Assembly (NCBI GenBank): GCA_963700695.1
Contig: CAVOYO010000004.1
Coordinates: 263,959 to 327,958, forward strand
From: an uncultured Acidobacteriota bacterium
GTDB lineage: Bacteria > Acidobacteriota > Vicinamibacteria > Fen-336
Direction of reading: 5' to 3'
DNA: 64,000 nt
Shown here: piece by piece, positions 1 to 64,000 of the stretch
How positions within the stretch are numbered: the first letter of the stretch is position 1
Layout of the letters: every line of letters starts with the position of its first letter
Position numbers and translations under genes: made by a program
The notes under the pieces: model-generated
What the model was told of the DNA's origin: nothing
The model's database searches: none
Seen by the model: only the letters and a program-made list of their open reading frames with translations

Positions 1-375
1 GGAGTCCTGGCCCTTGATGTGGAGGAGGTCGCTTCCCCGCAGCAGCTCCATGACGATGTAGGGCGCGCCGTCGGTGTGATACCCGAGGTCGAAGACCGTC
101 ACCACGTTGGGGTGGGTCAGCCGGGCGACGGCCCGGGCCTCACGCTCGAAGCGCTGCTTCTGCTCGGGATCCTCCGCGACCTGCGGGAGCATGACCTTGA
201 TGGCCACCTCACGCTCGAGAAAGGGGTCGAAGGCCCGGTAAACCGCCCCCATGCCTCCCTTGCCGAGCAGACCGACGATCTCATACTTGCCGATCCGCTC
301 AACCGATGCGTCGGAAGGGGATGCTGGCTCGCTCGCGCTGTTCTCGATTCTCACCAAGCTGTCTGTCCCGCTCAT
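1..375 (-). CDS. Hanks-type Ser/Thr protein kinase, N-terminal part (gene continues past the left edge)
   Basis: Reverse translation from the ATG at 375 gives MSGTDSLVRIENSASEPASPSDASVERIGKYEIVGLLGKGGMGAVYRAFDPFLEREVAIKVM...HPNVVTVFDLGY...YIVMELLRG. It has the glycine loop GKGGMG and the VAIK lysine. It is absent from the ORF track because there is no stop inside the window. ORF 19..711(+) is its antisense shadow. Confidence 0.85.
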   Translation of the reverse strand, partial: MSGTDSLVRIENSASEPASPSDASVERIGKYEIVGLLGKGGMGAVYRAFDPFLEREVAIKVMLPQVAEDPEQKQRFEREARAVARLTHPNVVTVFDLGYHTDGAPYIVMELLRGSDLLHIKGQDS

Positions 376-572
376 CGCTGGCCCAACATTCACGGATCCA
401 CAACTGCCCATGAATCGTACCCTACAAAGCGCATGCCCGACTCTGCCGGCCCGCCCCGGGGTCGGTTGGCCTTTGACCCACAGCGATCTACGGCGCAGCG
501 GGCGGTCGCCGGAACGGAACCGCAAGGCCCGAGTGGGCCCGGGCTGGCCGTTTTCCAGACACCTTCACATCC

Positions 573-1718
573 TCAGTCCAGCCGCTTGCGGAAGCGCAGC
601 GCGGCGACGGTCATGATCGAGACCCCCATGGCCAGCAGCACCAGGGCCTGTGGCCACAGCACGTCGATGCCCGAGCCGCGCAGGAAGATTCCGCGGATGA
701 TCTCGGCGTAGTAGCGCACGGGGATGGCGTAGGTCACGTACTGAATCGCGCGCGGCATGTTCTCGATGGGGAAGATGAGGCCCGAGAGGTAGATCATCGG
801 GATCAGCAAGACGAACGCGGCGCCCATCATGGCCTGCTGCTGGGTCCGCACGACCGTGGACACGAGAAGGCCCAGCCCCAGGTTGCCCAGAATGAAGAGC
901 ATCGTCAGGCCCAGGAGCAGCGGGAACGACCCCGCCAGACGCACCTCGAAGCCCCAGACGGTCACCGCGGTGACCAGCAGGGTCTGGATGAAGCCGATCA
1001 CCGCGAACGGGAACAGCTTGCCCACGAGGAGCTGCCAGGAGCGGATGGGGGTGACGATGAGCTGCTCCATGGTGCCGATCTCCTTCTCTCGCACCACGCC
1101 CATCGCCGAGAGCATCATGGTCATGACCATCAGCACGAGGGCCAGGACGGCGGGCACGTAGAACCAGCGGCTCAGGAGGTCGGGGTTGTACCAGACCCGG
1201 GGCACCAGATCGATGCGGCCCCCGGCTCCTGGAGGTCGGGTCCCCGCACGAGCGACCAGGCCACGCAGGCGCGCGACCATCGCCTCCCCGGCCGGGCCGC
1301 TGATGATCGTGCTCGCGTATCCGAGGGCGACGCTGGTGGCCGAGGAGTCGGAGCCGTCGACGATCACCTGGACCCGGGGCGTCTGGCCCGAGGTCAACGC
1401 CCGCCCGTAGCCCGCGGCGATGACCAGGGCGAGCTGGGCGTCGCCGTTGACCAGCCAGGGACCCACCGCGTCGGCCCGCTCCTCCACGCCCACCAGCTCG
1501 AAGTAGCCGGAGCCCACGAAGCGACCGACGAGGTCGCGGCTGGCCGCGGTCTTGTCCTGGTCCACCAGCACGGTGGGCACGCTGGTCACGTCGGTGTTCA
1601 CCGCGAAGCCGAACAGCGTGATCTGGAGCACCGGAGCGACGAAGATCACCGGGATCATCCTCTTGTCCTGACGCAGCTGCAGGAACTCCTTCACGATCAC
1701 CCGCCACAGAACGTGCAT
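573..1718 (-). CDS. ABC-2 type transporter permease (YbhS/YbhR-like), intact
   Basis: This is the C-terminal 381 aa of ORF 573..2753(-), starting MHVLWRVIVKEFLQLRQDKRMIPVIF. It has a large periplasmic loop followed by the ABC-2 block VVREKEIGTMEQLIVTPI and multiple TM segments. The ATG at 1718 lies 2 nt after the stop of the upstream permease. Confidence 0.85.
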   Translation of the reverse strand: MHVLWRVIVKEFLQLRQDKRMIPVIFVAPVLQITLFGFAVNTDVTSVPTVLVDQDKTAASRDLVGRFVGSGYFELVGVEERADAVGPWLVNGDAQLALVIAAGYGRALTSGQTPRVQVIVDGSDSSATSVALGYASTIISGPAGEAMVARLRGLVARAGTRPPGAGGRIDLVPRVWYNPDLLSRWFYVPAVLALVLMVMTMMLSAMGVVREKEIGTMEQLIVTPIRSWQLLVGKLFPFAVIGFIQTLLVTAVTVWGFEVRLAGSFPLLLGLTMLFILGNLGLGLLVSTVVRTQQQAMMGAAFVLLIPMIYLSGLIFPIENMPRAIQYVTYAIPVRYYAEIIRGIFLRGSGIDVLWPQALVLLAMGVSIMTVAALRFRKRLD

Positions 1719-1720
1719 GG

Positions 1721-2847
1721 CTACTGCCCCCTCCGGGCCAGACGCACCGAGGCGAGCGTGGCCATGACCACGGCGAAGACGACGAGAGCGAGAAGCTGGT
1801 CCCAGTACGGCTCCAGGGTGGTGCCCTTGAGGATCACGCCGCGCAGGATGACCAGGTAGTAGCGGGCCGGCACGAGGTAGGTGATGGCCTGCAGGAACGG
1901 CGGCATGGAACGGATCTGGAAGATGAAGCCCGACAGGATGAGGGCCGGAAGCATCGATGCGATGAGGCTGACCTGGAAGGCCAGGGCCTGGCTGTCGGCG
2001 ATCGTGGAGATCAGGATCCCGAAGCCGAGGGCACCGAAGAGGTACACCAGGGTGGCGACGAACAAGGCCAGGTAGGACCCCCGCACCTGGACGTCGAAGA
2101 GCAGGCGCGCGGCCACGAGGATGATGACCGCGGCCAGGTACGAGACGGCCAGGTAGGGCAGGGTCTTGCCCACGATCAGCTCCCAGGTGCGCAGGGGGGC
2201 CACCCGCAGCTGCTCCATCGTGCCGCGCTCCTTCTCGCGCACGACCGACAGCGCCGTCGCGAGGACGGCGGTGAGCATCAGCAGGAAGCCGATCAGGCCC
2301 GGCACCAGGAACTGGGTCGACTCGAGCTCGGGGTTGTACCAGATCCGCGGCTCGTAGGCGATGCCGGGCTCGAGGGTGATCCCCATCCGGCTCAGGCTGC
2401 CCCGCAGGAGGCGCTCGTTGGCCTGGGCGACCAGGCCGCTGGCGTAGCCGAGGATCGTGGTGGCGGTGGTGGCGTCCGCGCCGTCGAGGAGGAGCTGAAC
2501 GCGCGACCGTGCGCCCCGCGCCGAGGTCGGCGCCGAAGCCCTCGGGGATGACCAGGATCGCCTTGGCCTGCAGCCGCTCGGTGAGGACCTCGAGGTCCTG
2601 TCCCGGCGCGGGTGTCGCCACCAGGTCGAAGTACGTGGAGTTCACGAAGGCGGCGATCAGGTCGCGGCTCTGCACGCTGTGGTCCCGGTCCTGGACCGCG
2701 AGGGCGATGTGGCGCACGTCGAAGTTGAGGGCGTAGCCGTAGAGCACGAGCATGAACGCCGGCAGACCGATGCAGCATGATCAGGCTGAGGGGATCGCGC
2801 GCCACCTGGCGCAGCTCCTTGCGCGCCACGGCCCAGGTGCGCCTCAT
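1721..2847 (-). CDS. ABC-2 type transporter permease, paralog; reading frame broken twice
   Basis: Three frames are needed: [25 protein letters not shown], then MLVLYGYALNFDVRHIALAVQDRDHS...IPEGFGADLGAG, then RVQLLLDGADATTATTILGYASG...VVREKERGTMEQLRVAPL...SVRLARRGQ. The frame changes lie near 2770 and 2515. The ATG at 2847 overlaps the ATPase stop (ATGA). Confidence 0.75.
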
Positions 2848-3805
2848 GCCGGGATCGCGCGCGCGCGCGTTCGCAGACGCGCCTCCTCCTCCTCGACGTG
2901 GTGGATGAAGACGTCCTCGAGCGACGGCACGATGCGCTCGATGGAGGCAGGGCGGGTTGCCCTGGCGCTCCAGAGCGTCGGTGATCAGCCGCCGGCCCTC
3001 GTCGGCGTCCCTCACGACCACGTGGATGCGCGTGCCGAAGACCGACGTCTCGAGGGCCCACTCCTGCTCGCCGAGCAGCTCGAGGGCCTCGCTGAGCCGG
3101 GGTGCGCTCACCTCCAGCACCGCGCGGCCCGCGAACACCTCCTTGAGCTCGCCCACCGTGCCCTGGGCCGCCAGGCGTCCCGCGTGGATCAGGGCCAGGC
3201 GGTGGCAGTACTCGGCCTCGTCGAGGTAGTGGGTGGTCACGAAGACGGTCACGCCCCGGCCGGACATCTCGTCGATCAGGGCCCAGAAGCGCCGCCGCGA
3301 GATGGGGTCGACGCCGCTGGTGGGCTCGTCGAGGAACACCACCTTCGGCTCGTGGAGGACCGCGCAGGCCAGGGCCAGCCGCTGCTTCCAGCCGCCCGGG
3401 AGCTCGCCGGTCAGCCGGTGCTCCTTGCCCCGGAGGTCGGCCATGTCGATGGCCCACTCCTCCCGCTCCCGGGCGCGGGCGCCGCGCAGGCCGTAGACGC
3501 CGCCGAAGAAGCGCAGGTTCTGCCGCACGCTGAGGTCCTCGTAGAGGCTGAAGCGCTGGCTCATGTAGCCGATGCGCCGCTTCACGCCCTCCGGGTCGCG
3601 GGCCACGTCGATGCCGAGCACCCGCCCGTGCCCTCGGTGGGGGCGAGCAGGCCGCAGAGCATGCGGATGGCGGTGGACTTGCCGGCGCCGTTGGCGCCCA
3701 GGAAGCCGAAGATCTCCCCCGCCTCGACGCTCATGGTGAGGTGGTCGACGGCGGTGAAGGAGCCGAAGCGCTTGGTGAGCTGGTCGAGCTCGATGGCGGG
3801 CTCAT
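2844..3805 (-). CDS. ABC transporter ATP-binding protein (single NBD), frame-disrupted
   Basis: Motifs present: Walker [10 protein letters not shown], signature [16 protein letters not shown], Walker [14 protein letters not shown]-loop VTTHYLDEA, and C-terminal [21 protein letters not shown]. These are spread over three frames, with shifts near 3790, 3625 and 2945. Confidence 0.75.
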
Positions 3806-5137
3806 CGTCCCCACCGCGCGGTCGAGCTGGGCGACGGCCAGGCGGGCGTCGGCCAGGGCCTGGGTGCGCTCGAGGCCGGCCTCGAGCAGGGCGATCTCGG
3901 CGTCGAGGAGCTCGGAGGACGGGATGACGCCTTCCCGGTAGCGGTCGGCGGAGACCCGCCGGCTCTCTTCGCCGGCGGCCACCGCTCCGTCGGCGACCCG
4001 GGTGGCGACGTGGGCGGCGCGCACCTCGAGATGGGCGCTGGTCACCTGGAGGCGGATGTGTCGCTCGAGGTCGTCGAGGCGCTGGCGCAGCGCCTCGACG
4101 TGGGCCTGGGCGCGCGCCACCGAGGCCGAGGTCCGGCCGCCGTCGAAGACCCGCAGGGAGACCTCGACGCCCACGTCCCAGCTCGACCGCCACTGTCTCG
4201 TCGGGCGGAACGAAGTTGCGGTTCGGGTTGGCGTACAGGTAGCCGGCGGTGAGGCCCAGCTGGGGCCGGGTCGTCGACTGGGCCACGCGCACGCTGGCCT
4301 CGGCGGCGCGGACGCGGGCGAGCAGGCCCTCCCGCTCCGGGCGGGCTTCCAGGGCCTGCTGCACGAGGGCCTCGAGGTCCTCGTGGGCCGGCGGCGGGCT
4401 CTCGAGCGTCTCCGTCGGCTCGACCACGGCGTCCGGCGGGAGCTGGAGGAGGCGCACGAGGTTGGCCTCGGCCACCTCGGCCGCGTTCTCGGCTCGCAGG
4501 CGGCGCAGCTCGGCCCGCTCGTGCTCGACCTCGACCGCCAGCACCTCGCTGCGGGCGGCCAGGCCGAAGCGCTCCCGGTTGCGCGCGTCCTTCAGGTGGG
4601 CCTGGAAGGCGCCGAGCCCCTCCCGGAGCACGCGCTCGCTCTCGCGGGCGGTCACGAGCCTCCAGTAGGCGTCCTCGGTCTCGAGGACCAGCGTGCGCCG
4701 GCTGGCGTCCAGGTCGAGACCGGCGGCCCGCTCGCTCTCGACCGCGGCGTCGATCTGGCCGGAGATGCGGCCCCCGGCGTAGATCGGCAGGTTCGCCCGC
4801 GCCGAGAGCCCCCAGTTGTCGGGCAGGTTGAGGAAGCCGACCGGCGGCTGGCCGGGCGGCTGGGGGATGAGGAACTCGTTGATGTCGGAGCGGCGCGTGT
4901 AGCCGGCGGCCACGCCCGCGGTGGGCCACCGCTCGGCGCGCGCCCCCTCCAGGTCGGCGCCGGCGGCGAGCGCGCAGCTGCTCGAGCTCGCGGAGGCGGG
5001 CCGACACCGTGAGCGCCCGCTGCACGGCCTCGGCCAGGCTCAGGCGCACCGGCCCCGCCTCGGCGACGGCCGGCGGGTCCTGTGCGGTCGCGGTCCCCGC
5101 GGCCAGGAGCATGAAGAGGAGTAGTCGCGCGCGTCAT
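3802..5137 (-). CDS. TolC-family outer membrane efflux protein, frame-disrupted; 3' end uncertain
   Basis: Pieces in three frames: [23 protein letters not shown]; [12 protein letters not shown]...[23 protein letters not shown]...; second repeat [43 protein letters not shown]...[21 protein letters not shown] good signal peptide, MTRA(R)[15 protein letters not shown], appears only after adding 1 nt in the gcgcgcg run near 5125. Confidence 0.7.
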
Positions 5138-6117
5138 CGCGTCACCTCACTGGGGCCCGGCGTGTCGGCCGCCGCGGCTCGAATGCGCCGGATGAAGACG
5201 TCCTCGAGAGAGGGCAGGCCGGCGCGGGCGGACTCGACCTCGACGCCGACTCGCCGCCAGGTGCTCGGCCAGCCGGCGCGCGGCGTCCGCGGCGCCTCCC
5301 GGGCTCGACGCCGGGCAGGTTCACGTGCAGGCGGTCGCCGAAGACCTCCACGTCGGCCACCTCGGGGTGCCCGCGCAGTCCCTCCGCCGCCTGCTTGCGC
5401 GGCCGGGCGACGACCTCCACGAACGAGCCCTCGATCTGCGAGCGGAGGTTGCCGGGGGCGTCGAGGGTGAGCAGTCTGCCCCTTGTCCATGAGCGCCACC
5501 CGGCCGCACCGCTCCGCCTCGTCGAGGTAGGGGGTGGTGAGGAGGATGGTGAGGCCCTCCCGCTGGAGCCGGGCGAGGAGCTTCCAGAAGTCGCGGCGGG
5601 AGACGGGGTCGACCCCGGTGGTCGGCTCGTCGAGGACCAGCAGCTCCGGGGTGTGGACGAGGGTGCAGACCAGCGCCAGCTTCTGCTTCATGCCGCCGGA
5701 CAGGCGCGCGGCGAGCCGGCCGCGGAAGGGCGTCATGCGCACCATGTCGAGCAGCTCGTCGCGGCGCGGCTTCCAGTCCCTCACGTCGTGGATCTCGGCG
5801 AAGAAGGCGATGTTCTCGTCGACGGTGAGGTCGCCGTAGAGGGAGAAGCGTCTGCGAGAGATAGCCCACCCGGTCCGACAGCCGGCGCCGCTGCCGCGTG
5901 GGACTCAGTCCGCACGTCTCCACGCTCCCGGAGTCGGGAGCGAGGATCCCGAGGACCATGCGCAGGGTGGTGGTCTTGCCGGCGCCGTCGGGACCGATCA
6001 GGCCGAACATCTCCCCGCGGCGCACCTCCAGGGAGAGCCGGTCCACGGCCACGAGATCGCCGAAGCGACGGCTCAGCTCATCGGAGCCGCACGAGCACGG
6101 GCGCGCCCTCGCTCACT
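5134..6117 (-). CDS. ABC transporter ATP-binding protein (single NBD), frame-disrupted
   Basis: Motifs present: Walker A GPDGAGKTT, signature LSGGMKQKLALVCTL, Walker B LLVLDEPTTGVD, TTPYLDEAE, and C-terminal SLEDVFIRRI. There are at least four frame changes (about 6090, 5845, 5475 and 5250-5290). The GTG start overlaps the HlyD stop (GTGA) and the stop overlaps the TolC ATG (ATGA). Confidence 0.7.
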
Positions 6118-7085
6118 GGACCGGGCCCGCGGGCTGCAGCCGGGCCTCGGCCGGCATGCCGGGCTTGAAGAGGCCGTCGTCGTTGTCGAGGGCGATCTTG
6201 ATCCGGAAGACGAGCTTGACGCGCTCGTCGCGGGTCTGGACGTTCTTCGGGGTGAACTCTGCGCGCGAGGCGATGAAGGAGACCCGCCCCGTCCGCGTCT
6301 GCCCGTCGTCGGTGACCACCTCGGCGTCCTGGCCCAGGCGGATCCGTCCGAGGTCCGGCTCCGGGATGTAGGCGTTGAGCCAGGCGTTCGCGAGGTCCGT
6401 CACGACGACGATCCCGCTTCCCGGGGCCATCAGCTCGCCCTGCTCCGCGAGCTTCTGGGTCACGACGCCGTCCACCGGGCTGCGGATCACGGCGTCCTCG
6501 AGCTGCTGCTCGAGCTGGGCGATGCCGGGCCTCGGCGGCCTGGCGCCGGGCGCGGGCGGCGTCCTTCTCCTCGTCGCGGAAGCCGGCCTCCATCCGGCGG
6601 ACGCGCTCACGGGCGGCCTCGACCGAGGCCGCGGCCACGTCGCGCCGGGTGCGGGCGTCGTCGCGCGACTTGGTCGTGCCCGAGCCGACGGACAGCAGGC
6701 CCTCCATGCGCTCGAGGTCGCGGCTGGCGCCGGCGAGGTCCGCCTCGGCCCTCGCCAGCTGGGCCCTCGCCTCCAGGATGTCCTCCTCGCGCGTCCCGGC
6801 GAGGCGCAGGCGCAGCTCGGCCCGGGCCAGGGCCCGCTCGGCCTTCGCCGTCTGCAGGGCGAGGCGCGTGTCGACGGTGTCGATGCGGGCGATCTCCTGA
6901 CCGGCCTCGACGGTGGAGCCCTCGTCGACGGCGAGGTGTTCGAGGGTGCCGCCCACCTTGGTCGAGAGCAGGACCTCGGTGGCCTCGACGTGGCCGGAGG
7001 CGAGGATGCGGCCGTCCTCGCCGTCTCCACCGCAGGCCGCGGCGAGAAGGACGGTGCCCAGGACGACTCCAGCTGAGCGCTTCAT
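6113..7085 (-). CDS. HlyD-family periplasmic adaptor (membrane fusion) lipoprotein, one frame break
   Basis: It begins MKRSAGVVLGTVLLAAACGG (lipobox), followed by the lipoyl-like hairpin HVEATEVLLSTKVGGTLEHLAVDEGSTVEAGQEIARID and a long coiled coil. After a shift near 6540 it reads IRSPVDGVVTQKL...GRVSFIASRAEFTPKNVQTRDERVKLVFRIKI...LQPAGPVQ. An aaggag SD lies 8 nt upstream of the ATG. Confidence 0.8.
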
Positions 7086-7250
7086 GAGCGCGCTCCTTTC
7101 CTCTTCTTGGCTCTCGGTTTCGGTGGGGGGGATGTCCCGGGGGCGAGCCCCCGGAGAGTCATCTCCTCGAAGACAACAAGAGGATAAGGGAAAAGGGGAC
7201 CCCCTGTGGATTCGTCAAGGAGTGATGTGAGGCGGGGAGGCGAGGGGTGC

Positions 7251-7280
7251 GACGGGATGCAGCGGGATGCAGCGGGATGC
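7251..7280. repeat. Three tandem 10-bp direct repeats (gaCGGGATGC / agCGGGATGC / agCGGGATGC) upstream of the efflux operon
   Basis: Read directly from the sequence. The repeats lie about 170 nt upstream of the HlyD start, in a purine-rich (plus strand) spacer. Confidence 0.7.
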
Positions 7281-7299
7281 GGGGGTGGGAGGGCACGGG

Positions 7300-7339
7300 G
7301 GGGCAGGTCTCGATGCTCAGCGGCGGCGAGACCTGCCCC
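7300..7339 (-). terminator. Hairpin with a 13-bp perfect stem just downstream of the barrel gene
   Basis: GGGGCAGGTCTCG (7300-7312) pairs with CGAGACCTGCCCC (7327-7339) around a 14-nt loop. It starts 7 nt after the stop at 7346-7348. There is no U-tract, so the intrinsic-terminator call is tentative. Confidence 0.5.
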
Positions 7340-7345
7340 GTCTGG

Positions 7346-8020
7346 CTAGAAGCGGAGGTTGATGCCTCCGGCCAACTCCCACTGGTTCGAGTATTGGGCG
7401 CTGCCGACAACCCAGCAGCCCCACCAGGGGTCGCACCACCAGCCGGCGGCGTCGGTCTTGATGTAGGTCGGGGTCCAGCGGACGCCGCCGAAGATGCCGA
7501 AGTTCTGGGCGGGGTAGATCTTGACGCCCGCGCCCCAGGTCGTGGAGAAGCGCGACTCGCTGGGGATCGTACGTTCCTCAAGGAGTCCCGTGATCCGGAT
7601 GTCGCTGTACCGCGTCACGCCCAGGCCACCGAGCAGGTAGGGCCGGATCGTGTCGTCCACGTCGCCGAAGTTGTAGGCGAAGAAGCCGTGGTAGTTGTCG
7701 ATGTTCAGGTCCGCGACCTCGGAGACCGCGTTGCCCTTCGCCTCGAGAATCGTGTCCTGCCGGTCCCAGAGGAAGCCGACCTCGACGTCCTCGGTGACGA
7801 AGAAGCCGATCGAGAGGCCGTACGACCCGGAGTTCTTCGGGTCGATCCGGTTGTAGACGTTTCCGTCCGAGCCTTCCCGCGCGTCACCGCTGACGCCGTC
7901 GGAGAAGGTGTAGCCGGCCCAGCCCTGGATCTCGATCCGCGGGTCCTGTGCGTGCGCGGGGACGGCGACGAGCAGCGCAAGCGGGGCGATCCACGCCATC
8001 TTCTTCAACACTAGAGTCAT
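7346..8020 (-). CDS. Outer-membrane beta-barrel protein (OmpW/OMP_b-brl-like), intact
   Basis: Signal peptide MTLVLKKMAWIAPLALLVAVPAHAQ, alternating aromatic/Gly beta-strand pattern, and C-terminal GGINLRF ending in Phe. The upstream part of ORF 7346..8065 is probably non-coding. Confidence 0.75.
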   Translation of the reverse strand: MTLVLKKMAWIAPLALLVAVPAHAQDPRIEIQGWAGYTFSDGVSGDAREGSDGNVYNRIDPKNSGSYGLSIGFFVTEDVEVGFLWDRQDTILEAKGNAVSEVADLNIDNYHGFFAYNFGDVDDTIRPYLLGGLGVTRYSDIRITGLLEERTIPSESRFSTTWGAGVKIYPAQNFGIFGGVRWTPTYIKTDAAGWWCDPWWGCWVVGSAQYSNQWELAGGINLRF

Positions 8021-8277
8021 CCTCCCTACTAGTGATTCCTGGTTTGTCCGCCGTCCGCCGGACACCGTCGGCCCCCGTTCCGGCGGAGGAGGTCAGCTCG
8101 TTGGACACGCGTCGCCGCGCGCCCCGAGCACCATTTCACAATGGGTCCTGCTCAGGCGGCTGTCAACGCGATCGGCGGGGCGGATGGGGGCGATCGACGG
8201 GCGTGATTGCCCCTGCTTCTCGCCCCCCACCCGTTTCTGCATCGCGTCGAGGTCGACGCCGAGCGCGGCGCGGGGCG

Positions 8278-8781
8278 TCAGTACGCGAGGGGGATCTGCG
8301 ACGACAGCTCGAGGTCGATCAGGTTGTTGATCCGGGCCTCCACCTGGAAGAAGCGGGCCACGATCTTCGCCGGAAGGACGGCCAGGAACTTGTCCAGGTA
8401 CTGCGTCTTGAGGGCGTGCTCCTTGCCCTCGAGCGCGACGGACCGGGTGATGAGATCGCGGGCCTTCTCGTCGGTCAGCGTGTCCACGTGGTCGGCGTAG
8501 TCCTTGATGATCGCCAGCCGCTCGTCTCCCAGGGTCTTGAGCTCGGCCTCGTACTCCTTGTAGACGGGCCAGAACGTGGCGGCCTCCTCGGCGTCGAGCT
8601 CCATCGTCTTGGCGACGATGTCCGCCTTGTCCGCGCGTACGTCCTTGCGCATCAGCTCGATGAGCTGGTCGACGTCCTGCATCTCCCCCTCGTGCTGGTT
8701 GGGAGCGGGGGCGGCGGTCAGGGCGGGGACCGACAGCACGAGAGCCGCGAGGGCGGTGCCCACGGCGAGCGTCTTCTTCAT
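8278..8781 (-). CDS. Secreted all-alpha hypothetical protein
   Basis: MKKTLAVGTALAALVLSVPALTAAPAP is a signal peptide. The rest is charged and helical (…FWPVYKEYEAELKTLGDERLAIIKDYADH…ARFFQVEARINNLIDLEL). I recognise no family with confidence. Confidence 0.6.
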   Translation of the reverse strand: MKKTLAVGTALAALVLSVPALTAAPAPNQHEGEMQDVDQLIELMRKDVRADKADIVAKTMELDAEEAATFWPVYKEYEAELKTLGDERLAIIKDYADHVDTLTDEKARDLITRSVALEGKEHALKTQYLDKFLAVLPAKIVARFFQVEARINNLIDLELSSQIPLAY

Positions 8782-8903
8782 TTTGCGTGGCCTCCTGCCG
8801 GCAGCTTCCTGGGGCCGGCCGAGCCGTGATGCTAGGGGCGGTCGTTGCGCGTGTCAATCCCTGCTCGAGGAGGCCCGGAGCCGATCCGATGCCGCCGGTC
8901 GTG

Positions 8904-8921
8904 GGCGGGTATAATCCCGCC
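8904..8921 (+). promoter_or_regulatory. Perfect TATAAT hexamer flanked by the inverted repeat GGCGGG/CCCGCC, 27 nt upstream of the sensor phosphatase ATG
   Basis: The sequence ggcgggTATAATcccgcc is read directly. No good -35 is present (cgatgc/ccgatg), so promoter status is uncertain. Confidence 0.35.
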
Positions 8922-8941
8922 GCGTTTCGAGCGCCTCCGCG

Positions 8942-10901
8942 ATGGACAGACCGAGCCACGACCCCGACCGAGGATTCCGCAGCCTCACCACCCGCCTCAT
9001 CGTCTGGACCCTGCTCGCGGTCGGGGCGGTGTACGTGGTCACCGTCGTCGTGTCCAACACGCTGGCCCGCCGAATGGCCCTGGCCGCGGCGGAGCGCGAA
9101 GCCATCAACGAGGCCGACGGGGCCGTGGGCCAGGTCCAGGACGTTCTGCACGCGGTGGAGGAGCGGACCCTGGTCCTCGCCGCGGTCGTGGACGACGCTG
9201 AATCCTCCGGAGGCCGCGCTCGACCGTCTGCTGGGCGACTTCGTCCTGGGTCATCCGGAGGTGTTCGGCGCGGCCATCGCCTTCGAGCCCGGTGAGCGGC
9301 TCCCGGGCGACGGGCGCCTCGTCCGCTACCACCACCGACTCCGCGACCGCCCCCACGAGCTCGGCACCGCCGATCTGGGCGCCGGCGGGATCCGCTACTG
9401 GGAGAAGGAGTGGTACGCCAGGCCCCTCCGCAGCGGAGAGCCCGGCTGGTCCGAACCCTACTGGGACGAGGGCGGCGGCGAGGTGAACATGGTCACCTGG
9501 TCGGTGCCTCTGCGGCGGCCGGACGGGACCGTTCGCGGGGTCGTCACCGCCGACCTGCGCCTGCGGTGGCTCGACGCCCTGGTGCGCCGGGTGGAGCTCG
9601 GGCGCAGCGGCTTCGGCCTCATCGTGTCCCGGCAGCGCCACATCATCGCCGCCTCGCATCGGCCAGCCGGGGCCATCGAGGCGCCCCAGCGGGTCCTCGA
9701 TCGATGCCCCCCGAGGAGCGGGTCCGCCTCCAGCCCATCGTCGAGCGGATGGTGGCGGGCGAGCCGGGCTTCGAGGCGATCGAGATCGACGGACGCCGCT
9801 ACCGGCTCACCTTCCGGCCCATCGGGCCACGCCGGCTGGTCGATGGCGCTGGCTCTACCCGGAGGACGAGCTGTTCGAGGAGGTGGGCTGGCTGCGGACG
9901 ATCCAGTCCGCGCTCGACCTCGGCGGTCTCGTCCTCCTCGCCCTGGTCGTCGTCGTCCTCTCGCGGCGGCTCACCCGGCCCCTCGGGGCCCTCGCCGCGA
10001 GCGCCGACGACATGGCCACCGGCAACCTCGATGCCACGCTGCCGCCCGTCGAGACGCGCGACGAGATCGGACGCCTCACGCGTGCGTTCCACCACATGCG
10101 CGACTCGCTCAAGACCTACATCCGGGACCTCAAGGAGACGACCGCGGCCAAGGAGCGGCTGGAGAGCGAGCTCAAGGTCGCCCGGCGCATCCAGGCCGAC
10201 ATGCTGCCGAAGCCCACGGCGGGCGGGCCCGACGAGGGCTACGAGCTGGCGGCGACGCTGGTCCCGGCGCGGGCGGTCGGGGGCGATCTCTTCGACCACT
10301 TCCGGGACGGGTGAGCGGGTCTTCTTCCTGGTCGGCGACGTGTCGGGCAAGGGGGTGCCGGCGGCCCTCTTCATGGCCCGCACGAAGACGCTCTTCGAGG
10401 CCCTGGCCGCACGGGAGGCCGACCCGGCAGCGATCCTGGCCGCGGCCAACCACAACCTCTGCGCGGAGAACGACGCCGGCATGTTCGTGACCGCGGTCTG
10501 CGGGGTCCTCGACGCGACGAGCGGCGAGCTCACCTTCGCCCTCGCCGGGCACGATCCGCCCGTCTTCGTCCCGGCCGAGGGCGACCCGGAGCCCCTGCAG
10601 GTCGAGGGCGGCCGGGTGCTCGGCCTGATCGAGGGCTCGGACTACCCGGTGAACCGGCTCCGGCTGGGCCACCGGGACGCCGTCGTCATGTTCACCGATG
10701 GCGTCTCCGAGGCCCAGAACGTGGACGGCGGCTTCTTCGAGCTCGACCGGATCGTCGAGACCCTGAAGCGACACCGCCACGAGGACGCCGTCGGCGGTGA
10801 CCGAGGCCTCCTGCGAGGCGGTGCGCGACTTCGCCGGAGAGGCGCCCCAGTCCGACGACATCACCCTGATGACCCTGAGGTACCTGTCGCCACCCGCCTG
10901 A
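8942..10901 (+). CDS. Membrane sensor phosphatase: TM - Cache-like - TM - HAMP - PP2C/SpoIIE (RsbU-like); multiply frame-disrupted
   Basis: Domain pieces: TM1 LIVWTLLAVGAVYVVTVVVS; Cache-like IRYWEKEWYARPLRSGEPGWSEPYWDEGGGEVNMVTWSVPL; TM2 LDLGGLVLLALVVVVLS; HAMP RRLTRPLGALAASADDMATGNLD...DEIGRLTRAFHHMRDSL; PP2C ARRIQADMLP...AVGGDLFD...FFLVGDVSGKGVPAALFMA...VMFTDGVSEA...SDDITLMTLRY. Five frame changes are needed (about 9205, 9690, 9860, 10312 and 10795). Confidence 0.8.
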
Positions 10902-11022
10902 GCCCGGAGATCACCGGCGCCCGATGACAAGACCCGCCGGGGTCGCCGGGGTGCCCGTGGTTGAACGGCGCCGCGCGAACAGGTAGTCTCGGCCGCTCTC
11001 CGGAGGCTGCTCGAGCTTTCGA

Positions 11023-12172
11023 ATGTCCACGACCGCGACGAGCCGCAGGCCCCGCTACGACGTGGAGCACGACCCCGCGTCCGGGACCCTCCGCGTCCGC
11101 CTGAGCGGCACCTGGACGATGAAGACGGGTGCCGGCCCGGGCGAGGAGCTGCTGCCGCACGTCCAGTCCCTGCCCGAGGGCTCCCGTGTCGTGATCGAGG
11201 ACGCCGGCATCGCGCAGTGGGACAGCCTCCTCGTCGCCGCCGTGCGCGACCACGACCCTGATCGCCCGGGCCGCGGCGTGAGCGTGGACTGTCCGGCCTG
11301 CCCGACGGGGCGCGGAAGCTGGTCGACCTCGCGGCGGCGGTGCCGCCGCGGCTGAGGCCGATCGGCCCCCCGAGGACGACGCCCTCACCGCGCGGGTGGG
11401 GCGGATCGCCCTCGGGGCCTGGGACACGGCCTCCGACGCCACCGAGTTCCTGGGCGAGGTCGTCCAGGCCTTCGGCACCTTCCTGCGCGGCCGAGCCCGG
11501 TTCCGCCGCGTCGACCTGATGCACGCCCTGGAGAGCGCCGGGGTGGGGGCCCTCGGCATCGTGGCCCTCATCAACTTCCTCGTGGGGACGGTGCTGGCCT
11601 TCGTGGGGGCGGTCCAGCTCGAGCAGTTCGGGGCGGCGATCTACGTGGCCAACCTGGTGGGCATCGCGGTGGCCCGGGTGCTCGGGGCCCTCATGACGGG
11701 GATCGTGATGTCGGGGAGGACGGGAGCCTCCTTCGCCGCGATCCTGGGCACGATGAACGTGAACGAGGAGACCGACGCCCTGAAGACGATGGGCCTGAAG
11801 CCGGTCGAGTTCCTCGTCCTGCCGCGGGTCATCGCCACCACCCTGATGCTGCCCGCCCTCACGGCCTACGGGATCCTCATGGGCCTGCTGGGGGGGATGT
11901 TCGTCGGGGTGGCGCTCCTCGACATCGGGGCCATGGAGTACCTCACGCAGACGCAGGGCTCGCTGGACCTGAGGCAGGTCGTGATCGGTCTCTCGATGGG
12001 CCTGGCCTTCGGGATGGTCGTGGCCCTCACCGGCTGCTACTACGGTCTGCGCTGCGGGCGCAGCTCCGCCGCGGTGGGCCAGGCGACCACGAAGGCGGTG
12101 GTCTCGTCGATCGTGCTCGTGGTGGTGGTGACCGCGGTCTTCACCGTCGTCCTGTACCTCCTGGGGTTGTGA
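11023..12172 (+). CDS. mlaE: MlaE-family ABC permease with an N-terminal STAS-like domain; frame-disrupted in the linker
   Basis: The N-terminus reads TLRVRLSGTWTMKTG...SRVVIEDAGIAQWDSLLVAAV (STAS-like, DS motif). The C-terminal 258 aa are a typical MlaE: FLGEVVQAFGTFLRGRARFRRVDLMHALESAGVGALGIVALINFLVG...MNVNEETDALKTMGL. Shifts between about 11250 and 11400 join the two parts. Confidence 0.75.
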
Positions 12173-12934
12173 TGGACGAGAGCCAGACGGCGAACATGCA
12201 GATCGAGGTCCGAGGGCCTGACGATGGCGTTCGGCAGCCACGTGGTGCAGCGGGACGTCGGCTTCGACGTTCGGCCGGGCGAGATCTTCGTCATCATGGG
12301 CGACAGCGGCTGCGGCAAGAGCACGCTGATGCGGCACATGATCGGCCTGAACCGGCCGGCGGCGGGGCGCGTGCTCTACGAGGGCGAGGACTTCTGGGAC
12401 GCCGAGGAGGACGAGCAGGAGCGGCTCCAGCGGGGCTTCGGGGTGCTCTACCAGACCGCGGCCCTCTTCAGCTCGATGACCCTCGAGGAGAACGTGTCCC
12501 TGCCCCTGCTCGAGTACTCCGACCTCGAGCCGAGCCAGGCCCGCGAGGTGGCGCTGCTCAAGCTCGCCCTCGTCGGCCTCGCCGGGTTCGAGGAGTACTA
12601 CCCGTCCGAGATCAGCGGGGGCATGCGCAAGCGCGCGGGCCTGGCCCGGGCCATGGCCCTCGACCCCGACATCCTCTACTTCGACGAGCCCTCGGCCGGG
12701 CTCGATCCCCTGAGCTCGCGCCGCCTCGACGACCTGATCCTCGAGCTGCGCGACAGCCTGGGGACGACCATCGTGCTCGTGACCCACGAGCTGCCCAGCA
12801 TCTTCGAGCTGGGCGACAACGCCGTCTTTCTCGACGCGGAGCGGAAGACCATGATTGCCCAGGGCAAGCCGAGTGAACTCAAGGACAGCCCCGACCCCAA
12901 GGTCCGGGCCTTCATGAGCCGGGGGCGGCTATGA
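12172..12934 (+). CDS. mlaF: MlaF-like ABC ATP-binding protein; one frame break near the 5' end
   Basis: MDESQTANMQIEVRG, then (1 extra nt near 12213) LTMAFGSHVVQRDVGFDVRPGEIFVIMGDSGCGKSTL (Walker A), ISGGMRKRAGLARA (signature) and ILYFDEPSAGLD (Walker B). The start overlaps the mlaE stop and the stop overlaps the next ATG. Confidence 0.85.
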
Positions 12935-13919
12935 GCGCGAAGACCCACCCGCGCCTGGTCGGCGCCTTCGTCCTCGGGGCGATCGCCCTGGTGCTGGCGG
13001 CGATCGTGTTCCTGAGCTCCGGGGGGCTGTTCCAGCAGCGGGACCGCTTCGTCGTCTTCTTCCCCGGCTCGGTCAAGGGGCTGCAGACCGGCTCGGAGGT
13101 CACGTTCCGCGGGGTCAGGGTCGGAGAGGTGATCGAGGTGAGCGCCGTTCCAGACCGGCCTGCCCGACGACCCCATCCAGATCGAGGTGGTGTGCGAGTT
13201 CTACGGGGACGTCGTCGACGTTCCCGAGGGGGTGGACAACCCCTACGAGGGCCTCGACGCACGAGGAGAGCGGTCGCGATGCACATCGAGCAGGGCATCC
13301 GCGCGCGCATGATGAGCGCCAGCCTGCTCACCGGCCAGAAGTACATCGAGATCGACTTCCTGCCCGACGAGCCGGCACGCCTCGCGGGCCTGAGCCGCCG
13401 CTACCCCGAGATCCCGACCACGCCCTACCGCCATGGAGAAGGTGGGGGAGCGGATCGAGGACCTCATGAACAAGCTCGCCGAGGTGCCGCTCGACCAGGT
13501 CGTCGAGAACGTGCAGATAGGCGATCCGGGCCGCCCGTGAGCTGCTCGAGTCGCCGGAGCTCAAGGGGACCCTCGAGGGAGCGCAGCGCGTGGTCAGATC
13601 GATCGAGCCGACCGTCGCCGAGGCGCGCAAGACGCTGAAGTCGGCCCGCGAGGTCATCGAGAACCTCGGGAAGGAGACCGACGGCCTCGGCGACGACGTG
13701 AGCCAGACGCTCGCCGAGCTGCGGGAGCGGCTGGCCCGGACCGAGAAGACGTTCGAGACGCTCGAGGCCACGCTGCGGGGGACCGACGACGCGCGCGTGG
13801 ACGCCTCGAAGACCCTCGTCGAGCTCGAGCGGGCGCTCAAGGCGTTCCGCAACCTGGCCGAGTACATCCAGACCCACCCCGAGGCCATCCTCCAGGGCAA
13901 GGAGAAGGAGGGGAAGTGA
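12931..13919 (+). CDS. MCE-domain substrate-binding protein (MlaD/PqiB-like); frame-disrupted
   Basis: TM anchor MSAKTHPRLVGAFVLGAIALVLAAIVFL; MCE core VVFFPGSVKGLQTGSEVTFRGVRVGEVIEV; IRARMMSASLLTGQKYIEIDFLPDEP...YPEIPTTP; coiled-coil tail TVAEARKTLKSAREVIENL...ILQGKEKEGK. There are at least four frame changes between 13145 and 13590. Confidence 0.75.
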
Positions 13920-14633
13920 TGCGCACCCGGTTGTCGGCAACCCTCGGTCTCGTCGGCCTCGCCCTCGTGGCGGCCGGATGCGTCTCGCTGAAGCGCACCC
14001 CGGAGGCCCGGTTCTTCGTCCTGCAGTCCCTGCGTCGAGCCCAGCCGGCCGCCGCCGGGCGCGGCGCCGCGGGGGCATCGTGGGCGTGGAGAAGGTGCGC
14101 CTGCCCGGGCCACCTCGATGCGCCCCCAGCTCGTGACCTGGGCGGCCCCGAACGAGCTGAGCGTCGACGAGTTCCTCCGCTGGGCCGAGCCCCTGGAGGA
14201 CGGCATCACCCGCACCCTCGGCGAGGACCTGGCCGCGCTCCTCCCGGACCATCAGGTCGTCCGTCGCCCGTGGCCGGGGCGACACCAGGACCCGGTGCCG
14301 GGTCATGGTGTCGCTCCGCGTGTTCGGCTTGCAGCGGGACGGCATGGTCGAGCTGGACGGGCGGTGGGCACTGCTGCCCGACCGGGGCGAGCTCGCCCTC
14401 GTCCAGCAGCCGGTGAGCCTGCAGCGGTGGTCCACTGGCGAGCGCCGGGGCACGGGCGTGTCGCCCGGAACCGGGGTCGACGCGATGAGCGAGCTGATCG
14501 CGGACCTGAGCCGGCAGATCGCCGAGGCGATCCGGGCCCTGCCGCCGGAGCAGACCCCCGTCGAAATCGAAGAGGAGACGGTCACGTCGGAGGAGATCGA
14601 GGACGCCGCGTCCGAGGACGGCGGGAGCGATGA
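13916..14633 (+). CDS. ABC-transport auxiliary lipoprotein (DUF330 / PqiC-like); frame-disrupted, 3' end uncertain
   Basis: Lipobox MMRTRLSATLGLVGLALVAAGC, then RFFVLQSL. Other frames give RPQLVTWAAPNELSVDEFLRWAEPLEDGITRTLGEDLAALLP and MVSLRVFGLQRDGMVELDGRWALL...IADLSRQIAEAI. The acidic tail ends at either 14633 or 14721, depending on the frame. Confidence 0.6.
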
Positions 14634-15858
14634 TCTCGAAGCCTGGGCGACCGCGAGAAGTTCCACCGGCTCTTCATCCTGTTTCTCGTCGTGGTCGTCT
14701 CCGCGGCCTTCCTCTACATGATCCGTGGCTTCATCGTCACGGTGCTGATGGCCGCGATCTTCTCGGGGCTGGCCCATCCCCTGTATCGGCGTCTCCTGCC
14801 GAGGGTCAGGGGAAGCCGGGCGACGGCGTCGGTGCTGACCCTCCTGATCGTTCTCCTCCTCGTCGTCGTTCCCCTCGTCGCCTTCCTGGGCATCGTGGCC
14901 ACCGAGGCGGTCTCCATCAGCCAGTCGGTCACCCCCTGGGTGCGGGAGCATCTGCGGGAGCCCGGAGGGCTCAGCCGGCTCCTCGAGCGCGTCCCGTACC
15001 TCGCCCAGCTCCAGGAGCAGTTCCAGGCCTACAGCGCCCAGATCATCGAGAAGCTCGGGGAGCTGGCGGGCCGGGTGAGCTCGTTCCTGGTGAACAGCCT
15101 GTCCGCGGCCACGAAGGGCACCGTGGGCTTCCTCTTCCAGCTCTTCGTCATGATCTACGCCATGTTCTTCTTCCTGGTCGGAGGCCGCGCGGCGCTGGAC
15201 AAGGCCATGGTCTACGTCCCGCTCCCGGAGAGCGACAAGGAGCTGCTCCTCGACAAGTTCGTCTCGGTGGCCCGGGCGACCTTCAAGGGGACCTTCGTCG
15301 TGGGCCTGGTCCAGGGGGGGCTGGCCGGCCTCGCCTTCGCCGTCGCCGGTATCCAGGGGGCGACCTTCTGGGGCACGGTCATGGTCGTGCTCTCCATCAT
15401 CCCCGGGATCGGGACCGCCCTCGTCTGGGTCCCCGCCGTCATCTATCTCTTCGCCGTCGGCCAGACCGTCTCCGCCGTCGGCCTCGCCGTGTGGTGCGCG
15501 CTCGTCGTCGGGACAGTGGACAACTTCCTCCGGCCGAAGCTCGTGGGCGGCCGACACGAAGATGCCCGACCTCCTGATCCTCCTGAGCACGTTCGGGGGG
15601 CTGTCGATGTTCGGCGCGGTCGGCCTCGTCCTCGGTCCCATCATCGCCGCGCTGTTCATCGCGGTGTGGCAGATCTACGGAGAGGCCTTCGGCGAGCTGC
15701 TGGGCACGGAAGGCGCCCGCCGACGACGAACCACGGCCACCGATCCCGACCGGCTGGAAGGACTCCGAGGTCCCCTGAGGCACGGCGACCCGCCGCGGGC
15801 CGCCTTGAGAGGGTCGTCGGCGTGTGGGAGTATGGAGGTCTCGGAGGTTCCTCGATGA
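14630..15858 (+). CDS. AI-2E family (PerM/YhhT-like) membrane transporter; frame-disrupted, 3' end uncertain (15777 or 15858)
   Basis: REKFHRLFILFLVVVVSAAFLYMIRGFIVTVLMAAIFSGLAHPLYRRL...GIQGATFWGTVMVVLSIIPGIGTALVWVPAVIYLF...VDNFLRPKLVG, then (shift near 15555) MPDLLILLSTFGGLSMFGAVGLVLGPIIAALFIAVWQIY. Confidence 0.75.
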
Positions 15859-16745
15859 GTCTGCGGCGCCAGCTGGCCCTGCGGTCAGCCACCTGGTCTC
15901 TCGTCGTGTCCGCCTGCTCCGGCCTGCGCCTCTCGCCGGTGACGGCCGAGCCCACGAGCACAGTGGATCCCCGGCAAGTTCATCTGGCACGACCTCATCA
16001 CCCACGACGTCGAAGCGGTGAAGAGCTTCTACGGCGGCATCTTCGGCTGGACCTTCGAGGCCCTGCCCGGGACCGATCGCTACACGGTGATCCGCCACAA
16101 CGGGGAGATGATCGGCGGCATCGCCTTCAGCGACCGCAAGGTCGACGGGAGAGCCGGTCTCCCAGTGGGTGAGCATGATGTCCGTCCCCGACGTCGACCT
16201 CGCGGCCTCCCGTCTCCGGCAGGCCGGTGGCCGGGTCTACGCCGGACCCCGCGACATCGACGACCGGGGTCGCCTGGCCATCGTGGGCGATCCCCAGGGG
16301 GCCGTCTTCGGCCTCGTCCGCACCACCGGCGGGGATCCCCCCGACCGGGAGGCCGGGACTCGGTGACTGGCTGTGGAACGAGCTGTGGTGCGACGACCAG
16401 GAGTCGGCGAGCCAGGTCTACGCCAGCCTCGTCGGTTTCGAGCTGGACACCCAGGAAACGGTGGCGGGAAGACCCTACACGGTCTTCAAGAGAGACGGCA
16501 CGCCCCGGGCCGGGCTGCTCGTCGACCCCTTCCCCGAGGTGACGCCCTACTGGCTCTCGTACGTTCGGGTGGAGGACCCGGCGGCAGTGGTGGCGAAGGT
16601 GGAGGGGCTCGGCGGCCAGGTGCTTCTCAAGCCCGACCCGAAGCACCGAAACGGCACGGTGGCCATCATTGCCGACCCGACGGGGGCGGAGGTGGCGATC
16701 CAGAAGTGGCCGATCGACGACACGGGAGCCGGAGGGGGCGACTGA
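15855..16745 (+). CDS. Secreted two-module VOC (glyoxalase/bleomycin-resistance fold) protein; frame-disrupted
   Basis: Pieces in three frames: MSLRRQLALRSATWSLVVSACSG; FIWHDLITHDVEAVKSFYGGIFGWTFEALPGTDRYTVIRHNGEMIGGI; WVSMMSVPDVDLAASRLRQAGGRVYAGPRDIDDRGRLAIVGDPQGAVFGL; WLWNELWCDDQESASQVYASLVGFEL...GTVAIIADPTGAEVAIQKW. Confidence 0.65.
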
Positions 16746-16787
16746 GACAACACGTGCGGTGGAGGTCCGCCGCCGGAGGTGACGAAG

Positions 16788-16958
16788 TTGAAGAAGGTGA
16801 CACGCATCGCAATGCTCCTGGCCCTGCTGGCCGCGAGCCTGACCATGACCGCCTGCACGGGAACGAACCTCTACAGGGGTGTGGACGCCAACGGCGGCTG
16901 GAACGGCCCGTCGACGCGGGGGAACATGGGCGGCGGAATCGCCGGCTATCCGTTCTAG
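16788..16958 (+). CDS. Small (56 aa) lipoprotein, below the ORF-track size cutoff
   Basis: TTG start 7 nt after ggaggtgacgaag. The product is (M)KKVTRIAMLLALLAASLTMTACTGTNLYRGVDANGGWNGPSTRGNMGGGIAGYPF*, with the lipobox LTMTAC. The frame has high GC3. An alternative start is the ATG at 16812. Confidence 0.55.
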   Translation: MKKVTRIAMLLALLAASLTMTACTGTNLYRGVDANGGWNGPSTRGNMGGGIAGYPF

Positions 16959-16994
16959 CGTCGTCCCGGGGCCGGTCCGACCCGGAATCACAGA

Positions 16995-19900
16995 ATGCAC
17001 GGCCCCGAGCCCGTGACCGCGGGGCGCCCTGAGCCGGCGCCATCCACGGGCCCGCGAGTCGGGTGGCGCTGGCTCCGCCGCTGCCTCTGGGCCTTCGGGG
17101 CCCTGGCGGTTCTCGTCGCCCTTCTGCACACCCCCCCCGCGAAGCGGCTCCTCACCTCGGCCCTGGTCTCCCTGGCCAGCCGCGCCCTGAGCGCGGAGGT
17201 GAGAGTCGACCGCCTCGACTACCGGCTCTGGGCCGGCGAGGTGCGCCTGGACGGGGTGCACGTCCAGCGTCCTCGCCTGGAGATCGCCTGCGCGCGGGCC
17301 GAGGTCGAGGTGGGTCTCGACGCCACCGTCCGGGCCCGGATCGAAGCCCCGCGGGTCGTCGTCACCCAGGGGCCGCCGGGCGACCAACCACCACCATCCG
17401 CGCCCTCGCGACCGTGGAGGATTCTCGAGTGGGTCGACGAGGTGGACCTGCGCGAGGGGGCGCTGGAGCTGCGCAGCCGCGAGGACGTCCCGTGGCTGCG
17501 CCTCGAAGGCCTCGAGGCGCGCGTCGAGAGCCTGTCCGGTCACCCCCGCGGCTCGGCGCGCGTGGCGAGAGCCGGCGTCGGCTGGCCCGGGGCGGGGATC
17601 CGGGTCGAGCCGGTGCGGGCCGAGGCGGACTTCGAGCTGGGGCCGGACTCTGGCGCCGTGCGGCTCCTCCGGGGAGAGGTGTTCTCGGGCGAGACGACGC
17701 TCCGTGGCCGGGGACAGCTCGAGCAGATCGGGCCGATCCTGGCCCGCGCCGAGGGCGGGGGACGAGTCGACGCACGGCTGCTCCAGCGGCTGGTTCCGGA
17801 CCTGGAGATCGAGGGCCAGGTCGAGGCCCGAGCGACCTTCGAGCAGGACGTCGCGGGTGCCCGGGGCTCGCTGGAGGTGGAGGCCGCGTCCGTCCGGGTC
17901 TTCGAGGTCGGCCCCTGGGATGGCTCGATCCGCGGGCGGCTCGAGGAGCGCCGGCTGCACGTCGAGTCGCTGGACCTCGCCGGCTACGACGGCCGAGTGG
18001 AGGGGACCGGGACCGTCTTCCTGGGCGACGGCCCCAGCTCCGTGGACGTCCGCGCAAGCGACCTCGACGTCGAAGCGCTGGTGGGAGCCTTCGTCGCCGC
18101 CCCGCCCCCCCTCGCCTCCCGGGTGGACGCCCAGCTGGAGCTCAGCATCCGGGACTGGGACGTGGACACCCTCCGGGGCCAGGGCCGCCTGTCGCTCCGG
18201 CCGGGGGAGGGGGAGGGCTGGCCCCTGGCCGGGCCGGTGACGGTGGGCCTCGCCGATCGCCGGGTCTCGTTCGCCGCCGACGGCCTCCGTGTCCGCTCGG
18301 CGCAGGTGACGACCGAAGGCTCCTTCTCCTTCTCGAAGGAGCTCGACGCGCGCTACGGGCTCCGTCTTCCCGGCCTCGAGGCGTCGCCCGAGCTCCTGGC
18401 CGACGCGGGGGTCGAGCTGCCCGAGCTCACGCTGGACGGCAGCGTGGAGGTCGAAGGGGAGATCGAGGGACGGTTGCCCGAGTGGCAGGGGACGGCCCGG
18501 ATCGCCAGCGGTGGAGTGAGCGTGGAGGACGTCGACGTCGGTCTCGCCGGAGTGCTGGCGATGTCGAGCGCCGGCGTCGAGATCGAGTCGTTCGAGGCGA
18601 GGGGCGAGGACGGCTCGCTGAGGGTCGCCGGTTTCATTCCACTCGACGACGCGGGTTCGTGGAGCGTCACCAGCGAGGTCACCGAGCTGCGGCTCACCGA
18701 CGCCCTGGGACGGCACGGCGTGCCGGTCCCCGCGACCGCCCGCGGGCGCGTGCGGGTGGAAGGGCCGAAGGACGACCCGACCGCCGAGTTCGAGATCGAG
18801 GCCCGTGCGGAAACGGCGGATTCCGAGTCCGCTGCTGAAGCGACGGACTCGGAATCTTCCGTCTCCGTCGATGGATCCGAAAACACGTTCCTTGTTGAAG
18901 ACGAAGCTCCCCGGACGCGCCACCGGCCCGGGAGCCGGCCACGCTGCAGCTGGCGGGCACCGCCAGCCGCCGCGGGCTGGTCGTCGACAAGCTGACCGCG
19001 GTGATCGGCGGGGGAGCGGTTGAGGCCTCGGGTGCCTGGCGTGCGCGACGGCGGATCCCTCGACGGGCACGTGCGGATCGCCGACGTGCAGCTGGCCCGG
19101 CTGCCATGGCTTCCCGGGCCGGCCGCGCTCGACGGCCTCGTCTCGACCCTCTCCGGTGAAGCCGAGGTGTCGGGACGGGTCGACGACCCCGAGGGCCGGC
19201 TCGAGCTGCGTCTTGCCGGGACGCGGTACGGTGACGAGGCCTTCCCCGACCTCGACCTCGACGCCGCCCTGGCCGGGGCCGAGGCCCGGCTGGCCGGCCG
19301 CCTCGGCGGGGAGCCGGTGCTCTCCGGCCGGATCGACTTCGACGAGCAGTGGCCGCTCCATCTGGACGTCGAGCTGGCCGCCCTGCCGATGACCCGGGCG
19401 CTTCGGACCCTGCCCGGCGCATACCGTGAGAGGCGGTCGCTCGCCGTGACCGGGCAGGCGTCGCTCGAGCTTCCCCTGCGCGAGCCGGGGCGGCTGAGAT
19501 ACGAGGCCCGTGTCGACGCCCTCGAAATGGATCTCGGAGGTGGGGGGGCATCGGCGGGTCCGTTCACCGTGAGCGGGGGTCGAGAGACCGTCGCCATCGA
19601 CGGCCTCGATCTCCGCCGGGGGGAGACCCGACTGCGCGTCGACGGGGAGCTCGGCCTCGCGGCCGACGCCTCCCGGCCCCTGGCGCTCCGCGGCGAGATC
19701 TCTCTCGCGGACGTGGCCCTCGTCTTCGCCGACGTCGACCTGGAGGGCGACGCGGTCGTCAACGTCACCCTCGGAGGGAGGCTGGATCGGCTCGACATCT
19801 CCGGGGAGGCTCGTCTCGAGGGAGGCCGCGGTCGCGTCGGCCCGCTCGATATCGAGAACCTGGGCCTGGAGGCCGTCGCTCGCGAGGGCGTGCTCACCAT

Positions 19901-22900
19901 CCAGGAGGCCCGGGCCGGGGTGGCCGGGGGCGCGATCTCGGCCCGTGGGCAGCTCCCCGTCGGACCCCTCGCCGAAGGCGCGCACACCCTCGAGTTCGAG
20001 CTCCGTGGGGTGGATCCCGGGGCGCTCCTTTCCGAAGGGCCCGGCGATCCGGCCCTGGTGGCCCCCCTGGACCTGTCGGGCCGGATCCGCGCCACCGACC
20101 TGGCCCTCGACACGATCGAGGCCGAGGGCGAGATCACGGCCTGGTCGGTCGGCGCGGGGAAGGAGACGCTGGTCCTGGAGAAGCCCGCCACGTGGCGCTA
20201 CGGGGAGGGTCGGCTGACCCTCGACGGCCTGCGCCTTCGCGGCGGCCAGGGTCACCTCGGGGTGGATGGGGTGTGGACGCCGGACGGGGATCTCCGCCTT
20301 CACCTGAGCGGCGAGACCGACCTGGCCCTTCTCAACCCGATGCTCGGGGGAGAGCTTCGGCTGTCCGGACCGGGGCGGATGGACCTCACCGCTCGCGGGC
20401 ACGCGGGCGCCCTCACCCTCGAGGGCGGGGCGAGCCTCGAAAACGTCCGCGCGGTGCTGCGCGAGCCCCCGGTCGTGGCGTCCGGTTTGACGGGCTCGAT
20501 CGAGGCGAGGGGGGACTCCCTCGTGCTCGAGGCCCGGGGGGCGGTCGGCGACGGCCGCCTGCGGTTGGCGGGGACGGTGGTTCCGAAGCGCGACGGGCCC
20601 GAGGTCGACATCACCCTCGACGCGGAGCGCGTCCCCCTCGTGTACCCGGAGGGGCTGCGCAGCCGGTCCTCGGGGCAGGTCCGGCTGAGGGGTCGGCAGC
20701 GCCGCTACCGCCTCGAGGGTGACGTCGTCGTCCACCGGGCCCTGTACGAACGGGAGACCGACCTCGCGAGCCAGTCGCTCGACGGCGTGGGGGCGGACCT
20801 GCGGGCGCTCGATGCTCGGGGGTCGATCCTGGAGCGCGTCCAGCTCGACGTGCGTGTCCGGCTGGCCGAGGGCCTGCGCATCCAGAACCGGCAGGCGGAG
20901 CTCGTCGCCGACGGCGCGGTGACCCTCGGCGGCGACCTGCTCACCCCCGAGGTGCACGGGTCGGTGTCCCTCCGCGAAGGGGGCACGGTGAAGCTCTCGA
21001 GGGCCACCGTGCGCCTGTCGCAGGGTCGGGTGAACCTGTCCGGCTTCCCGTCGCAGCCGCTGGAGATCGACGTCTCGGGTCGGACCCAGGTCACCGGGGT
21101 CCAGATCGACGTCGGGCTCTCCGGTCCCCTCGACGACCTCCGGACGAGCCTCTCCTCGCCGAACCGCTCCGACCTCACCCAGGGAGACCTCGCCACGCTC
21201 ATCCTGACGGGCCGCACCGCCCAGGCGGCCGCCGACCAGAGCGGGGCAATCGTCGCCGAGGAGGTGGCGGCGGCCCTGGGCTCCGCCCTCAACGAGCGCC
21301 TCGGGGGGGCGATCTTCATCGACGTCTCGAGGGACGAGTCCCTGATCGTGCAGGACACGGACCCCACCCAGCGCTTCAACATCGGGATCCCGATCGGCGA
21401 GCGACTCTACGTCATCCACTCCCAGGCGCTCGATCGCAACGGGGTCCGGTGGATCCTCGACTTCCGCCCGCCGGGACGGTTCCGGGTCCGGCTGATCAGC
21501 GACGAGGTGGCATCGAACGCGGTCGAGGTGAGCCACGGCTTCGACTTCGATCTGTGGTCCCGGGGGCGACGCAAGGAGCCGGAGCCTCCCCTTCGGCCAC
21601 GGGTGCGGGAGATACGCTTCGAAGGGATTCCCGCTGAAGACGCGGGGGAGCTTCGGCGGGGAGCGAAGCTCGAGGTCGGCGACGAGTACGATTTCTTCGA
21701 GGGCGACCAGGCCTCACGGCGCCTGCAGAAGCGCCTGGTCGACCAGGGCTACGGGGCGGCCCTCGTCGAGGCGGCGGAGGAGGGGGCGGGGGACGGCCGG
21801 GTCGACGTCGTCTTCAAGGTCGAGCGCGGTCCCCGCATCGAGGTGAGCTGGGCCGGGGACGACCCGGGCCGCAAGCTGCGCGAGCGTTTCGCCGGCTCCT
21901 GGGACGCCTACCTCTCGATCGACGAGACCGCGGCCCGGCGGGCCCGCGACCTCCGGAGTGAGCTGCGCGCGCGGCGCTACTACCAGGCCACGGTCTCGGC
22001 GGACGTCGAGCTCTCGGAGGACCTGGCGCGTGTCCGCTTCGAGGTGCGCCGCGGGCCGCGCGGTCGGGGCGTGGACCTGGAGTTCGAAGGGAACTCCACG
22101 CTGTCCGCCGAGTCCCTGGCCGCGGTCCTCCCGCCCCGCGACCAGGCCGACTTCTTCGCCCTCATCGAGCCCCAGGGGCTGACCCGCCTCGACACCGCCC
22201 TGCGCAGCGCCGGGGCCCGGGCCGGGTTTCTCTCCCTCGAGGCGGGGCGGCCCCGCGAGGTCTTCGATCCGGAGACCGGAAGCTTCCGCGTCACCATTCC
22301 GATCGAGGAAGGGGAGCGCGCCGCCCTCGTCCGACTCGATCTTCCCGAGGGGGTCCGGAGCCTCGAGGGGGCCCCGCCCCCGGACCTGAAGCTGCGGGTG
22401 GGCGGGCCCTTTCGGATCGAGGCCTACGTGGACGACCGGGCCACCCTGGCCCGCTGGTTTCGCGAGCAGGGTTTTCCCGACGCACGCCTGGCCGGGATCC
22501 TCGACCCGGCGCCCGGGGGCCTCGCGGTGCGCTTCGAGGTGGACACCGGTCCCCGTCCCCGGGTCGGCGCGATCCGTCAGGCCGGGATCGGGAGGACGCG
22601 CTCGGGCGTGGTCGATCGCGCCGTCGTCCTGGAGCCGGGCGATCTCATCCGACCCGAGGACCTGGCCCTCACCCGCGACCACCTCTCGGAGACGCGGGTC
22701 TTCCGCTCCGTCGACGTCCGGGCGGAGCCGACGGAGGATGCGGGGGTCCGCGACCTCGTCGTGGACCTCGCGGAGCGACCGGACCTGAGCGTCGAGTTCA
22801 AGGTCCGGTACGAGACGGGCCGCAGCCGCGAGACGGCCGAGGAATCGAGCACCGAGGAGTCTCGGGGGTTCCAGTTTGGCGTCGGCATCGAGGCCGCCAA

Positions 22901-23816
22901 TCCGTTCGGGCGCGCCCACCGCTACAGCGTCTACGGCCTGGCCGGCAAGAGACGCCAGCTCTTCGGGGCCACGTTCGAGTCGCAGACGTTCTTCGGCCGG
23001 CGGTGGCGGACCCAGGTGTTCCTGTTCGACGACAACGAGCAGGACTACGAGACGACGGGCATCACGCGGCGGGTCCGGGGGCTGGCCTTCCAGCAGACGA
23101 AGCGGTGGAGGAGCGGTCTCACCGGGCGGCGGTGGCACGATCGGCTGCGCATGCAGTGGGGGTACGGCTTCCGGCGCGTCGACTACACGGATCCCGAGAC
23201 CGGAGGCATCCTCGCGGGGGACCGGGCTGGCGTCGCGAACTCGCTCATCGGCGACAGCCGGGACAGCGTGACCGACCCCCACCGCGGCCTCTTCTGGACG
23301 GCGACGGTCGAGCCGGCCCTCGAGGTCCTGGGGTCGGAGAAGAACTACGTGCGGCTCTACGGCCAGGTCTTCGCGTACGTGCCCCTCGGCACGAAGGTGG
23401 TCTGGGCCCAGGGTCTGCGCGTGGGCACGGTGCCGGGCGAGGACCCGCTCCTCCTGCTCGACCGCCGCTTCAAGGCCGGGGGCGCCACCACCATCCGGGG
23501 ATTCGCGGAGAACGCGCTCGGTCCGCAGTATCGGGGCTTCCCGATCGGCGGGCAGGCGCTCTTCGTCTTCAACCAGGAGCTCCGGTTCCCGCTGCCGCTC
23601 TGGAACCGGTTGTACGGCGGCGTCTTCCTCGACGCCGGGAACGTCTGGGAGCTGGCCAGCGAGCTGAATCTCCGGGACCTGCGAGCCAACGTCGGGGCGG
23701 GCGTTCGGGTCATGTTCCCGTTCGGCCCGATTCGCCTGGACTGGGCCTGGGTCCTCGATCCGAAGGACGGCGAGCCGCAGAACCGCTGGCAGTTCGCCCT
23801 CGGCCACGCGTTTTAG
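16995..23816 (+). CDS. tamB: Giant envelope protein: TamB-like (N-terminal anchor, long beta-rich AsmA-like region, DUF490) fused in frame to POTRA repeats and an Omp85/TamA-type beta-barrel; one short out-of-frame patch at about 18900-19045
   Basis: ORFs 16995..18995 and 19020..23816 are in the same frame. The evidence, N- to C-terminus:
- Anchor WRWLRRCLWAFGALAVLVALL.
- TamB/DUF490 signature LSGFPSQPLEIDVSGRTQVTGVQIDVGLSGPLDDLRTSLSSPNRSDLTQGDLATLILTGRT...RFNIGIPIGERLYVIHSQ...RFRVRLISDE..VEVSHGFDF.
- A linker with no stop and no signal peptide.
- POTRA-like RVREIRFEGIPAED..., VDVVFKVERGPRIEV, VRFEVRRGPRGRGVDLEFEGN, VRFEVDTGPRPRVGAIRQAG.
- Omp85 barrel motifs GGATTIRGFAENALGP, GGVFLDAGNVWE and terminal FALGHAF. 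Confidence 0.8.
18819..18856. repeat. Hairpin element copy A (13-bp stem GATTCCGAGTCCG / CGGACTCGGAATC, 12-nt loop) inside the TamB-like coding region
   Basis: Read directly from the sequence. It sits in a segment of about 100 nt at 56% GC (hand count over 18811-18908). The same 12-bp stem recurs at 38807-38843. Confidence 0.8.
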
Positions 23817-23822
23817 CTGCTC

Positions 23823-23859
23823 ATGGCCTGAATCCCGGGCGGGACGTCATTCAGGCCAT
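23823..23859. terminator. Bidirectional hairpin between convergent genes (11-bp perfect stem ATGGCCTGAAT / ATTCAGGCCAT)
   Basis: Stem at 23823-23833 and 23849-23859 with a 15-nt loop. It lies between the stop of the fusion gene (23816) and the stop of the DUF4136-like gene (23865). Confidence 0.6.
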
Positions 23860-23864
23860 CCTCG

Positions 23865-24506
23865 CTACCTGCGTACCAGGCCCTGCTTCTTCATCTCCTG
23901 GGCCGCGGTCTTGACCAGGTCCTTGATGAACTTCTGGGCCGTATCGGGATTCACGGTGTCGCTCATGCCCGCCCAGATGAGCTTGTCCGTGCGGAGGTCG
24001 TAGATCAGCGTCTCGACCTGGACTTTCTTGTCGATCTGCATGTTGCCCGCGTTGTAGACGGCGCCCCAGCCGAAGGTGTAGTAGCCGCCGTAGAAGCCGC
24101 CGTAGTAGGGCATGGTGTAGATCGGGACGGCGCTGTAGCTCGGGCCCGAGCCGCGGATCTCCTTCTCCTGGCCGGCCACTCGCATGACGATGGCGTACAC
24201 GGCGCCGGTCTTCTCGATGTAGGGCCTGGCCTTGTCCTTGTCCTGGACGACACTCTTCGGGATCACGGTGTAGGCGGGGATGGCCTCGACGCCGCGCTTG
24301 CCGAGCTCCTGGGCCAGGGCAGCCTCGGCCCCGTTACGGCTTTCCTCGTGGGCGGTCATGACCATGGCCAGGACCTTGTCACCCTCGTTGAGGGTGATGC
24401 TCGTGGCCTCGGGGGCCTTCCAGGCGGTCCTGAACTTCGTGGATCCCCAGGCCGGGAGGGCCGGGACGCTGGCCACGACGAGGGCGGCCACTACTAGGCG
24501 GGACAT
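23865..24506 (-). CDS. Secreted DUF4136-like protein with a Gly/Tyr-rich insert
   Basis: Begins MSRLVVAALVVASVPALPAWG. It contains ...KVLAMVMTAHEESRNGAEAALAQELGKRGVEAIPAY..., the insert YTMPYYGGFYGGYYTFGWGAVY, and VETLIYDLRTDKLIWAGMSDTVNP (the DUF4136-style motif, from memory). An aaggagg SD precedes the ATG. Confidence 0.65.
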   Translation of the reverse strand: MSRLVVAALVVASVPALPAWGSTKFRTAWKAPEATSITLNEGDKVLAMVMTAHEESRNGAEAALAQELGKRGVEAIPAYTVIPKSVVQDKDKARPYIEKTGAVYAIVMRVAGQEKEIRGSGPSYSAVPIYTMPYYGGFYGGYYTFGWGAVYNAGNMQIDKKVQVETLIYDLRTDKLIWAGMSDTVNPDTAQKFIKDLVKTAAQEMKKQGLVRR

Positions 24507-24622
24507 CGCAGTCTCCTCCTTTGTTCGTGCGGCTGGGGAGCGGCTGACCGTGGTGCCGCTGGGCCGTCGTCAGGCAGGGGCTCTCCGCCCGCGCCCGGGG
24601 GCGCGGACGGGGGAGCCGGTAT

Positions 24623-25273
24623 CTACTTCTTCGACGCGATGAGGCCCTGCTTCCTCATCTCCTTGCCCGCCTCGTCGACGAGCTCCTTGATCATCTTGTC
24701 GGCCTGCGAGGGATTCACGGTCGAGCTCTGACCAGCCCAGATCATCTTGTCGTTCTTGAGGTCGTAGACGAGCGTCTCGACGTGGACGATCGTGTCTGTC
24801 CGGATGGTGCTCCCGCCGTAGGCGCCGCCCCAGCCGTAGCCGTAGAAGCCGCCGTAGAAGCCGCCGTAGCCGCCCCAGCCCGGGCCGTACATGCCATATC
24901 CGCCCATCGTGGGTGTGCTGCTGAGCTCCTTGTCGCTGCCGGTGGCGCGCATGACGACGGCGTACTGGGCCCCGGACTTCTCGATGTAGGGCCTGGCCTT
25001 GTCCTTGTCCTGGACCGCGTCGTCCGGGATCACGCCGTGGGCGGGGATGCCCTCGACGCCGTCCTTGGAGAGCTCGGCGGCGAGCGCGGCCTCGGCCCCG
25101 CGGCGGGTGGCCTCGTTCGGGCTGATGACCATCGCCAGGACCTTGTCGCCCGCCTCGACCTGGATCGGTTGGGCGTTGGGCTCCTTCCAGGTGGTATTGA
25201 ACGACGTCGTGCTGCAGGCCGACAAGGCCACGGCGCCGGCCGCGACGAGCGCGGCCATCACGGTGCGAGACAT
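24623..25273 (-). CDS. DUF4136-like lipoprotein, tandem paralog of 23865..24506
   Basis: Starts at the internal ATG after aaggaggagaaccag: MSRTVMAALVAAGAVALSACS (lipobox). It is collinear with its neighbour (KVLAMVISPNEATRRGAEAALAAELSKDGVEGIPAH; GGYGMYGPGWGGYGGFYGGFYGYGWGGAYGG; VETLVYDLKNDKMIWAGQSSTVNP). The 5' 35 codons of ORF 24623..25378 are probably non-coding. Confidence 0.7.
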   Translation of the reverse strand: MSRTVMAALVAAGAVALSACSTTSFNTTWKEPNAQPIQVEAGDKVLAMVISPNEATRRGAEAALAAELSKDGVEGIPAHGVIPDDAVQDKDKARPYIEKSGAQYAVVMRATGSDKELSSTPTMGGYGMYGPGWGGYGGFYGGFYGYGWGGAYGGSTIRTDTIVHVETLVYDLKNDKMIWAGQSSTVNPSQADKMIKELVDEAGKEMRKQGLIASKK

Positions 25274-25612
25274 CTGGTTCTCCTCCTTGGTCTGGGCCTC
25301 AGCGGCCCGCGACCTGCCCTCACGGGCATGACAATCTGACTGGGTTATTGCGATGGCCACTCTCTGCGAGCCGGCCATCAGCCTCCCAAGCTACCAGAAA
25401 TGCGGCCGCTGCGAGCGCGATTCCGCCGATGCCGGCCCCTTTGACCTATTTTTTCTAGTCCCGGTCCCCGGGCTTCTCCCCGATCAGCCGGCCGCCCGGA
25501 ACAGCGGCGGTCAAGGGTGGCAACGCCGCCGAATGTGGTAGCCTCCCCCGTCTCAGAACCACTCCAGTAGACACAGAGGCCGGTCCCGGAGGCCGGCGGG
25601 AGGCACGGGCAC

Positions 25613-25876
25613 ATCTACCCTCAGATCAACGATCACCCGGAGCTGATCGGGACCTACGAGCAGAGGAACCTCCTGCTCGACAACCGGGGCCCCGAGGCGT
25701 CACCGACGTTCGTGGATGTGACCGACGCCGCGGGTCCCGGCGTCCAGCAGGTGCTCGCCCGCCGGGGGCTGGCCCTCGCCGACTACGACGACGACGGCGA
25801 CCTCGACCTGCTCATCACGCATCTCGACGCGCCGCCCTCGCTGCTGAGGAAACGTAGCCCCTCGATGACCCGATGA
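25613..25876 (+). pseudogene. 3' remnant of a CRTAC1/ASPIC (FG-GAP / UnbV) family gene
   Basis: The frame gives ...YPQINDHPELIGTYEQRNLLLDNRGPEASPTFVDVTDAAGPGVQQVLARRGLALADYDDDGDLDLLITHLDAPPSLLRKRS. There is no N-terminal part, and an in-frame TAG lies at 25568. Its stop (25874-25876) overlaps the ATG of the next gene. Confidence 0.6.
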
Positions 25877-27948
25877 AGCGCGAGTACCCGAGGACCCGGG
25901 CCGTCGACGTCGTCGACGACTACTTCGGGACGCCGGTGAAGGACCCGTATCGGTGGCTGGAGGACGACAACAGCCCCGAGACGAAGGCCTGGGTCGAGGC
26001 CCAGAACCAGGTCACCTTCGCCTTCCTCGAGTCGATCCCGGAGCGGGCCGCCATCCGGAGGCGGGTGACGGAGCTCTGGGACCACGAGCGCTACGGGCTG
26101 CCCTCGAGAGAGGGGCCTTGGACCGTCTTCAGCCGGAACGACGGTCTCCAGAGCCAGCCCGTGATCTACCGGGCGAAGGGGCTCGACGCCGCCCCGGAGG
26201 TGCTCCTCGACCCCAATACGCTCTCGGAGGACGGGACGGTGGCGCTGGCCGAAGGCGGCGCGGCGTTCACGGACGATGGCCGCCACCTGGCCTGGGCCTC
26301 CTCCTCCGGCGGCTCCGACTGGCGGACGTGGCGGGTGCGCGAGGTGGCGACGGGGGAGGACGGGCCGGATCTCGTGAGGTGGTCCAAGTTCAGCGCCGCC
26401 GCCTGGAAGAAGGACGGCTCCGGCTTCTACTACTCCCGCTTCGCCGAGCCGAAAGAGGGCGACGCCCTCACCGGCGTCAACAAGAACCAGAAGGTCTACT
26501 TCCACCGTGTCGGCACGTCGCAGGACGGGGACGAGCTCGTCTACGAGCGCCCGGATCACCCGGACTGGAGCCTCGGCGCGGCGGTGACCGACGACGGCCG
26601 CTTCCTGCTCGTGTACCAGCACGAGGGCACGGACCCGAAGAACCGGATCTTCCTGCGGGACCTGGAAGACCCGCTGGGCGCAATCGACCCCTTCCTCGAC
26701 GCCTTCGACGCCCACTACGAGGCCGTGGGCAACGACGGCGACGTCTTCTACGTCCGGACGACCAAAGACGCCGGGCGCTACCGACTGGTCGCCATCGATC
26801 GGCGGAACCCCGACCCCAGACGGTGGCGGACGATCATCCCCGAGGATCCGGACAAGGCGGTGCTGTCGAGCGTGACCATGATCGGCGACCGCTTCGTGGT
26901 GGTGTGGGAGGTGGACGCGCACCACGTCCTCCGGGTCCACGGGAAGGACGGCACGGTCGAGCAGGAGGTCGAGCTGCCCGGGCTCGGCGAGGTCACGGTG
27001 GAGGGCAAGCGCCGCGACGCCGAGTTCTTCTACTCCTACATGTCCTGGGCCTGGCCGACGACCATCTACAGATGCGATCCGGCCACGGGGGAGAGCGCCG
27101 TCTTTCGCAAGCCCGACGTCGTCTTCGACCCCGAGGCCTACGAGACCACGCAGGTCTTCTATGCCTCGAAGGACGGGACGAAGGTCCCGATGTTCCTCGT
27201 CCATCGCAAGGGTCTGGAGCAGGACGGGCGGAATCCGACGGTTCTCTACGGCTACGGCGGCTTCAACGTCTCGATGACGCCGGGCTTCTCGCTGTCCATC
27301 GTGACCTGGCTCGAGATGGGCGGGGTCTGGGCGGTAGCCAACCTGCGCGGGGGCGGGGAGTACGGTCGGGAGTGGCACGAGGCGGGGCGGCTCGACAAGA
27401 AGCAGAACACCTTCGACGACTTCATCGCTGCCGCCGAGTACCTGATCGACGAAAGGTACACCGCCACCCCGAAGCTGGCGATCTACGGCGGCAGCAACGG
27501 CGGGCTCCTCGTGGGGGCGGTGCTCAACCAGCGCCCCGACCTCTTCGGCGCGGCGATCCCCGCGGTCGGCGTCATGGACATGCTCCGCTTCCACGAGTTC
27601 ACCATCGGATGGGCCTGGAAGTCCGACTACGGCAGCTCGGAGACGAAGGAGGGCTTCGACGCCCTCATGGCGTACTCGCCCCTCCACAACATCCGTCCCG
27701 GGACCGAGTACCCGGCGGTCCTGATCACGACCGCCGACCACGACGACCGGGTCGTGCCCGCCCACAGCTTCAAGTACGCGGCGACGCTCCAGCCTGCCCA
27801 GGGCGGAGACGCCCCCGTTCTGATCCGCATCGAGACCCGGGCCGGCCACGGCGCCGGCAAGCCCACCACCAAGCTGATCGAGGACGTCGCGGACAAGTGG
27901 GCGTTCCTGGTCCGGGTTCTCGCAATGAAGGTCCCCGACAACTGGTGA
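25873..27948 (+). CDS. Prolyl oligopeptidase (peptidase S9A), intact 691 aa
   Basis: VDDYFGTPVKDPYRWLEDDNSPETKAWVEAQNQVT, a beta-propeller region, and a catalytic domain with the GGSNGGLLVG nucleophile elbow, ...ADHDDRV... and RAGHGAGKP. Confidence 0.9.
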   Translation: MKREYPRTRAVDVVDDYFGTPVKDPYRWLEDDNSPETKAWVEAQNQVTFAFLESIPERAAIRRRVTELWDHERYGLPSREGPWTVFSRNDGLQSQPVIYRAKGLDAAPEVLLDPNTLSEDGTVALAEGGAAFTDDGRHLAWASSSGGSDWRTWRVREVATGEDGPDLVRWSKFSAAAWKKDGSGFYYSRFAEPKEGDALTGVNKNQKVYFHRVGTSQDGDELVYERPDHPDWSLGAAVTDDGRFLLVYQHEGTDPKNRIFLRDLEDPLGAIDPFLDAFDAHYEAVGNDGDVFYVRTTKDAGRYRLVAIDRRNPDPRRWRTIIPEDPDKAVLSSVTMIGDRFVVVWEVDAHHVLRVHGKDGTVEQEVELPGLGEVTVEGKRRDAEFFYSYMSWAWPTTIYRCDPATGESAVFRKPDVVFDPEAYETTQVFYASKDGTKVPMFLVHRKGLEQDGRNPTVLYGYGGFNVSMTPGFSLSIVTWLEMGGVWAVANLRGGGEYGREWHEAGRLDKKQNTFDDFIAAAEYLIDERYTATPKLAIYGGSNGGLLVGAVLNQRPDLFGAAIPAVGVMDMLRFHEFTIGWAWKSDYGSSETKEGFDALMAYSPLHNIRPGTEYPAVLITTADHDDRVVPAHSFKYAATLQPAQGGDAPVLIRIETRAGHGAGKPTTKLIEDVADKWAFLVRVLAMKVPDNW

Positions 27949-28035
27949 GGGGCGGGTCTGCCAAGGCTTCCCCGCGCTTGACCGGGGGTGACGGGGCGAG
28001 ACAGGATCAGCGCGCACGAAGCGAGGAGGAACGCC

Positions 28036-28948
28036 ATGGAACGACGTGAGCTGCTGAGGACCACCCTGGCCGCGGGGGCCGCGTTGAGCCTCGGGGCGGT
28101 GCCCACCCGCCGGGCCCTCGGTGCGCCCGTGCGCACCTTCAAGCTCAAGTACGCCCCGCACTTCGGAATGTTCAAGCACCACGCGGGCGAGGACTTCGTC
28201 GACCAGCTCGAGTTCGCGGCCGACCAGGGCTTCACCGCGTTCGAAGACAACGGCATGCCCGACCGGCCGGTCGAGCTCCAGGAGAGAATCGCGGCCGCGA
28301 TGACCCGTCTCGGGATCGAGATGGGCGTCTTCGTGGCGGAGGCGGACTTCGAGAACGTCACCTTCGCCGCGAACACGCCCGAGGTGCGCGAGCTGGTGAC
28401 CAGGAAGGCGAAGGCGGCGGTCGAGGTCGCCAAGCGCGTCAACGCGAAGTGGACGACGGTGGTGCCGGGGCGCTACGACGAGGGCCTCGAGTGGGACTAC
28501 CAGACGGCCAACGTGATCGACAACCTCAAGCGCTTCGCCGAGATCATCGAGCCCGCACGGCCTGGTGATGGTGCTGGAGCCGCTCAACCCCTGGCGGAAT
28601 CACCCGGGGCTGTTCCTCACGAAGATCCCGCAGGCCTTCATGATCTGCCAGGCGGTGGGCAGCCCGTCGTGCAAGATCCTCGACGACCTGTACCACCAGC
28701 AGATCACCGAGGGCAACCTGATCCCCAACATCGACCGGAGCTGGGACGAGATCGCCTACTTCCAGGTGGGCGACAATCCCGGCCGCAAGGAGCCGACCAC
28801 CGGCGAGATCAACTACCGGAACGTCTTCAAGCACATCCACGGCAAGGGCTTCACCGGCATCGTCGGCATGGAGCACGGCAACTCGAAGCCGGGCAAAGCG
28901 GGGGAGCGGGCGGTCATCGACGCGTACGTCTCCTGCGACTCGTTCTAG
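28036..28948 (+). CDS. Tat-exported xylose-isomerase-like TIM-barrel protein (hydroxypyruvate isomerase family); one frame break near 28555
   Basis: Twin-arginine signal MERRELLRTTLAAGAALSLGA, then KLKYAPHFGMFKHHAG...GFTAFEDNGM. After the shift it reads VMVLEPLNPWRNHPGLFLT...CKILDDLYHQQITEGNL...IAYFQVGDNPGRKEPTTGEINY...GIVGMEHG. Confidence 0.75.
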
Positions 28949-29443
28949 AAGTCGTTCCGAGTCTGGATCGCGTCGCGAGTTGCCGGAGCAAGACACGGCG
29001 GGTCATTCTGGAGCAGGGAACCGGCCGTGCCGGGTTGCCTCGGGCAAAGGACCACGGAAGGAAGGTCATCGCGGCGCCGGCACCGGGCGCGCCAGGGGCC
29101 CGCGGAGCGGGGCGTGGAGCGGGCCCCTGAAGCGCCGCCGCCGCGCAGCCCAGGGGCTCGTGGTCCTTTTGGCAGTGGTCGACCGGCGAGGCCGTGGCCC
29201 GAAGAACCTCTTCGTCAGGTCACCGGAGAGATCCTTCGTCGCACGTCCGCAACTGGCTCCTCAGGACGACCGTGTCCTCAGCAGGAGCCCCCTTCCGTCG
29301 GCCCGGGATGTACGGCCAGCACTGGCTCAACGTCAAGCTCGAGAAGAGCCTGGTGCGAATGCCTTTCCGGATCAGATGCGCTATTCTCAAGGGTCCCCAC
29401 TGGGGCCTCACCCCACAAGGCTGTGACATTGGAGGAGGATGAC

Positions 29444-31010
29444 TTGAAGAGAGCGTTCATGACGGTACTCGCGGTCGGAGTGGCCTTGGCTCTGGCCGCC
29501 GCACCCGCACCGGCCGAGGCGCAGGGACAGAAGCCCAACATCCTGGTGGTCTGGGGCGACGACGTCGGGCAGTCGAACATCAGCGCCTACACCCGGGGGA
29601 TGATGGGCTACCGCACCCCCCACATCGACCGCATCGCCGACGAGGGGATGATCTTCACCGACTACTACGGCGAGCAGAGCTGCACCGCCGGCCGCTCGTC
29701 GTTCATCACCGGCCAGAGCGTCTTCCGGACCGGCCTGAGCAAGGTCGGCCTGCCGGGGGCCGACCTGGGCCTGCGGACCGAGGATCCGACGATCGCCGGG
29801 CTCCTGAAGGCCCAGGGCTACGCTACCGGGCAGTTCGGGAAGAACCACCTCGGCGACAAGGACGAGTTCCTGCCCACGAACCACGGCTTCGACGAGTTCT
29901 TCGGCAACCTCTACCACCTGAACGCCGAGGAGGAGCCGGAGAACGAGGACTACCCGGCCGACATGGTGACCGCCGACGGCCGGACCTTCCGCGAGCGGTT
30001 CGGCCCACGCGGCGTGATCCACAGCTTCGCCGACGGGCGGATCGAGGACACCGGTCCGCTGACGAAGAAGCGGATGGAGACCGTCGACGACGAGACGGTG
30101 GCGGCGGCGATCGACTTCATCAAGCGCCAGAACGCGGCGGGCACGCCGTTCTTCGTGTGGTGGAGCGGCACGCGGATGCACTTCCGGACCCACGTGAAGG
30201 CGGAGCACCGCGGGCATCTCCGGCCAGGACGAGTACTCCGACGGCATGGTCGAGCACGACATGCACATCGGGCAGTTCCTGGACCTGCTGGACGAGCTCG
30301 GCATCGCCGACGACACGATCGTCTTCTACTCGACCGACAACGGACCGCACTACAACACCTGGCCGGATGCCGCCTCGACCCCCTTCCGGGGCGAGAAGAA
30401 CACCAACTGGGAGGGCGGCTGGCGGGTGCCGGCCATGGTGCGCTGGCCCGGCAAGATCGAGGCCGGCTCGGTCACCAACGAGATCGTGCACCACATGGAC
30501 TGGCTGCCGACCTTCCTGGCCGTCGCCGGCGCGCCCGACATCAAGGAGGAGCTCAAGAGCGGCGGGGTCCAGGCCATCGGACGCACCTACAAGGTCCACC
30601 TCGACGGGTACGACATCCTGCCCCTGCTCACCGGGAAGACGGAGAAGAGCCCGCGCCACGAGATCTTCTACTTCTCCGACGACGGCGACCTGACCGCGCT
30701 GCGCTACGACGACTGGAAGCTGATCTTCATGGAGCAGAAGACCGCGGGCAGATTCCGGGTGTGGATGGAGCCGTTCGTGCCGCTCCGGGTGCCCCTGATC
30801 TTCAACCTGCGGCGCGACCCCTACGAGCGCGCGGAGATCACCTCGAACACCTACTACGACTGGCTGCTCGACCGGGCCTACCTGCTGGTGCCGGCCCAGA
30901 CCTACGTGGGCCGGTTCCTCCAGACGTTCCAGGAGTTCCCGCCGCGCCAGAAGGCGGCCAGCTTCAGCCTCGACCAGGTGATGGAGAAGCTCGCTCCGAC
31001 GAGCCACTGA
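29444..31010 (+). CDS. Arylsulfatase (formylglycine-type, Cys class); one frame break near 30211
   Basis: Signal peptide (L)KRAFMTVLAVGVALALAAAPAPAEA, then PNILVVWGDDVGQSN and the sulfatase signature SCTAGRSSFITG (C-x-A-x-R). The C-terminal frame gives MVEHDMHIGQFLD...FYSTDNGPH...GEKNTNWEGGWRVPAMVRWPG. The TTG at 29444 follows ggaggagg; an alternative ATG lies at 29459. Confidence 0.8.
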
Positions 31011-31022
31011 CGTTGACGGCGA

Positions 31023-31062
31023 GCGGCCGGACGCCCCGGCGAGATGCGGGATGTCCGGCCGC
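31023..31062 (+). terminator. Hairpin (10-bp perfect stem GCGGCCGGAC / GTCCGGCCGC) 13 nt after the arylsulfatase stop
   Basis: Stem at 31023-31032 and 31053-31062 with a 20-nt loop. No clear U-tract. Confidence 0.45.
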
Positions 31063-31161
31063 GCCGCGTGCCGTTTGCCCGTGGCGGATCCGTCGCGGGC
31101 ATCACTCTCCCTACCCACAACCCGGGGCCGCTCGCCGTCCGGTCGACCGTGGGCGTCACTT

Positions 31162-31461
31162 GACGAGGACTTCGGCTGGCTGATCAACTACTCGCCCTCG
31201 GCATCGCGGTGGTTCGACGGCTACTTTGCGGTGGGCCTCGAGTGGGACTACCAGGTCGTGAACGGGGGCGCGTCGACCAAGCGCTACGCCGTGACCGAAA
31301 GCGGGATCAAGTTCCGGTTCGATCTCACGCGCACGCCGCTGAGGTTCATGAGGAAGCGGGGGACCACGTTCTGGGGCCTGCGCGCGGGGATCCAGTTCCG
31401 CGGGGTCTGGAGCTTCGACAACATCGGATACGTCTTCGAGTTCGGGGCCGGGAGCTGGTAG
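31162..31461 (+). pseudogene. Probable C-terminal remnant of an outer-membrane beta-barrel gene
   Basis: DEDFGWLINYSPSASRWFDGYFAVGLEWDYQVVNGGASTKRYAVTESGIKFRFDL...TFWGLRAGIQFRGVWSFDNIGYVFEFGAGSW* has alternating beta-strand character and a terminal aromatic residue. No plausible start or signal peptide lies upstream in frame. Confidence 0.4.
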
Positions 31462-31507
31462 GTCGGCCGGGCCCGCAGCCTACCCGGAGCAGGCGGTGGC
31501 TCCTTGC

Positions 31508-32765
31508 TCAGCTTCCGATGCAGATCAGCTCGCGGTCCGTCCTGAAGAACCAGCGTCCCTCCACCAGGGCGGGCGAGGCCAGCGTCCGCGCGTTCAGCTG
31601 GTTGACGTGAAGGATCTCGAGCTTCGGTCCCGCCTTCAGGACGAAGGTCTCCCCGCTGTCGTTCGTGAAGAAGACCTTGCCGTCGACCAGCACCGGTGAC
31701 GCCGAGAAGCTCTCCTTCTGCGGTTTCCCGAGCCTCCCCTGGAAGAGGAGCTTGCCCGGTCTTCGCCTCGTAGCTGGTCACGACGCTCGACATATCGTTC
31801 ACCATGTAGAGCTGGTCCCCGACCACGATCGTCGACGGGATGAAGGGCGAGCCCTTGACCGTTTGCCAGGCCACGTGGGTGTCGGTGACGTCGCCCTTTC
31901 CCCCGGGGCGGATGGCCAGCGTCGGGCCGGCGCGACCGGAGGAGCAGAAGACGAGCCCGTGGCCCACGGTGGGCGTGGGGATGACCTCGAACGTGTTGCC
32001 TCCGGCGGTCCACAGTGGCGTGCCGGTCTTCGGATCGTAGGCGTTCACCTCGTCCTCGCTCGAGACGATGAGCTCGTCGCGACCGCCGGCCCGGATGACG
32101 ATCGGCGTCCCCCATCCGATCTTGGCCTTGCGGTCGGTCCACCACCTCGTCTTTCCGGTCTCCGTGTCGAAGGCGGCGACGAAGGACCGGCCCTTGTGGT
32201 CCTGGTAGAGGATGACGGTGTCCTTGTAGAGGACCGGGGAGCCGGCGGTCCCGTGGTAGTTGTCGAGGGATCCGAGCGGGTGCTGCCAGAGGATCTTCCC
32301 GTCGAAGTCGACCGCGGCGAGGCCGTGGGTGCCGAAGGAGGCGTAGACACGCGTCCCGTCGGTCACCGGCGTGGCCGATGCGTGTCCGTTCTTCCGGTGG
32401 CCAGGCTCCACGCCCTGGTGGGGGATCGGGGTCTCCCACAGGAGTGTCCCGTCCGAACGTCGGAAGCAGAGGATCGACAGCCGCTCGCCGCCGTCCCGCG
32501 CCGTGGTGAGGAAGATCCGCTCGCCCCAGACGATCGGAGACGAGTTGCCCGCTCCGGGCAGCGCCACCTTCCAGAGCACGTTTTCCGTGTTCGACCAGGT
32601 GTCGGGGTAGCCCGAGCCCACGACGTAGCCCTGAGCGGAGGGACCGCGCCAGCCGGGCCAGAACGTGCGGCCCTCCCCGTCGACCGTGAGCATGCGGACG
32701 TCGTCCGACGCCAGACCAAAGGTCGACAGGATGAGGGCCAGACCGGTGGTGAGGATTCGCTTCAT
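31508..32765 (-). CDS. Secreted PQQ-like beta-propeller repeat protein (BamB-like fold); frame-disrupted near 31700-31760
   Basis: MKRILTTGLALILSTFGLAS, then repeated propeller blades (LWKVALPGAGNSSPIVWGERIFLTT..., GTLLWETPI..., GKILWQHPLG..., GKTRWWTDR..., GTPLWTAGG...). The C-terminal blade is in ORF 31508..31693 (VLVDGKVFFTNDSGETFVLKAG...PALVEGRWFFRTDRELICIGS). An aggagg SD precedes the ATG at 32765. Confidence 0.75.
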
Positions 32766-32941
32766 CAACACCCTCCTGTGGCCCCTTGTTGCCGCGTTCG
32801 GGAACGGCCTCCCGAGGATGGCGTCACCGGATCCTGCCGGGGAAAGGGATCAAAGAATCGAGTCCATATCGTACCGCGCCGCACCGCCGAGGCCGCCTCA
32901 CGCCCAGGACCGTCCCGAGCGGTCAGCCGGTGGAGACGCGC

Positions 32942-34180
32942 TCAGGAGAACGCGGCGAAGCTCCGCTCGATGATTCCGATCCCCTCGCGGACCTGGGGCT
33001 CGGTGATCACGAGCGGCGGAGCGAATCGGATGATGTGGTCGTGGGTGGGCTTGGCCAGGAGCCCGTTGTCCTTGAGCTTCAGGCACACGTCCCACGCGGT
33101 CTTGCCCCCCTGGGGCCGAACCACGACCGCGTTCAGCAGGCCCTTGCCGCGCACGAGATCGATCATCGGGTGCTCGATGGCCCGGAGCCCGGCTCGGAAG
33201 ACCTCCCCCATTCGGGACGCGTTCTCGGCAAGGTTCTCCTCGCGCAGGACCTCGAGGGCGGCCACCGCGATGCGGGCGGCGAGGGGGTTGCCGCCGAAGG
33301 TGGAGCCGTGCTGGCCCGGCTCGATCGTGAGCATCACGGCGTCGTCGGCGAGGACCGCGCTCACCGGGTACATGCCGCCGGAGAGGGCCTTGCCCAGGAT
33401 CAGGACGTCGGGCCGGACGCCCTCGTGGTCGCAGGCCAGCATCTTCCCGGTGCGAGCGAGACCCGTCTGGACCTCGTCGGCCACGAAAAGGACGTGGCGT
33501 GACGTGCACAGATCGCGGACGCCCTTCAGGTAGCCGTCGGCGGGGACCACGACCCCAGCCTCTCCCTGGATTGGCTCGACGAGGAAAGCGCACACCGTGG
33601 GGTCCGCGAGCGCCCTCTCGAGGGCGACGAGGTCGTCGTACGGGATCTTCACGAAGCCGGGAGTGTAGGGGCCGAATCCCGCGTAGCTGTCCGGGTCGGT
33701 GCTGGCGGAGACGATGGTGATGGTGCGCCCGTGGAAGTTCCCCTCGCAGACGACCACCTTCGCCTGGTCCTCGTGGATGCTCTTCTTGGCGTAGCCCCAC
33801 CGCCGGGCGAGCTTGAGGGCGGTCTCGACGCCCTCTGCACCCGAGTTCATGGGCAGTACCTTGTCGAACCCGAACAGCTCGGTGACGTGCTTCTCGAACG
33901 GGCCGAGGGCGTCGTTGTAGAACGCCCGGCTCGTGAGGGCGAGGCGGTGCGCCTGATCGACCATGGCCTCGACGATCTTCGGGTGGCCGTGGCCCTGGTT
34001 GACCGCCGAGTAGGCGGAGAGGAAATCGAAATAGCGGCGGCCCTCCGGGTCCCACAGGAAGACACCCTCGCCGCGGCTGAGAACGACGGGAAGAGGATGG
34101 TAGTTGTGGGCCCCATGACGGGCCTCGAGCTCCATCGCCTGCTCAGAGCTGGGCTGGTTCGTGGTCAGGGTGGTGGCCAT
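32942..34180 (-). CDS. rocD: Ornithine--oxo-acid aminotransferase (class III PLP aminotransferase), intact
   Basis: From the internal ATG after ggagga: [73 protein letters not shown]...[14 protein letters not shown]...[12 protein letters not shown]...STFGGNPLA. Confidence 0.85.
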
Positions 34181-34327
34181 ACGCTTCCTCCGCGAGAGTA
34201 GGACCGATAGCGGCTCGCCGGGGGGTGCGACCGCGCAGACAGCGTAGCACGGGCTTCGGCGCGGAGAGCCTCGTTCGCTCCCTACGGGCCGCCGCGCCCG
34301 ACACCTCACTCACGCGAGGCGACCCGG

Positions 34328-36667
34328 TCAGCCCTTTCGGTGGAGAGCCGCGCCGAGCACGAACACGAGCGCGGCCGCGGACCACGCCAATCCAAAGAGG
34401 ACGGCCTTCGGCCGATACACGAAGGCGAGCTCGTGCGTCCCCCGGGAGACACGAACGGCCCGAAAGACGACGTTCGCGCGCTCGATCTCGGCGGGAACGC
34501 CGTCCACCGTGACGCTCCAACCGGGATCGAATGCCTCGAGCAGGACGACGTAGCCGTCCCGGTCGAGCTCGGCCTGCAGCCGCACCCGATCGGCGCGCAG
34601 CTCGTGGATCTGCACCACCCCGGGGAACGCCGGAAGGTTGCGGACGTTCGGCGACGACAACGGAGCCGCGGTCCGTGCCGAGCTCAAGAGGACCTCGCGA
34701 CGGGGATCGAACCCGCTCCCCGCAAACACCGCCGTCTCGTTGGCCGTGTCGACGGGATGCGCGGCGCTCACGACGTAGGCACGCGGGAACCGCACGGGCA
34801 TCCGGAGCAGGTGGATCGGTTCGGGAAGGAGCGTGGACCGCCGGGCAACGGACGTCAGCCCGCCCAGACCCTGGAGATGCAGCGTCACGAGGTGGCTCAC
34901 GCCGGTCCGCTCCAGCAGCCGCAGGAACTCGGCGCTGCCGGCCACATCGACGAAGAAGCGCAGGAGCCGGGCCTGGTCGCGATCGGCGATGCCGGCGATG
35001 TCGGGGTCGAAGCTGCCGAAGAGGCCGAAGGCGCCGCCCAGCGGCGGATGGAGCATCTCTCGCGCGACGTGGGTGCCCGCCATCGCCTCGGTCCAGCCGG
35101 TCGGGACACCGCGATACTGGCGCGCCCATGGCCGCCCGAGGTAGCGCGCCGCGAGGCCCGCATCGTACGGGAAGACACACATCCGCGTCGCTCCGTCGCG
35201 GGCGGCGAGCTGTGCGACGAGCGGCGGCTCGGCGACGAAGTCTCGCGGCGCCGTCGGGTTCACGAGCTGCGTCAGCTGGGTCAGCTCGAGCACGGCAAGC
35301 AGGGCAAGACCTGCCCGACTCACGCCGCGTGGGAGACGAGGCAGCGAGAGCAGAAGAGCGGAGCAGAGGAGCGCGGCCCCCGCGACCAACAGCTCCCGCG
35401 GCACTCCGTCGATCTTGACGGCCCACCAGCCGTAGCCGGCCAGCAAGAGCGCCGAGGCGACGAGCGCGAGCGCGCGAGGGCGGCGCCCCTGGCGCGAGTC
35501 CGACGTCAACGTATCCAGGCCGAGGCCTGCGAGCAACGCCCAGGCGAACGCCACCACGACGAAGGTCTTCTCCGGGTACCTCAGGAGCGCCAGCGGCGGA
35601 AAAGCGTGCAACCCCGCCGCGTAGAGTGGGAGCTGTGTGCCGAGCGCCCACGCGCCCGCGAACAGCACGACCGCTCCCAGCCCGAGGACCGCCCGACGCC
35701 GCGTCGCGATGGCGGCGGCCAGAAGGGGCAGCGAGAGTGCGCCCAGGTAGATCGAATCGAGGAAGCGGTCCCGACCAACGCACGCACCCTCCCTTCCCCC
35801 GGCGTCGCACGGAGCGAGCGGAACGAGCGTCTCGCGCAGCCGCTCCGGGGCGGTTCCGGGCCACCCGCCCGTCGTCGGCTCGAGTGAGACGCGCACCGTC
35901 CTGTGAAGCACCGCGAGGGTCGGAACCCACTGTGCCGCGCTCAGCGAGGCGGCGAGCGTCAAGGCAGCCAGGAGCGACAGCCAGGTGCGCGCCCGCCGTA
36001 CCCCCGGCACCCACACCATTCGCCAGGTCACGAGCAGGGCTCCGAGCACCCAGCTGAAGACGGTCATGTCGGGCGAGCCCGCCACGACCTGCAGGGCCAC
36101 GATGCCGGCCAGCGCGAGCACGTCCTTGCGGCGACCCTCGAGCAGCAGGCGATCGAGGAAGAAGAGGACCCAGGGCATGACGACCGCGCCGCTGAGGTGG
36201 TTCCACACGTTGACGAGCGAGACGTGCGGTCCCGAGGCGACCCACAGCCCGGCGCTCAAGAGGCCTGCCCAGCGCGAAAGGCCCATGCGGCGGGTCAACG
36301 CGAAGACGCCCATGCCCGAGACGACGGACTGCACGACGACGGCGACCGTCAGCTGGACCCACGGTCCCATCAGCAGGTGTAGCCAGGTGAGCGGATAGAA
36401 CACCTGCCGGTTCGGGTTGGCCAGCATCGGCTGGCCAAAGCCCTGGAAGGGATCCCAGACGGGCCACGAACCGCCGGCCAGCGCCCGTACGAAGCTCTGC
36501 ACCTGCTCGAACCAGAGCACGGAGAGATCGCGGTCGAAGAACACCCGTCCCCGGAAGACCGCGTCCGGGAACAGGCACAGGACGAGCACGACGACGGCCG
36601 CGGGAACGGCGGCGCGCTCGATCGCCAGGCGCACCGTGCGGCGCGGACGCGACGCGGTCGAACTCAC
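34328..36667 (-). CDS. Large polytopic membrane protein, YfhO-like (putative glycosyl/lipid transferase family), intact 779 aa
   Basis: About 12 predicted TM segments in the N-terminal 470 aa, a soluble domain, then a terminal TM (LFGLAWSAAALVFVLGAAL). The FDRDLSVLWFEQVQSF...WDPFQGFGQPMLANPNRQVFYPLTWLH pattern is typical of YfhO-type proteins (from memory). Confidence 0.6.
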   Translation of the reverse strand: MSSTASRPRRTVRLAIERAAVPAAVVVLVLCLFPDAVFRGRVFFDRDLSVLWFEQVQSFVRALAGGSWPVWDPFQGFGQPMLANPNRQVFYPLTWLHLLMGPWVQLTVAVVVQSVVSGMGVFALTRRMGLSRWAGLLSAGLWVASGPHVSLVNVWNHLSGAVVMPWVLFFLDRLLLEGRRKDVLALAGIVALQVVAGSPDMTVFSWVLGALLVTWRMVWVPGVRRARTWLSLLAALTLAASLSAAQWVPTLAVLHRTVRVSLEPTTGGWPGTAPERLRETLVPLAPCDAGGREGACVGRDRFLDSIYLGALSLPLLAAAIATRRRAVLGLGAVVLFAGAWALGTQLPLYAAGLHAFPPLALLRYPEKTFVVVAFAWALLAGLGLDTLTSDSRQGRRPRALALVASALLLAGYGWWAVKIDGVPRELLVAGAALLCSALLLSLPRLPRGVSRAGLALLAVLELTQLTQLVNPTAPRDFVAEPPLVAQLAARDGATRMCVFPYDAGLAARYLGRPWARQYRGVPTGWTEAMAGTHVAREMLHPPLGGAFGLFGSFDPDIAGIADRDQARLLRFFVDVAGSAEFLRLLERTGVSHLVTLHLQGLGGLTSVARRSTLLPEPIHLLRMPVRFPRAYVVSAAHPVDTANETAVFAGSGFDPRREVLLSSARTAAPLSSPNVRNLPAFPGVVQIHELRADRVRLQAELDRDGYVVLLEAFDPGWSVTVDGVPAEIERANVVFRAVRVSRGTHELAFVYRPKAVLFGLAWSAAALVFVLGAALHRKG

Positions 36668-36697
36668 GATGCCGAGCAGTCTACATCTTCAGTGTGT

Positions 36698-36773
36698 TGG
36701 TGGACCTGGTCGGGATCGAACCGACGACCTCGTGAATGCCATTCACGCGCGCTCCCAACTGCGCCACAGGCCC
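36698..36773 (-). tRNA. tRNA-Ala(GGC): tRNA-Ala (anticodon GGC), CCA encoded
   Basis: The reverse complement is GGGCCTGTGGCGCAGTTGGGAGCGCGCGTGAATGGCATTCACGAGGTCGTCGGTTCGATCCCGACCAGGTCCACCA. The cloverleaf folds by hand: 7-bp acceptor with the G3:U70 Ala identity pair, D arm GCGC/GCGC, anticodon stem CGTGA/TCACG with loop AT-GGC-AT, and T arm GTCGG TTCGATC CCGAC. Confidence 0.95.
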
Positions 36774-36789
36774 ACAGGGTAGACGGGAA

Positions 36790-36818
36790 GGTTATCAGTT
36801 CGATCACGAGGTGGTCAA
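36790..36818 (-). promoter_or_regulatory. Sigma70-like promoter candidate for the tRNA (TTGACC-N17-ATAACC)
   Basis: On the minus strand: TTGACC (36818-36813), a 17-nt spacer, then ATAACC (36795-36790), 16 nt upstream of the mature tRNA 5' end. Confidence 0.4.
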
Positions 36819-36887
36819 CCGAGCGTCTCCGCCCGGCCAGCGGGCAGCCGCGCTGCTCGGGGGTGGCGCGGACGGAGGCCCCGGCGG

Positions 36888-37034
36888 TGCCGTGCCGTTG
36901 GCGTCGTGCGCTTTTGCGAGATGGCCGACCGGAGTAAGCTCGGGCGCGTTGTCTTCAGCCCGATCTTCCAGTGGCGGGTCCTGCCGGAGACCAAGGGTCG
37001 CAGCCTCGAGGAGATCGAGCGCTCGTGGAGGTGA
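36888..37034 (+). pseudogene. 3' remnant of an MFS sugar-porter gene
   Basis: The frame ending at TGA 37032-37034 reads ...GRVVFSPIFQWRVLPETKGRSLEEIERSWR*. PETKGRSLEEIE is the classic sugar-porter C-terminal signature. No transporter body lies upstream, and the tRNA is only about 115 nt away. Confidence 0.5.
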
Positions 37035-37053
37035 GGAAGGGAGGGCGGTAGCG

Positions 37054-38805
37054 GTGGGGCGACGCAGCGGCTACGACAGACACCCCGTGACGCCGGTCGG
37101 GCCCGGTGTCGAATGCCACGTCGGCTGGACGGCCATCCTCGAGCGGCTGCAGGGGCTGCGGTCCCGGGCACGGTGCGTGCTCGCCGTCGAGTGTTACCCC
37201 GGCGTGCGGGTGGACGAGGTCAAGCAGGCGTTCATCACAGGGCTGGCCCCCATCCTGGTGGTGGACGTCCGCCAGGCCTACCGGCACGCGACGGACGTCG
37301 AGCGGATGTGCGCTCCCTACCTCGGGGACGACCCGGTCTTCGGCCGTATGAACGGCCTCTCGCTCGCCGACTTCTTCGATCCCGGCCGTGAGGCAACCCT
37401 CCGCTCGCGCATCGAGAAGACGAGGGAGGGCCTCGCGCTCGTCGTGGGGGCCGGGGCCAGCCTGCTTGCGGACCCGGACACGCTGGTCTACGCGGACATG
37501 GCCCGCTGGGAGATCCAGCAGCGCCAGCGGCGGGGGGAGTCGACGGCGGTCGCGGTCGACGACCACACCGAGGACCCGGAGCTGAAGTACAGGCGGGGGT
37601 TCTTCGTGGACTGGAGGGCGGCGGACCGACTCAAACGGGAGGCGCTGCCCCGGCTCGACTTCCTCCTCGACACCAACGACCCCGAGCGCCCGAAGATGAT
37701 CGCCGGCGACGATTTCCGCCGGGGGCTCGCGGAGTCGGTCACACGCCCGTTCCGAGTGGTGCCCTTCTTCGATCCCGGCCCGTGGGGCGGACAGTGGATG
37801 AAGAAGGTCTGCGATCTTCCCCGTGAGGTGCCCAACTACGCCCGCTGCTTCGACTGCGTGCCCGAGGAGAACAGCCTGCTCCTGGGCTTCGGGGGCGAGC
37901 GCGTCGAGGTCCCGGCCCTCGACCTCGTCTTCCTCCACCCGCGGGAGCTCCTGGGAGAGGCGGTTCACGCGCGCTTCGGGGCCGAGTTCCCGATCCGCTT
38001 CGATTTCCTGGACGCGATGGACGGCGGCAACCTGTCGCTGCAGGTGCACCCACTGACCGAGTACATCCAGGACCGCTTCGGGATGCACTACACCCAGGAC
38101 GAGAGCTACTACGTCCTCGACGCGGAGGACGGGGCGAACGTGTACCTGGGCCTGAAGGAGGGGGTCGACCGCGAGGCCGTGGTGCGCGACCTCAGGCGCG
38201 CCCAGGAGGGGGGCTTCCGCTTCCCGGACGAGCTCTACGTGAGCCGCTGGCCGGCGAGGAAGCACGACCACTTCCTGATCCCGGGGGGGACCGTGCACTG
38301 CTCGGGAAAGGGGAGCATGGTGCTGGAGATCGGCGCCACCCCCTACATCTTCACCTTCAAGCTCTGGGACTGGGACCGGCTCGGGCTCGACGGGAAGCCG
38401 CGGTCCGTCCAGATCGACCACGGAGTCGCGAGCATCCAGTGGGACCGGACGGCCTCCTGGGTCGAGCGCGAGCTCGTGAACCGCATCGAGCCCCTGGCCG
38501 CGGGTCCGGGCTGGCGCGCCGAGCGCACCGGACTCCACGAGCGGGAGTTCATCGAGACGCGTCGGCACTGGTTCACCGGGACGGCCCCGCACGACACCGC
38601 GGGCGGGGTGAACGTGCTCAACCTCGTGCAGGGCGAGGAGGCGGTGGTCGAGAGCCCGTCGGGAGCCTTCGAGCCCTTCGTGGTCCACTATGCGGAGACC
38701 GTCATCGTCCCCGCCGGCGTGGGCGCCTACACGATCCGGCCGCACGGCCCGGGGGCGGGCTCGGAGTGCGCGACGATCAAGGCCTCGGTGAGGACGCGGC
38801 CTTGA
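37054..38805 (+). CDS. Long-form class I mannose-6-phosphate isomerase-like cupin protein, intact (start uncertain)
   Basis: Part of ORF 36736..38805. The GTG at 37054 follows gggaggg. The sequence reads ...FFDPGPWGGQWMKKVCDL...DCVPEENSLLLGFGG...FPIRFDFLDAMDGGNLSLQVHPLTEYIQDRFGMHYTQDESYYVLDAEDGANVYLGLK...HFLIPGGTVHCSGKGSMVLEIGATPY. The QVHP / E-YY / H motifs are of PMI type. Confidence 0.7.
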   Translation: MGRRSGYDRHPVTPVGPGVECHVGWTAILERLQGLRSRARCVLAVECYPGVRVDEVKQAFITGLAPILVVDVRQAYRHATDVERMCAPYLGDDPVFGRMNGLSLADFFDPGREATLRSRIEKTREGLALVVGAGASLLADPDTLVYADMARWEIQQRQRRGESTAVAVDDHTEDPELKYRRGFFVDWRAADRLKREALPRLDFLLDTNDPERPKMIAGDDFRRGLAESVTRPFRVVPFFDPGPWGGQWMKKVCDLPREVPNYARCFDCVPEENSLLLGFGGERVEVPALDLVFLHPRELLGEAVHARFGAEFPIRFDFLDAMDGGNLSLQVHPLTEYIQDRFGMHYTQDESYYVLDAEDGANVYLGLKEGVDREAVVRDLRRAQEGGFRFPDELYVSRWPARKHDHFLIPGGTVHCSGKGSMVLEIGATPYIFTFKLWDWDRLGLDGKPRSVQIDHGVASIQWDRTASWVERELVNRIEPLAAGPGWRAERTGLHEREFIETRRHWFTGTAPHDTAGGVNVLNLVQGEEAVVESPSGAFEPFVVHYAETVIVPAGVGAYTIRPHGPGAGSECATIKASVRTRP

Positions 38806-38853
38806 CATTCCGAGTCCGCAGCCGTGGACGTCGGACTCGGAATCCGTTGTCAA
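38802..38853. repeat. Hairpin element copy B: outer arms TTGACA/TGTCAA plus 12-bp stem ATTCCGAGTCCG / CGGACTCGGAAT (13-nt loop), overlapping the PMI-like stop codon
   Basis: Read directly from the sequence. The inner stem (38807-38818 / 38832-38843) is identical to the stem at 18820-18855, and the flanks downstream of both copies also align loosely (AACACG...TGTT(T)GA(A/G)GA(C/T)GA(A)GCTCC). It could double as a terminator. Confidence 0.8.
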
Positions 38854-39043
38854 CACGCGCCTCGCTGTTTGAGGATGAGCTCCTCTCAAGGACGACGACG
38901 CTGCGTATGACCACCGGAAGGAAGATCGAGATGATCGTGAACGGCTCGACTCGTCCAGGACACCGCTCGTCCGACGGCGGGTCCACGGTGAGCCGGCGCA
39001 AGGTCGCGATCGCCGATGCACGAAGCTGAGCGCCCCGGGCACG

Positions 39044-39072
39044 TTGACCCGGCCCGGGTCCTCGGTGAGAAT
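39044..39072 (+). promoter_or_regulatory. Sigma70-like promoter candidate (TTGACC-N17-GAGAAT) 13 nt upstream of the HTH gene ATG
   Basis: TTGACC at 39044-39049, an exact 17-nt spacer, and GAGAAT at 39067-39072. The ATG at 39086 has no SD, which fits a very short or leaderless mRNA. Confidence 0.45.
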
Positions 39073-39085
39073 CCTCGCGACGGAT

Positions 39086-39469
39086 ATGAAGTACCTCACG
39101 ACCCTCGAGGTGGCGAACGAGCTGAAGATCAGCAAGCAGACGCTGCTGAACTGGCTCTACGCGAAGAAGGTGCCGGAGCCGCCCCGCAACCGCAACAACT
39201 ATCGCCTCTGGAGCTCGGCCCGGGTCAGCCTCATCCGCAAGATGATCGGGGACGGACGGCTGCACCGGCGCACCGTGATCCACCGCGAGCCGTCGAAGGA
39301 GCCGGAGGTGGTGGCCGAGATCGCGCGGGAGGTGAGCCAGTTCCTGCGCGACGCGGAGATCCCGCTGCGCCGGTTCCAGCAGGAGCTCAACCGGATCCAC
39401 GGCCGGGCCGGGGCGCGCCGCAGCAGCCGCCCGGCGGGTCGTCGTCCGCCCCGCCGCCCCCGCCGTTAG
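39086..39469 (+). CDS. MerR/excisionase-type helix-turn-helix DNA-binding protein with a basic tail
   Basis: MKYLTTLEVANELKISKQTLLNWLYAKKVPEPPRNRNNYRLWSSARVSLIRKMI fits the MerR-like HTH_17 pattern (YLT..E.A..L.IS..TL..W......P...R....YR.W). The C-terminus is Arg/Pro-rich. Confidence 0.6.
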   Translation: MKYLTTLEVANELKISKQTLLNWLYAKKVPEPPRNRNNYRLWSSARVSLIRKMIGDGRLHRRTVIHREPSKEPEVVAEIAREVSQFLRDAEIPLRRFQQELNRIHGRAGARRSSRPAGRRPPRRPRR

Positions 39470-39673
39470 CGTCTCTGCACCCGAGACTCTCTGTGTCACC
39501 GCGCGGAGCCCCGGGGCGCTCGGCGGCCACCCCGACTGTGGGCCCATGAGCTTCGAAGTGGGGCAGGGTCCTCGTCGGGGCCCCGGCCGCCTGCGCGCCT
39601 CGTCGCGCGGTCGGCCGCGTACTGAACCCCTGGTGCATCGTCAGGGCCTGTAGCCCCGGAGGCTCGGGTTCCC

Positions 39674-40000
39674 TCACTCCCAGGGGATGTCGGGCATCAG
39701 GAGCCGCTCGACGGGCTGACCCTGCTCGAGGTGGGCGGTGCAGATCTCGGCCAGGTCGTCCGGGGCGACGCCGGCGTACCAGACGTTGTCGGGCTGGATG
39801 GCCACCACCGGTCCCCGGCTGCAGTGCTTCAGACACATGGTCCGGTTGACCATGACCCGCCCGTCGAGGCCGCGCTCCTGGACGATCTCGCGCAGGGCGT
39901 CGTACAGCGACTGTGCGTTCTTCTCGCCACAGGACCCCTTCGGGTTGCCCGGGGGGCGGGCGTTGACGCAGACGAGAACCTGACGCTCGGGCGTGGGCAC
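39674..40000 (-). CDS. Thioredoxin-like [2Fe-2S] ferredoxin domain protein
   Basis: GTG start 6 nt after caggagga: VPTPERQVLVCVNARPPGNPKGSCGEKNAQSLYDALREIV...VMVNRTMCLKHCSRGPVVAIQPDNVWYAGV. The four Cys are in the C-x(n)-C...C-x3-C arrangement of this family. Confidence 0.7.
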   Translation of the reverse strand: MPTPERQVLVCVNARPPGNPKGSCGEKNAQSLYDALREIVQERGLDGRVMVNRTMCLKHCSRGPVVAIQPDNVWYAGVAPDDLAEICTAHLEQGQPVERLLMPDIPWE

Positions 40001-40104
40001 GGGAGCTCCTCCTGTCTCGAGGGGCGGCGGGGGCCGCTTTGCCGGGAGTATACCCTCCCGTGCTAACCTCGGAGACCCCAACCACCCCAAGGAGGATGAA
40101 GCCG

Positions 40105-40893
40105 ATGAACACTCTCGGTCGGACCCTGTCCGTCGCCGCCACTGCCGCCCTGATCGCCGCCCCCGCCCTTGCCGAGGACGTCGTCGTCGTCTTCAAGACC
40201 GAGGGCCCCGGCGGGCCGGGGATCTCCACGCAGTACTACTCGAGGGAGCGGATGAGGACGGCCGACGGCCAGCGGGACACCATCTTCGAGTATGCCAGCG
40301 GCACGATCACCAACATCGACCACAAGAAGAAGGAGTACTCCCAGATCACCCTCGCCGAGGTCGAGGAGGCGATGGAGGCGATGAGCGCCCGGATGGAACA
40401 GGCGAAGGCTCAGATGGAGGCCATGCCCGCGGCGATGCGCGAGCAGATGGCGAAGATGATGGGCGGCATGGGAGGTGAGGTCACGGTGACGAAAGGCGGG
40501 ACCCGCGACGTCGCCGGCTACGCGACCCAGGAGTACACGATGACGATGGGCGAGGGGATGACGATGAGCCTCTGGAACACCAGCGATCTGCAGCTCCCGG
40601 TTCCCGCGGCCGACCTGCGCAAGCTCGCCTCGTTCACGGGCCCGATGGCGATGATGGCCAACAACCCGATGTTCAAGGGGTTCGGACAGCTCGCGGAGAA
40701 GATGAGAGAGATCGAGGGGTTCACGCTGGCCGACCAGACCTCGATGCGCATGATGGGCCGGGGTTCGGACAGCTCGCGCGAGGCGACGGAGGTGAGGACG
40801 GGCCCCATCCCCGTCTCCGACTTCGACGTCGCCGCGATCGCGAAGGGCTACAAGAAGGTCGAGTCCCCGCTCGCCGAGCTCGGGAAGCGGTAG
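40105..40893 (+). CDS. Secreted Met-rich hypothetical protein (DUF4412-like?)
   Basis: MNTLGRTLSVAATAALIAAPALA is a signal peptide (aaggagg lies 9 nt upstream). It has a Met-rich helix, MEAMSARMEQAKAQMEAMPAAMREQMAKMMGGMGG. The family assignment is from memory and tentative. Confidence 0.55.
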   Translation: MNTLGRTLSVAATAALIAAPALAEDVVVVFKTEGPGGPGISTQYYSRERMRTADGQRDTIFEYASGTITNIDHKKKEYSQITLAEVEEAMEAMSARMEQAKAQMEAMPAAMREQMAKMMGGMGGEVTVTKGGTRDVAGYATQEYTMTMGEGMTMSLWNTSDLQLPVPAADLRKLASFTGPMAMMANNPMFKGFGQLAEKMREIEGFTLADQTSMRMMGRGSDSSREATEVRTGPIPVSDFDVAAIAKGYKKVESPLAELGKR

Positions 40894-41371
40894 AGGACGT
40901 AGCATGGACGCGGTCGGCCCCTCTCCTCGAGAGTGAGGAGGTCGACCGCGCGATAGCCGCGGGCGAAGTAGGCCCCGAAGACGCGGCGGGCCCGCTCCTG
41001 CCAGGTGACGGCGGCGTCGGGGGCGCTGCGGCACAGCGCCCCCCAATCCGCCGGGATCTCGAACAGGAGCGCGGTCGCATCGAGATCCAGGCGGGGGGCC
41101 GAGGAGACGGGCCGGTCGCCCTCCCACGTCACGTCGTTGACACGTGGGGCTCCCCTCCGCGGAGGGCGGGAAAGGCGTAGGCGAAGCCGACGACGCTTCC
41201 CGAAGGGTCTTCGGCGACGAGGAGGAGTCCCCCTGCGTGCAGGGTCGCGGCAAGCTGGATCGTCCCAACGATCTCGAGGTCGTCCAGGCTCCAGACCGCA
41301 CGCTGCAGCTCGATGCAGGCCTCCACGTCGGCGCGGTCGCGCGCGAGGCGGATGCCGGGGGCGACGTTCAT
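40848..41371 (-). pseudogene. GNAT-superfamily acetyltransferase (COG3375-like) with an internal deletion and frameshift
   Basis: The N-terminal ORF 41129..41371 (MNVAPGIRLARDRADVEACIELQRAVW...VGFAYAFPALRGGEPH) stops where the acetyl-CoA-binding core should begin. The C-terminal ORF 40848..41132, in another frame (VTWEGDRPV...LLFEIPADWGAL...WQERARRVFGAYFARGYRAVDLL), matches the family C-terminus. By my recollection of family length, roughly 100 codons are missing at 41125-41150. Confidence 0.55.
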
Positions 41372-41388
41372 CCGGGTGAAGGGGCGGC

Positions 41389-42402
41389 TCAGCGGCGGGC
41401 GCCGGCCATGAAGTCGAGGCGGTCGAGCTGCTGGCGGGGGCCGAGGGCGATCAGGACGTCGCCCGCCCCCAACATCGCCTCCGGCACGGGGTTGAAGACC
41501 ATCTTCCCGTCCGGCCTCTTGATGGCCACGATGATGATGCCGAGCTCGCTCTTGATCGGGCTCGTCTTCAACGAGGCACCGACGAGCGGGCTCCCTTCAT
41601 GAAGCCCGATCTCCTCGATCTGGAGCTCGAGATGGCCGCTTTGGGTCGCGACCGCGAGGAAGTTCATCGCGTGGGGCCGGAGCACGGCCTGGGCCACGCG
41701 GTGACCGCCGATCGCGTAGGGCGAGATCACCTGGGTGGCTCCCGCTCGCCGGAGCTTGCGATCGGCGCTCTCGCTCTCGGCCCGGGCCACGATGACCAAC
41801 CGCTCGTTGATGAAGCGGGCGCTCATGACGATGTAGAGGTTGTCGGCGTCGGAAGCGGCGGCGCTCACCAGCGCCCGCGCCCGCTCGACCCCGGCCTGCT
41901 TGAGCACGTCGTCGTCGGTCGCGTCGCCGCTCAGGGGGATGCCGTGCGGCATCGAGAAGTCCTGGAGAACGCGCGGGTCGCGGTCGACGACGACGAACGG
42001 GAGCCTCGCCGCGGAGAACTCCTCACAGACCAGGTGACCCATCCGTCCGAACCCGCAGACCACCAGGTGATCGTTGAGCTGTGCGAGCTGGCTCTCCATG
42101 CGCTGCCTCCCGAAGACCGTCCGGATATCGCCGGCGACGACGGCCCGAATGAGAGCGGCCGCCGCGTAGAAGGCCGTGAACACCCCGCCCAGGGCCAGCG
42201 CCATCGTGAACAGGCGCCCGCCGGGACCGAGGGGCCGCACCTCGTGGAAGCCCACGGTGGTGATGGTGATGACGGTCATGTAGAGGGCGTCGAACAGGCC
42301 CCAGCCCCCCACCAGGCGATAGCCCAGCGTGCCGCCGACGAGGAGAAGCCCGAGGACCGCCAGCGGGAGCAGGACCACGCGCAGGGCAGAGATGTCCCTC
42401 AC
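41389..42402 (-). CDS. Two-TM potassium-channel-type protein with cytoplasmic RCK (TrkA-N + TrkA-C) domains, intact
   Basis: Pore region DALYMTVITITTVGFHEV; Rossmann motif VVCGFGRMGHLVCEE; C-terminal TrkA-C-like LQIEEIGLHEGSPLVGASLKTSPIKSELGIIIVAIKR. Confidence 0.8.
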   Translation of the reverse strand: MRDISALRVVLLPLAVLGLLLVGGTLGYRLVGGWGLFDALYMTVITITTVGFHEVRPLGPGGRLFTMALALGGVFTAFYAAAALIRAVVAGDIRTVFGRQRMESQLAQLNDHLVVCGFGRMGHLVCEEFSAARLPFVVVDRDPRVLQDFSMPHGIPLSGDATDDDVLKQAGVERARALVSAAASDADNLYIVMSARFINERLVIVARAESESADRKLRRAGATQVISPYAIGGHRVAQAVLRPHAMNFLAVATQSGHLELQIEEIGLHEGSPLVGASLKTSPIKSELGIIIVAIKRPDGKMVFNPVPEAMLGAGDVLIALGPRQQLDRLDFMAGARR

Positions 42403-42582
42403 GACGGCCTCCGCGGGCCCGACTCGACCCGGGCCCGCGCCGTGGCGACCCCCGCCCCCGCGGCAGGCTGCGGCCGACGCCGTGCCGATCGCCCGCCCGG
42501 ACCGACGTCCTGCACCAGGTGTTCCATGACCTTGCCGCCCGTCATGATACGACGCTGCAAGCGGGGAGAGGGGCGGTGGGGG

Positions 42583-43152
42583 CTAGAGACCGATCTCGTC
42601 GGCTATGGGCACGAGCGACGCGATGACGAACTCGACGTGCTCGGGCAGGGGGCGGCCGAGCGCCTCCGCCCCGCCGTAGATGCAGGAGCGGTCGACGGAG
42701 CGGGCGAAGGCCTTGTCCCCGAGCTTCTTCGTCACCGACTTGACCGGGAGGTCGGCGACCCTCTTCGTCGGCCGCACCTTCACGCAGGCCCCGATGAACC
42801 CGACGAGCTCGTCACAGGCGTAGAGCGACTTCTTGAGCGGCGTGTCCCGGGGAACACCCATGTAGTCGGCGTGGGAGCAGATCGCCTCGACGATCTCCTC
42901 CGGCCATCCGCGCTCGCGCAGGATCCGAGCCCCCACGTGAAGGTGGGTCTCCTCGGTGGGGTTCTGCTCGTAGTCGAAGTCGTGGAGGAGCCCTACGATC
43001 GCCCATTTCTCGATCTCGGCGGCGTCGGTGACCCCGTGCCAGCCGGCGTAGGCGCGCATGGCCTCTTCGACCCCCCGTCCGTGCTTGCGGAGGGCGTCCG
43101 ACTGCGTGAACTCGAAGAGGAGGGTCTCGGCGTCGGCTCGCGTGTGGGGCAT
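42583..43152 (-). CDS. HD/HDIG-domain metal-dependent phosphohydrolase
   Basis: The sequence ...HGRGVEEAMRAYA...AIVGLLHDFDYEQ...HLHVGARILRERGWPEEIVEAICSHAD... contains an H...HD...H...H metal-ligand pattern. Confidence 0.75.
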   Translation of the reverse strand: MPHTRADAETLLFEFTQSDALRKHGRGVEEAMRAYAGWHGVTDAAEIEKWAIVGLLHDFDYEQNPTEETHLHVGARILRERGWPEEIVEAICSHADYMGVPRDTPLKKSLYACDELVGFIGACVKVRPTKRVADLPVKSVTKKLGDKAFARSVDRSCIYGGAEALGRPLPEHVEFVIASLVPIADEIGL

Positions 43153-43361
43153 CAGAGCTTCGGGAAGTAGCAGTCGATCCAGTCCCGCACGTCGGTCTCC
43201 ACCTCCCCCGCGTCGGAGCCGGTCACCTCGTGCACCGGGGAGCGCTCGTATCCCGCGGCCATCAGGTAGAGCGACGCCCGCACCACGCCTCCGTCGTCGT
43301 AGAAGTATGCGTGCACCTCGCCGCCCGGGCGCTGGAACTTGAGCAGGCGCCCCGTCTTCAT
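43152..43361 (-). CDS. Small (69 aa) hypothetical protein, translationally coupled to both neighbours
   Basis: MKTGRLLKFQRPGGEVHAYFYDDGGVVRASLYLMAAGYERSPVHEVTGSDAGEVETDVRDWIDCYFPKL. Its ATG overlaps the upstream stop (ATGA), and its stop abuts the HD gene ATG at 43152. Confidence 0.5.
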   Translation of the reverse strand: MKTGRLLKFQRPGGEVHAYFYDDGGVVRASLYLMAAGYERSPVHEVTGSDAGEVETDVRDWIDCYFPKL

Positions 43362-44428
43362 TGCGCGCCCGCAGAGGCGAAGCCGAACCATCCGCCTCCG
43401 ACCCCGGCCGCCGCGCCCGACGCGGACCGGGGGCGCGTGATCGCGTTCCGCCACGAGCTGGCGATCAGCCGGTACCCGGCGTCGTTCGGGTGCACGTGAT
43501 CGGAGAAGAGGTCCCGAAGGTTCGGCTGCTCCATGAAGTCACCGTGGATCTCGGCGATCGGCACGCCCTCCTCCCGGGCCATCGCGCGGACGAGGTCGTT
43601 CATCCGGGTCACCCAGATGTTGCGCTCGGTGGCGCCCTTGTCCAGCCAGGCCGGGTTGGCGGGGGGGATGGTCCCGAGCACCGGGTTCGACCCCGCGCTA
43701 CGGGCCTGGAGAATCATCGAGCGCAGGGCGTCGACCGTCTCGCACTCGAAGTCGCTGCGGCACCGCGCCACGTTCCAGTCGTTCGTCCCGTAGAGGATGA
43801 GGGTGAAGGCCGGGCGCTGGAAGGCCAGCTCCCCCGGGAGCCGCGCCTCGCCCTGGTCGCTCTTGGTGCCGGGTTCGCCGGCCTCGGCGACCGTGGCCGC
43901 GCCCCAGTGAGAGCGGAGGTCCGCCTGAAGGTACCTCGTGTAGCCTCCCTCCAGACCTCCCACGCCGCGCGTGATGCTGTCCCCAAAGGCCAGGTAGTGG
44001 TTCGCCCGGTTGCCGCCGATCTCGAGGACCGCCGGCACCGCGATCTCCTCGCCCGCCTGGGGAGGGACGCTCACGCTGACGGGCTCCCCGGGCACGAAGT
44101 AGGGGGGAAGGCCGCCGAGGTCCGCCTGGGCCATCTGGGCGCCGGCGGGGACGCCGCTCACGGTGAAGCGCCCCCGCGCCTCGGCCTGCCCGCTCCGCCC
44201 GCCGATGCTGATCGTCGCTCCCGGGAGGCGGACGGTCTCGGACGCCTCGAGGACCCCGTTCGCGTTCTCGTCGTAGAACACGATCCCGCTCACCCCGAAG
44301 CCCGGGGCGACCGTCGGCCCGGGGCCCGGTCCCGTGGGGGAGGACGAGCTCCCGCCGCAGGCGGGAAGAACGAGCAGGGAGATGAGGGCGATCCCTTTCG
44401 GACACTTCACGACCGTTGAGATTAGCAT
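43358..44428 (-). CDS. SGNH/GDSL-family hydrolase lipoprotein with an N-terminal Ig-like (CarboxypepD_reg-like) domain
   Basis: Lipobox MLISTVVKCPKGIALISLLVLPACGG; GVSGIVFYDENANGVLE...ATISIGG...FTVSGVPAG; catalytic block I YLAFGDSITRG; later LILYGTNDW and DHVHPNDAGY (block V). Confidence 0.8.
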   Translation of the reverse strand: MLISTVVKCPKGIALISLLVLPACGGSSSSPTGPGPGPTVAPGFGVSGIVFYDENANGVLEASETVRLPGATISIGGRSGQAEARGRFTVSGVPAGAQMAQADLGGLPPYFVPGEPVSVSVPPQAGEEIAVPAVLEIGGNRANHYLAFGDSITRGVGGLEGGYTRYLQADLRSHWGAATVAEAGEPGTKSDQGEARLPGELAFQRPAFTLILYGTNDWNVARCRSDFECETVDALRSMILQARSAGSNPVLGTIPPANPAWLDKGATERNIWVTRMNDLVRAMAREEGVPIAEIHGDFMEQPNLRDLFSDHVHPNDAGYRLIASSWRNAITRPRSASGAAAGVGGGWFGFASAGAQ

Positions 44429-44495
44429 GGGATTTGCCGCGTCGGCGGCACCGGAGCTATACTTTTGCATCCCTCCGGGTGCCGTTCTTCCGAAT

Positions 44496-44837
44496 ATGAA
44501 CGAAAACATCGACACGAGCCGGAGCAACCGGCGGATCACTGCGCGCAAGGCCTGTCTGCTGACCGTCCGCTACAAGGCCAACGGCGACTGGCGACCGGCG
44601 ACCGCCATGGACATCTCGCCCTACGGGTGCCGGCTGCGGGTGGGCGAGGACGTCCCCCGCGGCGCCGCCGTCGCCGTCGCCTTCGCGGCCCCGACTCGCG
44701 ACGGCGCCGAGGGCGCTGCCGTCGAGGTTCCCGGCCGAGCGATCTGGGGCCGTCTCGAGGGGCTGTCCTACCAGGTGGGCGTGCACTTCGAGGACTCGCC
44801 CGCGGGCCTCCTCACCGTCCTGGCCGCCCTGTCGTAG
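44496..44837 (+). CDS. Single-domain PilZ (c-di-GMP receptor) protein
   Basis: MNENIDTSRSNRRITARKACLLTVRY...ATAMDISPYGCRLRV contains the RRxxxR and D-x-S-x-x-G PilZ motifs. Confidence 0.75.
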   Translation: MNENIDTSRSNRRITARKACLLTVRYKANGDWRPATAMDISPYGCRLRVGEDVPRGAAVAVAFAAPTRDGAEGAAVEVPGRAIWGRLEGLSYQVGVHFEDSPAGLLTVLAALS

Positions 44838-44936
44838 TCGAGGGCGGTTCCAGCCGGCCCGGAGCGGTGGCTTGGCGCGCCCGCACGGGGCGGACGCGAC
44901 CTCCCGACGGCGCCACGGGCGGACGACACACACGTC

Positions 44937-45830
44937 TCAGCCGACTTGCCCCGGGCGAGTGGCCCTTCGCAGCCGTGACGCGGTGCGGGTGAGGTCCGCC
45001 GGCACCGGGCTCTCCACGGCGACGCGCTCGCCGCTCACGGGGTGGCGAAAGGCCAGCCGCCAGGCGTGGAGCATCGGCCGACGGGGGGCCACACGCCCAA
45101 CGGTCGGCGTCCCGTAGACCCGGTCGCCGAGGACCGGGAGCCGGACGTGCGCCAGGTGCACGCGGATCTGGTGCTGGCGGCCGGTGTCGAGCTCGACCTC
45201 GAGAAGGGCGGCGCCGAAGAAGCGCTCCCGGACACGCCAGCGCGTGCGCGCCGGCTTCTGTGGCTCCTCGTCCCGTGCCACCGAACGCCGTCCGCTCACC
45301 CACGCATCGCGGATCGGGGCGTCGATGACGCCGCGGTCGGCTTGTGGGGCGCCGGCGACGATCGCGAGGTAGCGCCGCTCGATCTGGTGCGCCCGGAAGG
45401 TCCGGATGAGCCCGGCCCGGGCCTCGCGCGAGAGAGCGAAGGCCACCGCTCCGCTCGTGTCGCGATCGAGGCGGTGGACCCGCTCCACGAAGCCCTCCCG
45501 CGGGCGGAGATGGGAGACGTACTCCCGCACCCGGGCGAGGACGGTGTCCTCGTCGCGGACGGCGGGGCCGGTGGGCACCGTCAACAGCCCGGCCGGCTTG
45601 TCGACCACGAGGACGTGCTCGTCCTCGTGCAGGATGGGCAGCGAGCAGCGTGCGCGGGGGAGGGCCTTGCGGTGGGGGTCCCAGGCGACCTCGGCCCCCT
45701 CCGCGACCTCGTGTCCGGCCTGGCGAACGCGGGTCCCGTCCACCGTCACCTGCCCCTTCTCGATCGCCCCCCGCGCCCGGCGGCGCGAGAGGCCCGGGTG
45801 GAGGCGGATGAGCGCGAGGTCGAGACGCAC
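44937..45830 (-). CDS. RluA-family pseudouridine synthase (RluD/RluC-like, with S4 domain)
   Basis: GTG start at 45830. S4-like RLDLALIRLHPGLSRRRARGAIEKGQVTVDG; VVDKPAGLLTVP; catalytic HRLDRDTSGAVAFA; TGRQHQIRVHLA. The upstream 76 codons of ORF 44937..46058 overlap the MtfA-like gene and look non-coding. Confidence 0.8.
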   Translation of the reverse strand: MRLDLALIRLHPGLSRRRARGAIEKGQVTVDGTRVRQAGHEVAEGAEVAWDPHRKALPRARCSLPILHEDEHVLVVDKPAGLLTVPTGPAVRDEDTVLARVREYVSHLRPREGFVERVHRLDRDTSGAVAFALSREARAGLIRTFRAHQIERRYLAIVAGAPQADRGVIDAPIRDAWVSGRRSVARDEEPQKPARTRWRVRERFFGAALLEVELDTGRQHQIRVHLAHVRLPVLGDRVYGTPTVGRVAPRRPMLHAWRLAFRHPVSGERVAVESPVPADLTRTASRLRRATRPGQVG

Positions 45831-46726
45831 TACTCGTTCAACCCGCGGGCGTCGTCCCAGGCGGCGGGGTCCTGGCCGAAATAGGTCGAGAGGAGCCTGT
45901 AGATCTCGCGGTGGCGGCGGCGGACCTCCTGGGGGATCTCGAAGAACGCCTCCACCGCCACCCCGAGGAACTCCACGGGATCGTGCGCTCCGTAGTCGTC
46001 GAAGGCGGAGCGGCCCCGCCGCAGGCGCTGCATCTCCTTCTCCGCCGCCGCGACCCACTCTCCCGCGCGCGCGCCGTGGAAGCCGACCGGGATCCCGTCG
46101 AAGTGCGTGTGGTCCACGTCCAGGATGTGCGCGAACTCGTGGAGGCCCACGTGGTAGCCGTCGTCGGGGTACTCGAAGCTCTGGTAGAGGGACGGCGCGG
46201 AGAGGATGACCGTGCCCCAGGGGTGGGCCAGGCCGGAGATCTCGCTCTCACCCACCGCGTAGTCACGATCGAAGTCGTCGGCGTAGAGGAGCACCTCGGT
46301 GAGCTGGCCCCACTCGTAGTCGGGCCAGCCCAGGCTCAGGGTCACCGCGGAGGCGGCGACCAGCAGCCGAAGCTCCTCCGTGGCCTCGATCCCTACACCG
46401 GTGATGCGCTTCTCGGCGAGGAACAGGCGGAGGTCGTTCTCGAATCGACCGCGCCAGTCGGCGGGCAGACGCTCGTAGTGGTCGTAGGCCTCGAGGAGGA
46501 ACTGCCGCCCATCCTCTGAAAAGGGCACGGCCAGGGCCGCCCGGCGGCGGGCGGTGCGGCGCTCGAGGATGCGGTGGAGGGCGACCCCGAGGAGTATCCC
46601 CACGAGAAGCCCGCCGGCGGCGCCGGGCCCGCCGGCGATCGCGGCCCCGACGATCAGGCCCGCGACGATGGCCAGGGCTCCGACGGCGCGGGCGAAGCGC
46701 CGGTCGCCGGGCCGCTCGATCCTCAC
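45830..46726 (-). CDS. MtfA-like zinc metallopeptidase (peptidase M90) with an N-terminal membrane segment
   Basis: TM segment AVGALAIVAGLIVGAAIAG...LLVGILLGVAL. The M90-type core is ...ITGVGIEATEELRLLVAASAVTLS...GLHEFAHILD (HExxH)...DPVEFLGVAVEAFF. Confidence 0.75.
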   Translation of the reverse strand: MRIERPGDRRFARAVGALAIVAGLIVGAAIAGGPGAAGGLLVGILLGVALHRILERRTARRRAALAVPFSEDGRQFLLEAYDHYERLPADWRGRFENDLRLFLAEKRITGVGIEATEELRLLVAASAVTLSLGWPDYEWGQLTEVLLYADDFDRDYAVGESEISGLAHPWGTVILSAPSLYQSFEYPDDGYHVGLHEFAHILDVDHTHFDGIPVGFHGARAGEWVAAAEKEMQRLRRGRSAFDDYGAHDPVEFLGVAVEAFFEIPQEVRRRHREIYRLLSTYFGQDPAAWDDARGLNE

Positions 46727-46768
46727 GAGCGAGCCCGGGCGGCCCGGACTCCCTCCGGCGTGAGTCGC

Positions 46769-49627
46769 TCAGCCACGCTCGCGCCTCTCGACGCCCGCGG
46801 CCACCAGGTCGAGGCGGGGCTCGCCGCAGCGCGCGGCGATGGCGTCGGCGACCCGGTCCCGCAGTCCGATGAGGGCGTGCAGGTCACCTCCCTCCACGGA
46901 CACCGGCTCGCCCACCGCGAGGTGGATGGGCCCGGGACGGGGAAGCCGGTCGTCTCCGCGGAGGAGCTGCCGTGTTCCCCGCAGCGCGAGCGGCACCACG
47001 GGGACCTCGGCCTCGGCCGCCGCCTTGAAGGCACCCAGCCGGAAGGGCCGGAGACCGGTGGCGGCGACGAAGGTGCCTTCCGGGAAGAACACCACCGCCT
47101 CTCCCTCGGCCAGGGCGTGGGCCACGCGATCGGCATCCGCCAGGCTCTGCTGGAAATCCAGCCGGTCGACGGTGGGGTACCGCAGCCGGCGGACGAAGGT
47201 CCGGATGATGGGATAGCCGAGCACCTCCTTCTTGGCCACGAACAGGAGGTTGCGGGGGAGGAGGGCGACGAGGGCAAACACGTCCGTGTAGGAGGCGTGG
47301 TTGCACGCGAGCACGGCCGGCCCTCGCGGTGGAAGGTGCTCGAGCCCCTCCGCCGAGAGCCGGCACCCCATGAGACGCAGGCCCACGCGGGTTCCGAGAC
47401 GGCCGAGGGCGAAGGCCAGACCGCGGCTCGGGACGAGAGCCACGACGAGCCACACGGGGAGGACCACGACGGGCAGGAGGACGGCCAGGTAGAGCGCGTA
47501 GAGGGCGCGGCCCACCCCGCGGAGGGCCGGCCGGGTCACCTCGCGGGCCGCCGCCGAGCCGAGGCGCAGCTTCTGAGAGGCGGTGGTGCGCGGCGGGCGC
47601 CCGATCGCCCCGGAGAGGAACCGCTCTCGCGTGGCGGCGCGCCGGACCTTTCCGCTCGAGGTCTTGAGCACTGCCCCCGGGGGGGCCAGGACCACGCGAT
47701 CGGGGGGCACCTCGACGGCCGCGGCCACGCGCTCGATCACCGCGCTCTCCAGCCGATCGCGCTCGCGGGGATCGCTCACCCGCGTCTCCGCCACGACCAC
47801 GAGGCTCTCCGTGCCCGACTCGGGGTGCTCCACCCCGAAGGCAACCACGCACCCGCGTCGGATCCCCTCCACCTCGGCCGCGACCTCCTCGATCTCCTGG
47901 GGGACGATGTTGCGTCCGGCCTTGATGATGAGGTCCTTGCGGCGCCCCGCGATGTGGATCTCGCCCTCCGCCTGGTAGGCCAGGTCGCCGCTGTCGAGCC
48001 AGCCCCCGGGGAGGGTCATGGCGGCCGTCGCCTCCGGTTTTCCGTAGTAGCCGCTCGTCATCGAGGGGCCCCGGAACACCAGGCGGCCCACCACCCGGTC
48101 GTCGACGTCGTGGCCATCGTCGTCCACGATGCGCACCTCGTGCTCGGGGAGCGCCCGCCCCGCCGAGACGAAGGCGAGGGCCGAGGGGTCGTCGGGGTCG
48201 GCGGGAACGGCGCGGCCCTCGTCCTGGAACGGCCGCCGCGCGACCCGGTCGAAGCGGGTTCCGGTCCCCATCGCGGGCATGGCGAGCGCCACCGAGTTCT
48301 CGGCGAGGCCGTAGGCCGGGGTCAGGCTCTCCGGGCGGAAGCCGAAGGGCGCGAAGCGACGGACGAACCTCTCGACAGTGCCGGGGCTGACCGGCTCCGC
48401 CCCGTTCAGAGCGGCTCGCCAGGAGGAGAGATCGAGTCCCTCGAGCGCCGCGTCCGGTATCCGACGGGCGCAGAGCTCGTAGGCGAAGTTCGGGGCCCCG
48501 GAGAGAGTGGCCCGGCGCTGGTGGATCGCCCAGAGCCACCGCTCGGGACGGGCCAGAAAGGCGGTGGGGGAGAGCAGCGTGATCGGGATGCCCTGGTGGA
48601 GGCAGAACAGCCACGAGCCGATGAGACCCATGTCGTGGTAGAGGGGCAGCCAGCTGACGCCCACGTCGGTGGGCAGTGCCTCCAGACCGGCGCCAATGGC
48701 GCGGATGTTGGCGAGCAGGTTCTCGTGGGTCAGCAGCACGCCCTTGGGCTGACCGGTGCTGCCCGACGTGTACTGGATGAAGGCCGCCTCCGAGGCCTCG
48801 CCCTGTGGCTCGGGGGCCGGGCCCGGGACCGCCAGCTCATCCGCGGTCACGACGTGAGCGAGCGACGGGACCGAGGGGCGCAGAAGGCTCGCTACCGGCC
48901 GGGCGCGAGCGACCGTGACGAGGAGGCGGGCCCCGGCATCGGCGAGGATCCCCGCCTGCCGTTTGGCGTACTCCTCGAGGCGGTCGAGACGCACCGGGGG
49001 ATAGATGGGGACGGGGACGGCCCGGGCGATCAGGATGCCCATGAACGAACGGAGGAAGTCGAGGCCGGTCGGCAGCATCAGGGAGACGGTGTCTCCACGG
49101 CGGATCCCGCGCTCCCGCAGGCCGCTGGCGACCGCCGCCGCCTCCCGATACAGGTGCCCGTAGGTGATCGCCCGCTCCGCCCCGTCGTCCTCACGAAGGA
49201 AGACGTGTGTGCGATCGGGATCGAGCCGTGCGTGCTGCCAGAGCGACTCGTGCAGCGTGCGGACGCCGGTGCCGATGTGGGCGGCGGCGCCGATCTTCTC
49301 ATCGGGCTCGGGTAGTCGGAGCGGCTCCTCCGGGGCCGCCTCGCGAACGGCCCGGGCGAGGGCGGCCGCGGTGTCGATCTGCAGGCAACGGTCGCCCAGG
49401 GTGCGGCCGAAGGCCTGCTCCAGCCGGGCCAGGAGCTCTACGCGCTCCAGGCTTCCCAGGCCGACCTCCCGATCGAGGGACGCGTCCGGACTCACCGCAC
49501 CCTCGGCCCGGGCGCCCCCGACCTCGCGGGCGAGTCCCCGGACGATCGCCAGCACCGAGTCGAGGACGTCGCCGTCGTCGGGGTCGGAGGGTCGAGCGTT
49601 CTGCGGCGAGGAGGACACCGCGGCCAC
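46769..49627 (-). CDS. Tri-domain lipid enzyme: acyl-carrier (PP-binding) domain - fatty acyl-AMP ligase - TM - lysophospholipid acyltransferase (PlsC/LPLAT), intact 952 aa
   Basis: Carrier motif LDREVGLGSLERVELLARLE; FAAL-type AMP-binding core AAFIQYTSGSTGQPKGVLLTHENLLAN, ...YGLAENS..., WLDSGDLAY..., RRKDLIIKAGRNI; hydrophobic linker ALYALYLAVLLPVVVLPVWLVVALV; acyltransferase motifs ACNHASYTD (H-x4-D) and VFFPEGT. Confidence 0.85.
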   Translation of the reverse strand: MAAVSSSPQNARPSDPDDGDVLDSVLAIVRGLAREVGGARAEGAVSPDASLDREVGLGSLERVELLARLEQAFGRTLGDRCLQIDTAAALARAVREAAPEEPLRLPEPDEKIGAAAHIGTGVRTLHESLWQHARLDPDRTHVFLREDDGAERAITYGHLYREAAAVASGLRERGIRRGDTVSLMLPTGLDFLRSFMGILIARAVPVPIYPPVRLDRLEEYAKRQAGILADAGARLLVTVARARPVASLLRPSVPSLAHVVTADELAVPGPAPEPQGEASEAAFIQYTSGSTGQPKGVLLTHENLLANIRAIGAGLEALPTDVGVSWLPLYHDMGLIGSWLFCLHQGIPITLLSPTAFLARPERWLWAIHQRRATLSGAPNFAYELCARRIPDAALEGLDLSSWRAALNGAEPVSPGTVERFVRRFAPFGFRPESLTPAYGLAENSVALAMPAMGTGTRFDRVARRPFQDEGRAVPADPDDPSALAFVSAGRALPEHEVRIVDDDGHDVDDRVVGRLVFRGPSMTSGYYGKPEATAAMTLPGGWLDSGDLAYQAEGEIHIAGRRKDLIIKAGRNIVPQEIEEVAAEVEGIRRGCVVAFGVEHPESGTESLVVVAETRVSDPRERDRLESAVIERVAAAVEVPPDRVVLAPPGAVLKTSSGKVRRAATRERFLSGAIGRPPRTTASQKLRLGSAAAREVTRPALRGVGRALYALYLAVLLPVVVLPVWLVVALVPSRGLAFALGRLGTRVGLRLMGCRLSAEGLEHLPPRGPAVLACNHASYTDVFALVALLPRNLLFVAKKEVLGYPIIRTFVRRLRYPTVDRLDFQQSLADADRVAHALAEGEAVVFFPEGTFVAATGLRPFRLGAFKAAAEAEVPVVPLALRGTRQLLRGDDRLPRPGPIHLAVGEPVSVEGGDLHALIGLRDRVADAIAARCGEPRLDLVAAGVERRERG

Positions 49628-49695
49628 TCTAGCAGCAATCCTGCGGCTTGACGGGCCCGGGGAGGCGGGCGATGCTGGCCCGAGCGGAGGTCCCG

Positions 49696-49920
49696 ATGCT
49701 CAAGGAAGTGACGATGAAGGAGATCGAGGCCATCTTCGCGGTCACCGATCGAATGGGGCTCTCGCGCGAGCTGCTCGTCATTCCGCTCATGCCGCGACAC
49801 CCCGGCCGGGTGCGCCAGACTCCGGCCGGGAAGCTCGAGATCGTGGTCGACGCGGAGGCGGACCTCTCGGACTTCGTGGCCGGTCTGGAAGGCGAGATCA
49901 GGAAGGTGACCGGCAGCTAG
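49696..49920 (+). CDS. Small (74 aa) hypothetical protein, divergent from the ACP-FAAL-LPLAT gene
   Basis: ATG 5 nt after ggagg: MLKEVTMKEIEAIFAVTDRMGLSRELLVIPLMPRHPGRVRQTPAGKLEIVVDAEADLSDFVAGLEGEIRKVTGS. The frame has high GC3. I recognise no family. Confidence 0.45.
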   Translation: MLKEVTMKEIEAIFAVTDRMGLSRELLVIPLMPRHPGRVRQTPAGKLEIVVDAEADLSDFVAGLEGEIRKVTGS

Positions 49921-50060
49921 TGTCGGGGCTTCCCGGCGCTCTCGGTGCGCAGCGACTTCTGGCGCCGGCCACTGGCGCCGGCCCTGGCCGGGGTGAAGAG
50001 CGAACGGTGATTCGGCGGGGGACGCCGGAACGGCCCGGCGAGCAGGCGGGGCAGACAAGA

Positions 50061-50089
50061 GAGGGCGCGGGCCACCGCCCCGCGCCCTC
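50061..50089. terminator. Bidirectional hairpin (11-bp perfect GC stem GAGGGCGCGGG / CCCGCGCCCTC, 7-nt loop) between convergent genes
   Basis: Read directly from the sequence. It lies 22 nt downstream of the HU stop (50111). Confidence 0.55.
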
Positions 50090-50110
50090 GGCTACCGAGA
50101 CGTCGTGGGG

Positions 50111-50392
50111 CTAGCTGAAAACGGCGTCCTTGGCGGCCTTCGCGATCGTGAACTTCAGCCGCTTCCGGGCCGGGATCTTGATCGCCTCGCCGGTCTGCGG
50201 GTTCCGGCCCATCCGGGCCTTGTAGCTGCGGACCACGAGCTTTCCGACCCCCGGGATCGTGAAGCCATTCTTGGCTTCTTTGTAGGCGAGCTCTGCCTGG
50301 GCTTCGAAGAAGGCGCTCACCTGCTTCTTGGTGAGACCCACATTTTCGGCCAGGGCCGCCACAATCTTCGTCTTGGTCATGGGCTTTGCCAT
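50111..50392 (-). CDS. hup: HU/IHF-family nucleoid-associated DNA-binding protein
   Basis: MAKPMTKTKIVAALAENVGLTKKQVSAFFEAQAELAYKEAKNGFTIPGVGKLVVRSYKARMGRNPQTGEAIKIPARKRLKFTIAKAAKDAV has the typical HU arm (R-x-G-R-N-P-x-T-G). The ATG follows gaggagg. Confidence 0.9.
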   Translation of the reverse strand: MAKPMTKTKIVAALAENVGLTKKQVSAFFEAQAELAYKEAKNGFTIPGVGKLVVRSYKARMGRNPQTGEAIKIPARKRLKFTIAKAAKDAVFS

Positions 50393-50462
50393 CGAGTTCA
50401 CTCCTCCTCAGAGTCGGGCTGGCTGCCTGCGGAGTCCTGTGTGCTGTGCCAGAACGGGCGCC

Positions 50463-50493
50463 AGTATACGTCGGTTTTGCGCGGGCCTGTCAA
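50463..50493 (-). promoter_or_regulatory. Sigma70-like promoter candidate for the HU gene (TTGACA-N19-TATACT)
   Basis: On the minus strand: TTGACA (50493-50488), a 19-nt spacer, then TATACT (50468-50463), about 70 nt upstream of the ATG. The spacer is at the long end of the usual range. Confidence 0.4.
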
Positions 50494-50544
50494 GCACCAA
50501 GCTCACAATCGCCGCGCCTGTGTTGGCCGGGAAGCCCCCCCGGC

Positions 50545-50880
50545 TCAGGGGCGGGCCCCCGGGTTCTCCTCGCGGATCAAGAAGACGGTCTCGTCGGGGC
50601 GGGCCAGGCCGAGCTCCTCGCGGGCCAGCCGCTCGATTGCGCGCGGGCTCTGCCTCAGGGCCGCGATCTCCCCGACCAGCGCCGAGTTCTCTGCGCGCAG
50701 CGTCTCGATCTCGACGCGGAGGCTCTCGACCTGTCTTCGCTTCTCGACGAGGCTCAACAGGCCGCGGTCCCCGAAGACCGACCCCACGGCCAGGGCGATG
50801 AAGGCGATGACGGTCCCCAGGACGAAGGCCTTCCGCCGGAGCCCCGACTCTCCCTGAAGTCCGTCCTCCCGTCGCGGCAA
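50545..50880 (-). CDS. ftsB: Cell-division protein FtsB/DivIC (septum formation initiator)
   Basis: TM segment KAFVLGTVIAFIALAVGSVF, then coiled coil LLSLVEKRRQVESLRVEIETLRAENSALVGEIAALRQSPRAIERLAREELGLARPDETVFLI. I prefer the TTG at 50880 (aagga 7 nt upstream) because the 5' 17 codons of ORF 50545..50931 are AT-rich and leader-like. Confidence 0.75.
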   Translation of the reverse strand: MPRREDGLQGESGLRRKAFVLGTVIAFIALAVGSVFGDRGLLSLVEKRRQVESLRVEIETLRAENSALVGEIAALRQSPRAIERLAREELGLARPDETVFLIREENPGARP

Positions 50881-50935
50881 AACCTGATCCTTTGCTTTAA
50901 CAGCTAGCGTTAAGTGACTATTGTAGCTCATTTTT

Positions 50936-51346
50936 TCAAGCAGTCGTCTGGAGGCGAACCCCCACCCGGCGACCTCCCCGGCGGCTCGTCGCCTCCTGGT
51001 AGCGGCGCAGAAGCTCCACGAGCTGCTCGTTGACCTTCCGGAGTCGCCGCAGATCGGCGCGGTACTCCCGGTGGGCCTTCACGAGCGTGCGGGCCTCGCC
51101 CGCCTGGGCCCGGTCGAGGTAGGCGAAGCCCCCTCGGCCCCCGCTCCGCGTGGAGAGGACGAAGTACGGGCCGTGCTTCTGCCCGGTCTGGCAGACGCAG
51201 CCCTTCTTCCCGCACGCCCCCCAGCGCATGAAGAGCGAGCCCGCGAGGAGCTCGCGTCGGCGCAGCAGCCTCTCGACCAGGGTGCGCTGCTCCTGAAGCC
51301 GTGTTCGGACTCGCTGCCGGATCGTATCTGGTGTCAAGCTTGGCAT
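50936..51346 (-). CDS. Small basic Cys-cluster protein (DUF6788-like, assignment from memory)
   Basis: MPSLTPDTIRQRVRTRLQEQRTLVERLLRR...MRWGACGKKGCVCQTGQKHGPYFVLSTRSGGRGGFAYL...EYRADLRRLRKVNEQLVELLRRYQ has a C-x5-C-x-C...HGPY core flanked by helices. Confidence 0.55.
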   Translation of the reverse strand: MPSLTPDTIRQRVRTRLQEQRTLVERLLRRRELLAGSLFMRWGACGKKGCVCQTGQKHGPYFVLSTRSGGRGGFAYLDRAQAGEARTLVKAHREYRADLRRLRKVNEQLVELLRRYQEATSRRGGRRVGVRLQTTA

Positions 51347-51348
51347 GT

Positions 51349-51380
51349 CTTACAGTGCAATACCCAATTTGCACTGTAAG
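51349..51380. promoter_or_regulatory. Perfect 12-bp inverted repeat CTTACAGTGCAA-N8-TTGCACTGTAAG, 2 nt upstream of the ATG at 51346 and overlapping the -10 element
   Basis: Read directly from the sequence. It is AT-rich relative to its surroundings. Its position relative to the predicted promoter puts the transcription start inside the palindrome, so it is more likely a DNA operator than an RNA hairpin. Confidence 0.6.
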
Positions 51381-51407
51381 AATAGGCGCAGGACCGCGTG
51401 CGGTCAA
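51379..51407 (-). promoter_or_regulatory. Sigma70-like promoter candidate (TTGACC-N17-TATTCT)
   Basis: On the minus strand: TTGACC (51407-51402), an exact 17-nt spacer, then TATTCT (51384-51379). Confidence 0.5.
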
Positions 51408-51511
51408 GGCCTTTTTGGGGTCCTCCCGAGCCTGCAACCGGTCGCCGGCCGCGTGGCCCAGCGGCACGTGCTCTCGCGATAAGATCCCGGAAAGACCAGG
51501 AGGGCGGGAGC

Positions 51512-51913
51512 ATGTGGCTTCTCAAGACGGAGCCGACGGACTACTCGTACGACCGGCTCGAGCAGGACGGCCGGACGTGCTGGGACGGGGTGAGCAATCC
51601 GGCCGCACTGAAGAACATCCGCGCCATGAAGTCGGGCGACCGCGCGTTCCTTTACCACACGGGCAAGGAGAAGGCGGTGGTGGGCGTCGTCGAGATCGCG
51701 ACCGCGCCCTATCCCGATCCGGGGGCGCGGGATTCGAGGCTCGTGGTCGTGGACATCGAGCCGCGTGCCCGGCTCGGTCGGCCGGTGACCCTCGGTGAGA
51801 TCAAGGCGCTTCCCGCCTTCGAAGGAAGCCCTCTCGTGCGTCAGGGGCGACTGTCCGTCGTGCCCCTCACCGCGGACCAGTGGAAGACGATCGAGGAGTG
51901 GGGCCGGGCGTGA
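51512..51913 (+). CDS. EVE (PUA-like, DUF55) domain protein
   Basis: MWLLKTEPTDYSYDRLEQDGRTCWDGVSNPAALKNIRAMKSGDRAFLYHTGKEKAVVGVVEIATAPYPDP. The ATG follows ggagggcgggagc. Confidence 0.8.
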   Translation: MWLLKTEPTDYSYDRLEQDGRTCWDGVSNPAALKNIRAMKSGDRAFLYHTGKEKAVVGVVEIATAPYPDPGARDSRLVVVDIEPRARLGRPVTLGEIKALPAFEGSPLVRQGRLSVVPLTADQWKTIEEWGRA

Positions 51914-52254
51914 CGGGCAAGATCGTGGTTCTCTGCACCATCGGCTCGGCGGAGGATGCCGAGCGCGTCGCGCGGGCGCTGGTCGAACGGGGCCTTGCTG
52001 CCTGCGTGAACGTCGTTCCCGGTGTGACCTCCTTCTACCGCTGGAAGGGAGAGATCGCCCGGGACGCCGAGTGGCTCATGGTGATGAAGACGACCGCCGC
52101 TCGATTCGAGGCCCTTCGTGAGGCCGTGGTGAGGCTCCACCCCTACGACGTGCCCGAGGTCGTCGAGCTTCCGATCGAGCGCGGCCACGCCCCGTACCTC
52201 GACTGGATCGACGAGAGCCTCGCCGCGTCTCACGAGGATCCCTCGCATTCGTGA
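51910..52254 (+). CDS. cutA: Divalent-cation tolerance protein CutA
   Basis: The GTG overlaps the EVE stop (GTGA). The sequence is (V)TGKIVVLCTIGSAEDAERVARALVERGLAACVNVVPGVTSFYRWKGEIARDAEWLMVMKTTAARFEALREAVVRLHPYDVPEVVELPIERGHAPYLDWI. Confidence 0.85.
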   Translation: MTGKIVVLCTIGSAEDAERVARALVERGLAACVNVVPGVTSFYRWKGEIARDAEWLMVMKTTAARFEALREAVVRLHPYDVPEVVELPIERGHAPYLDWIDESLAASHEDPSHS

Positions 52255-52335
52255 TCCCGGGCCAGCGGGCGCAGGTGCCGGCGCGACCGCCGCGGAGCGG
52301 CGGCGGCGCTCTCAGACGGCCTGGGGAGCCCGACG

Positions 52336-53580
52336 CTACGAGCCCTCGGCGTCCCCGGCGGGCGGGCCGGCGCGGGCGGTCAGCTCGGCTTCGCTCCGGG
52401 CGCGCTTTTCGTAGAAGCTCCGCACGACGCTCCACACCCGCGGGTGCTTGTGCGCGATCTTGCCGAGGGTGAGCCGGTCGATCTCGAGCAGCTCGCAGCG
52501 GCCCGCCGCGGTGACCGTCGCGGTGCGCGGGCTGCCCTCGAGCAGGGAGACCTCGCCGAAGAAGTCCCCCTCGCCGAGGACTCGAACGGCCGCATTCCGG
52601 CCCTCCGCGTCGCGGACGTACGTGCGGACGGATCCGGTCGTCACGACGAAGACGCTCTCCCCGGGCTCGCCCTCGGCCACCACGATCTCGCCGGGCGCGA
52701 AGGAGCGCAGCTCGAGACCGCGGATGACCTCGACGAGCTCGTCGACCGAGAAATCCGGGAAGAGGGGGGTCTGGACGACCGGCAGGCTCGTCATGTCCGA
52801 TGACTCGGGGGCCGCGCGCCCGCTGAAGACGTCCTCGATCAGACCGAGAACCTCGTCGCGGAAGGTGTCCTCGTCGCCCTCGAGTCCATCCTCTTCGGGA
52901 AGCGGGAACTCCTCGGGCTCGCCTTCGGTGGGGAGCAGGGGTTCGGACGAGGCCTCGGCTCGGGGCGGGGGCGACGGAAGGGGCAGGTCCTCCGCTTCCG
53001 GCTCGGTCGGCGGCCGTGCCTCGAGGACGGGGGGTGGACCGAGCTGGCGGCGGCGCCTCGACGACGGGGGTGGACCCGAGCTGGGCGGTGGCGCCTCGGT
53101 CACGAGGGGCGGGCCCGAGCTCGGCGGTGCCGCCACCACTTCGTCGGAAACCTCCTCGAGGTCCCCGAGGAAGGCTGGCGCGGGTGGGTCCTCGTACCGC
53201 GGGGGCGGGGGCTCGCTCGGCGTGGCCCGGGCCCGCACCCAGGGGTCCGGTGACGGGGCCTTCTCCTGGGTGATCAGGTAGGCGAGCTGCTCCTCCACCT
53301 CCGGCTGGCCCGGCGCCAGCCTTTGCGCCCGCTTGAGGATGGCGATGGCCTTGCCGGCCGCGCCGGAGAGGGCCAGGTCGTCGGCCAGCTCGAGGAGGAT
53401 CGGCACCGCCTCCTTCGGCCGGCCGGCCATGACGAGGACATCGGCGAGCTGACGCCGGAGCCGGGGGTCACGGCGGCGACGCTGGAGATCCTCGCGGATG
53501 ATCTCGATGGCCTTCGGGAACCGCTTCTTTGCGATCAGCTCCGAAAGGGCCGCGGCCCGAGTGTTGCCGAATCCCAGCAT
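52336..53580 (-). CDS. TPR-like N-terminus - Pro-rich repeat linker - cyclic-nucleotide-binding (cNMP) domain protein
   Basis: N-terminal helical repeats (KRFPKAIEIIREDLQ...VMAGRPKEAVPILLELADDL...AIAILKRAQRLAP). C-terminal cNMP fold: LRSFAPGEIVVAEGEPGESVFVVTTGSVRTYV...LGEGDFFGEVSLLEGSPRTATVTA. Confidence 0.8.
   Translation of the reverse strand: MLGFGNTRAAALSELIAKKRFPKAIEIIREDLQRRRRDPRLRRQLADVLVMAGRPKEAVPILLELADDLALSGAAGKAIAILKRAQRLAPGQPEVEEQLAYLITQEKAPSPDPWVRARATPSEPPPPRYEDPPAPAFLGDLEEVSDEVVAAPPSSGPPLVTEAPPPSSGPPPSSRRRRQLGPPPVLEARPPTEPEAEDLPLPSPPPRAEASSEPLLPTEGEPEEFPLPEEDGLEGDEDTFRDEVLGLIEDVFSGRAAPESSDMTSLPVVQTPLFPDFSVDELVEVIRGLELRSFAPGEIVVAEGEPGESVFVVTTGSVRTYVRDAEGRNAAVRVLGEGDFFGEVSLLEGSPRTATVTAAGRCELLEIDRLTLGKIAHKHPRVWSVVRSFYEKRARSEAELTARAGPPAGDAEGS
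53019..53133. repeat. Three tandem repeats of 37, 38 and 39 bp inside the cNMP-protein linker
   Basis: The three copies are cctcgaggacggggggtggaccgagctggcggcggcg / cctcgacgacgggggtggacccgagctgggcggtggcg / cctcggtcacgaggggcgggcccgagctcggcggtgccg. On the minus strand they encode AAPPSSGPPLVTE-type units. Confidence 0.75.
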
Positions 53581-53787
53581 GCTCGCCTCCTTCAGGCGTG
53601 TCCGGGCGAACCTCGCGAACGCGCCCCAAGAGTGGAACCTCTTGGGGCGCCTCAGTCAAGGAGGGACCTCGAGGCCGGGCCCGTCCGAGGAGAAGGGAGG
53701 TGAGGCTCGAGCGGACCCCGACCCGGCCCGGGGGGGCTCGCGACGGCCCGTCTGCTAAAATGTTCCGATTGACATCGCGGAGGTGGG

Positions 53788-56007
53788 ATGGGGCTTGGGA
53801 TTCGGATCAACTCGAAGACGTTTCTGTTCCTCTTCACCCTCGCCCTCGTCCTCGTCCTCGTCGAAACCGTCTCAGCCGCCGGCCCGGACAAGACCCTCCA
53901 GGCCATCCCGATCTCGGAGCCCATCACGCTCGATGGTGTGCTCAACGAGCCGGCCTGGGCCCGGGCGCCGGTCGGGACGGACTTCGTTCAACGCGAGCCG
54001 GACACCGGGCAGCCCGCGTCGCAGCGTACCGAGATCCGGGTCGTCTACACTCCACAGACCCTCTACATCGCGGTCAACGCCCTCGACACCGAGCCCGACA
54101 AGGTCATCGCCAAGGAGATGCAGCGGGACGAGCCGCTGTGGCGCGACGATGCCGTCGACATCCTGCTCGACACCTTTGACGACGACCGCAACGCGTACCT
54201 CTTCGAGACCAACGCCAACGGTGCCCGTACCGATGCGTTGATCACCGACGAGGGCGGAAACTTCAACCTCCAGTGGGACGGCGTGTGGGACGTGGGTGCC
54301 CGCAAGACGCCCGAAGGCTGGTGCGCCGAGATCGCCATCCCCTTCCGGACGCTGCGCTTCGATCCCGAGGTCGAGGCCTGGGGCTTCAACGTCCTCCGCT
54401 ACGTCCGCCGCCGCGCCGAGCAGTCCTTCTGGGCCCCGATCCTGCTCGACGCCGACGTGAAGAGAGTGTCCCAGTACGGCCGCCTGACCGGCATCCGTGG
54501 CGTCGAGCAGGGGTGGAACCTGAACGTGTTGCCGTTCGTCGTGGGCACCTCTGCCGACACTCCCGAGCCGGACGATCCGAGGAACGGCGAGGACATCGAC
54601 ATCGGCCTGGACGTCAAGAAGGGCCTGGGACGGGGCCTGAGCCTCGACCTCACCTTCAACACGGACTTCGCCGAGACTGAGGTGGACGCCCTCCAGGTGA
54701 ACCTCACCCGCTTCTCGCTGTTCTTCCCCGAAAAGCGGGAGTTCTTCCTGGAGAACGCCGGCATCTTCGATTTCGGCCCGCGAGACACCGGGATCTGGAC
54801 CCCGGGCGTCGGCCGGGACGCGCCTCTCCTGAAGGTGTTCTTCTCCCGGCGCATCGGGCTCTCCCCGGGTGGGGAGGAGGTGCCCATCCAGTGGGGCGCG
54901 CGCCTCACCGGCCGCGCCGGCGGCTGGAACGTCGGGGCCCTCGACGTCCAGACCGACGAGGTGGACGTTGGAGCCCCGGTGAGCGTCCCGCGCAACAACT
55001 GGGGCACGCTGCGGACGACGCGCAACTTCGGTGAGCGCTCCAGCGTGGGCGCGATCTTCACCCAGCGCTACGCCTCGGAGAACACCAACCGGGTGTTCGG
55101 GGCCGACCTCGACTACAAGCCAACGCCCAACCTGGGCACCTACACATACGTGGCGGGCAGCGACAACACCGGCTTCGGGATGGCGAGCGACTGGGCGGCG
55201 GGGACCGCCGCCTCCTGGGATGGGCAGTCCTGGGACTGGCGCGTCGGCTTCGACCGGATCGGGGAGGACTTCGACCCGCAGGTCGGGTTCCTCTTGAGGC
55301 GCGGCGTCCACCGGTACGACGGGCGCGCCACCTACGAGCCCCGGCCGACGATTCCCCGGATCATGAATCTCCACTTCGAGTACTCGGGCCAGATGTACAC
55401 CGACCTCGCCGGGCAGATGGAGACCCAGCGGCACCGGCTGGACGTCTTCGGTCTGCGGACGGCCAGCGCCGACGAAGCGACACTCTACGGGACCTACGGC
55501 TTCGAACGCCTCTTCGAGCCCTTCGAGATCGTCCCGGGAGTCGTGATCCCCCAAGGGGACCACTCCTTCCCTGCGGCCGGGGTGCGCTTCCTGACCCACA
55601 GCTCCCGTCCCGTCTCGGTCGAGGGGCTGGTCGAGGCCGGCCAGTTCTACGACGGCAACCGGTTCGGGGGGGAGTTCCTCCTGCGCCTGCGCCCGAACCG
55701 CTTCCTCCGCGCCGAGACCGCGTGGGTGTTCGACGACGTCGAGGTCTCGGGGGGAGAGTTCACGTCGCAGGTCATCCGACAGCGCTTCGCGGTAGCGCTC
55801 ACCCCACGCGTCCTGTCCAGCTTCTTCGTGCAGTACAACCACCTTGCCGAGCTGTGGTCGGTCAACTTCCGGTTCAACTGGATCTACCGTCCCGGCTCCG
55901 ACCTGTTCGTCGTCTACCGGCAGACCTGGGACACATCGGGAAACAGCGCCTCCCCCCGCCTCGACCGCCGCTTCATCGTCAAGTTCACGTACCTCTTCCA
56001 GCGGTAG
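53788..56007 (+). CDS. Secreted CBM9-like + DUF5916 beta-barrel-type protein, intact 739 aa
   Basis: Signal peptide FLFLFTLALVLVLVETVSA. CBM9-like region ITLDGVLNEPAWARAPVGTDFVQREPDTGQPASQRTEIRVVYTPQTLYIAV...DDAVDILLDTFDDDRNAYLFETNANGARTD...WCAEIAIPFRTLRF. A long beta-rich C-terminus ends FTYLFQR. The family names are from memory. Confidence 0.7.
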   Translation: MGLGIRINSKTFLFLFTLALVLVLVETVSAAGPDKTLQAIPISEPITLDGVLNEPAWARAPVGTDFVQREPDTGQPASQRTEIRVVYTPQTLYIAVNALDTEPDKVIAKEMQRDEPLWRDDAVDILLDTFDDDRNAYLFETNANGARTDALITDEGGNFNLQWDGVWDVGARKTPEGWCAEIAIPFRTLRFDPEVEAWGFNVLRYVRRRAEQSFWAPILLDADVKRVSQYGRLTGIRGVEQGWNLNVLPFVVGTSADTPEPDDPRNGEDIDIGLDVKKGLGRGLSLDLTFNTDFAETEVDALQVNLTRFSLFFPEKREFFLENAGIFDFGPRDTGIWTPGVGRDAPLLKVFFSRRIGLSPGGEEVPIQWGARLTGRAGGWNVGALDVQTDEVDVGAPVSVPRNNWGTLRTTRNFGERSSVGAIFTQRYASENTNRVFGADLDYKPTPNLGTYTYVAGSDNTGFGMASDWAAGTAASWDGQSWDWRVGFDRIGEDFDPQVGFLLRRGVHRYDGRATYEPRPTIPRIMNLHFEYSGQMYTDLAGQMETQRHRLDVFGLRTASADEATLYGTYGFERLFEPFEIVPGVVIPQGDHSFPAAGVRFLTHSSRPVSVEGLVEAGQFYDGNRFGGEFLLRLRPNRFLRAETAWVFDDVEVSGGEFTSQVIRQRFAVALTPRVLSSFFVQYNHLAELWSVNFRFNWIYRPGSDLFVVYRQTWDTSGNSASPRLDRRFIVKFTYLFQR

Positions 56008-56235
56008 CGCGCCGACGGCCTGTCCTTCGGACCCGACAAGGTGGTGGTGGCCCGGTCCGGAGACCTCGCGTACGACAACGGCTCCCACGCTCTGACGATG
56101 AGCGACCCAGAAGGGAATCCGGTGACCCAAAAGGGGCACTACGTGGACGTCTGGAGGAAGAACGCGGCCGGCGGGTGGAAGGTCGCGGTGGACGCCCCGG
56201 TGTCGGACCCTCCGGAGGAGCCGACCGCCGAGTAG
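56008..56235 (+). pseudogene. 3' remnant of a SnoaL/DUF4440 (NTF2-like) gene directly abutting the preceding stop codon
   Basis: Immediately after TAG 56005-56007, in the same frame: RADGLSFGPDKVVVARSGDLAYDNGSHALTMSDPEGNPVTQKGHYVDVWRKNAAGGWKVAVDAPVSDPPEEPTAE*. The GxYVxVWRKxxxGxWK motif is the C-terminal half of the fold, and the N-terminal half is absent. Confidence 0.55.
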
Positions 56236-56320
56236 GAGGAGCCGCCCCCTGATCGATCGGGGCTAGTGCGTCACCGCCGCCATCGGCGCCGGCGGGAGGG
56301 GCGAGGTGTACTCTCCGCAA

Positions 56321-57697
56321 TCATGGCATGCTGCCCTGCAAGGCCAGGCAGGCCAAGGCGATCTGCGTCTTGGTGAGAGACACCAGGTTCGATATCTCCA
56401 TGGCTTCGTTGATGCCGTGGATGCCGGGGCGGGTCGTGTCGGAATCCGGAGTCAATGGAGCGAAACCATAGGTACGGGCGCCCAGGGGGCGAACGCAGCG
56501 GGAGTCCGTGAACCCGACGGTCAGTTCCGGGATCATGATGATGTCCTGGCCCAGCACCTTCTCGGTGGAGCGCTTCATCAGGTCAACGAAAGGGTCGTCG
56601 GCCGGCGAGGAATTGGAGACCGCCCATGTGGCGAGGTCGTAGCTGACGCCGCTCAGACCGTCGATCAGCTTGTCCAACTCCCGGCGCACATAGGCCTCAT
56701 CCTGATGGGGCAGCGTGCGCACGTCGCAGATCAGGGTGGCACCGGCAGGAATGCTGTTGGACTTGGCACCGGCCGCGGTAATGGTCGGGGCGATCGAAAT
56801 TCGCGACATCCCCTTGAGTTCGCGGGCCAGTCCCTCGTAGGTGCCTTCCAGCTCATCCAACAGGCGGTCGACGTTGTCCGTCGTCACCTCGCCCGCAACG
56901 CCGAACAAGTGCAGATGCGAGTAGACCGGCAGACTCAGGTCGATTTCCGCCTCGTTCTGGTACTGCTGCAAACGCCTGAGCAATTCGGCCAGCTTGTACA
57001 GGGCATTGTCTGCGTACCATGGAAGTGCCCCGTGGGCGCTGCGGCCGGCAAAGGAAAAGCGCGCCTCGATGCGGCCTTTCTCTCCGACGGCAAGCAGGTA
57101 GGCCTGCTGTCCATCCACGGTCTTGAGCGGCATACCGCCGCCCTCGTTCACGGCCCAGTCCGAGCGGATCCTGTCCGGATGGTTGGCCGCCAGCCATTGA
57201 GTCCCGTAGCGCCCGCCGGATTCCTCGTCGGCGGCAGCGAGCAAACGGAGATTTCCCTTCAAGGAGACTCTCGCCCGTTTGAGCAGAATCATGGCCATGG
57301 ACCCGGAGCAGACCAGAGATTTGCAGTCGTCGCTGCCGCGACCCCACACCGTTCCGTCGACGACCTCGCCGCTGAACGGCGGAAGATCCCACTTGCTCTC
57401 ATCTTCGACCGGAACAACATCGGTGTGGGACATGAACATCAGGCTGGGCGCGGCCTGGTTTCCCATATTGGCGATGAAGTTGCCCCTTCCCGGCGCCGAT
57501 TCCAGGGTGAGGTTGGCGATGCCTTCGGCATTGAGTCGCTGCTCCAGGAGGCGGCAGACTTCGGTTTCGTTGCCGCCGTCCGGCGCGCCGGTGTTGACCG
57601 ACTGAATTCTCACGAGGTCCTGCTCCAGCGCAACCACTTCGTCCGTCGCTTCGTCCACCATGTCGAACAGCTTCATCAAGTCCTGATCGTCGATCAC
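56321..57697 (-). CDS. M20-family metallopeptidase (ArgE/DapE/ACY1-like), intact, lower GC than its neighbours
   Basis: SLMFMSHTDVVPV...WGRGSDDCKS...LLAAADEESGG...AVNEGGG...FAGRSAHGALP...PTITAAGAKSNSIPA. Two hand-counted samples gave 59% (80 nt at 56321-56400) and 65% (60 nt at 57001-57060). Confidence 0.8.
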   Translation of the reverse strand: MIDDQDLMKLFDMVDEATDEVVALEQDLVRIQSVNTGAPDGGNETEVCRLLEQRLNAEGIANLTLESAPGRGNFIANMGNQAAPSLMFMSHTDVVPVEDESKWDLPPFSGEVVDGTVWGRGSDDCKSLVCSGSMAMILLKRARVSLKGNLRLLAAADEESGGRYGTQWLAANHPDRIRSDWAVNEGGGMPLKTVDGQQAYLLAVGEKGRIEARFSFAGRSAHGALPWYADNALYKLAELLRRLQQYQNEAEIDLSLPVYSHLHLFGVAGEVTTDNVDRLLDELEGTYEGLARELKGMSRISIAPTITAAGAKSNSIPAGATLICDVRTLPHQDEAYVRRELDKLIDGLSGVSYDLATWAVSNSSPADDPFVDLMKRSTEKVLGQDIIMIPELTVGFTDSRCVRPLGARTYGFAPLTPDSDTTRPGIHGINEAMEISNLVSLTKTQIALACLALQGSMP

Positions 57698-57900
57698 TCT
57701 TCCTCCCTTCCCGCTGGAGACGAAGGGGCTGGTCTGCTCTCAACCCTCGTGTTCTTGCTCCCGCTCAAGATACACGAATCGCCCACGCCACCACACCCCG
57801 CTCGAGACGGATACACGGCGGGAGGGACTTCCACTCCCACACGGGGACCAGAGATCCTTGATATGCTCTCTGGCCGAGCATAGTGTCCCAACTGAGGCCC

Positions 57901-60186
57901 ATGCGCAGAGCCCTGGCCGGTTTCCCTCTCCTCGCCCTGCTGGCCGTCGGCGTCTGGTTCCTGATGGGCCGTGAGGGCCCTCTCGCCCCCTTCGGCCGGA
58001 CCCGGACGCACCTGCTTCTGGTCTCCATCGACACCCTGAGAGCCGACGCCCTCGGCAGCTACGGCTACGCCAAGGCCCAGACGCCCCGTCTCGATGCCCT
58101 GGGCGCGCAGGGCCTGCGCTTCGAGCAGGCCACCACGGTGGCCCCGCTCACGTTGCCCGCACACTCGTCGCTGCTGACCGGGACCTTCCCCGCCACCCAC
58201 GGGGTCCGGGACAACGGCGGCTTCTACCTCGGAGACGAGCAGGTCACCCTCGCCGAGGTCTTGCGCGGCGAGGGGTACCGTACGGGGGCCTTCGTCGGGG
58301 CCTTCGTCCTCGACTCCCGCTGGGGGACGCACCAGGGCTTCGACCGCTACTTCGACGAGTTCGACCTGTCCGAGATGACGGGTGGCGGCATGGCCAGCGT
58401 GCAGCGGAGGGGCGACGAGGTGGTGGCGGAGGCCCTGCGCTGGCTCGGCGAAGAATCGGAGGCGCCGTTCTTCGGCTGGGTGCACCTCTACGATCCACAC
58501 ACCCCGTACGAGGCCCCCGAACCCTATCCCTCCCGCTTCCCTCGCACCCGCTCAGGGGCCTATGACGCCGAGATCGCCTGGACCGACGCGCTGGTGGGAC
58601 GGCTGCTGGACGGTCTGGCGGAGCAAGGCCATCTCGAGGACACCCTGGTCGTCGTTCTCGGGGACCACGGGGAGGCCCTGGGGGCGCACAAGGAGCTGGA
58701 CCACGGCTTCTTCGTATATGACGAGGCGGTGCAGATCCCGCTCATGATCGCCGGCCCGGGGGTGCCTTCGCGAGTGGTGCCCGAGCAGGTTCGCATCGTC
58801 GACGTGATGCCCACCGCACTCGAGTTGCTGGGCATCGAGGCTCCGGCAAGCGTCCAGGGGACCAGCCTCGTCCCTCTGGGCCGCGGCCAGGAGCTGAAGC
58901 TCCTCGCCCTCGCGGAGAGCTGGTACCCCCGGTACCACTACGGGTGGAGCGAGCTCGTGGCCGTGCGCGACGGTCGCTACAAGCTCATCCAGGCCCCTCG
59001 CCGCGAGCTGTACGACCTGGCTGAAGACCCCGGGGAGCTCCACGACCTGGCCGCCGAGCAGCCGGAGCGGGCCGATGCCCTGGAGCAGGCCCTGGAAGAC
59101 CTGCTGGAGCGGGTGACCAACGAGGACGCTGCGCGGGGGCCCTCCATCATGGACCGGGAGACCGAAGAGCGCCTCCAGGCCCTGGGTTACATCGGCGGCG
59201 GCATCAGCCCCGGCAACCTCGAGGACCGGCCCCGAGGGGACCCGAAGGACAAGATCGGCCTCTTCAACCTCTTGCGGCAGGCAACTCAGGCCTTTTCGCA
59301 GGAGCGAGTCGACGACGCCATCGCCCAGGTCCAGCAGGCCCTGGCCGTGGATCCGGAGATCGTGGAGGCTCACCGGCTGCTCGGGATGTTCTACGAGAAG
59401 GCCGGGCGTCCCGAGGAGGGGATCGAGGCCTACCAGCGGGCCCTGGAGCTCGACCCCGAGCACCAGGCCGCCCTCTTCGGCCTGGCGGTGGCCCACCGGA
59501 AGGCAGGGAGGCTGGACGACGCGGAGATCGGCTTCGAACGGGCCCACGAGCTCGATCCGAGAGACGGCAAGGTGCTCTGGCAGCTGGCGGACATCCGCAT
59601 GCGCCAGAAACGCTTCGACGAGGCCGAGGGGACCCTGAGAGAGGCCCTGGCGCTGGGGGTGGACCAGCCGAAGTTCCGCTTGAAGCTGGGCGAGTGCTAC
59701 ATCGAGATGGAGCGGCATGCCGACGCCGAGAGGGTCATCTCGAAGGCCCTGGAGGAGGAGCCCGAGCTGCCGCGGGCCCACTTCAACCTGGCTCTCGCCC
59801 ACGAGGCCCGCGGCCAGATCGAGCGAGCCGTGGCCGAGTACGAAAAGGAGATCGCCCAGACGCCCAAGGCCTTCAAGGCCGCCTTCAACCTGGGCAAGCT
59901 GCTGATGCGTGCGCGCCCCGAGGAAGCTCGGGCCAGGTTCCGCGAATCCGTCGACTGGAACCCGGAGTTCGGGACGGGCTACCTGTACCTGGCCAAGACC
60001 CTGCTCGACGCCGGGGAGCTGGAGGAGGCCGAGGAAGCCGCTCAGCAGGGACTGGCCAAGAATCCGGAGCCGGAGACGGCCCCGCTGGGACACTACATCC
60101 TGGCCGACATCTACAGCCGCCGCGGGCGCCCGGAGGAAGCGGCACGCCAGGTCGCGGCGGCGCGCAGGCTGGAGCGAGGCGATTGA
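57901..60186 (+). CDS. Sulfatase-like (alkaline-phosphatase superfamily) domain fused to C-terminal TPR repeats, membrane-anchored
   Basis: MRRALAGFPLLALLAVGVWFL; LLLVSIDTLRADALGSYG...APLTLPAHSSLLTG (Thr/His where true sulfatases have Cys or Ser/Arg)...VVLGDHGEALGAHKELDHG. About 300 aa of TPR follow (AIAQVQQALAVDPEIVEAHRLLGMFYEKAGRPEEGIEAYQRALELDP...). Confidence 0.8.
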   Translation: MRRALAGFPLLALLAVGVWFLMGREGPLAPFGRTRTHLLLVSIDTLRADALGSYGYAKAQTPRLDALGAQGLRFEQATTVAPLTLPAHSSLLTGTFPATHGVRDNGGFYLGDEQVTLAEVLRGEGYRTGAFVGAFVLDSRWGTHQGFDRYFDEFDLSEMTGGGMASVQRRGDEVVAEALRWLGEESEAPFFGWVHLYDPHTPYEAPEPYPSRFPRTRSGAYDAEIAWTDALVGRLLDGLAEQGHLEDTLVVVLGDHGEALGAHKELDHGFFVYDEAVQIPLMIAGPGVPSRVVPEQVRIVDVMPTALELLGIEAPASVQGTSLVPLGRGQELKLLALAESWYPRYHYGWSELVAVRDGRYKLIQAPRRELYDLAEDPGELHDLAAEQPERADALEQALEDLLERVTNEDAARGPSIMDRETEERLQALGYIGGGISPGNLEDRPRGDPKDKIGLFNLLRQATQAFSQERVDDAIAQVQQALAVDPEIVEAHRLLGMFYEKAGRPEEGIEAYQRALELDPEHQAALFGLAVAHRKAGRLDDAEIGFERAHELDPRDGKVLWQLADIRMRQKRFDEAEGTLREALALGVDQPKFRLKLGECYIEMERHADAERVISKALEEEPELPRAHFNLALAHEARGQIERAVAEYEKEIAQTPKAFKAAFNLGKLLMRARPEEARARFRESVDWNPEFGTGYLYLAKTLLDAGELEEAEEAAQQGLAKNPEPETAPLGHYILADIYSRRGRPEEAARQVAAARRLERGD

Positions 60187-62306
60187 AGCTCACGCCATTC
60201 CTGGCCGCCCTCGCGCTGCTCACGACCTCGTGCAGTTCGCCCGAGCCCGAAGACACACCGCCGCCCACCGCGCGGCACCTCGTGCTGGTCACCATCGACA
60301 CGCTGCGCGCCGATCGTCTGGGCGCCTACGGCAACCGCGGGCTGCCCACGCCCCACCTGGACCGGCTCGCCGCCGAGGGGACGATGGCCCCGGAGGCCAT
60401 GGTCCACGTCCCGTTGACACGCCCCTCCCACTTCTCCCTCTTCAGCGGGCTCCTGCCGTCCCAGCACGGCATCCGCGAGAACATCGCGCCCGCGCGCGGT
60501 CCGGAAACGCCCTTGCTCGCCGAGGTCTTGCAGACCGCGGGCTTTCGGACAGCGGCATTCGTTTCCTCGATCGTCCTCGCCGCGCACACCGGCCTGGACC
60601 GGGGATTCGACACGTACTCCGACGACTTCGAGGGAGAAGGAGGCAGCAAGGTCCACATGGCGAGCGAGCTCCAGAAGCGCGGCGACGAAACCGTCGGGGA
60701 GGCGGTGTCCTGGCTGGAGTCCCACGCGCAGGGTCCGGAGACTCGGCTCTTCGCCTGGATCCACCTCTACGACCCCCACGATCCCTACGAGCCGCCCGAG
60801 CCCTACGCTTCGCGCTACGCCGACCGCCCCTACGAGGGCGAGGTCGCCTGGACCGACGAGCTGGTGGGGCGCATCGACGCCGCCCTCACGAGGCTCGAGC
60901 TGCGCGACCAGACGCTGCTGTGCGTCACCTCCGACCATGGGGAAGGGCTGGGAGAGCACCGGGAGGCGAGTCACGGCTTCTTCGTCTACCAATCCACCCT
61001 GGCGGTGCCGCTGCTCTTCCGCGGACCCGGCGTGGTGCCCGGCGGGCGCATCCCCGTCACCGTTCGCACCATCGATCTGCTCCCGACGCTTCTGGAGCTG
61101 GTCGGCGTGCCGCCCCCGGCCGCCGCCACCTTCCCCGGCCAGAGCCTGGCCGGGGCGCTGCAGGGACAGGAGCCGCCGCCCGAGCCGCTGACCTACGCCG
61201 AGACGTTGGAGCCGCGTCTGCACTACGGGTGGAGCGACCTGCGCTCGGTGCGGGAGGGAAGGTGGAAGTACATCCAGGCGCCGCGCCCGGAGCTCTACGA
61301 CCTCGAGAACGATCCCCGAGAGCGGCGCAACCTGGCCGAGGTCGAGCCGTCTCGCATGGAGACGCTACGAGCGAGCCTGGACCGAATCCTCGCGGCCGAA
61401 GCCCCGGCTTCCGACCCCGGCTCACCCGGGCCGAGCCTGCCCCTCGATCTCCGGGAGAAGCTCGGGGCCCTCGGGTACGTGGGGGGCCCGGGAGCCGCAG
61501 GAGCCGCGGACCCCGGAGCCGATCCGAAGGACAAGATCGACGACTACAGGATCGCCACGGACCTCATGCAACGGGGCCTCGTGCGCCTGAACGAAGGGGA
61601 TTTCGCGGGAAGCGCGAAGCTGTTCCGGGACCTCCTCGGGCGTGGCGTCCGGAGCTTCGAGCTCCATTTCTACCTGGCCCGCTCCCTGCTGGCGCTGAAA
61701 AAACACCGGGAGGCGGCGGCCCAGTTCGAGAAGGCCGTCGGCTTCGATCCGGGCTATCCCGCGGGGTGGGAGGGCCTGGCCGACTGCCGTGTCGCGCTGG
61801 GCGACCTGCGGGGCGCGGTCGAGGCCATCCGGTCGGCTCAGGAGTCCAGCCCGCGGGAGGCGCGTCTGCGCAGGCGCGAGGCCGAGCTCTGGCGGCGGCT
61901 CGGCGAGCGCGAGAAGGCGCGACGAGCCCTGGAGTCGGCCCTGCCCCTGGCCCCGGACGACGCGCTGCTGCGGGTGCGGCTCGGCGAGCTGCTTCGCGAC
62001 ATGGGAGAGGTGGAGGAGGCGATCCGCCGACTGCGGGAAGCGGTGGAGCTCGACCCCGAGCCCGCCGCCTACTGGAACTCCCTCGGAATGGTCCTCGGTG
62101 CTCACGGGCGCCTGCCTGAGGCCGAGACGGCCTTCCGCCAGGCCTGGGACCGCGACGACTCCGACCCGCGGTACGCGTTCAACACCGGCCTGGCTCTGCT
62201 GCGCATGGGCCGCCCGGAGGAAGCTCGGGGCTTCTTCGAGGCGACCCTCGAGCTGGACCCGGGCTTCGAGGCGGCTCGCGTCCACCTGGCCGAAATCGGC
62301 CCCTGA
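60183..62306 (+). CDS. Paralogous sulfatase-like-TPR protein, lipoprotein form
   Basis: The TTG overlaps the upstream stop (TTGA). (L)KLTPFLAALALLTTSC is a lipobox. HLVLVTIDTLRADRLGAYG...VPLTRPSHFSLFSG...VTSDHGEGLGEHREASHG, then a TPR tail (...AIRRLREAVELDPEPAAYWNSLGMVLGAHGRLPEAETAFRQAW...). It is collinear with 57901..60186. Confidence 0.8.
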   Translation: MKLTPFLAALALLTTSCSSPEPEDTPPPTARHLVLVTIDTLRADRLGAYGNRGLPTPHLDRLAAEGTMAPEAMVHVPLTRPSHFSLFSGLLPSQHGIRENIAPARGPETPLLAEVLQTAGFRTAAFVSSIVLAAHTGLDRGFDTYSDDFEGEGGSKVHMASELQKRGDETVGEAVSWLESHAQGPETRLFAWIHLYDPHDPYEPPEPYASRYADRPYEGEVAWTDELVGRIDAALTRLELRDQTLLCVTSDHGEGLGEHREASHGFFVYQSTLAVPLLFRGPGVVPGGRIPVTVRTIDLLPTLLELVGVPPPAAATFPGQSLAGALQGQEPPPEPLTYAETLEPRLHYGWSDLRSVREGRWKYIQAPRPELYDLENDPRERRNLAEVEPSRMETLRASLDRILAAEAPASDPGSPGPSLPLDLREKLGALGYVGGPGAAGAADPGADPKDKIDDYRIATDLMQRGLVRLNEGDFAGSAKLFRDLLGRGVRSFELHFYLARSLLALKKHREAAAQFEKAVGFDPGYPAGWEGLADCRVALGDLRGAVEAIRSAQESSPREARLRRREAELWRRLGEREKARRALESALPLAPDDALLRVRLGELLRDMGEVEEAIRRLREAVELDPEPAAYWNSLGMVLGAHGRLPEAETAFRQAWDRDDSDPRYAFNTGLALLRMGRPEEARGFFEATLELDPGFEAARVHLAEIGP

Positions 62307-62397
62307 AGCCCTTGCACGAGCTCGTTGCTTTGGCGCGCACGGCCGGGGCAAGAGATCGCTGCCTGCCGTTCACACACTATGACTGGGGGCCCAGACC

Positions 62398-64000
62398 GTG
62401 AATGCACGACTGCTCGCTCTCTTGACGTTCTTGTCGATTCCTGCGCTGGCCGACGAGAAGCGGTCGGTACGCGAGCCCGTTCCCTTCGACACCTTCGAGG
62501 TTCGCGAGGAGATGGTGCCGATGCGCGACGGCGTCAAGCTCTTCACCTTGATCCTCACTCCCAGGGGCGAGAGCGAGCTGCCCATCCTGATCAAGCGCAC
62601 GCCCTACGAGGCGAAAGGTGCGCTGTCGGGTCGGTCGTCGTCCCGCCTCGACGTGACCTTGAGCAGCCTGTTCCTCGGAGACGACTACATCTACGTCTTC
62701 CAGGATATCCGCGGCCGCTTCAAGTCGGAGGGCGTCTACGCGATGTATCGGGCGCCGCGCGGCGAGTTCAACGAGACGATGACCGACGAGACGACCGACG
62801 CCTGGGACACCATCGAATGGCTGGTTCAGAACGTCGCGTCCAACGGTCGGGTCGGTGTCTGGGGCACGTCCTATCCTGGCTGGCTGACGCTGGCGGCGAT
62901 GGCGCAACCACACCCGGCGCTCGCGGCGGCGGTGCCATTCAACCCGGTGGTGGATGTGTGGAAGGCCGACGACTGGTTTCACTGGGGCGCGTTTCGGGGC
63001 GCGTACGCGTTCGATTTCATCTACGCCATGGAAACGCGCCTCGACGAGTTCACGCGGTTCCCCTACCCGAAGCTGGATCTGTATGCCTGGGTGCTGGAGC
63101 TGGGCGCGCTTGGGGACGGCCTCGACCTCTTCCTCGACCAACGGCACGAGATGTGGGCGCGCATCGTCACGTCGCCGAGCTACGGGCCCTACTGGCGCGC
63201 GGTGGCCGCCGACCAGTGGTTCGAGGCGCCGGCGCGGCTGGTGCCGGCGTTGCACGTGCACGGCTACTGGGACCAGGAGGACATCTACGGCGCCCCGGCC
63301 GTCTATGCTGCGACCGAGCGGCACGACCGGGACAACGACAAGAACTTCTTCGTGGCGGGCCCGTGGTACCACGGCCAGCACTTCGCGGACGGCAGCCGGT
63401 TGGGAGACGTGACGTTCGACGAGGACACCGCCAAACGGTTCCGTGAGGACATTTTGGAGCCGTTCCTGCGACGCTTCCTGCACGACGACGAGAACGGCTC
63501 GATCGCGCCGGTCACGGTCTTTGAAACGGGGACCAACCGCTGGCGCCGGTTCGACGAGTGGCCGCCGGCGGGCCGACAGATGATCCGGCTCTACCTGCAA
63601 CCCGAGGGCAAGCTGGCGCTCACCCCGCCGCCGTCAGACGGAGCCGCGACGGAGTACGTGTCCGACCCCGCGAAGCCGGTGCCCTACGCGCCGCGACCGA
63701 ACTGGGCGGGGGACTACGACAACCCGGTCGCCATCGCGGCGTGGCAACGCTGGCTGGTCGAGGACCAGCGCTTCGTGGACGGCCGGCCCGACGTCGCGAC
63801 CTGGGTGAGTGAACCGCTCGAGCAGCCCATGACCCTACGCGGTGCAGTGACCGCCCACCTGGCTGCCAGTACCACGGGCAGCGATGCCGACTGGGTGGTG
63901 AAGCTGATCGACGTGTACCCGGACGACGCTCCCGCGTTCGCGATGTCCGGCTATCAGCTGATGATCAGCGGCGACATCTTCCGGGGGCGGTACCGCGAGG
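62398..64000 (+). CDS. CocE/NonD-family hydrolase (X-Pro dipeptidyl-peptidase S15 fold), runs off the right edge
   Basis: My translation from the GTG at 62398 gives VNARLLALLTFLSIPALADE (signal)...VPMRDGVKLFTLILTPRG...PILIKRTPYEA...YVFQDIRGRFKSEG...TDAWDTIEWLVQNVASNGRVGVWGTSYPGWL (GxSYxG nucleophile)...HVHGYWDQEDIYG...DQRFVDGRPDVATWVSEPL...DWVVKLIDVYPD. It is not in the ORF track because there is no stop. ORF 62325..63446(+) is the wrong frame. Confidence 0.8.
   Translation, partial: MNARLLALLTFLSIPALADEKRSVREPVPFDTFEVREEMVPMRDGVKLFTLILTPRGESELPILIKRTPYEAKGALSGRSSSRLDVTLSSLFLGDDYIYVFQDIRGRFKSEGVYAMYRAPRGEFNETMTDETTDAWDTIEWLVQNVASNGRVGVWGTSYPGWLTLAAMAQPHPALAAAVPFNPVVDVWKADDWFHWGAFRGAYAFDFIYAMETRLDEFTRFPYPKLDLYAWVLELGALGDGLDLFLDQRHEMWARIVTSPSYGPYWRAVAADQWFEAPARLVPALHVHGYWDQEDIYGAPAVYAATERHDRDNDKNFFVAGPWYHGQHFADGSRLGDVTFDEDTAKRFREDILEPFLRRFLHDDENGSIAPVTVFETGTNRWRRFDEWPPAGRQMIRLYLQPEGKLALTPPPSDGAATEYVSDPAKPVPYAPRPNWAGDYDNPVAIAAWQRWLVEDQRFVDGRPDVATWVSEPLEQPMTLRGAVTAHLAASTTGSDADWVVKLIDVYPDDAPAFAMSGYQLMISGDIFRGRYRE

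Follow-up and report, generated by a model that had tools for sequence, protein, structure and literature searches.

Opening question and proposed answer

The window analysed here, a whole stretch of DNA of 64,000 nt, carries a long TamB-like coding region that is interrupted by a TGA codon within a patch that reads sensibly only in a shifted frame. A low-GC segment able to fold into a strong hairpin lies immediately upstream of this patch, which raises the question of whether the break and the hairpin have a common origin. A preliminary description of this DNA had offered two answers: either a small element inserted and left a scar that the gene tolerates as a linker, or the hairpin provoked local assembly errors. 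Our analysis suggests, with a probability of about 0.8, that these are two separate things lying side by side, namely consensus errors that would account for the patch and its TGA, and a hairpin that would be a genuine copy of a family of palindromic repeats.

A single gene for a TamB-POTRA-Omp85 fusion

The interrupted region comprises two ORFs that share frame 0, separated by the TGA at 18993-18995, as originally described. They belong to one gene:

16995..23816, + strand: TamB-POTRA-Omp85 fusion gene, one gene, cut in the assembly into ORFs 16995..18995 and 19020..23816

Pfam domains matched on this gene were TamB/DUF490 (PF04357; 95.4 bits against a gathering cut-off of 22.4, at residues 509-765 of the second ORF), POTRA (PF07244; 59.7 bits) and Omp85 (PF01103; 162.5 bits). 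The POTRA and Omp85 partner domains are in the same polypeptide, with no separate TamA. The ortholog in genome G003 is a single ORF of 2283 aa that aligns end to end with positions 16959-23813 at 72.5% identity. Orthologs in the same genus are likewise one ORF of about 2283 aa, and full-length homologues of 2200-2300 aa were found in many Acidobacteriota MAGs in the protein database. The intact product in the source organism is most likely one TamB-POTRA-Omp85 protein of about 2285 aa, like that of its relatives.

The fusion shares with the TAM (TamA-TamB) of Proteobacteria the TamB DUF490 domain, the POTRA repeats, the Omp85 barrel and a hydrophobic N-terminal anchor, the last being called by eye from the sequence. 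In the described systems TamB and its Omp85 partner are two proteins, whereas this gene and its counterparts in many Acidobacteriota MAGs encode a single polypeptide of 2200-2300 aa with TamB ahead of Omp85. There is no mention of a TamB-Omp85 fusion in an evolutionary survey of the TAM. A natural single-chain fusion may be of interest for how the TAM bridges two membranes.

The gene is broken in the assembly by two compensating indels

The features of the break are as follows:

18905..19040, + strand: out-of-frame patch, conserved protein in the frame with start mod 3 = 2 and nonsense in frame 0
18993..18995, + strand: frame-0 TGA closing the first ORF, in the nonsense frame
19002-19004, + strand: second frame-0 TGA, also in the nonsense frame
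18905..18916, + strand: one-base shortfall relative to the orthologs, placed by DNA alignment near 18910 (C-run 18909-18912)
19038..19044, + strand: one-base surplus relative to all orthologs, placed by DNA alignment at 19040

Translation of frame 0 gave Arg/Pro-rich nonsense from about 18905 to 19040, while the shifted frame of the patch read as conserved protein (SSPDAPPAREPATLQLAGTASRRGLVVDKLTAVIGGGAVEASGAW), both in agreement with the preliminary description. The GC3 of the shifted frame is 0.95 at 18920-18979 and 0.85 at 18980-19039, as expected of the frame that is truly coding. The single frame of every ortholog aligns with the patch, in which about 29 of 40 aligned residues are identical to G003 (counted by eye), near the gene-wide value of 72.5%. 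That two one-base indels of opposite sign flank the patch was borne out by the ortholog alignment. The related contig P0005 reads EASGAWVRDGG across the 19038..19044 junction in one frame, and over the 6.8 kb aligned with G003 (78.2% nucleotide identity) the only non-triplet indels are the two near 18910 and at 19040. Linker and patch are in one frame in all full-length relatives (G003, G005, P0004, P0006 and P0007) and also, locally, in P0005 and G001. In G001, which is likewise a few-contig assembly, the same gene is broken, but at another place.

The co-occurrence of a stable hairpin with an in-frame TGA brings programmed recoding to mind, either as a frameshift near 18910 and back near 19040 or as readthrough of the TGA, perhaps aided by the hairpin. 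We find this hardly conceivable, since every ortholog is single-frame with no stop and no shift site, frame 0 makes no sense between the indels, and breaks of this type recur across the genome; moreover, the hairpin lies about 140 nt 5' of the TGA, whereas a bacterial SECIS or stimulatory structure would be expected on the other side. As specific candidates, selenocysteine insertion was rejected because the TGA is in a non-conserved frame with the hairpin 5' of it, and a programmed ribosomal frameshift because the two-frame organisation is not conserved.

Frameshifts occur throughout the assembly

The assembly consists of 31 contigs with a marker completeness of only 75.5%. Over the first 26 kb of the window, 19 junctions were counted at which a single G003 ORF changes frame; this is an upper bound, the query set having included a few antisense shadow ORFs. 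One 661-aa G003 ORF, for example, lies in six pieces at 8915-10898. Elsewhere in this genome (G000), single-copy rpoB, at C2:379,656-383,929, is spread over three frames and rpoC over two, which calls for caution with any frame-based finding in this assembly. The frame model counted 6.2 same-strand frame hops per 10 kb in this genome against 3.0-3.75 in a comparison set of 97 kb of G003, G005 and G001, and 144 compensated patches genome-wide against none in that set. Among close frame-change pairs, 80 return to the starting frame and 106 go to the third frame, so compensation occurs as often as chance would have it. No clean nonsense substitutions were seen in bona fide genes over about 8,250 aligned residues; every stop within an HSP coincided with a frameshift junction, belonged to an antisense shadow ORF or preceded a start.

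This pattern is shared with the indel errors of long-read or poorly polished MAGs, in which one-base gains and losses cut conserved genes, essential single-copy genes among them, high contiguity goes with low marker completeness, nonsense substitutions do not accompany the frameshifts, and close pairs compensate about as often as not. Unlike typical long-read MAG errors, the junctions here were not enriched in homopolymers (7 of 19, against a background of 36%), and the density of errors varies from place to place along the contig. By eye, CCGG and CCWGG motifs around the junctions looked no different from background. The protein database held no independent near-identical assembly, the next best match being 63% identical.

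The part of the contig with the fusion gene seems sparser in frame changes than the first 17 kb of the window, and in an otherwise clean gene of 6.8 kb two independent indels 135 nt apart are somewhat unlikely (roughly a few percent, by our estimate). The indels could be considered real mutations, leaving this strain with a recent pseudogene or with two products, one an N-terminal TamB fragment of 666 aa and the other a C-terminal part of 1598 aa that restarts at the TTG at 19020. Besides the closeness of the two indels, the sole ones in 6.8 kb, the public gene call for this contig (P0003) that begins a 1594-aa protein just past the break speaks for this explanation. However, the same assembly breaks rpoB and rpoC, which is impossible in a living cell, as well as many conserved genes of the window; the patch shows no decay, with the high GC3 values given above (0.95 and 0.85) and an ortholog identity like that of the rest of the gene; and frameshifts without nonsense substitutions suit sequencing error better than decay. 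Real mutations are thus unlikely, and we infer that both indels are consensus errors in a MAG assembly that is prone to them and was probably made from long reads; one base would have been lost near 18910 and one gained at 19040. In annotation, the split and the TGA should not be taken for a pseudogene, a recoding event or two genes.

In a variant of the error explanation, the adjoining palindrome would itself be the specific cause, its stability and unusual composition having impaired base-calling or polishing, for instance. Points in favour are the short distances, 40 and 170 nt, from this strong extended palindrome to the indels downstream of it, the otherwise clean gene, and the patchy error density of the assembly. 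Neither indel is within the hairpin, however, and there are hundreds to thousands of frame changes elsewhere with no element nearby, while the 24 copies of the element in this genome afford no statistical power for detecting enrichment of errors near them. We consider a causal role of the hairpin improbable; with frameshifts throughout the assembly, including rpoB and rpoC, it is not needed to explain the break.

The hairpin belongs to a palindromic family seen in one genus

The low-GC hairpin itself is genuine DNA. Its parts, and a second copy of the same element in the window, are the following:

18808..18904, + strand: low-GC, acidic, Ser-rich variable linker (TADSESAAEATDSESSVSVDGSENTFLVEDE), GC 0.59, GC3 0.60
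18813..18870, + strand: in-frame REP-like palindromic element copy, matched by covariance model R1
18821-18854: core of the element
18819-18831 and 18844-18856: stem
18832-18843: loop
18855-18870, + strand: CCGT-rich tail
38800..38858, + strand: second copy in the window, intergenic (R1 61.4 bits, E = 3.4e-14)

The low GC that had drawn attention to this segment was reproduced (0.59 at 18800-18899 against 0.73 for the gene), and GC3 falls to 0.60 in the linker from 0.91 across the gene. The perfect 13-bp stem was also recovered, pairing GATTCCGAGTCCG (18819-18831) with CGGACTCGGAATC (18844-18856) around a 12-nt loop. The RNA fold of 18790-18910 has an energy of -53 kcal/mol (z = -3.2), matched by one of 200 shuffles, and the 5' flank at 18805-18820 in this genome is complementary to the tail of the element.

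Related palindromes have the form (A)TTCCGAG-NN-CG, a loop of 10-14 nt and CG-NN-CTCGGAA(T), often followed by a CCGTTCC-like tail. A search of this genome with the 7-nt arms returned 20 matches against 0.95 expected by chance; 19 of the 20 were 34-36 nt long and nearly all had complementary inner positions, which the search did not require. A looser search gave 24 copies. Copies of the exact pattern numbered 16 in this genome, 20 in G003, 8 in G005, 7 in G001 and 1 in G004, with none in 36 other related genomes (G002 of the genus and 35 of other genera), and a reversed control pattern had no match in any genome searched. The 41 related genomes searched thus yielded the family in a single genus. 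At 6 of the 12 stem pairs there are compensatory changes, a count partly biased by the looser search, which selected for arm complementarity; the family is in this respect a dispersed short palindrome with compensatory stem change, as REP-type elements are.

In this genome 22 of the 23 other copies are wholly non-coding according to the frame model, and the remaining one reaches into the margin of a segment called coding; none of the 19 other copies in G003 has a coding frame across it. The TamB copy alone lies within a frame with coding sequence to either side of it (1 of 24 in this genome, 1 of 20 in G003). About half of the other copies begin a few bases past a stop codon; this adjacency was found in this genome and also for 8 of the 19 non-TamB copies in G003, a fragmented, probably short-read assembly. 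The second copy in the window follows this pattern, the TGA of the best-scoring upstream reading frame starting 5 nt before the hairpin core in a region (38791-39069) called non-coding by the frame model. Rfam gave no match at E <= 1 in 18500-19300 and only chance-level matches (E >= 3) in 38600-39100.

Membership of the TamB copy was evaluated with R1, a covariance model built from 19 other copies with the TamB copies and the other copy in the window left out. It matched the + strand at 46.7 bits (E = 2.9e-10) and the - strand at 45.2 bits. The hairpin might instead be a chance palindrome arising from the repeated peptide DSES...DSES in a low-complexity linker, with no inserted element; the reverse complement of DSES codons reads DSE again one base over, and judging from the sequence an acidic Ser-rich repeat can look palindromic. 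This is very improbable, as the core fits the family consensus in both arms, in spacing and in tail, and scores at the above E-value with a model that had not seen it, as a 7-nt arm pair is expected less than once per genome, and as the family is otherwise non-coding.

The element was inherited within the linker

R1 also matched the TamB copy of two orthologs, at 53 bits in G003 and at 24.4 bits in P0004, where the copy is decayed. Both have a homologous linker, with a GC3 of 0.57 in each. No R1 match was found at the linker of G005, G001 (both of the same genus) or P0005, which have unrelated GC-rich linkers of 24-39 aa; the linkers of orthologs that do not carry the element are of similar length. 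The in-frame element stands in an open ORF of 2283 aa in G003 and, as the decayed copy, in one of 2274 aa in P0004.

These orthologs decide between the parts of the preliminary explanation. The idea of an inserted element is upheld insofar as an element of the family sits in the linker (R1, 46.7 bits). The idea of the patch as its scar is not: in G003/P0006 and P0004, which share the element, the patch is read in a single clean frame, and the indels lie outside the element, downstream by about 40 and 170 nt. Nor is the segment of about 100 nt specific to this lineage, being present at the same site in two others (G003/P0006 and P0004). Orthologs with the segment at normal GC and with no hairpin would have spoken against an element; the ones found instead share with this genome the segment together with its low GC and its hairpin, and the segment was therefore inherited and is no recent insert in this genome. 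A repeated mobile insert of about 100 nt was rejected as well, because a 131-nt segment had no other long copy in the genome, its only matches being its own palindrome and one of 42 nt that pointed to the family.

The element probably arrived by insertion. One copy of this REP-like repeat would have entered a disordered acidic loop of the periplasm-spanning part of TamB, in frame and without a stop, and would now be translated within the linker, having been passed on to several species. No target-site duplication was seen at the TamB element, and the genus gene tree neither supported nor rejected a single clade of element-bearers (p-AU 0.26). All 22 arm positions are identical between this genome and G003, and the arms may have been kept by selection or gene conversion.

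It is doubtful that the embedded hairpin is functional at the nucleic-acid level, beyond being tolerated. If it were, the family could represent a genus-specific post-stop signal that acts, for instance, on transcript 3' ends, mRNA stability or ribosome stalling. The TamB copy, whose arms are identical at 22 of 22 positions across species in a linker that otherwise evolves fast, might then serve within its 6.8-kb mRNA as an internal site of pausing, processing or attenuation.

Comparison with known palindromic repeats

The REP, BIME and REPIN sequences of Proteobacteria are, like this family, short imperfect palindromes of about 35 nt that are dispersed, extragenic and at times in short tandem arrays, with stems held by compensatory change and many copies just past stop codons. 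Many E. coli REPs reportedly lie no more than 15 nt from a stop codon, with lower translation there. Unlike REP and REPIN sequences, the present family has only about 7-24 copies per genome (range 1-24 in the genus) and not hundreds, was found in only one genus of those searched, seems to form direct arrays with a spacing of 50-52 nt rather than inverted pairs, and has one intragenic copy, that in TamB. It also has no RAYT (Y1 transposase) gene flanked by copies: no copy is within 2.5 kb of either Y1_Tnp gene (C11:179116 and C16:22467), and no transposase linked to the family was found.

The TamB copy itself is closer to the Rickettsia palindromic elements (RPEs), which are about 150 bp long, fall into ten families, lie in frame in dozens of genes and each encode a conserved peptide (PMC10969869). 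As with RPEs, a palindromic repeat lies in frame in an ORF, is translated where the protein tolerates extra residues and has been passed on from species to species; the ORF is open and the element kept in the orthologs of G003 and P0004. Unlike RPEs, the TamB element is only about 39-65 nt long and is the only intragenic one of about 20 copies per genome, and there was no recurrent in-frame insertion in unrelated genes with a conserved peptide. We would modestly suggest, by analogy, an Acidobacteriota case of a REP-like palindrome turned coding, in the spirit of the RPEs.

The split TamB-POTRA-Omp85 locus

The preliminary description had placed two reading frames of this locus in the same frame with a TGA between them, and the sequence bears this out.

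16995..18995 (+), first ORF of the fusion gene, frame 0
19020..23816 (+), second ORF of the fusion gene, frame 0

The separating TGA lies at 18993 and another frame-0 TGA at 19002. The first ORF has a weak DUF748 match, under the Pfam cut-off, and the second carries TamB/DUF490, POTRA, and a complete Omp85 barrel (Pfam). The same domain content occupies one ORF in two same-genus genomes (2283 aa in G003, 2293 aa in G005), and the roughly 30 relatives in a large protein database, from Acidobacteriota or Vicinamibacteria MAGs, are mostly 2200-2300 aa with the same domains. Judged by these single-ORF orthologs and relatives, we take the locus 16995-23816 to be one TamB-POTRA-Omp85 fusion gene. 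Its layout comprises TamB (TamB_N and DUF490), three or so POTRA repeats, and the full barrel, all within a single chain of ~2285 aa. A paper on TAM evolution makes no mention of a TamB-Omp85 fusion (PMC4494059). [quoted passage not shown]

From about 18905 to 19040, frame 0 gives the Arg/Pro-rich nonsense described previously, and the frame one base over is indeed protein-like, translating as SSPDAPPAREPATLQLAGTASRRGLVVDKLTAVIGGGAVEASGAW. Third-position GC in the shifted frame is 0.95 and 0.85, which in a genome of 69-73% GC marks the real coding frame.

Frameshifts in the fusion gene and across the assembly

We aligned the linker (the acidic stretch upstream of the patch) and the patch, as protein and as DNA, against G003, G005, and a third same-genus genome, G001, and against the relatives P0004, P0005, P0006, and P0007. 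Linker and patch lie in a single frame in every one of them. Across the whole 6.8-kb fusion gene, the source MAG (G000) and G003 are 78.2% identical and differ by four indels in total, of which exactly two are non-triplet: one base is missing in G000 near 18910, within the C-run 18909-18912, and one base is surplus at 19040. The alignment therefore recovers the two compensating indels (-1 and +1) proposed to bracket the patch. The 45 codons between them match the orthologs just as closely as other parts of the gene do, so the shifts, if real, must be very recent. Locally, a spacing of 135 nt between two indels is a mildly unlikely coincidence, given that the gene is otherwise clean; somewhere in a genome with the error load of G000, such a pair is fully expected.

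That load is considerable. G000 is a 6.2-Mb MAG in 31 contigs, yet its marker-gene completeness is 75.5%. When single G003 ORFs from the syntenic contig were mapped onto the window, 19 frame-change junctions were listed within its first 26 kb, an upper bound because a few query ORFs are antisense shadows. One G003 ORF of 661 aa is matched by six fragments (8915-10898), another of 447 aa by four. Frame changes are much denser in the first 17 kb and look sparser around the fusion gene. In 1-29000, many further genes that match one uninterrupted ORF in G003 are likewise split by frameshifts of one base.

Examples of frameshift-split genes in the window (versus G003 ORFs): 1724-3067, 2847-3800, 3809-5121, 5137-6170, 8915-10898, 10987-12097, 15855-16715, 28021-28837

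A codon-usage Viterbi model was applied to the whole G000 genome, with 97 kb from G003, G005, and G001 as control. Same-strand frame hops numbered 6.2 per 10 kb in G000 versus 3.0-3.75 in the controls, an excess of well over a thousand additional frame changes, and short compensated patches like that of the fusion gene numbered 144 versus 0. Close frame-change pairs in G000 led back to the original frame 80 times and to the third frame 106 times; independent errors of plus or minus one base therefore suffice to account for compensation. Even single-copy essential genes are hit: rpoB (G000 C2:379656-383929) is spread over three frames (open frames of 305, 411, and 966 aa) and rpoC (C2:384021-388029) over two, with its last 144 model positions off-frame.

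Among ~8,250 aligned residues, no clean nonsense substitution was seen in a bona fide gene; stops were confined to frameshift junctions, antisense shadow ORFs, and sequence ahead of start codons, which argues against true gene decay. The fusion gene of G001 (C18:416474-417794), likewise a few-contig assembly, is broken elsewhere, leaving open frames of 911 aa and 1473 aa, and the gene is intact in the fragmented assemblies G003 and G005. Junctions were not enriched in homopolymers, and the protein collection searched contained no near-identical independent assembly.

The split, TGA, patch, and hairpin were thus all seen as first described, but ortholog frames and genome-wide frameshifts speak against patch and TGA as features of the organism. 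On these comparisons, most likely neither exists in the organism; the break fits the classic picture of an assembly artefact. Programmed frameshifting, TGA read-through, and a SECIS element were rejected, as every ortholog keeps one frame and the hairpin is wrongly placed relative to the TGA.

A REP-like palindrome family

The low-GC segment and 13-bp-stem hairpin reported 5' of the patch are both present: GC falls to 59% at 18800-18899, just upstream of the patch, and 18819-18831 pairs perfectly with 18844-18856. The fold of 18790-18910 has -53 kcal/mol (z = -3.2). Used as a query against G000, the low-GC segment returned one further short match with similar arms. The 7-nt arms TTCCGAG...CTCGGAA gave 20 matches versus 0.95 expected, 19 of them spanning 34-36 nt, and the inner four positions, not demanded by the search, are complementary in nearly all (TC/GA, AG/CT, TT/AA, GG/CC, CC/GG). 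A looser search found 24 copies in G000; compensatory change affects 6 of 12 stem pairs, a count partly inflated because this search favoured complementary arms. When oriented, the copies share a 5' flank resembling CTGA(T)CA and a 3' tail resembling TCnnCCGTTCC. Counts of the exact pattern were 16 in G000, 20 in G003, 8 in G005, 7 in G001, and 1 in G004; the other 36 related genomes searched, namely same-genus G002 and 35 from different genera, have none. A reversed control pattern gave zero in all genomes searched, and the family has no Rfam match.

We built a covariance model (R1) on 19 copies, with every TamB copy and the two copies in the window excluded.

Family copies scored with R1
Window 38800-38858, intergenic copy: 61.4 bits
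Window 18813-18870, TamB copy: 46.7 bits, E = 2.9e-10
G003, orthologous TamB copy: 53 bits
P0004 (metagenomic relative), decayed copy at the same TamB site: 24.4 bits

R1 had no match at the TamB linker of G005, G001, or P0005. The ~100-nt segment, put forward for a lineage-specificity check, therefore has its hairpin in G003 and P0004 as well, and this blind match upholds the proposed small element. The TamB-linker hairpin is real, inherited, and exonised, one of the copies that make up a small REP-like family.

At least 12 copies in G000 and 8 of 19 non-TamB copies in G003 start 0-7 nt past the stop codon (TGA, TAG, or TAA) of a well-scoring ORF; only the TamB copy is crossed by a frame coding on both sides. 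A few copies lie in short direct arrays, spaced at 50-52 nt.

Direct arrays of family copies
G000: C12:108927-109065, C12:203043-203127
G003: C39:23805-23940, C379:83805-83892
G001: C2:267078-267163

Certain G000 copies have orthologs in G003 whose loops are almost the same (e.g., G000 C4:217882 and G003 C390:7706). For the copy at 38800-38858, which has extra outer arms TTGACA/TGTCAA, the TGA of the best-scoring upstream reading frame begins 5 nt ahead of the hairpin core.

The family is like REP elements in the size and dispersal of its copies, their compensatory stem changes, and their placement downstream of stop codons, but lacks REP-like copy number and a RAYT link; no copy lies near either of the two Y1-transposase genes of G000. 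In-frame residence within a gene recalls the Rickettsia palindromic elements, although those are larger and far more often intragenic (PMC10969869).

History of the TamB copy

All lineages compared share ...EARAE(P) ahead of the linker. This is followed by (A/C)(G/C)TCA and the hairpin in G003 and P0004, and by unrelated GC-rich sequence in G005, G001, and P0005. Removing AGTCA and the 34-nt core (39 nt, 13 codons) from G003 leaves EP-PAVSVTD, comparable with EP-APSAVPD in G005, which makes an in-frame insertion of ~39 nt into the linker plausible rather than proven. The CCGT-rich "tail" may already have been part of the target. Neither G002 (97% complete) nor G004 (78% complete) had a match to the 445 aa surrounding the linker. 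The gene tree gives no resolution within the genus. An AU test did not reject one clade uniting the element-bearers (p = 0.26); the best gene tree would require loss of the element in G001.

Quasipalindromes are known to template mutations. The 5' flank of the TamB hairpin (18805-18820) differs between G000 and G003 at 8 of 16 positions and is complementary to the 3' tail in G000 only, giving a longer palindrome; the G000 change looks like such a templated mutation. Identity between the two genomes is 22/22 in the arms, 9/12 in the loop, 8/16 and 11/16 in the flanks, and 22/34 in the other linker positions. Among windows of the same shape in the fusion gene, just 2.5% attain 22/22; this suggests that the stem is under constraint or has undergone gene conversion from other copies.
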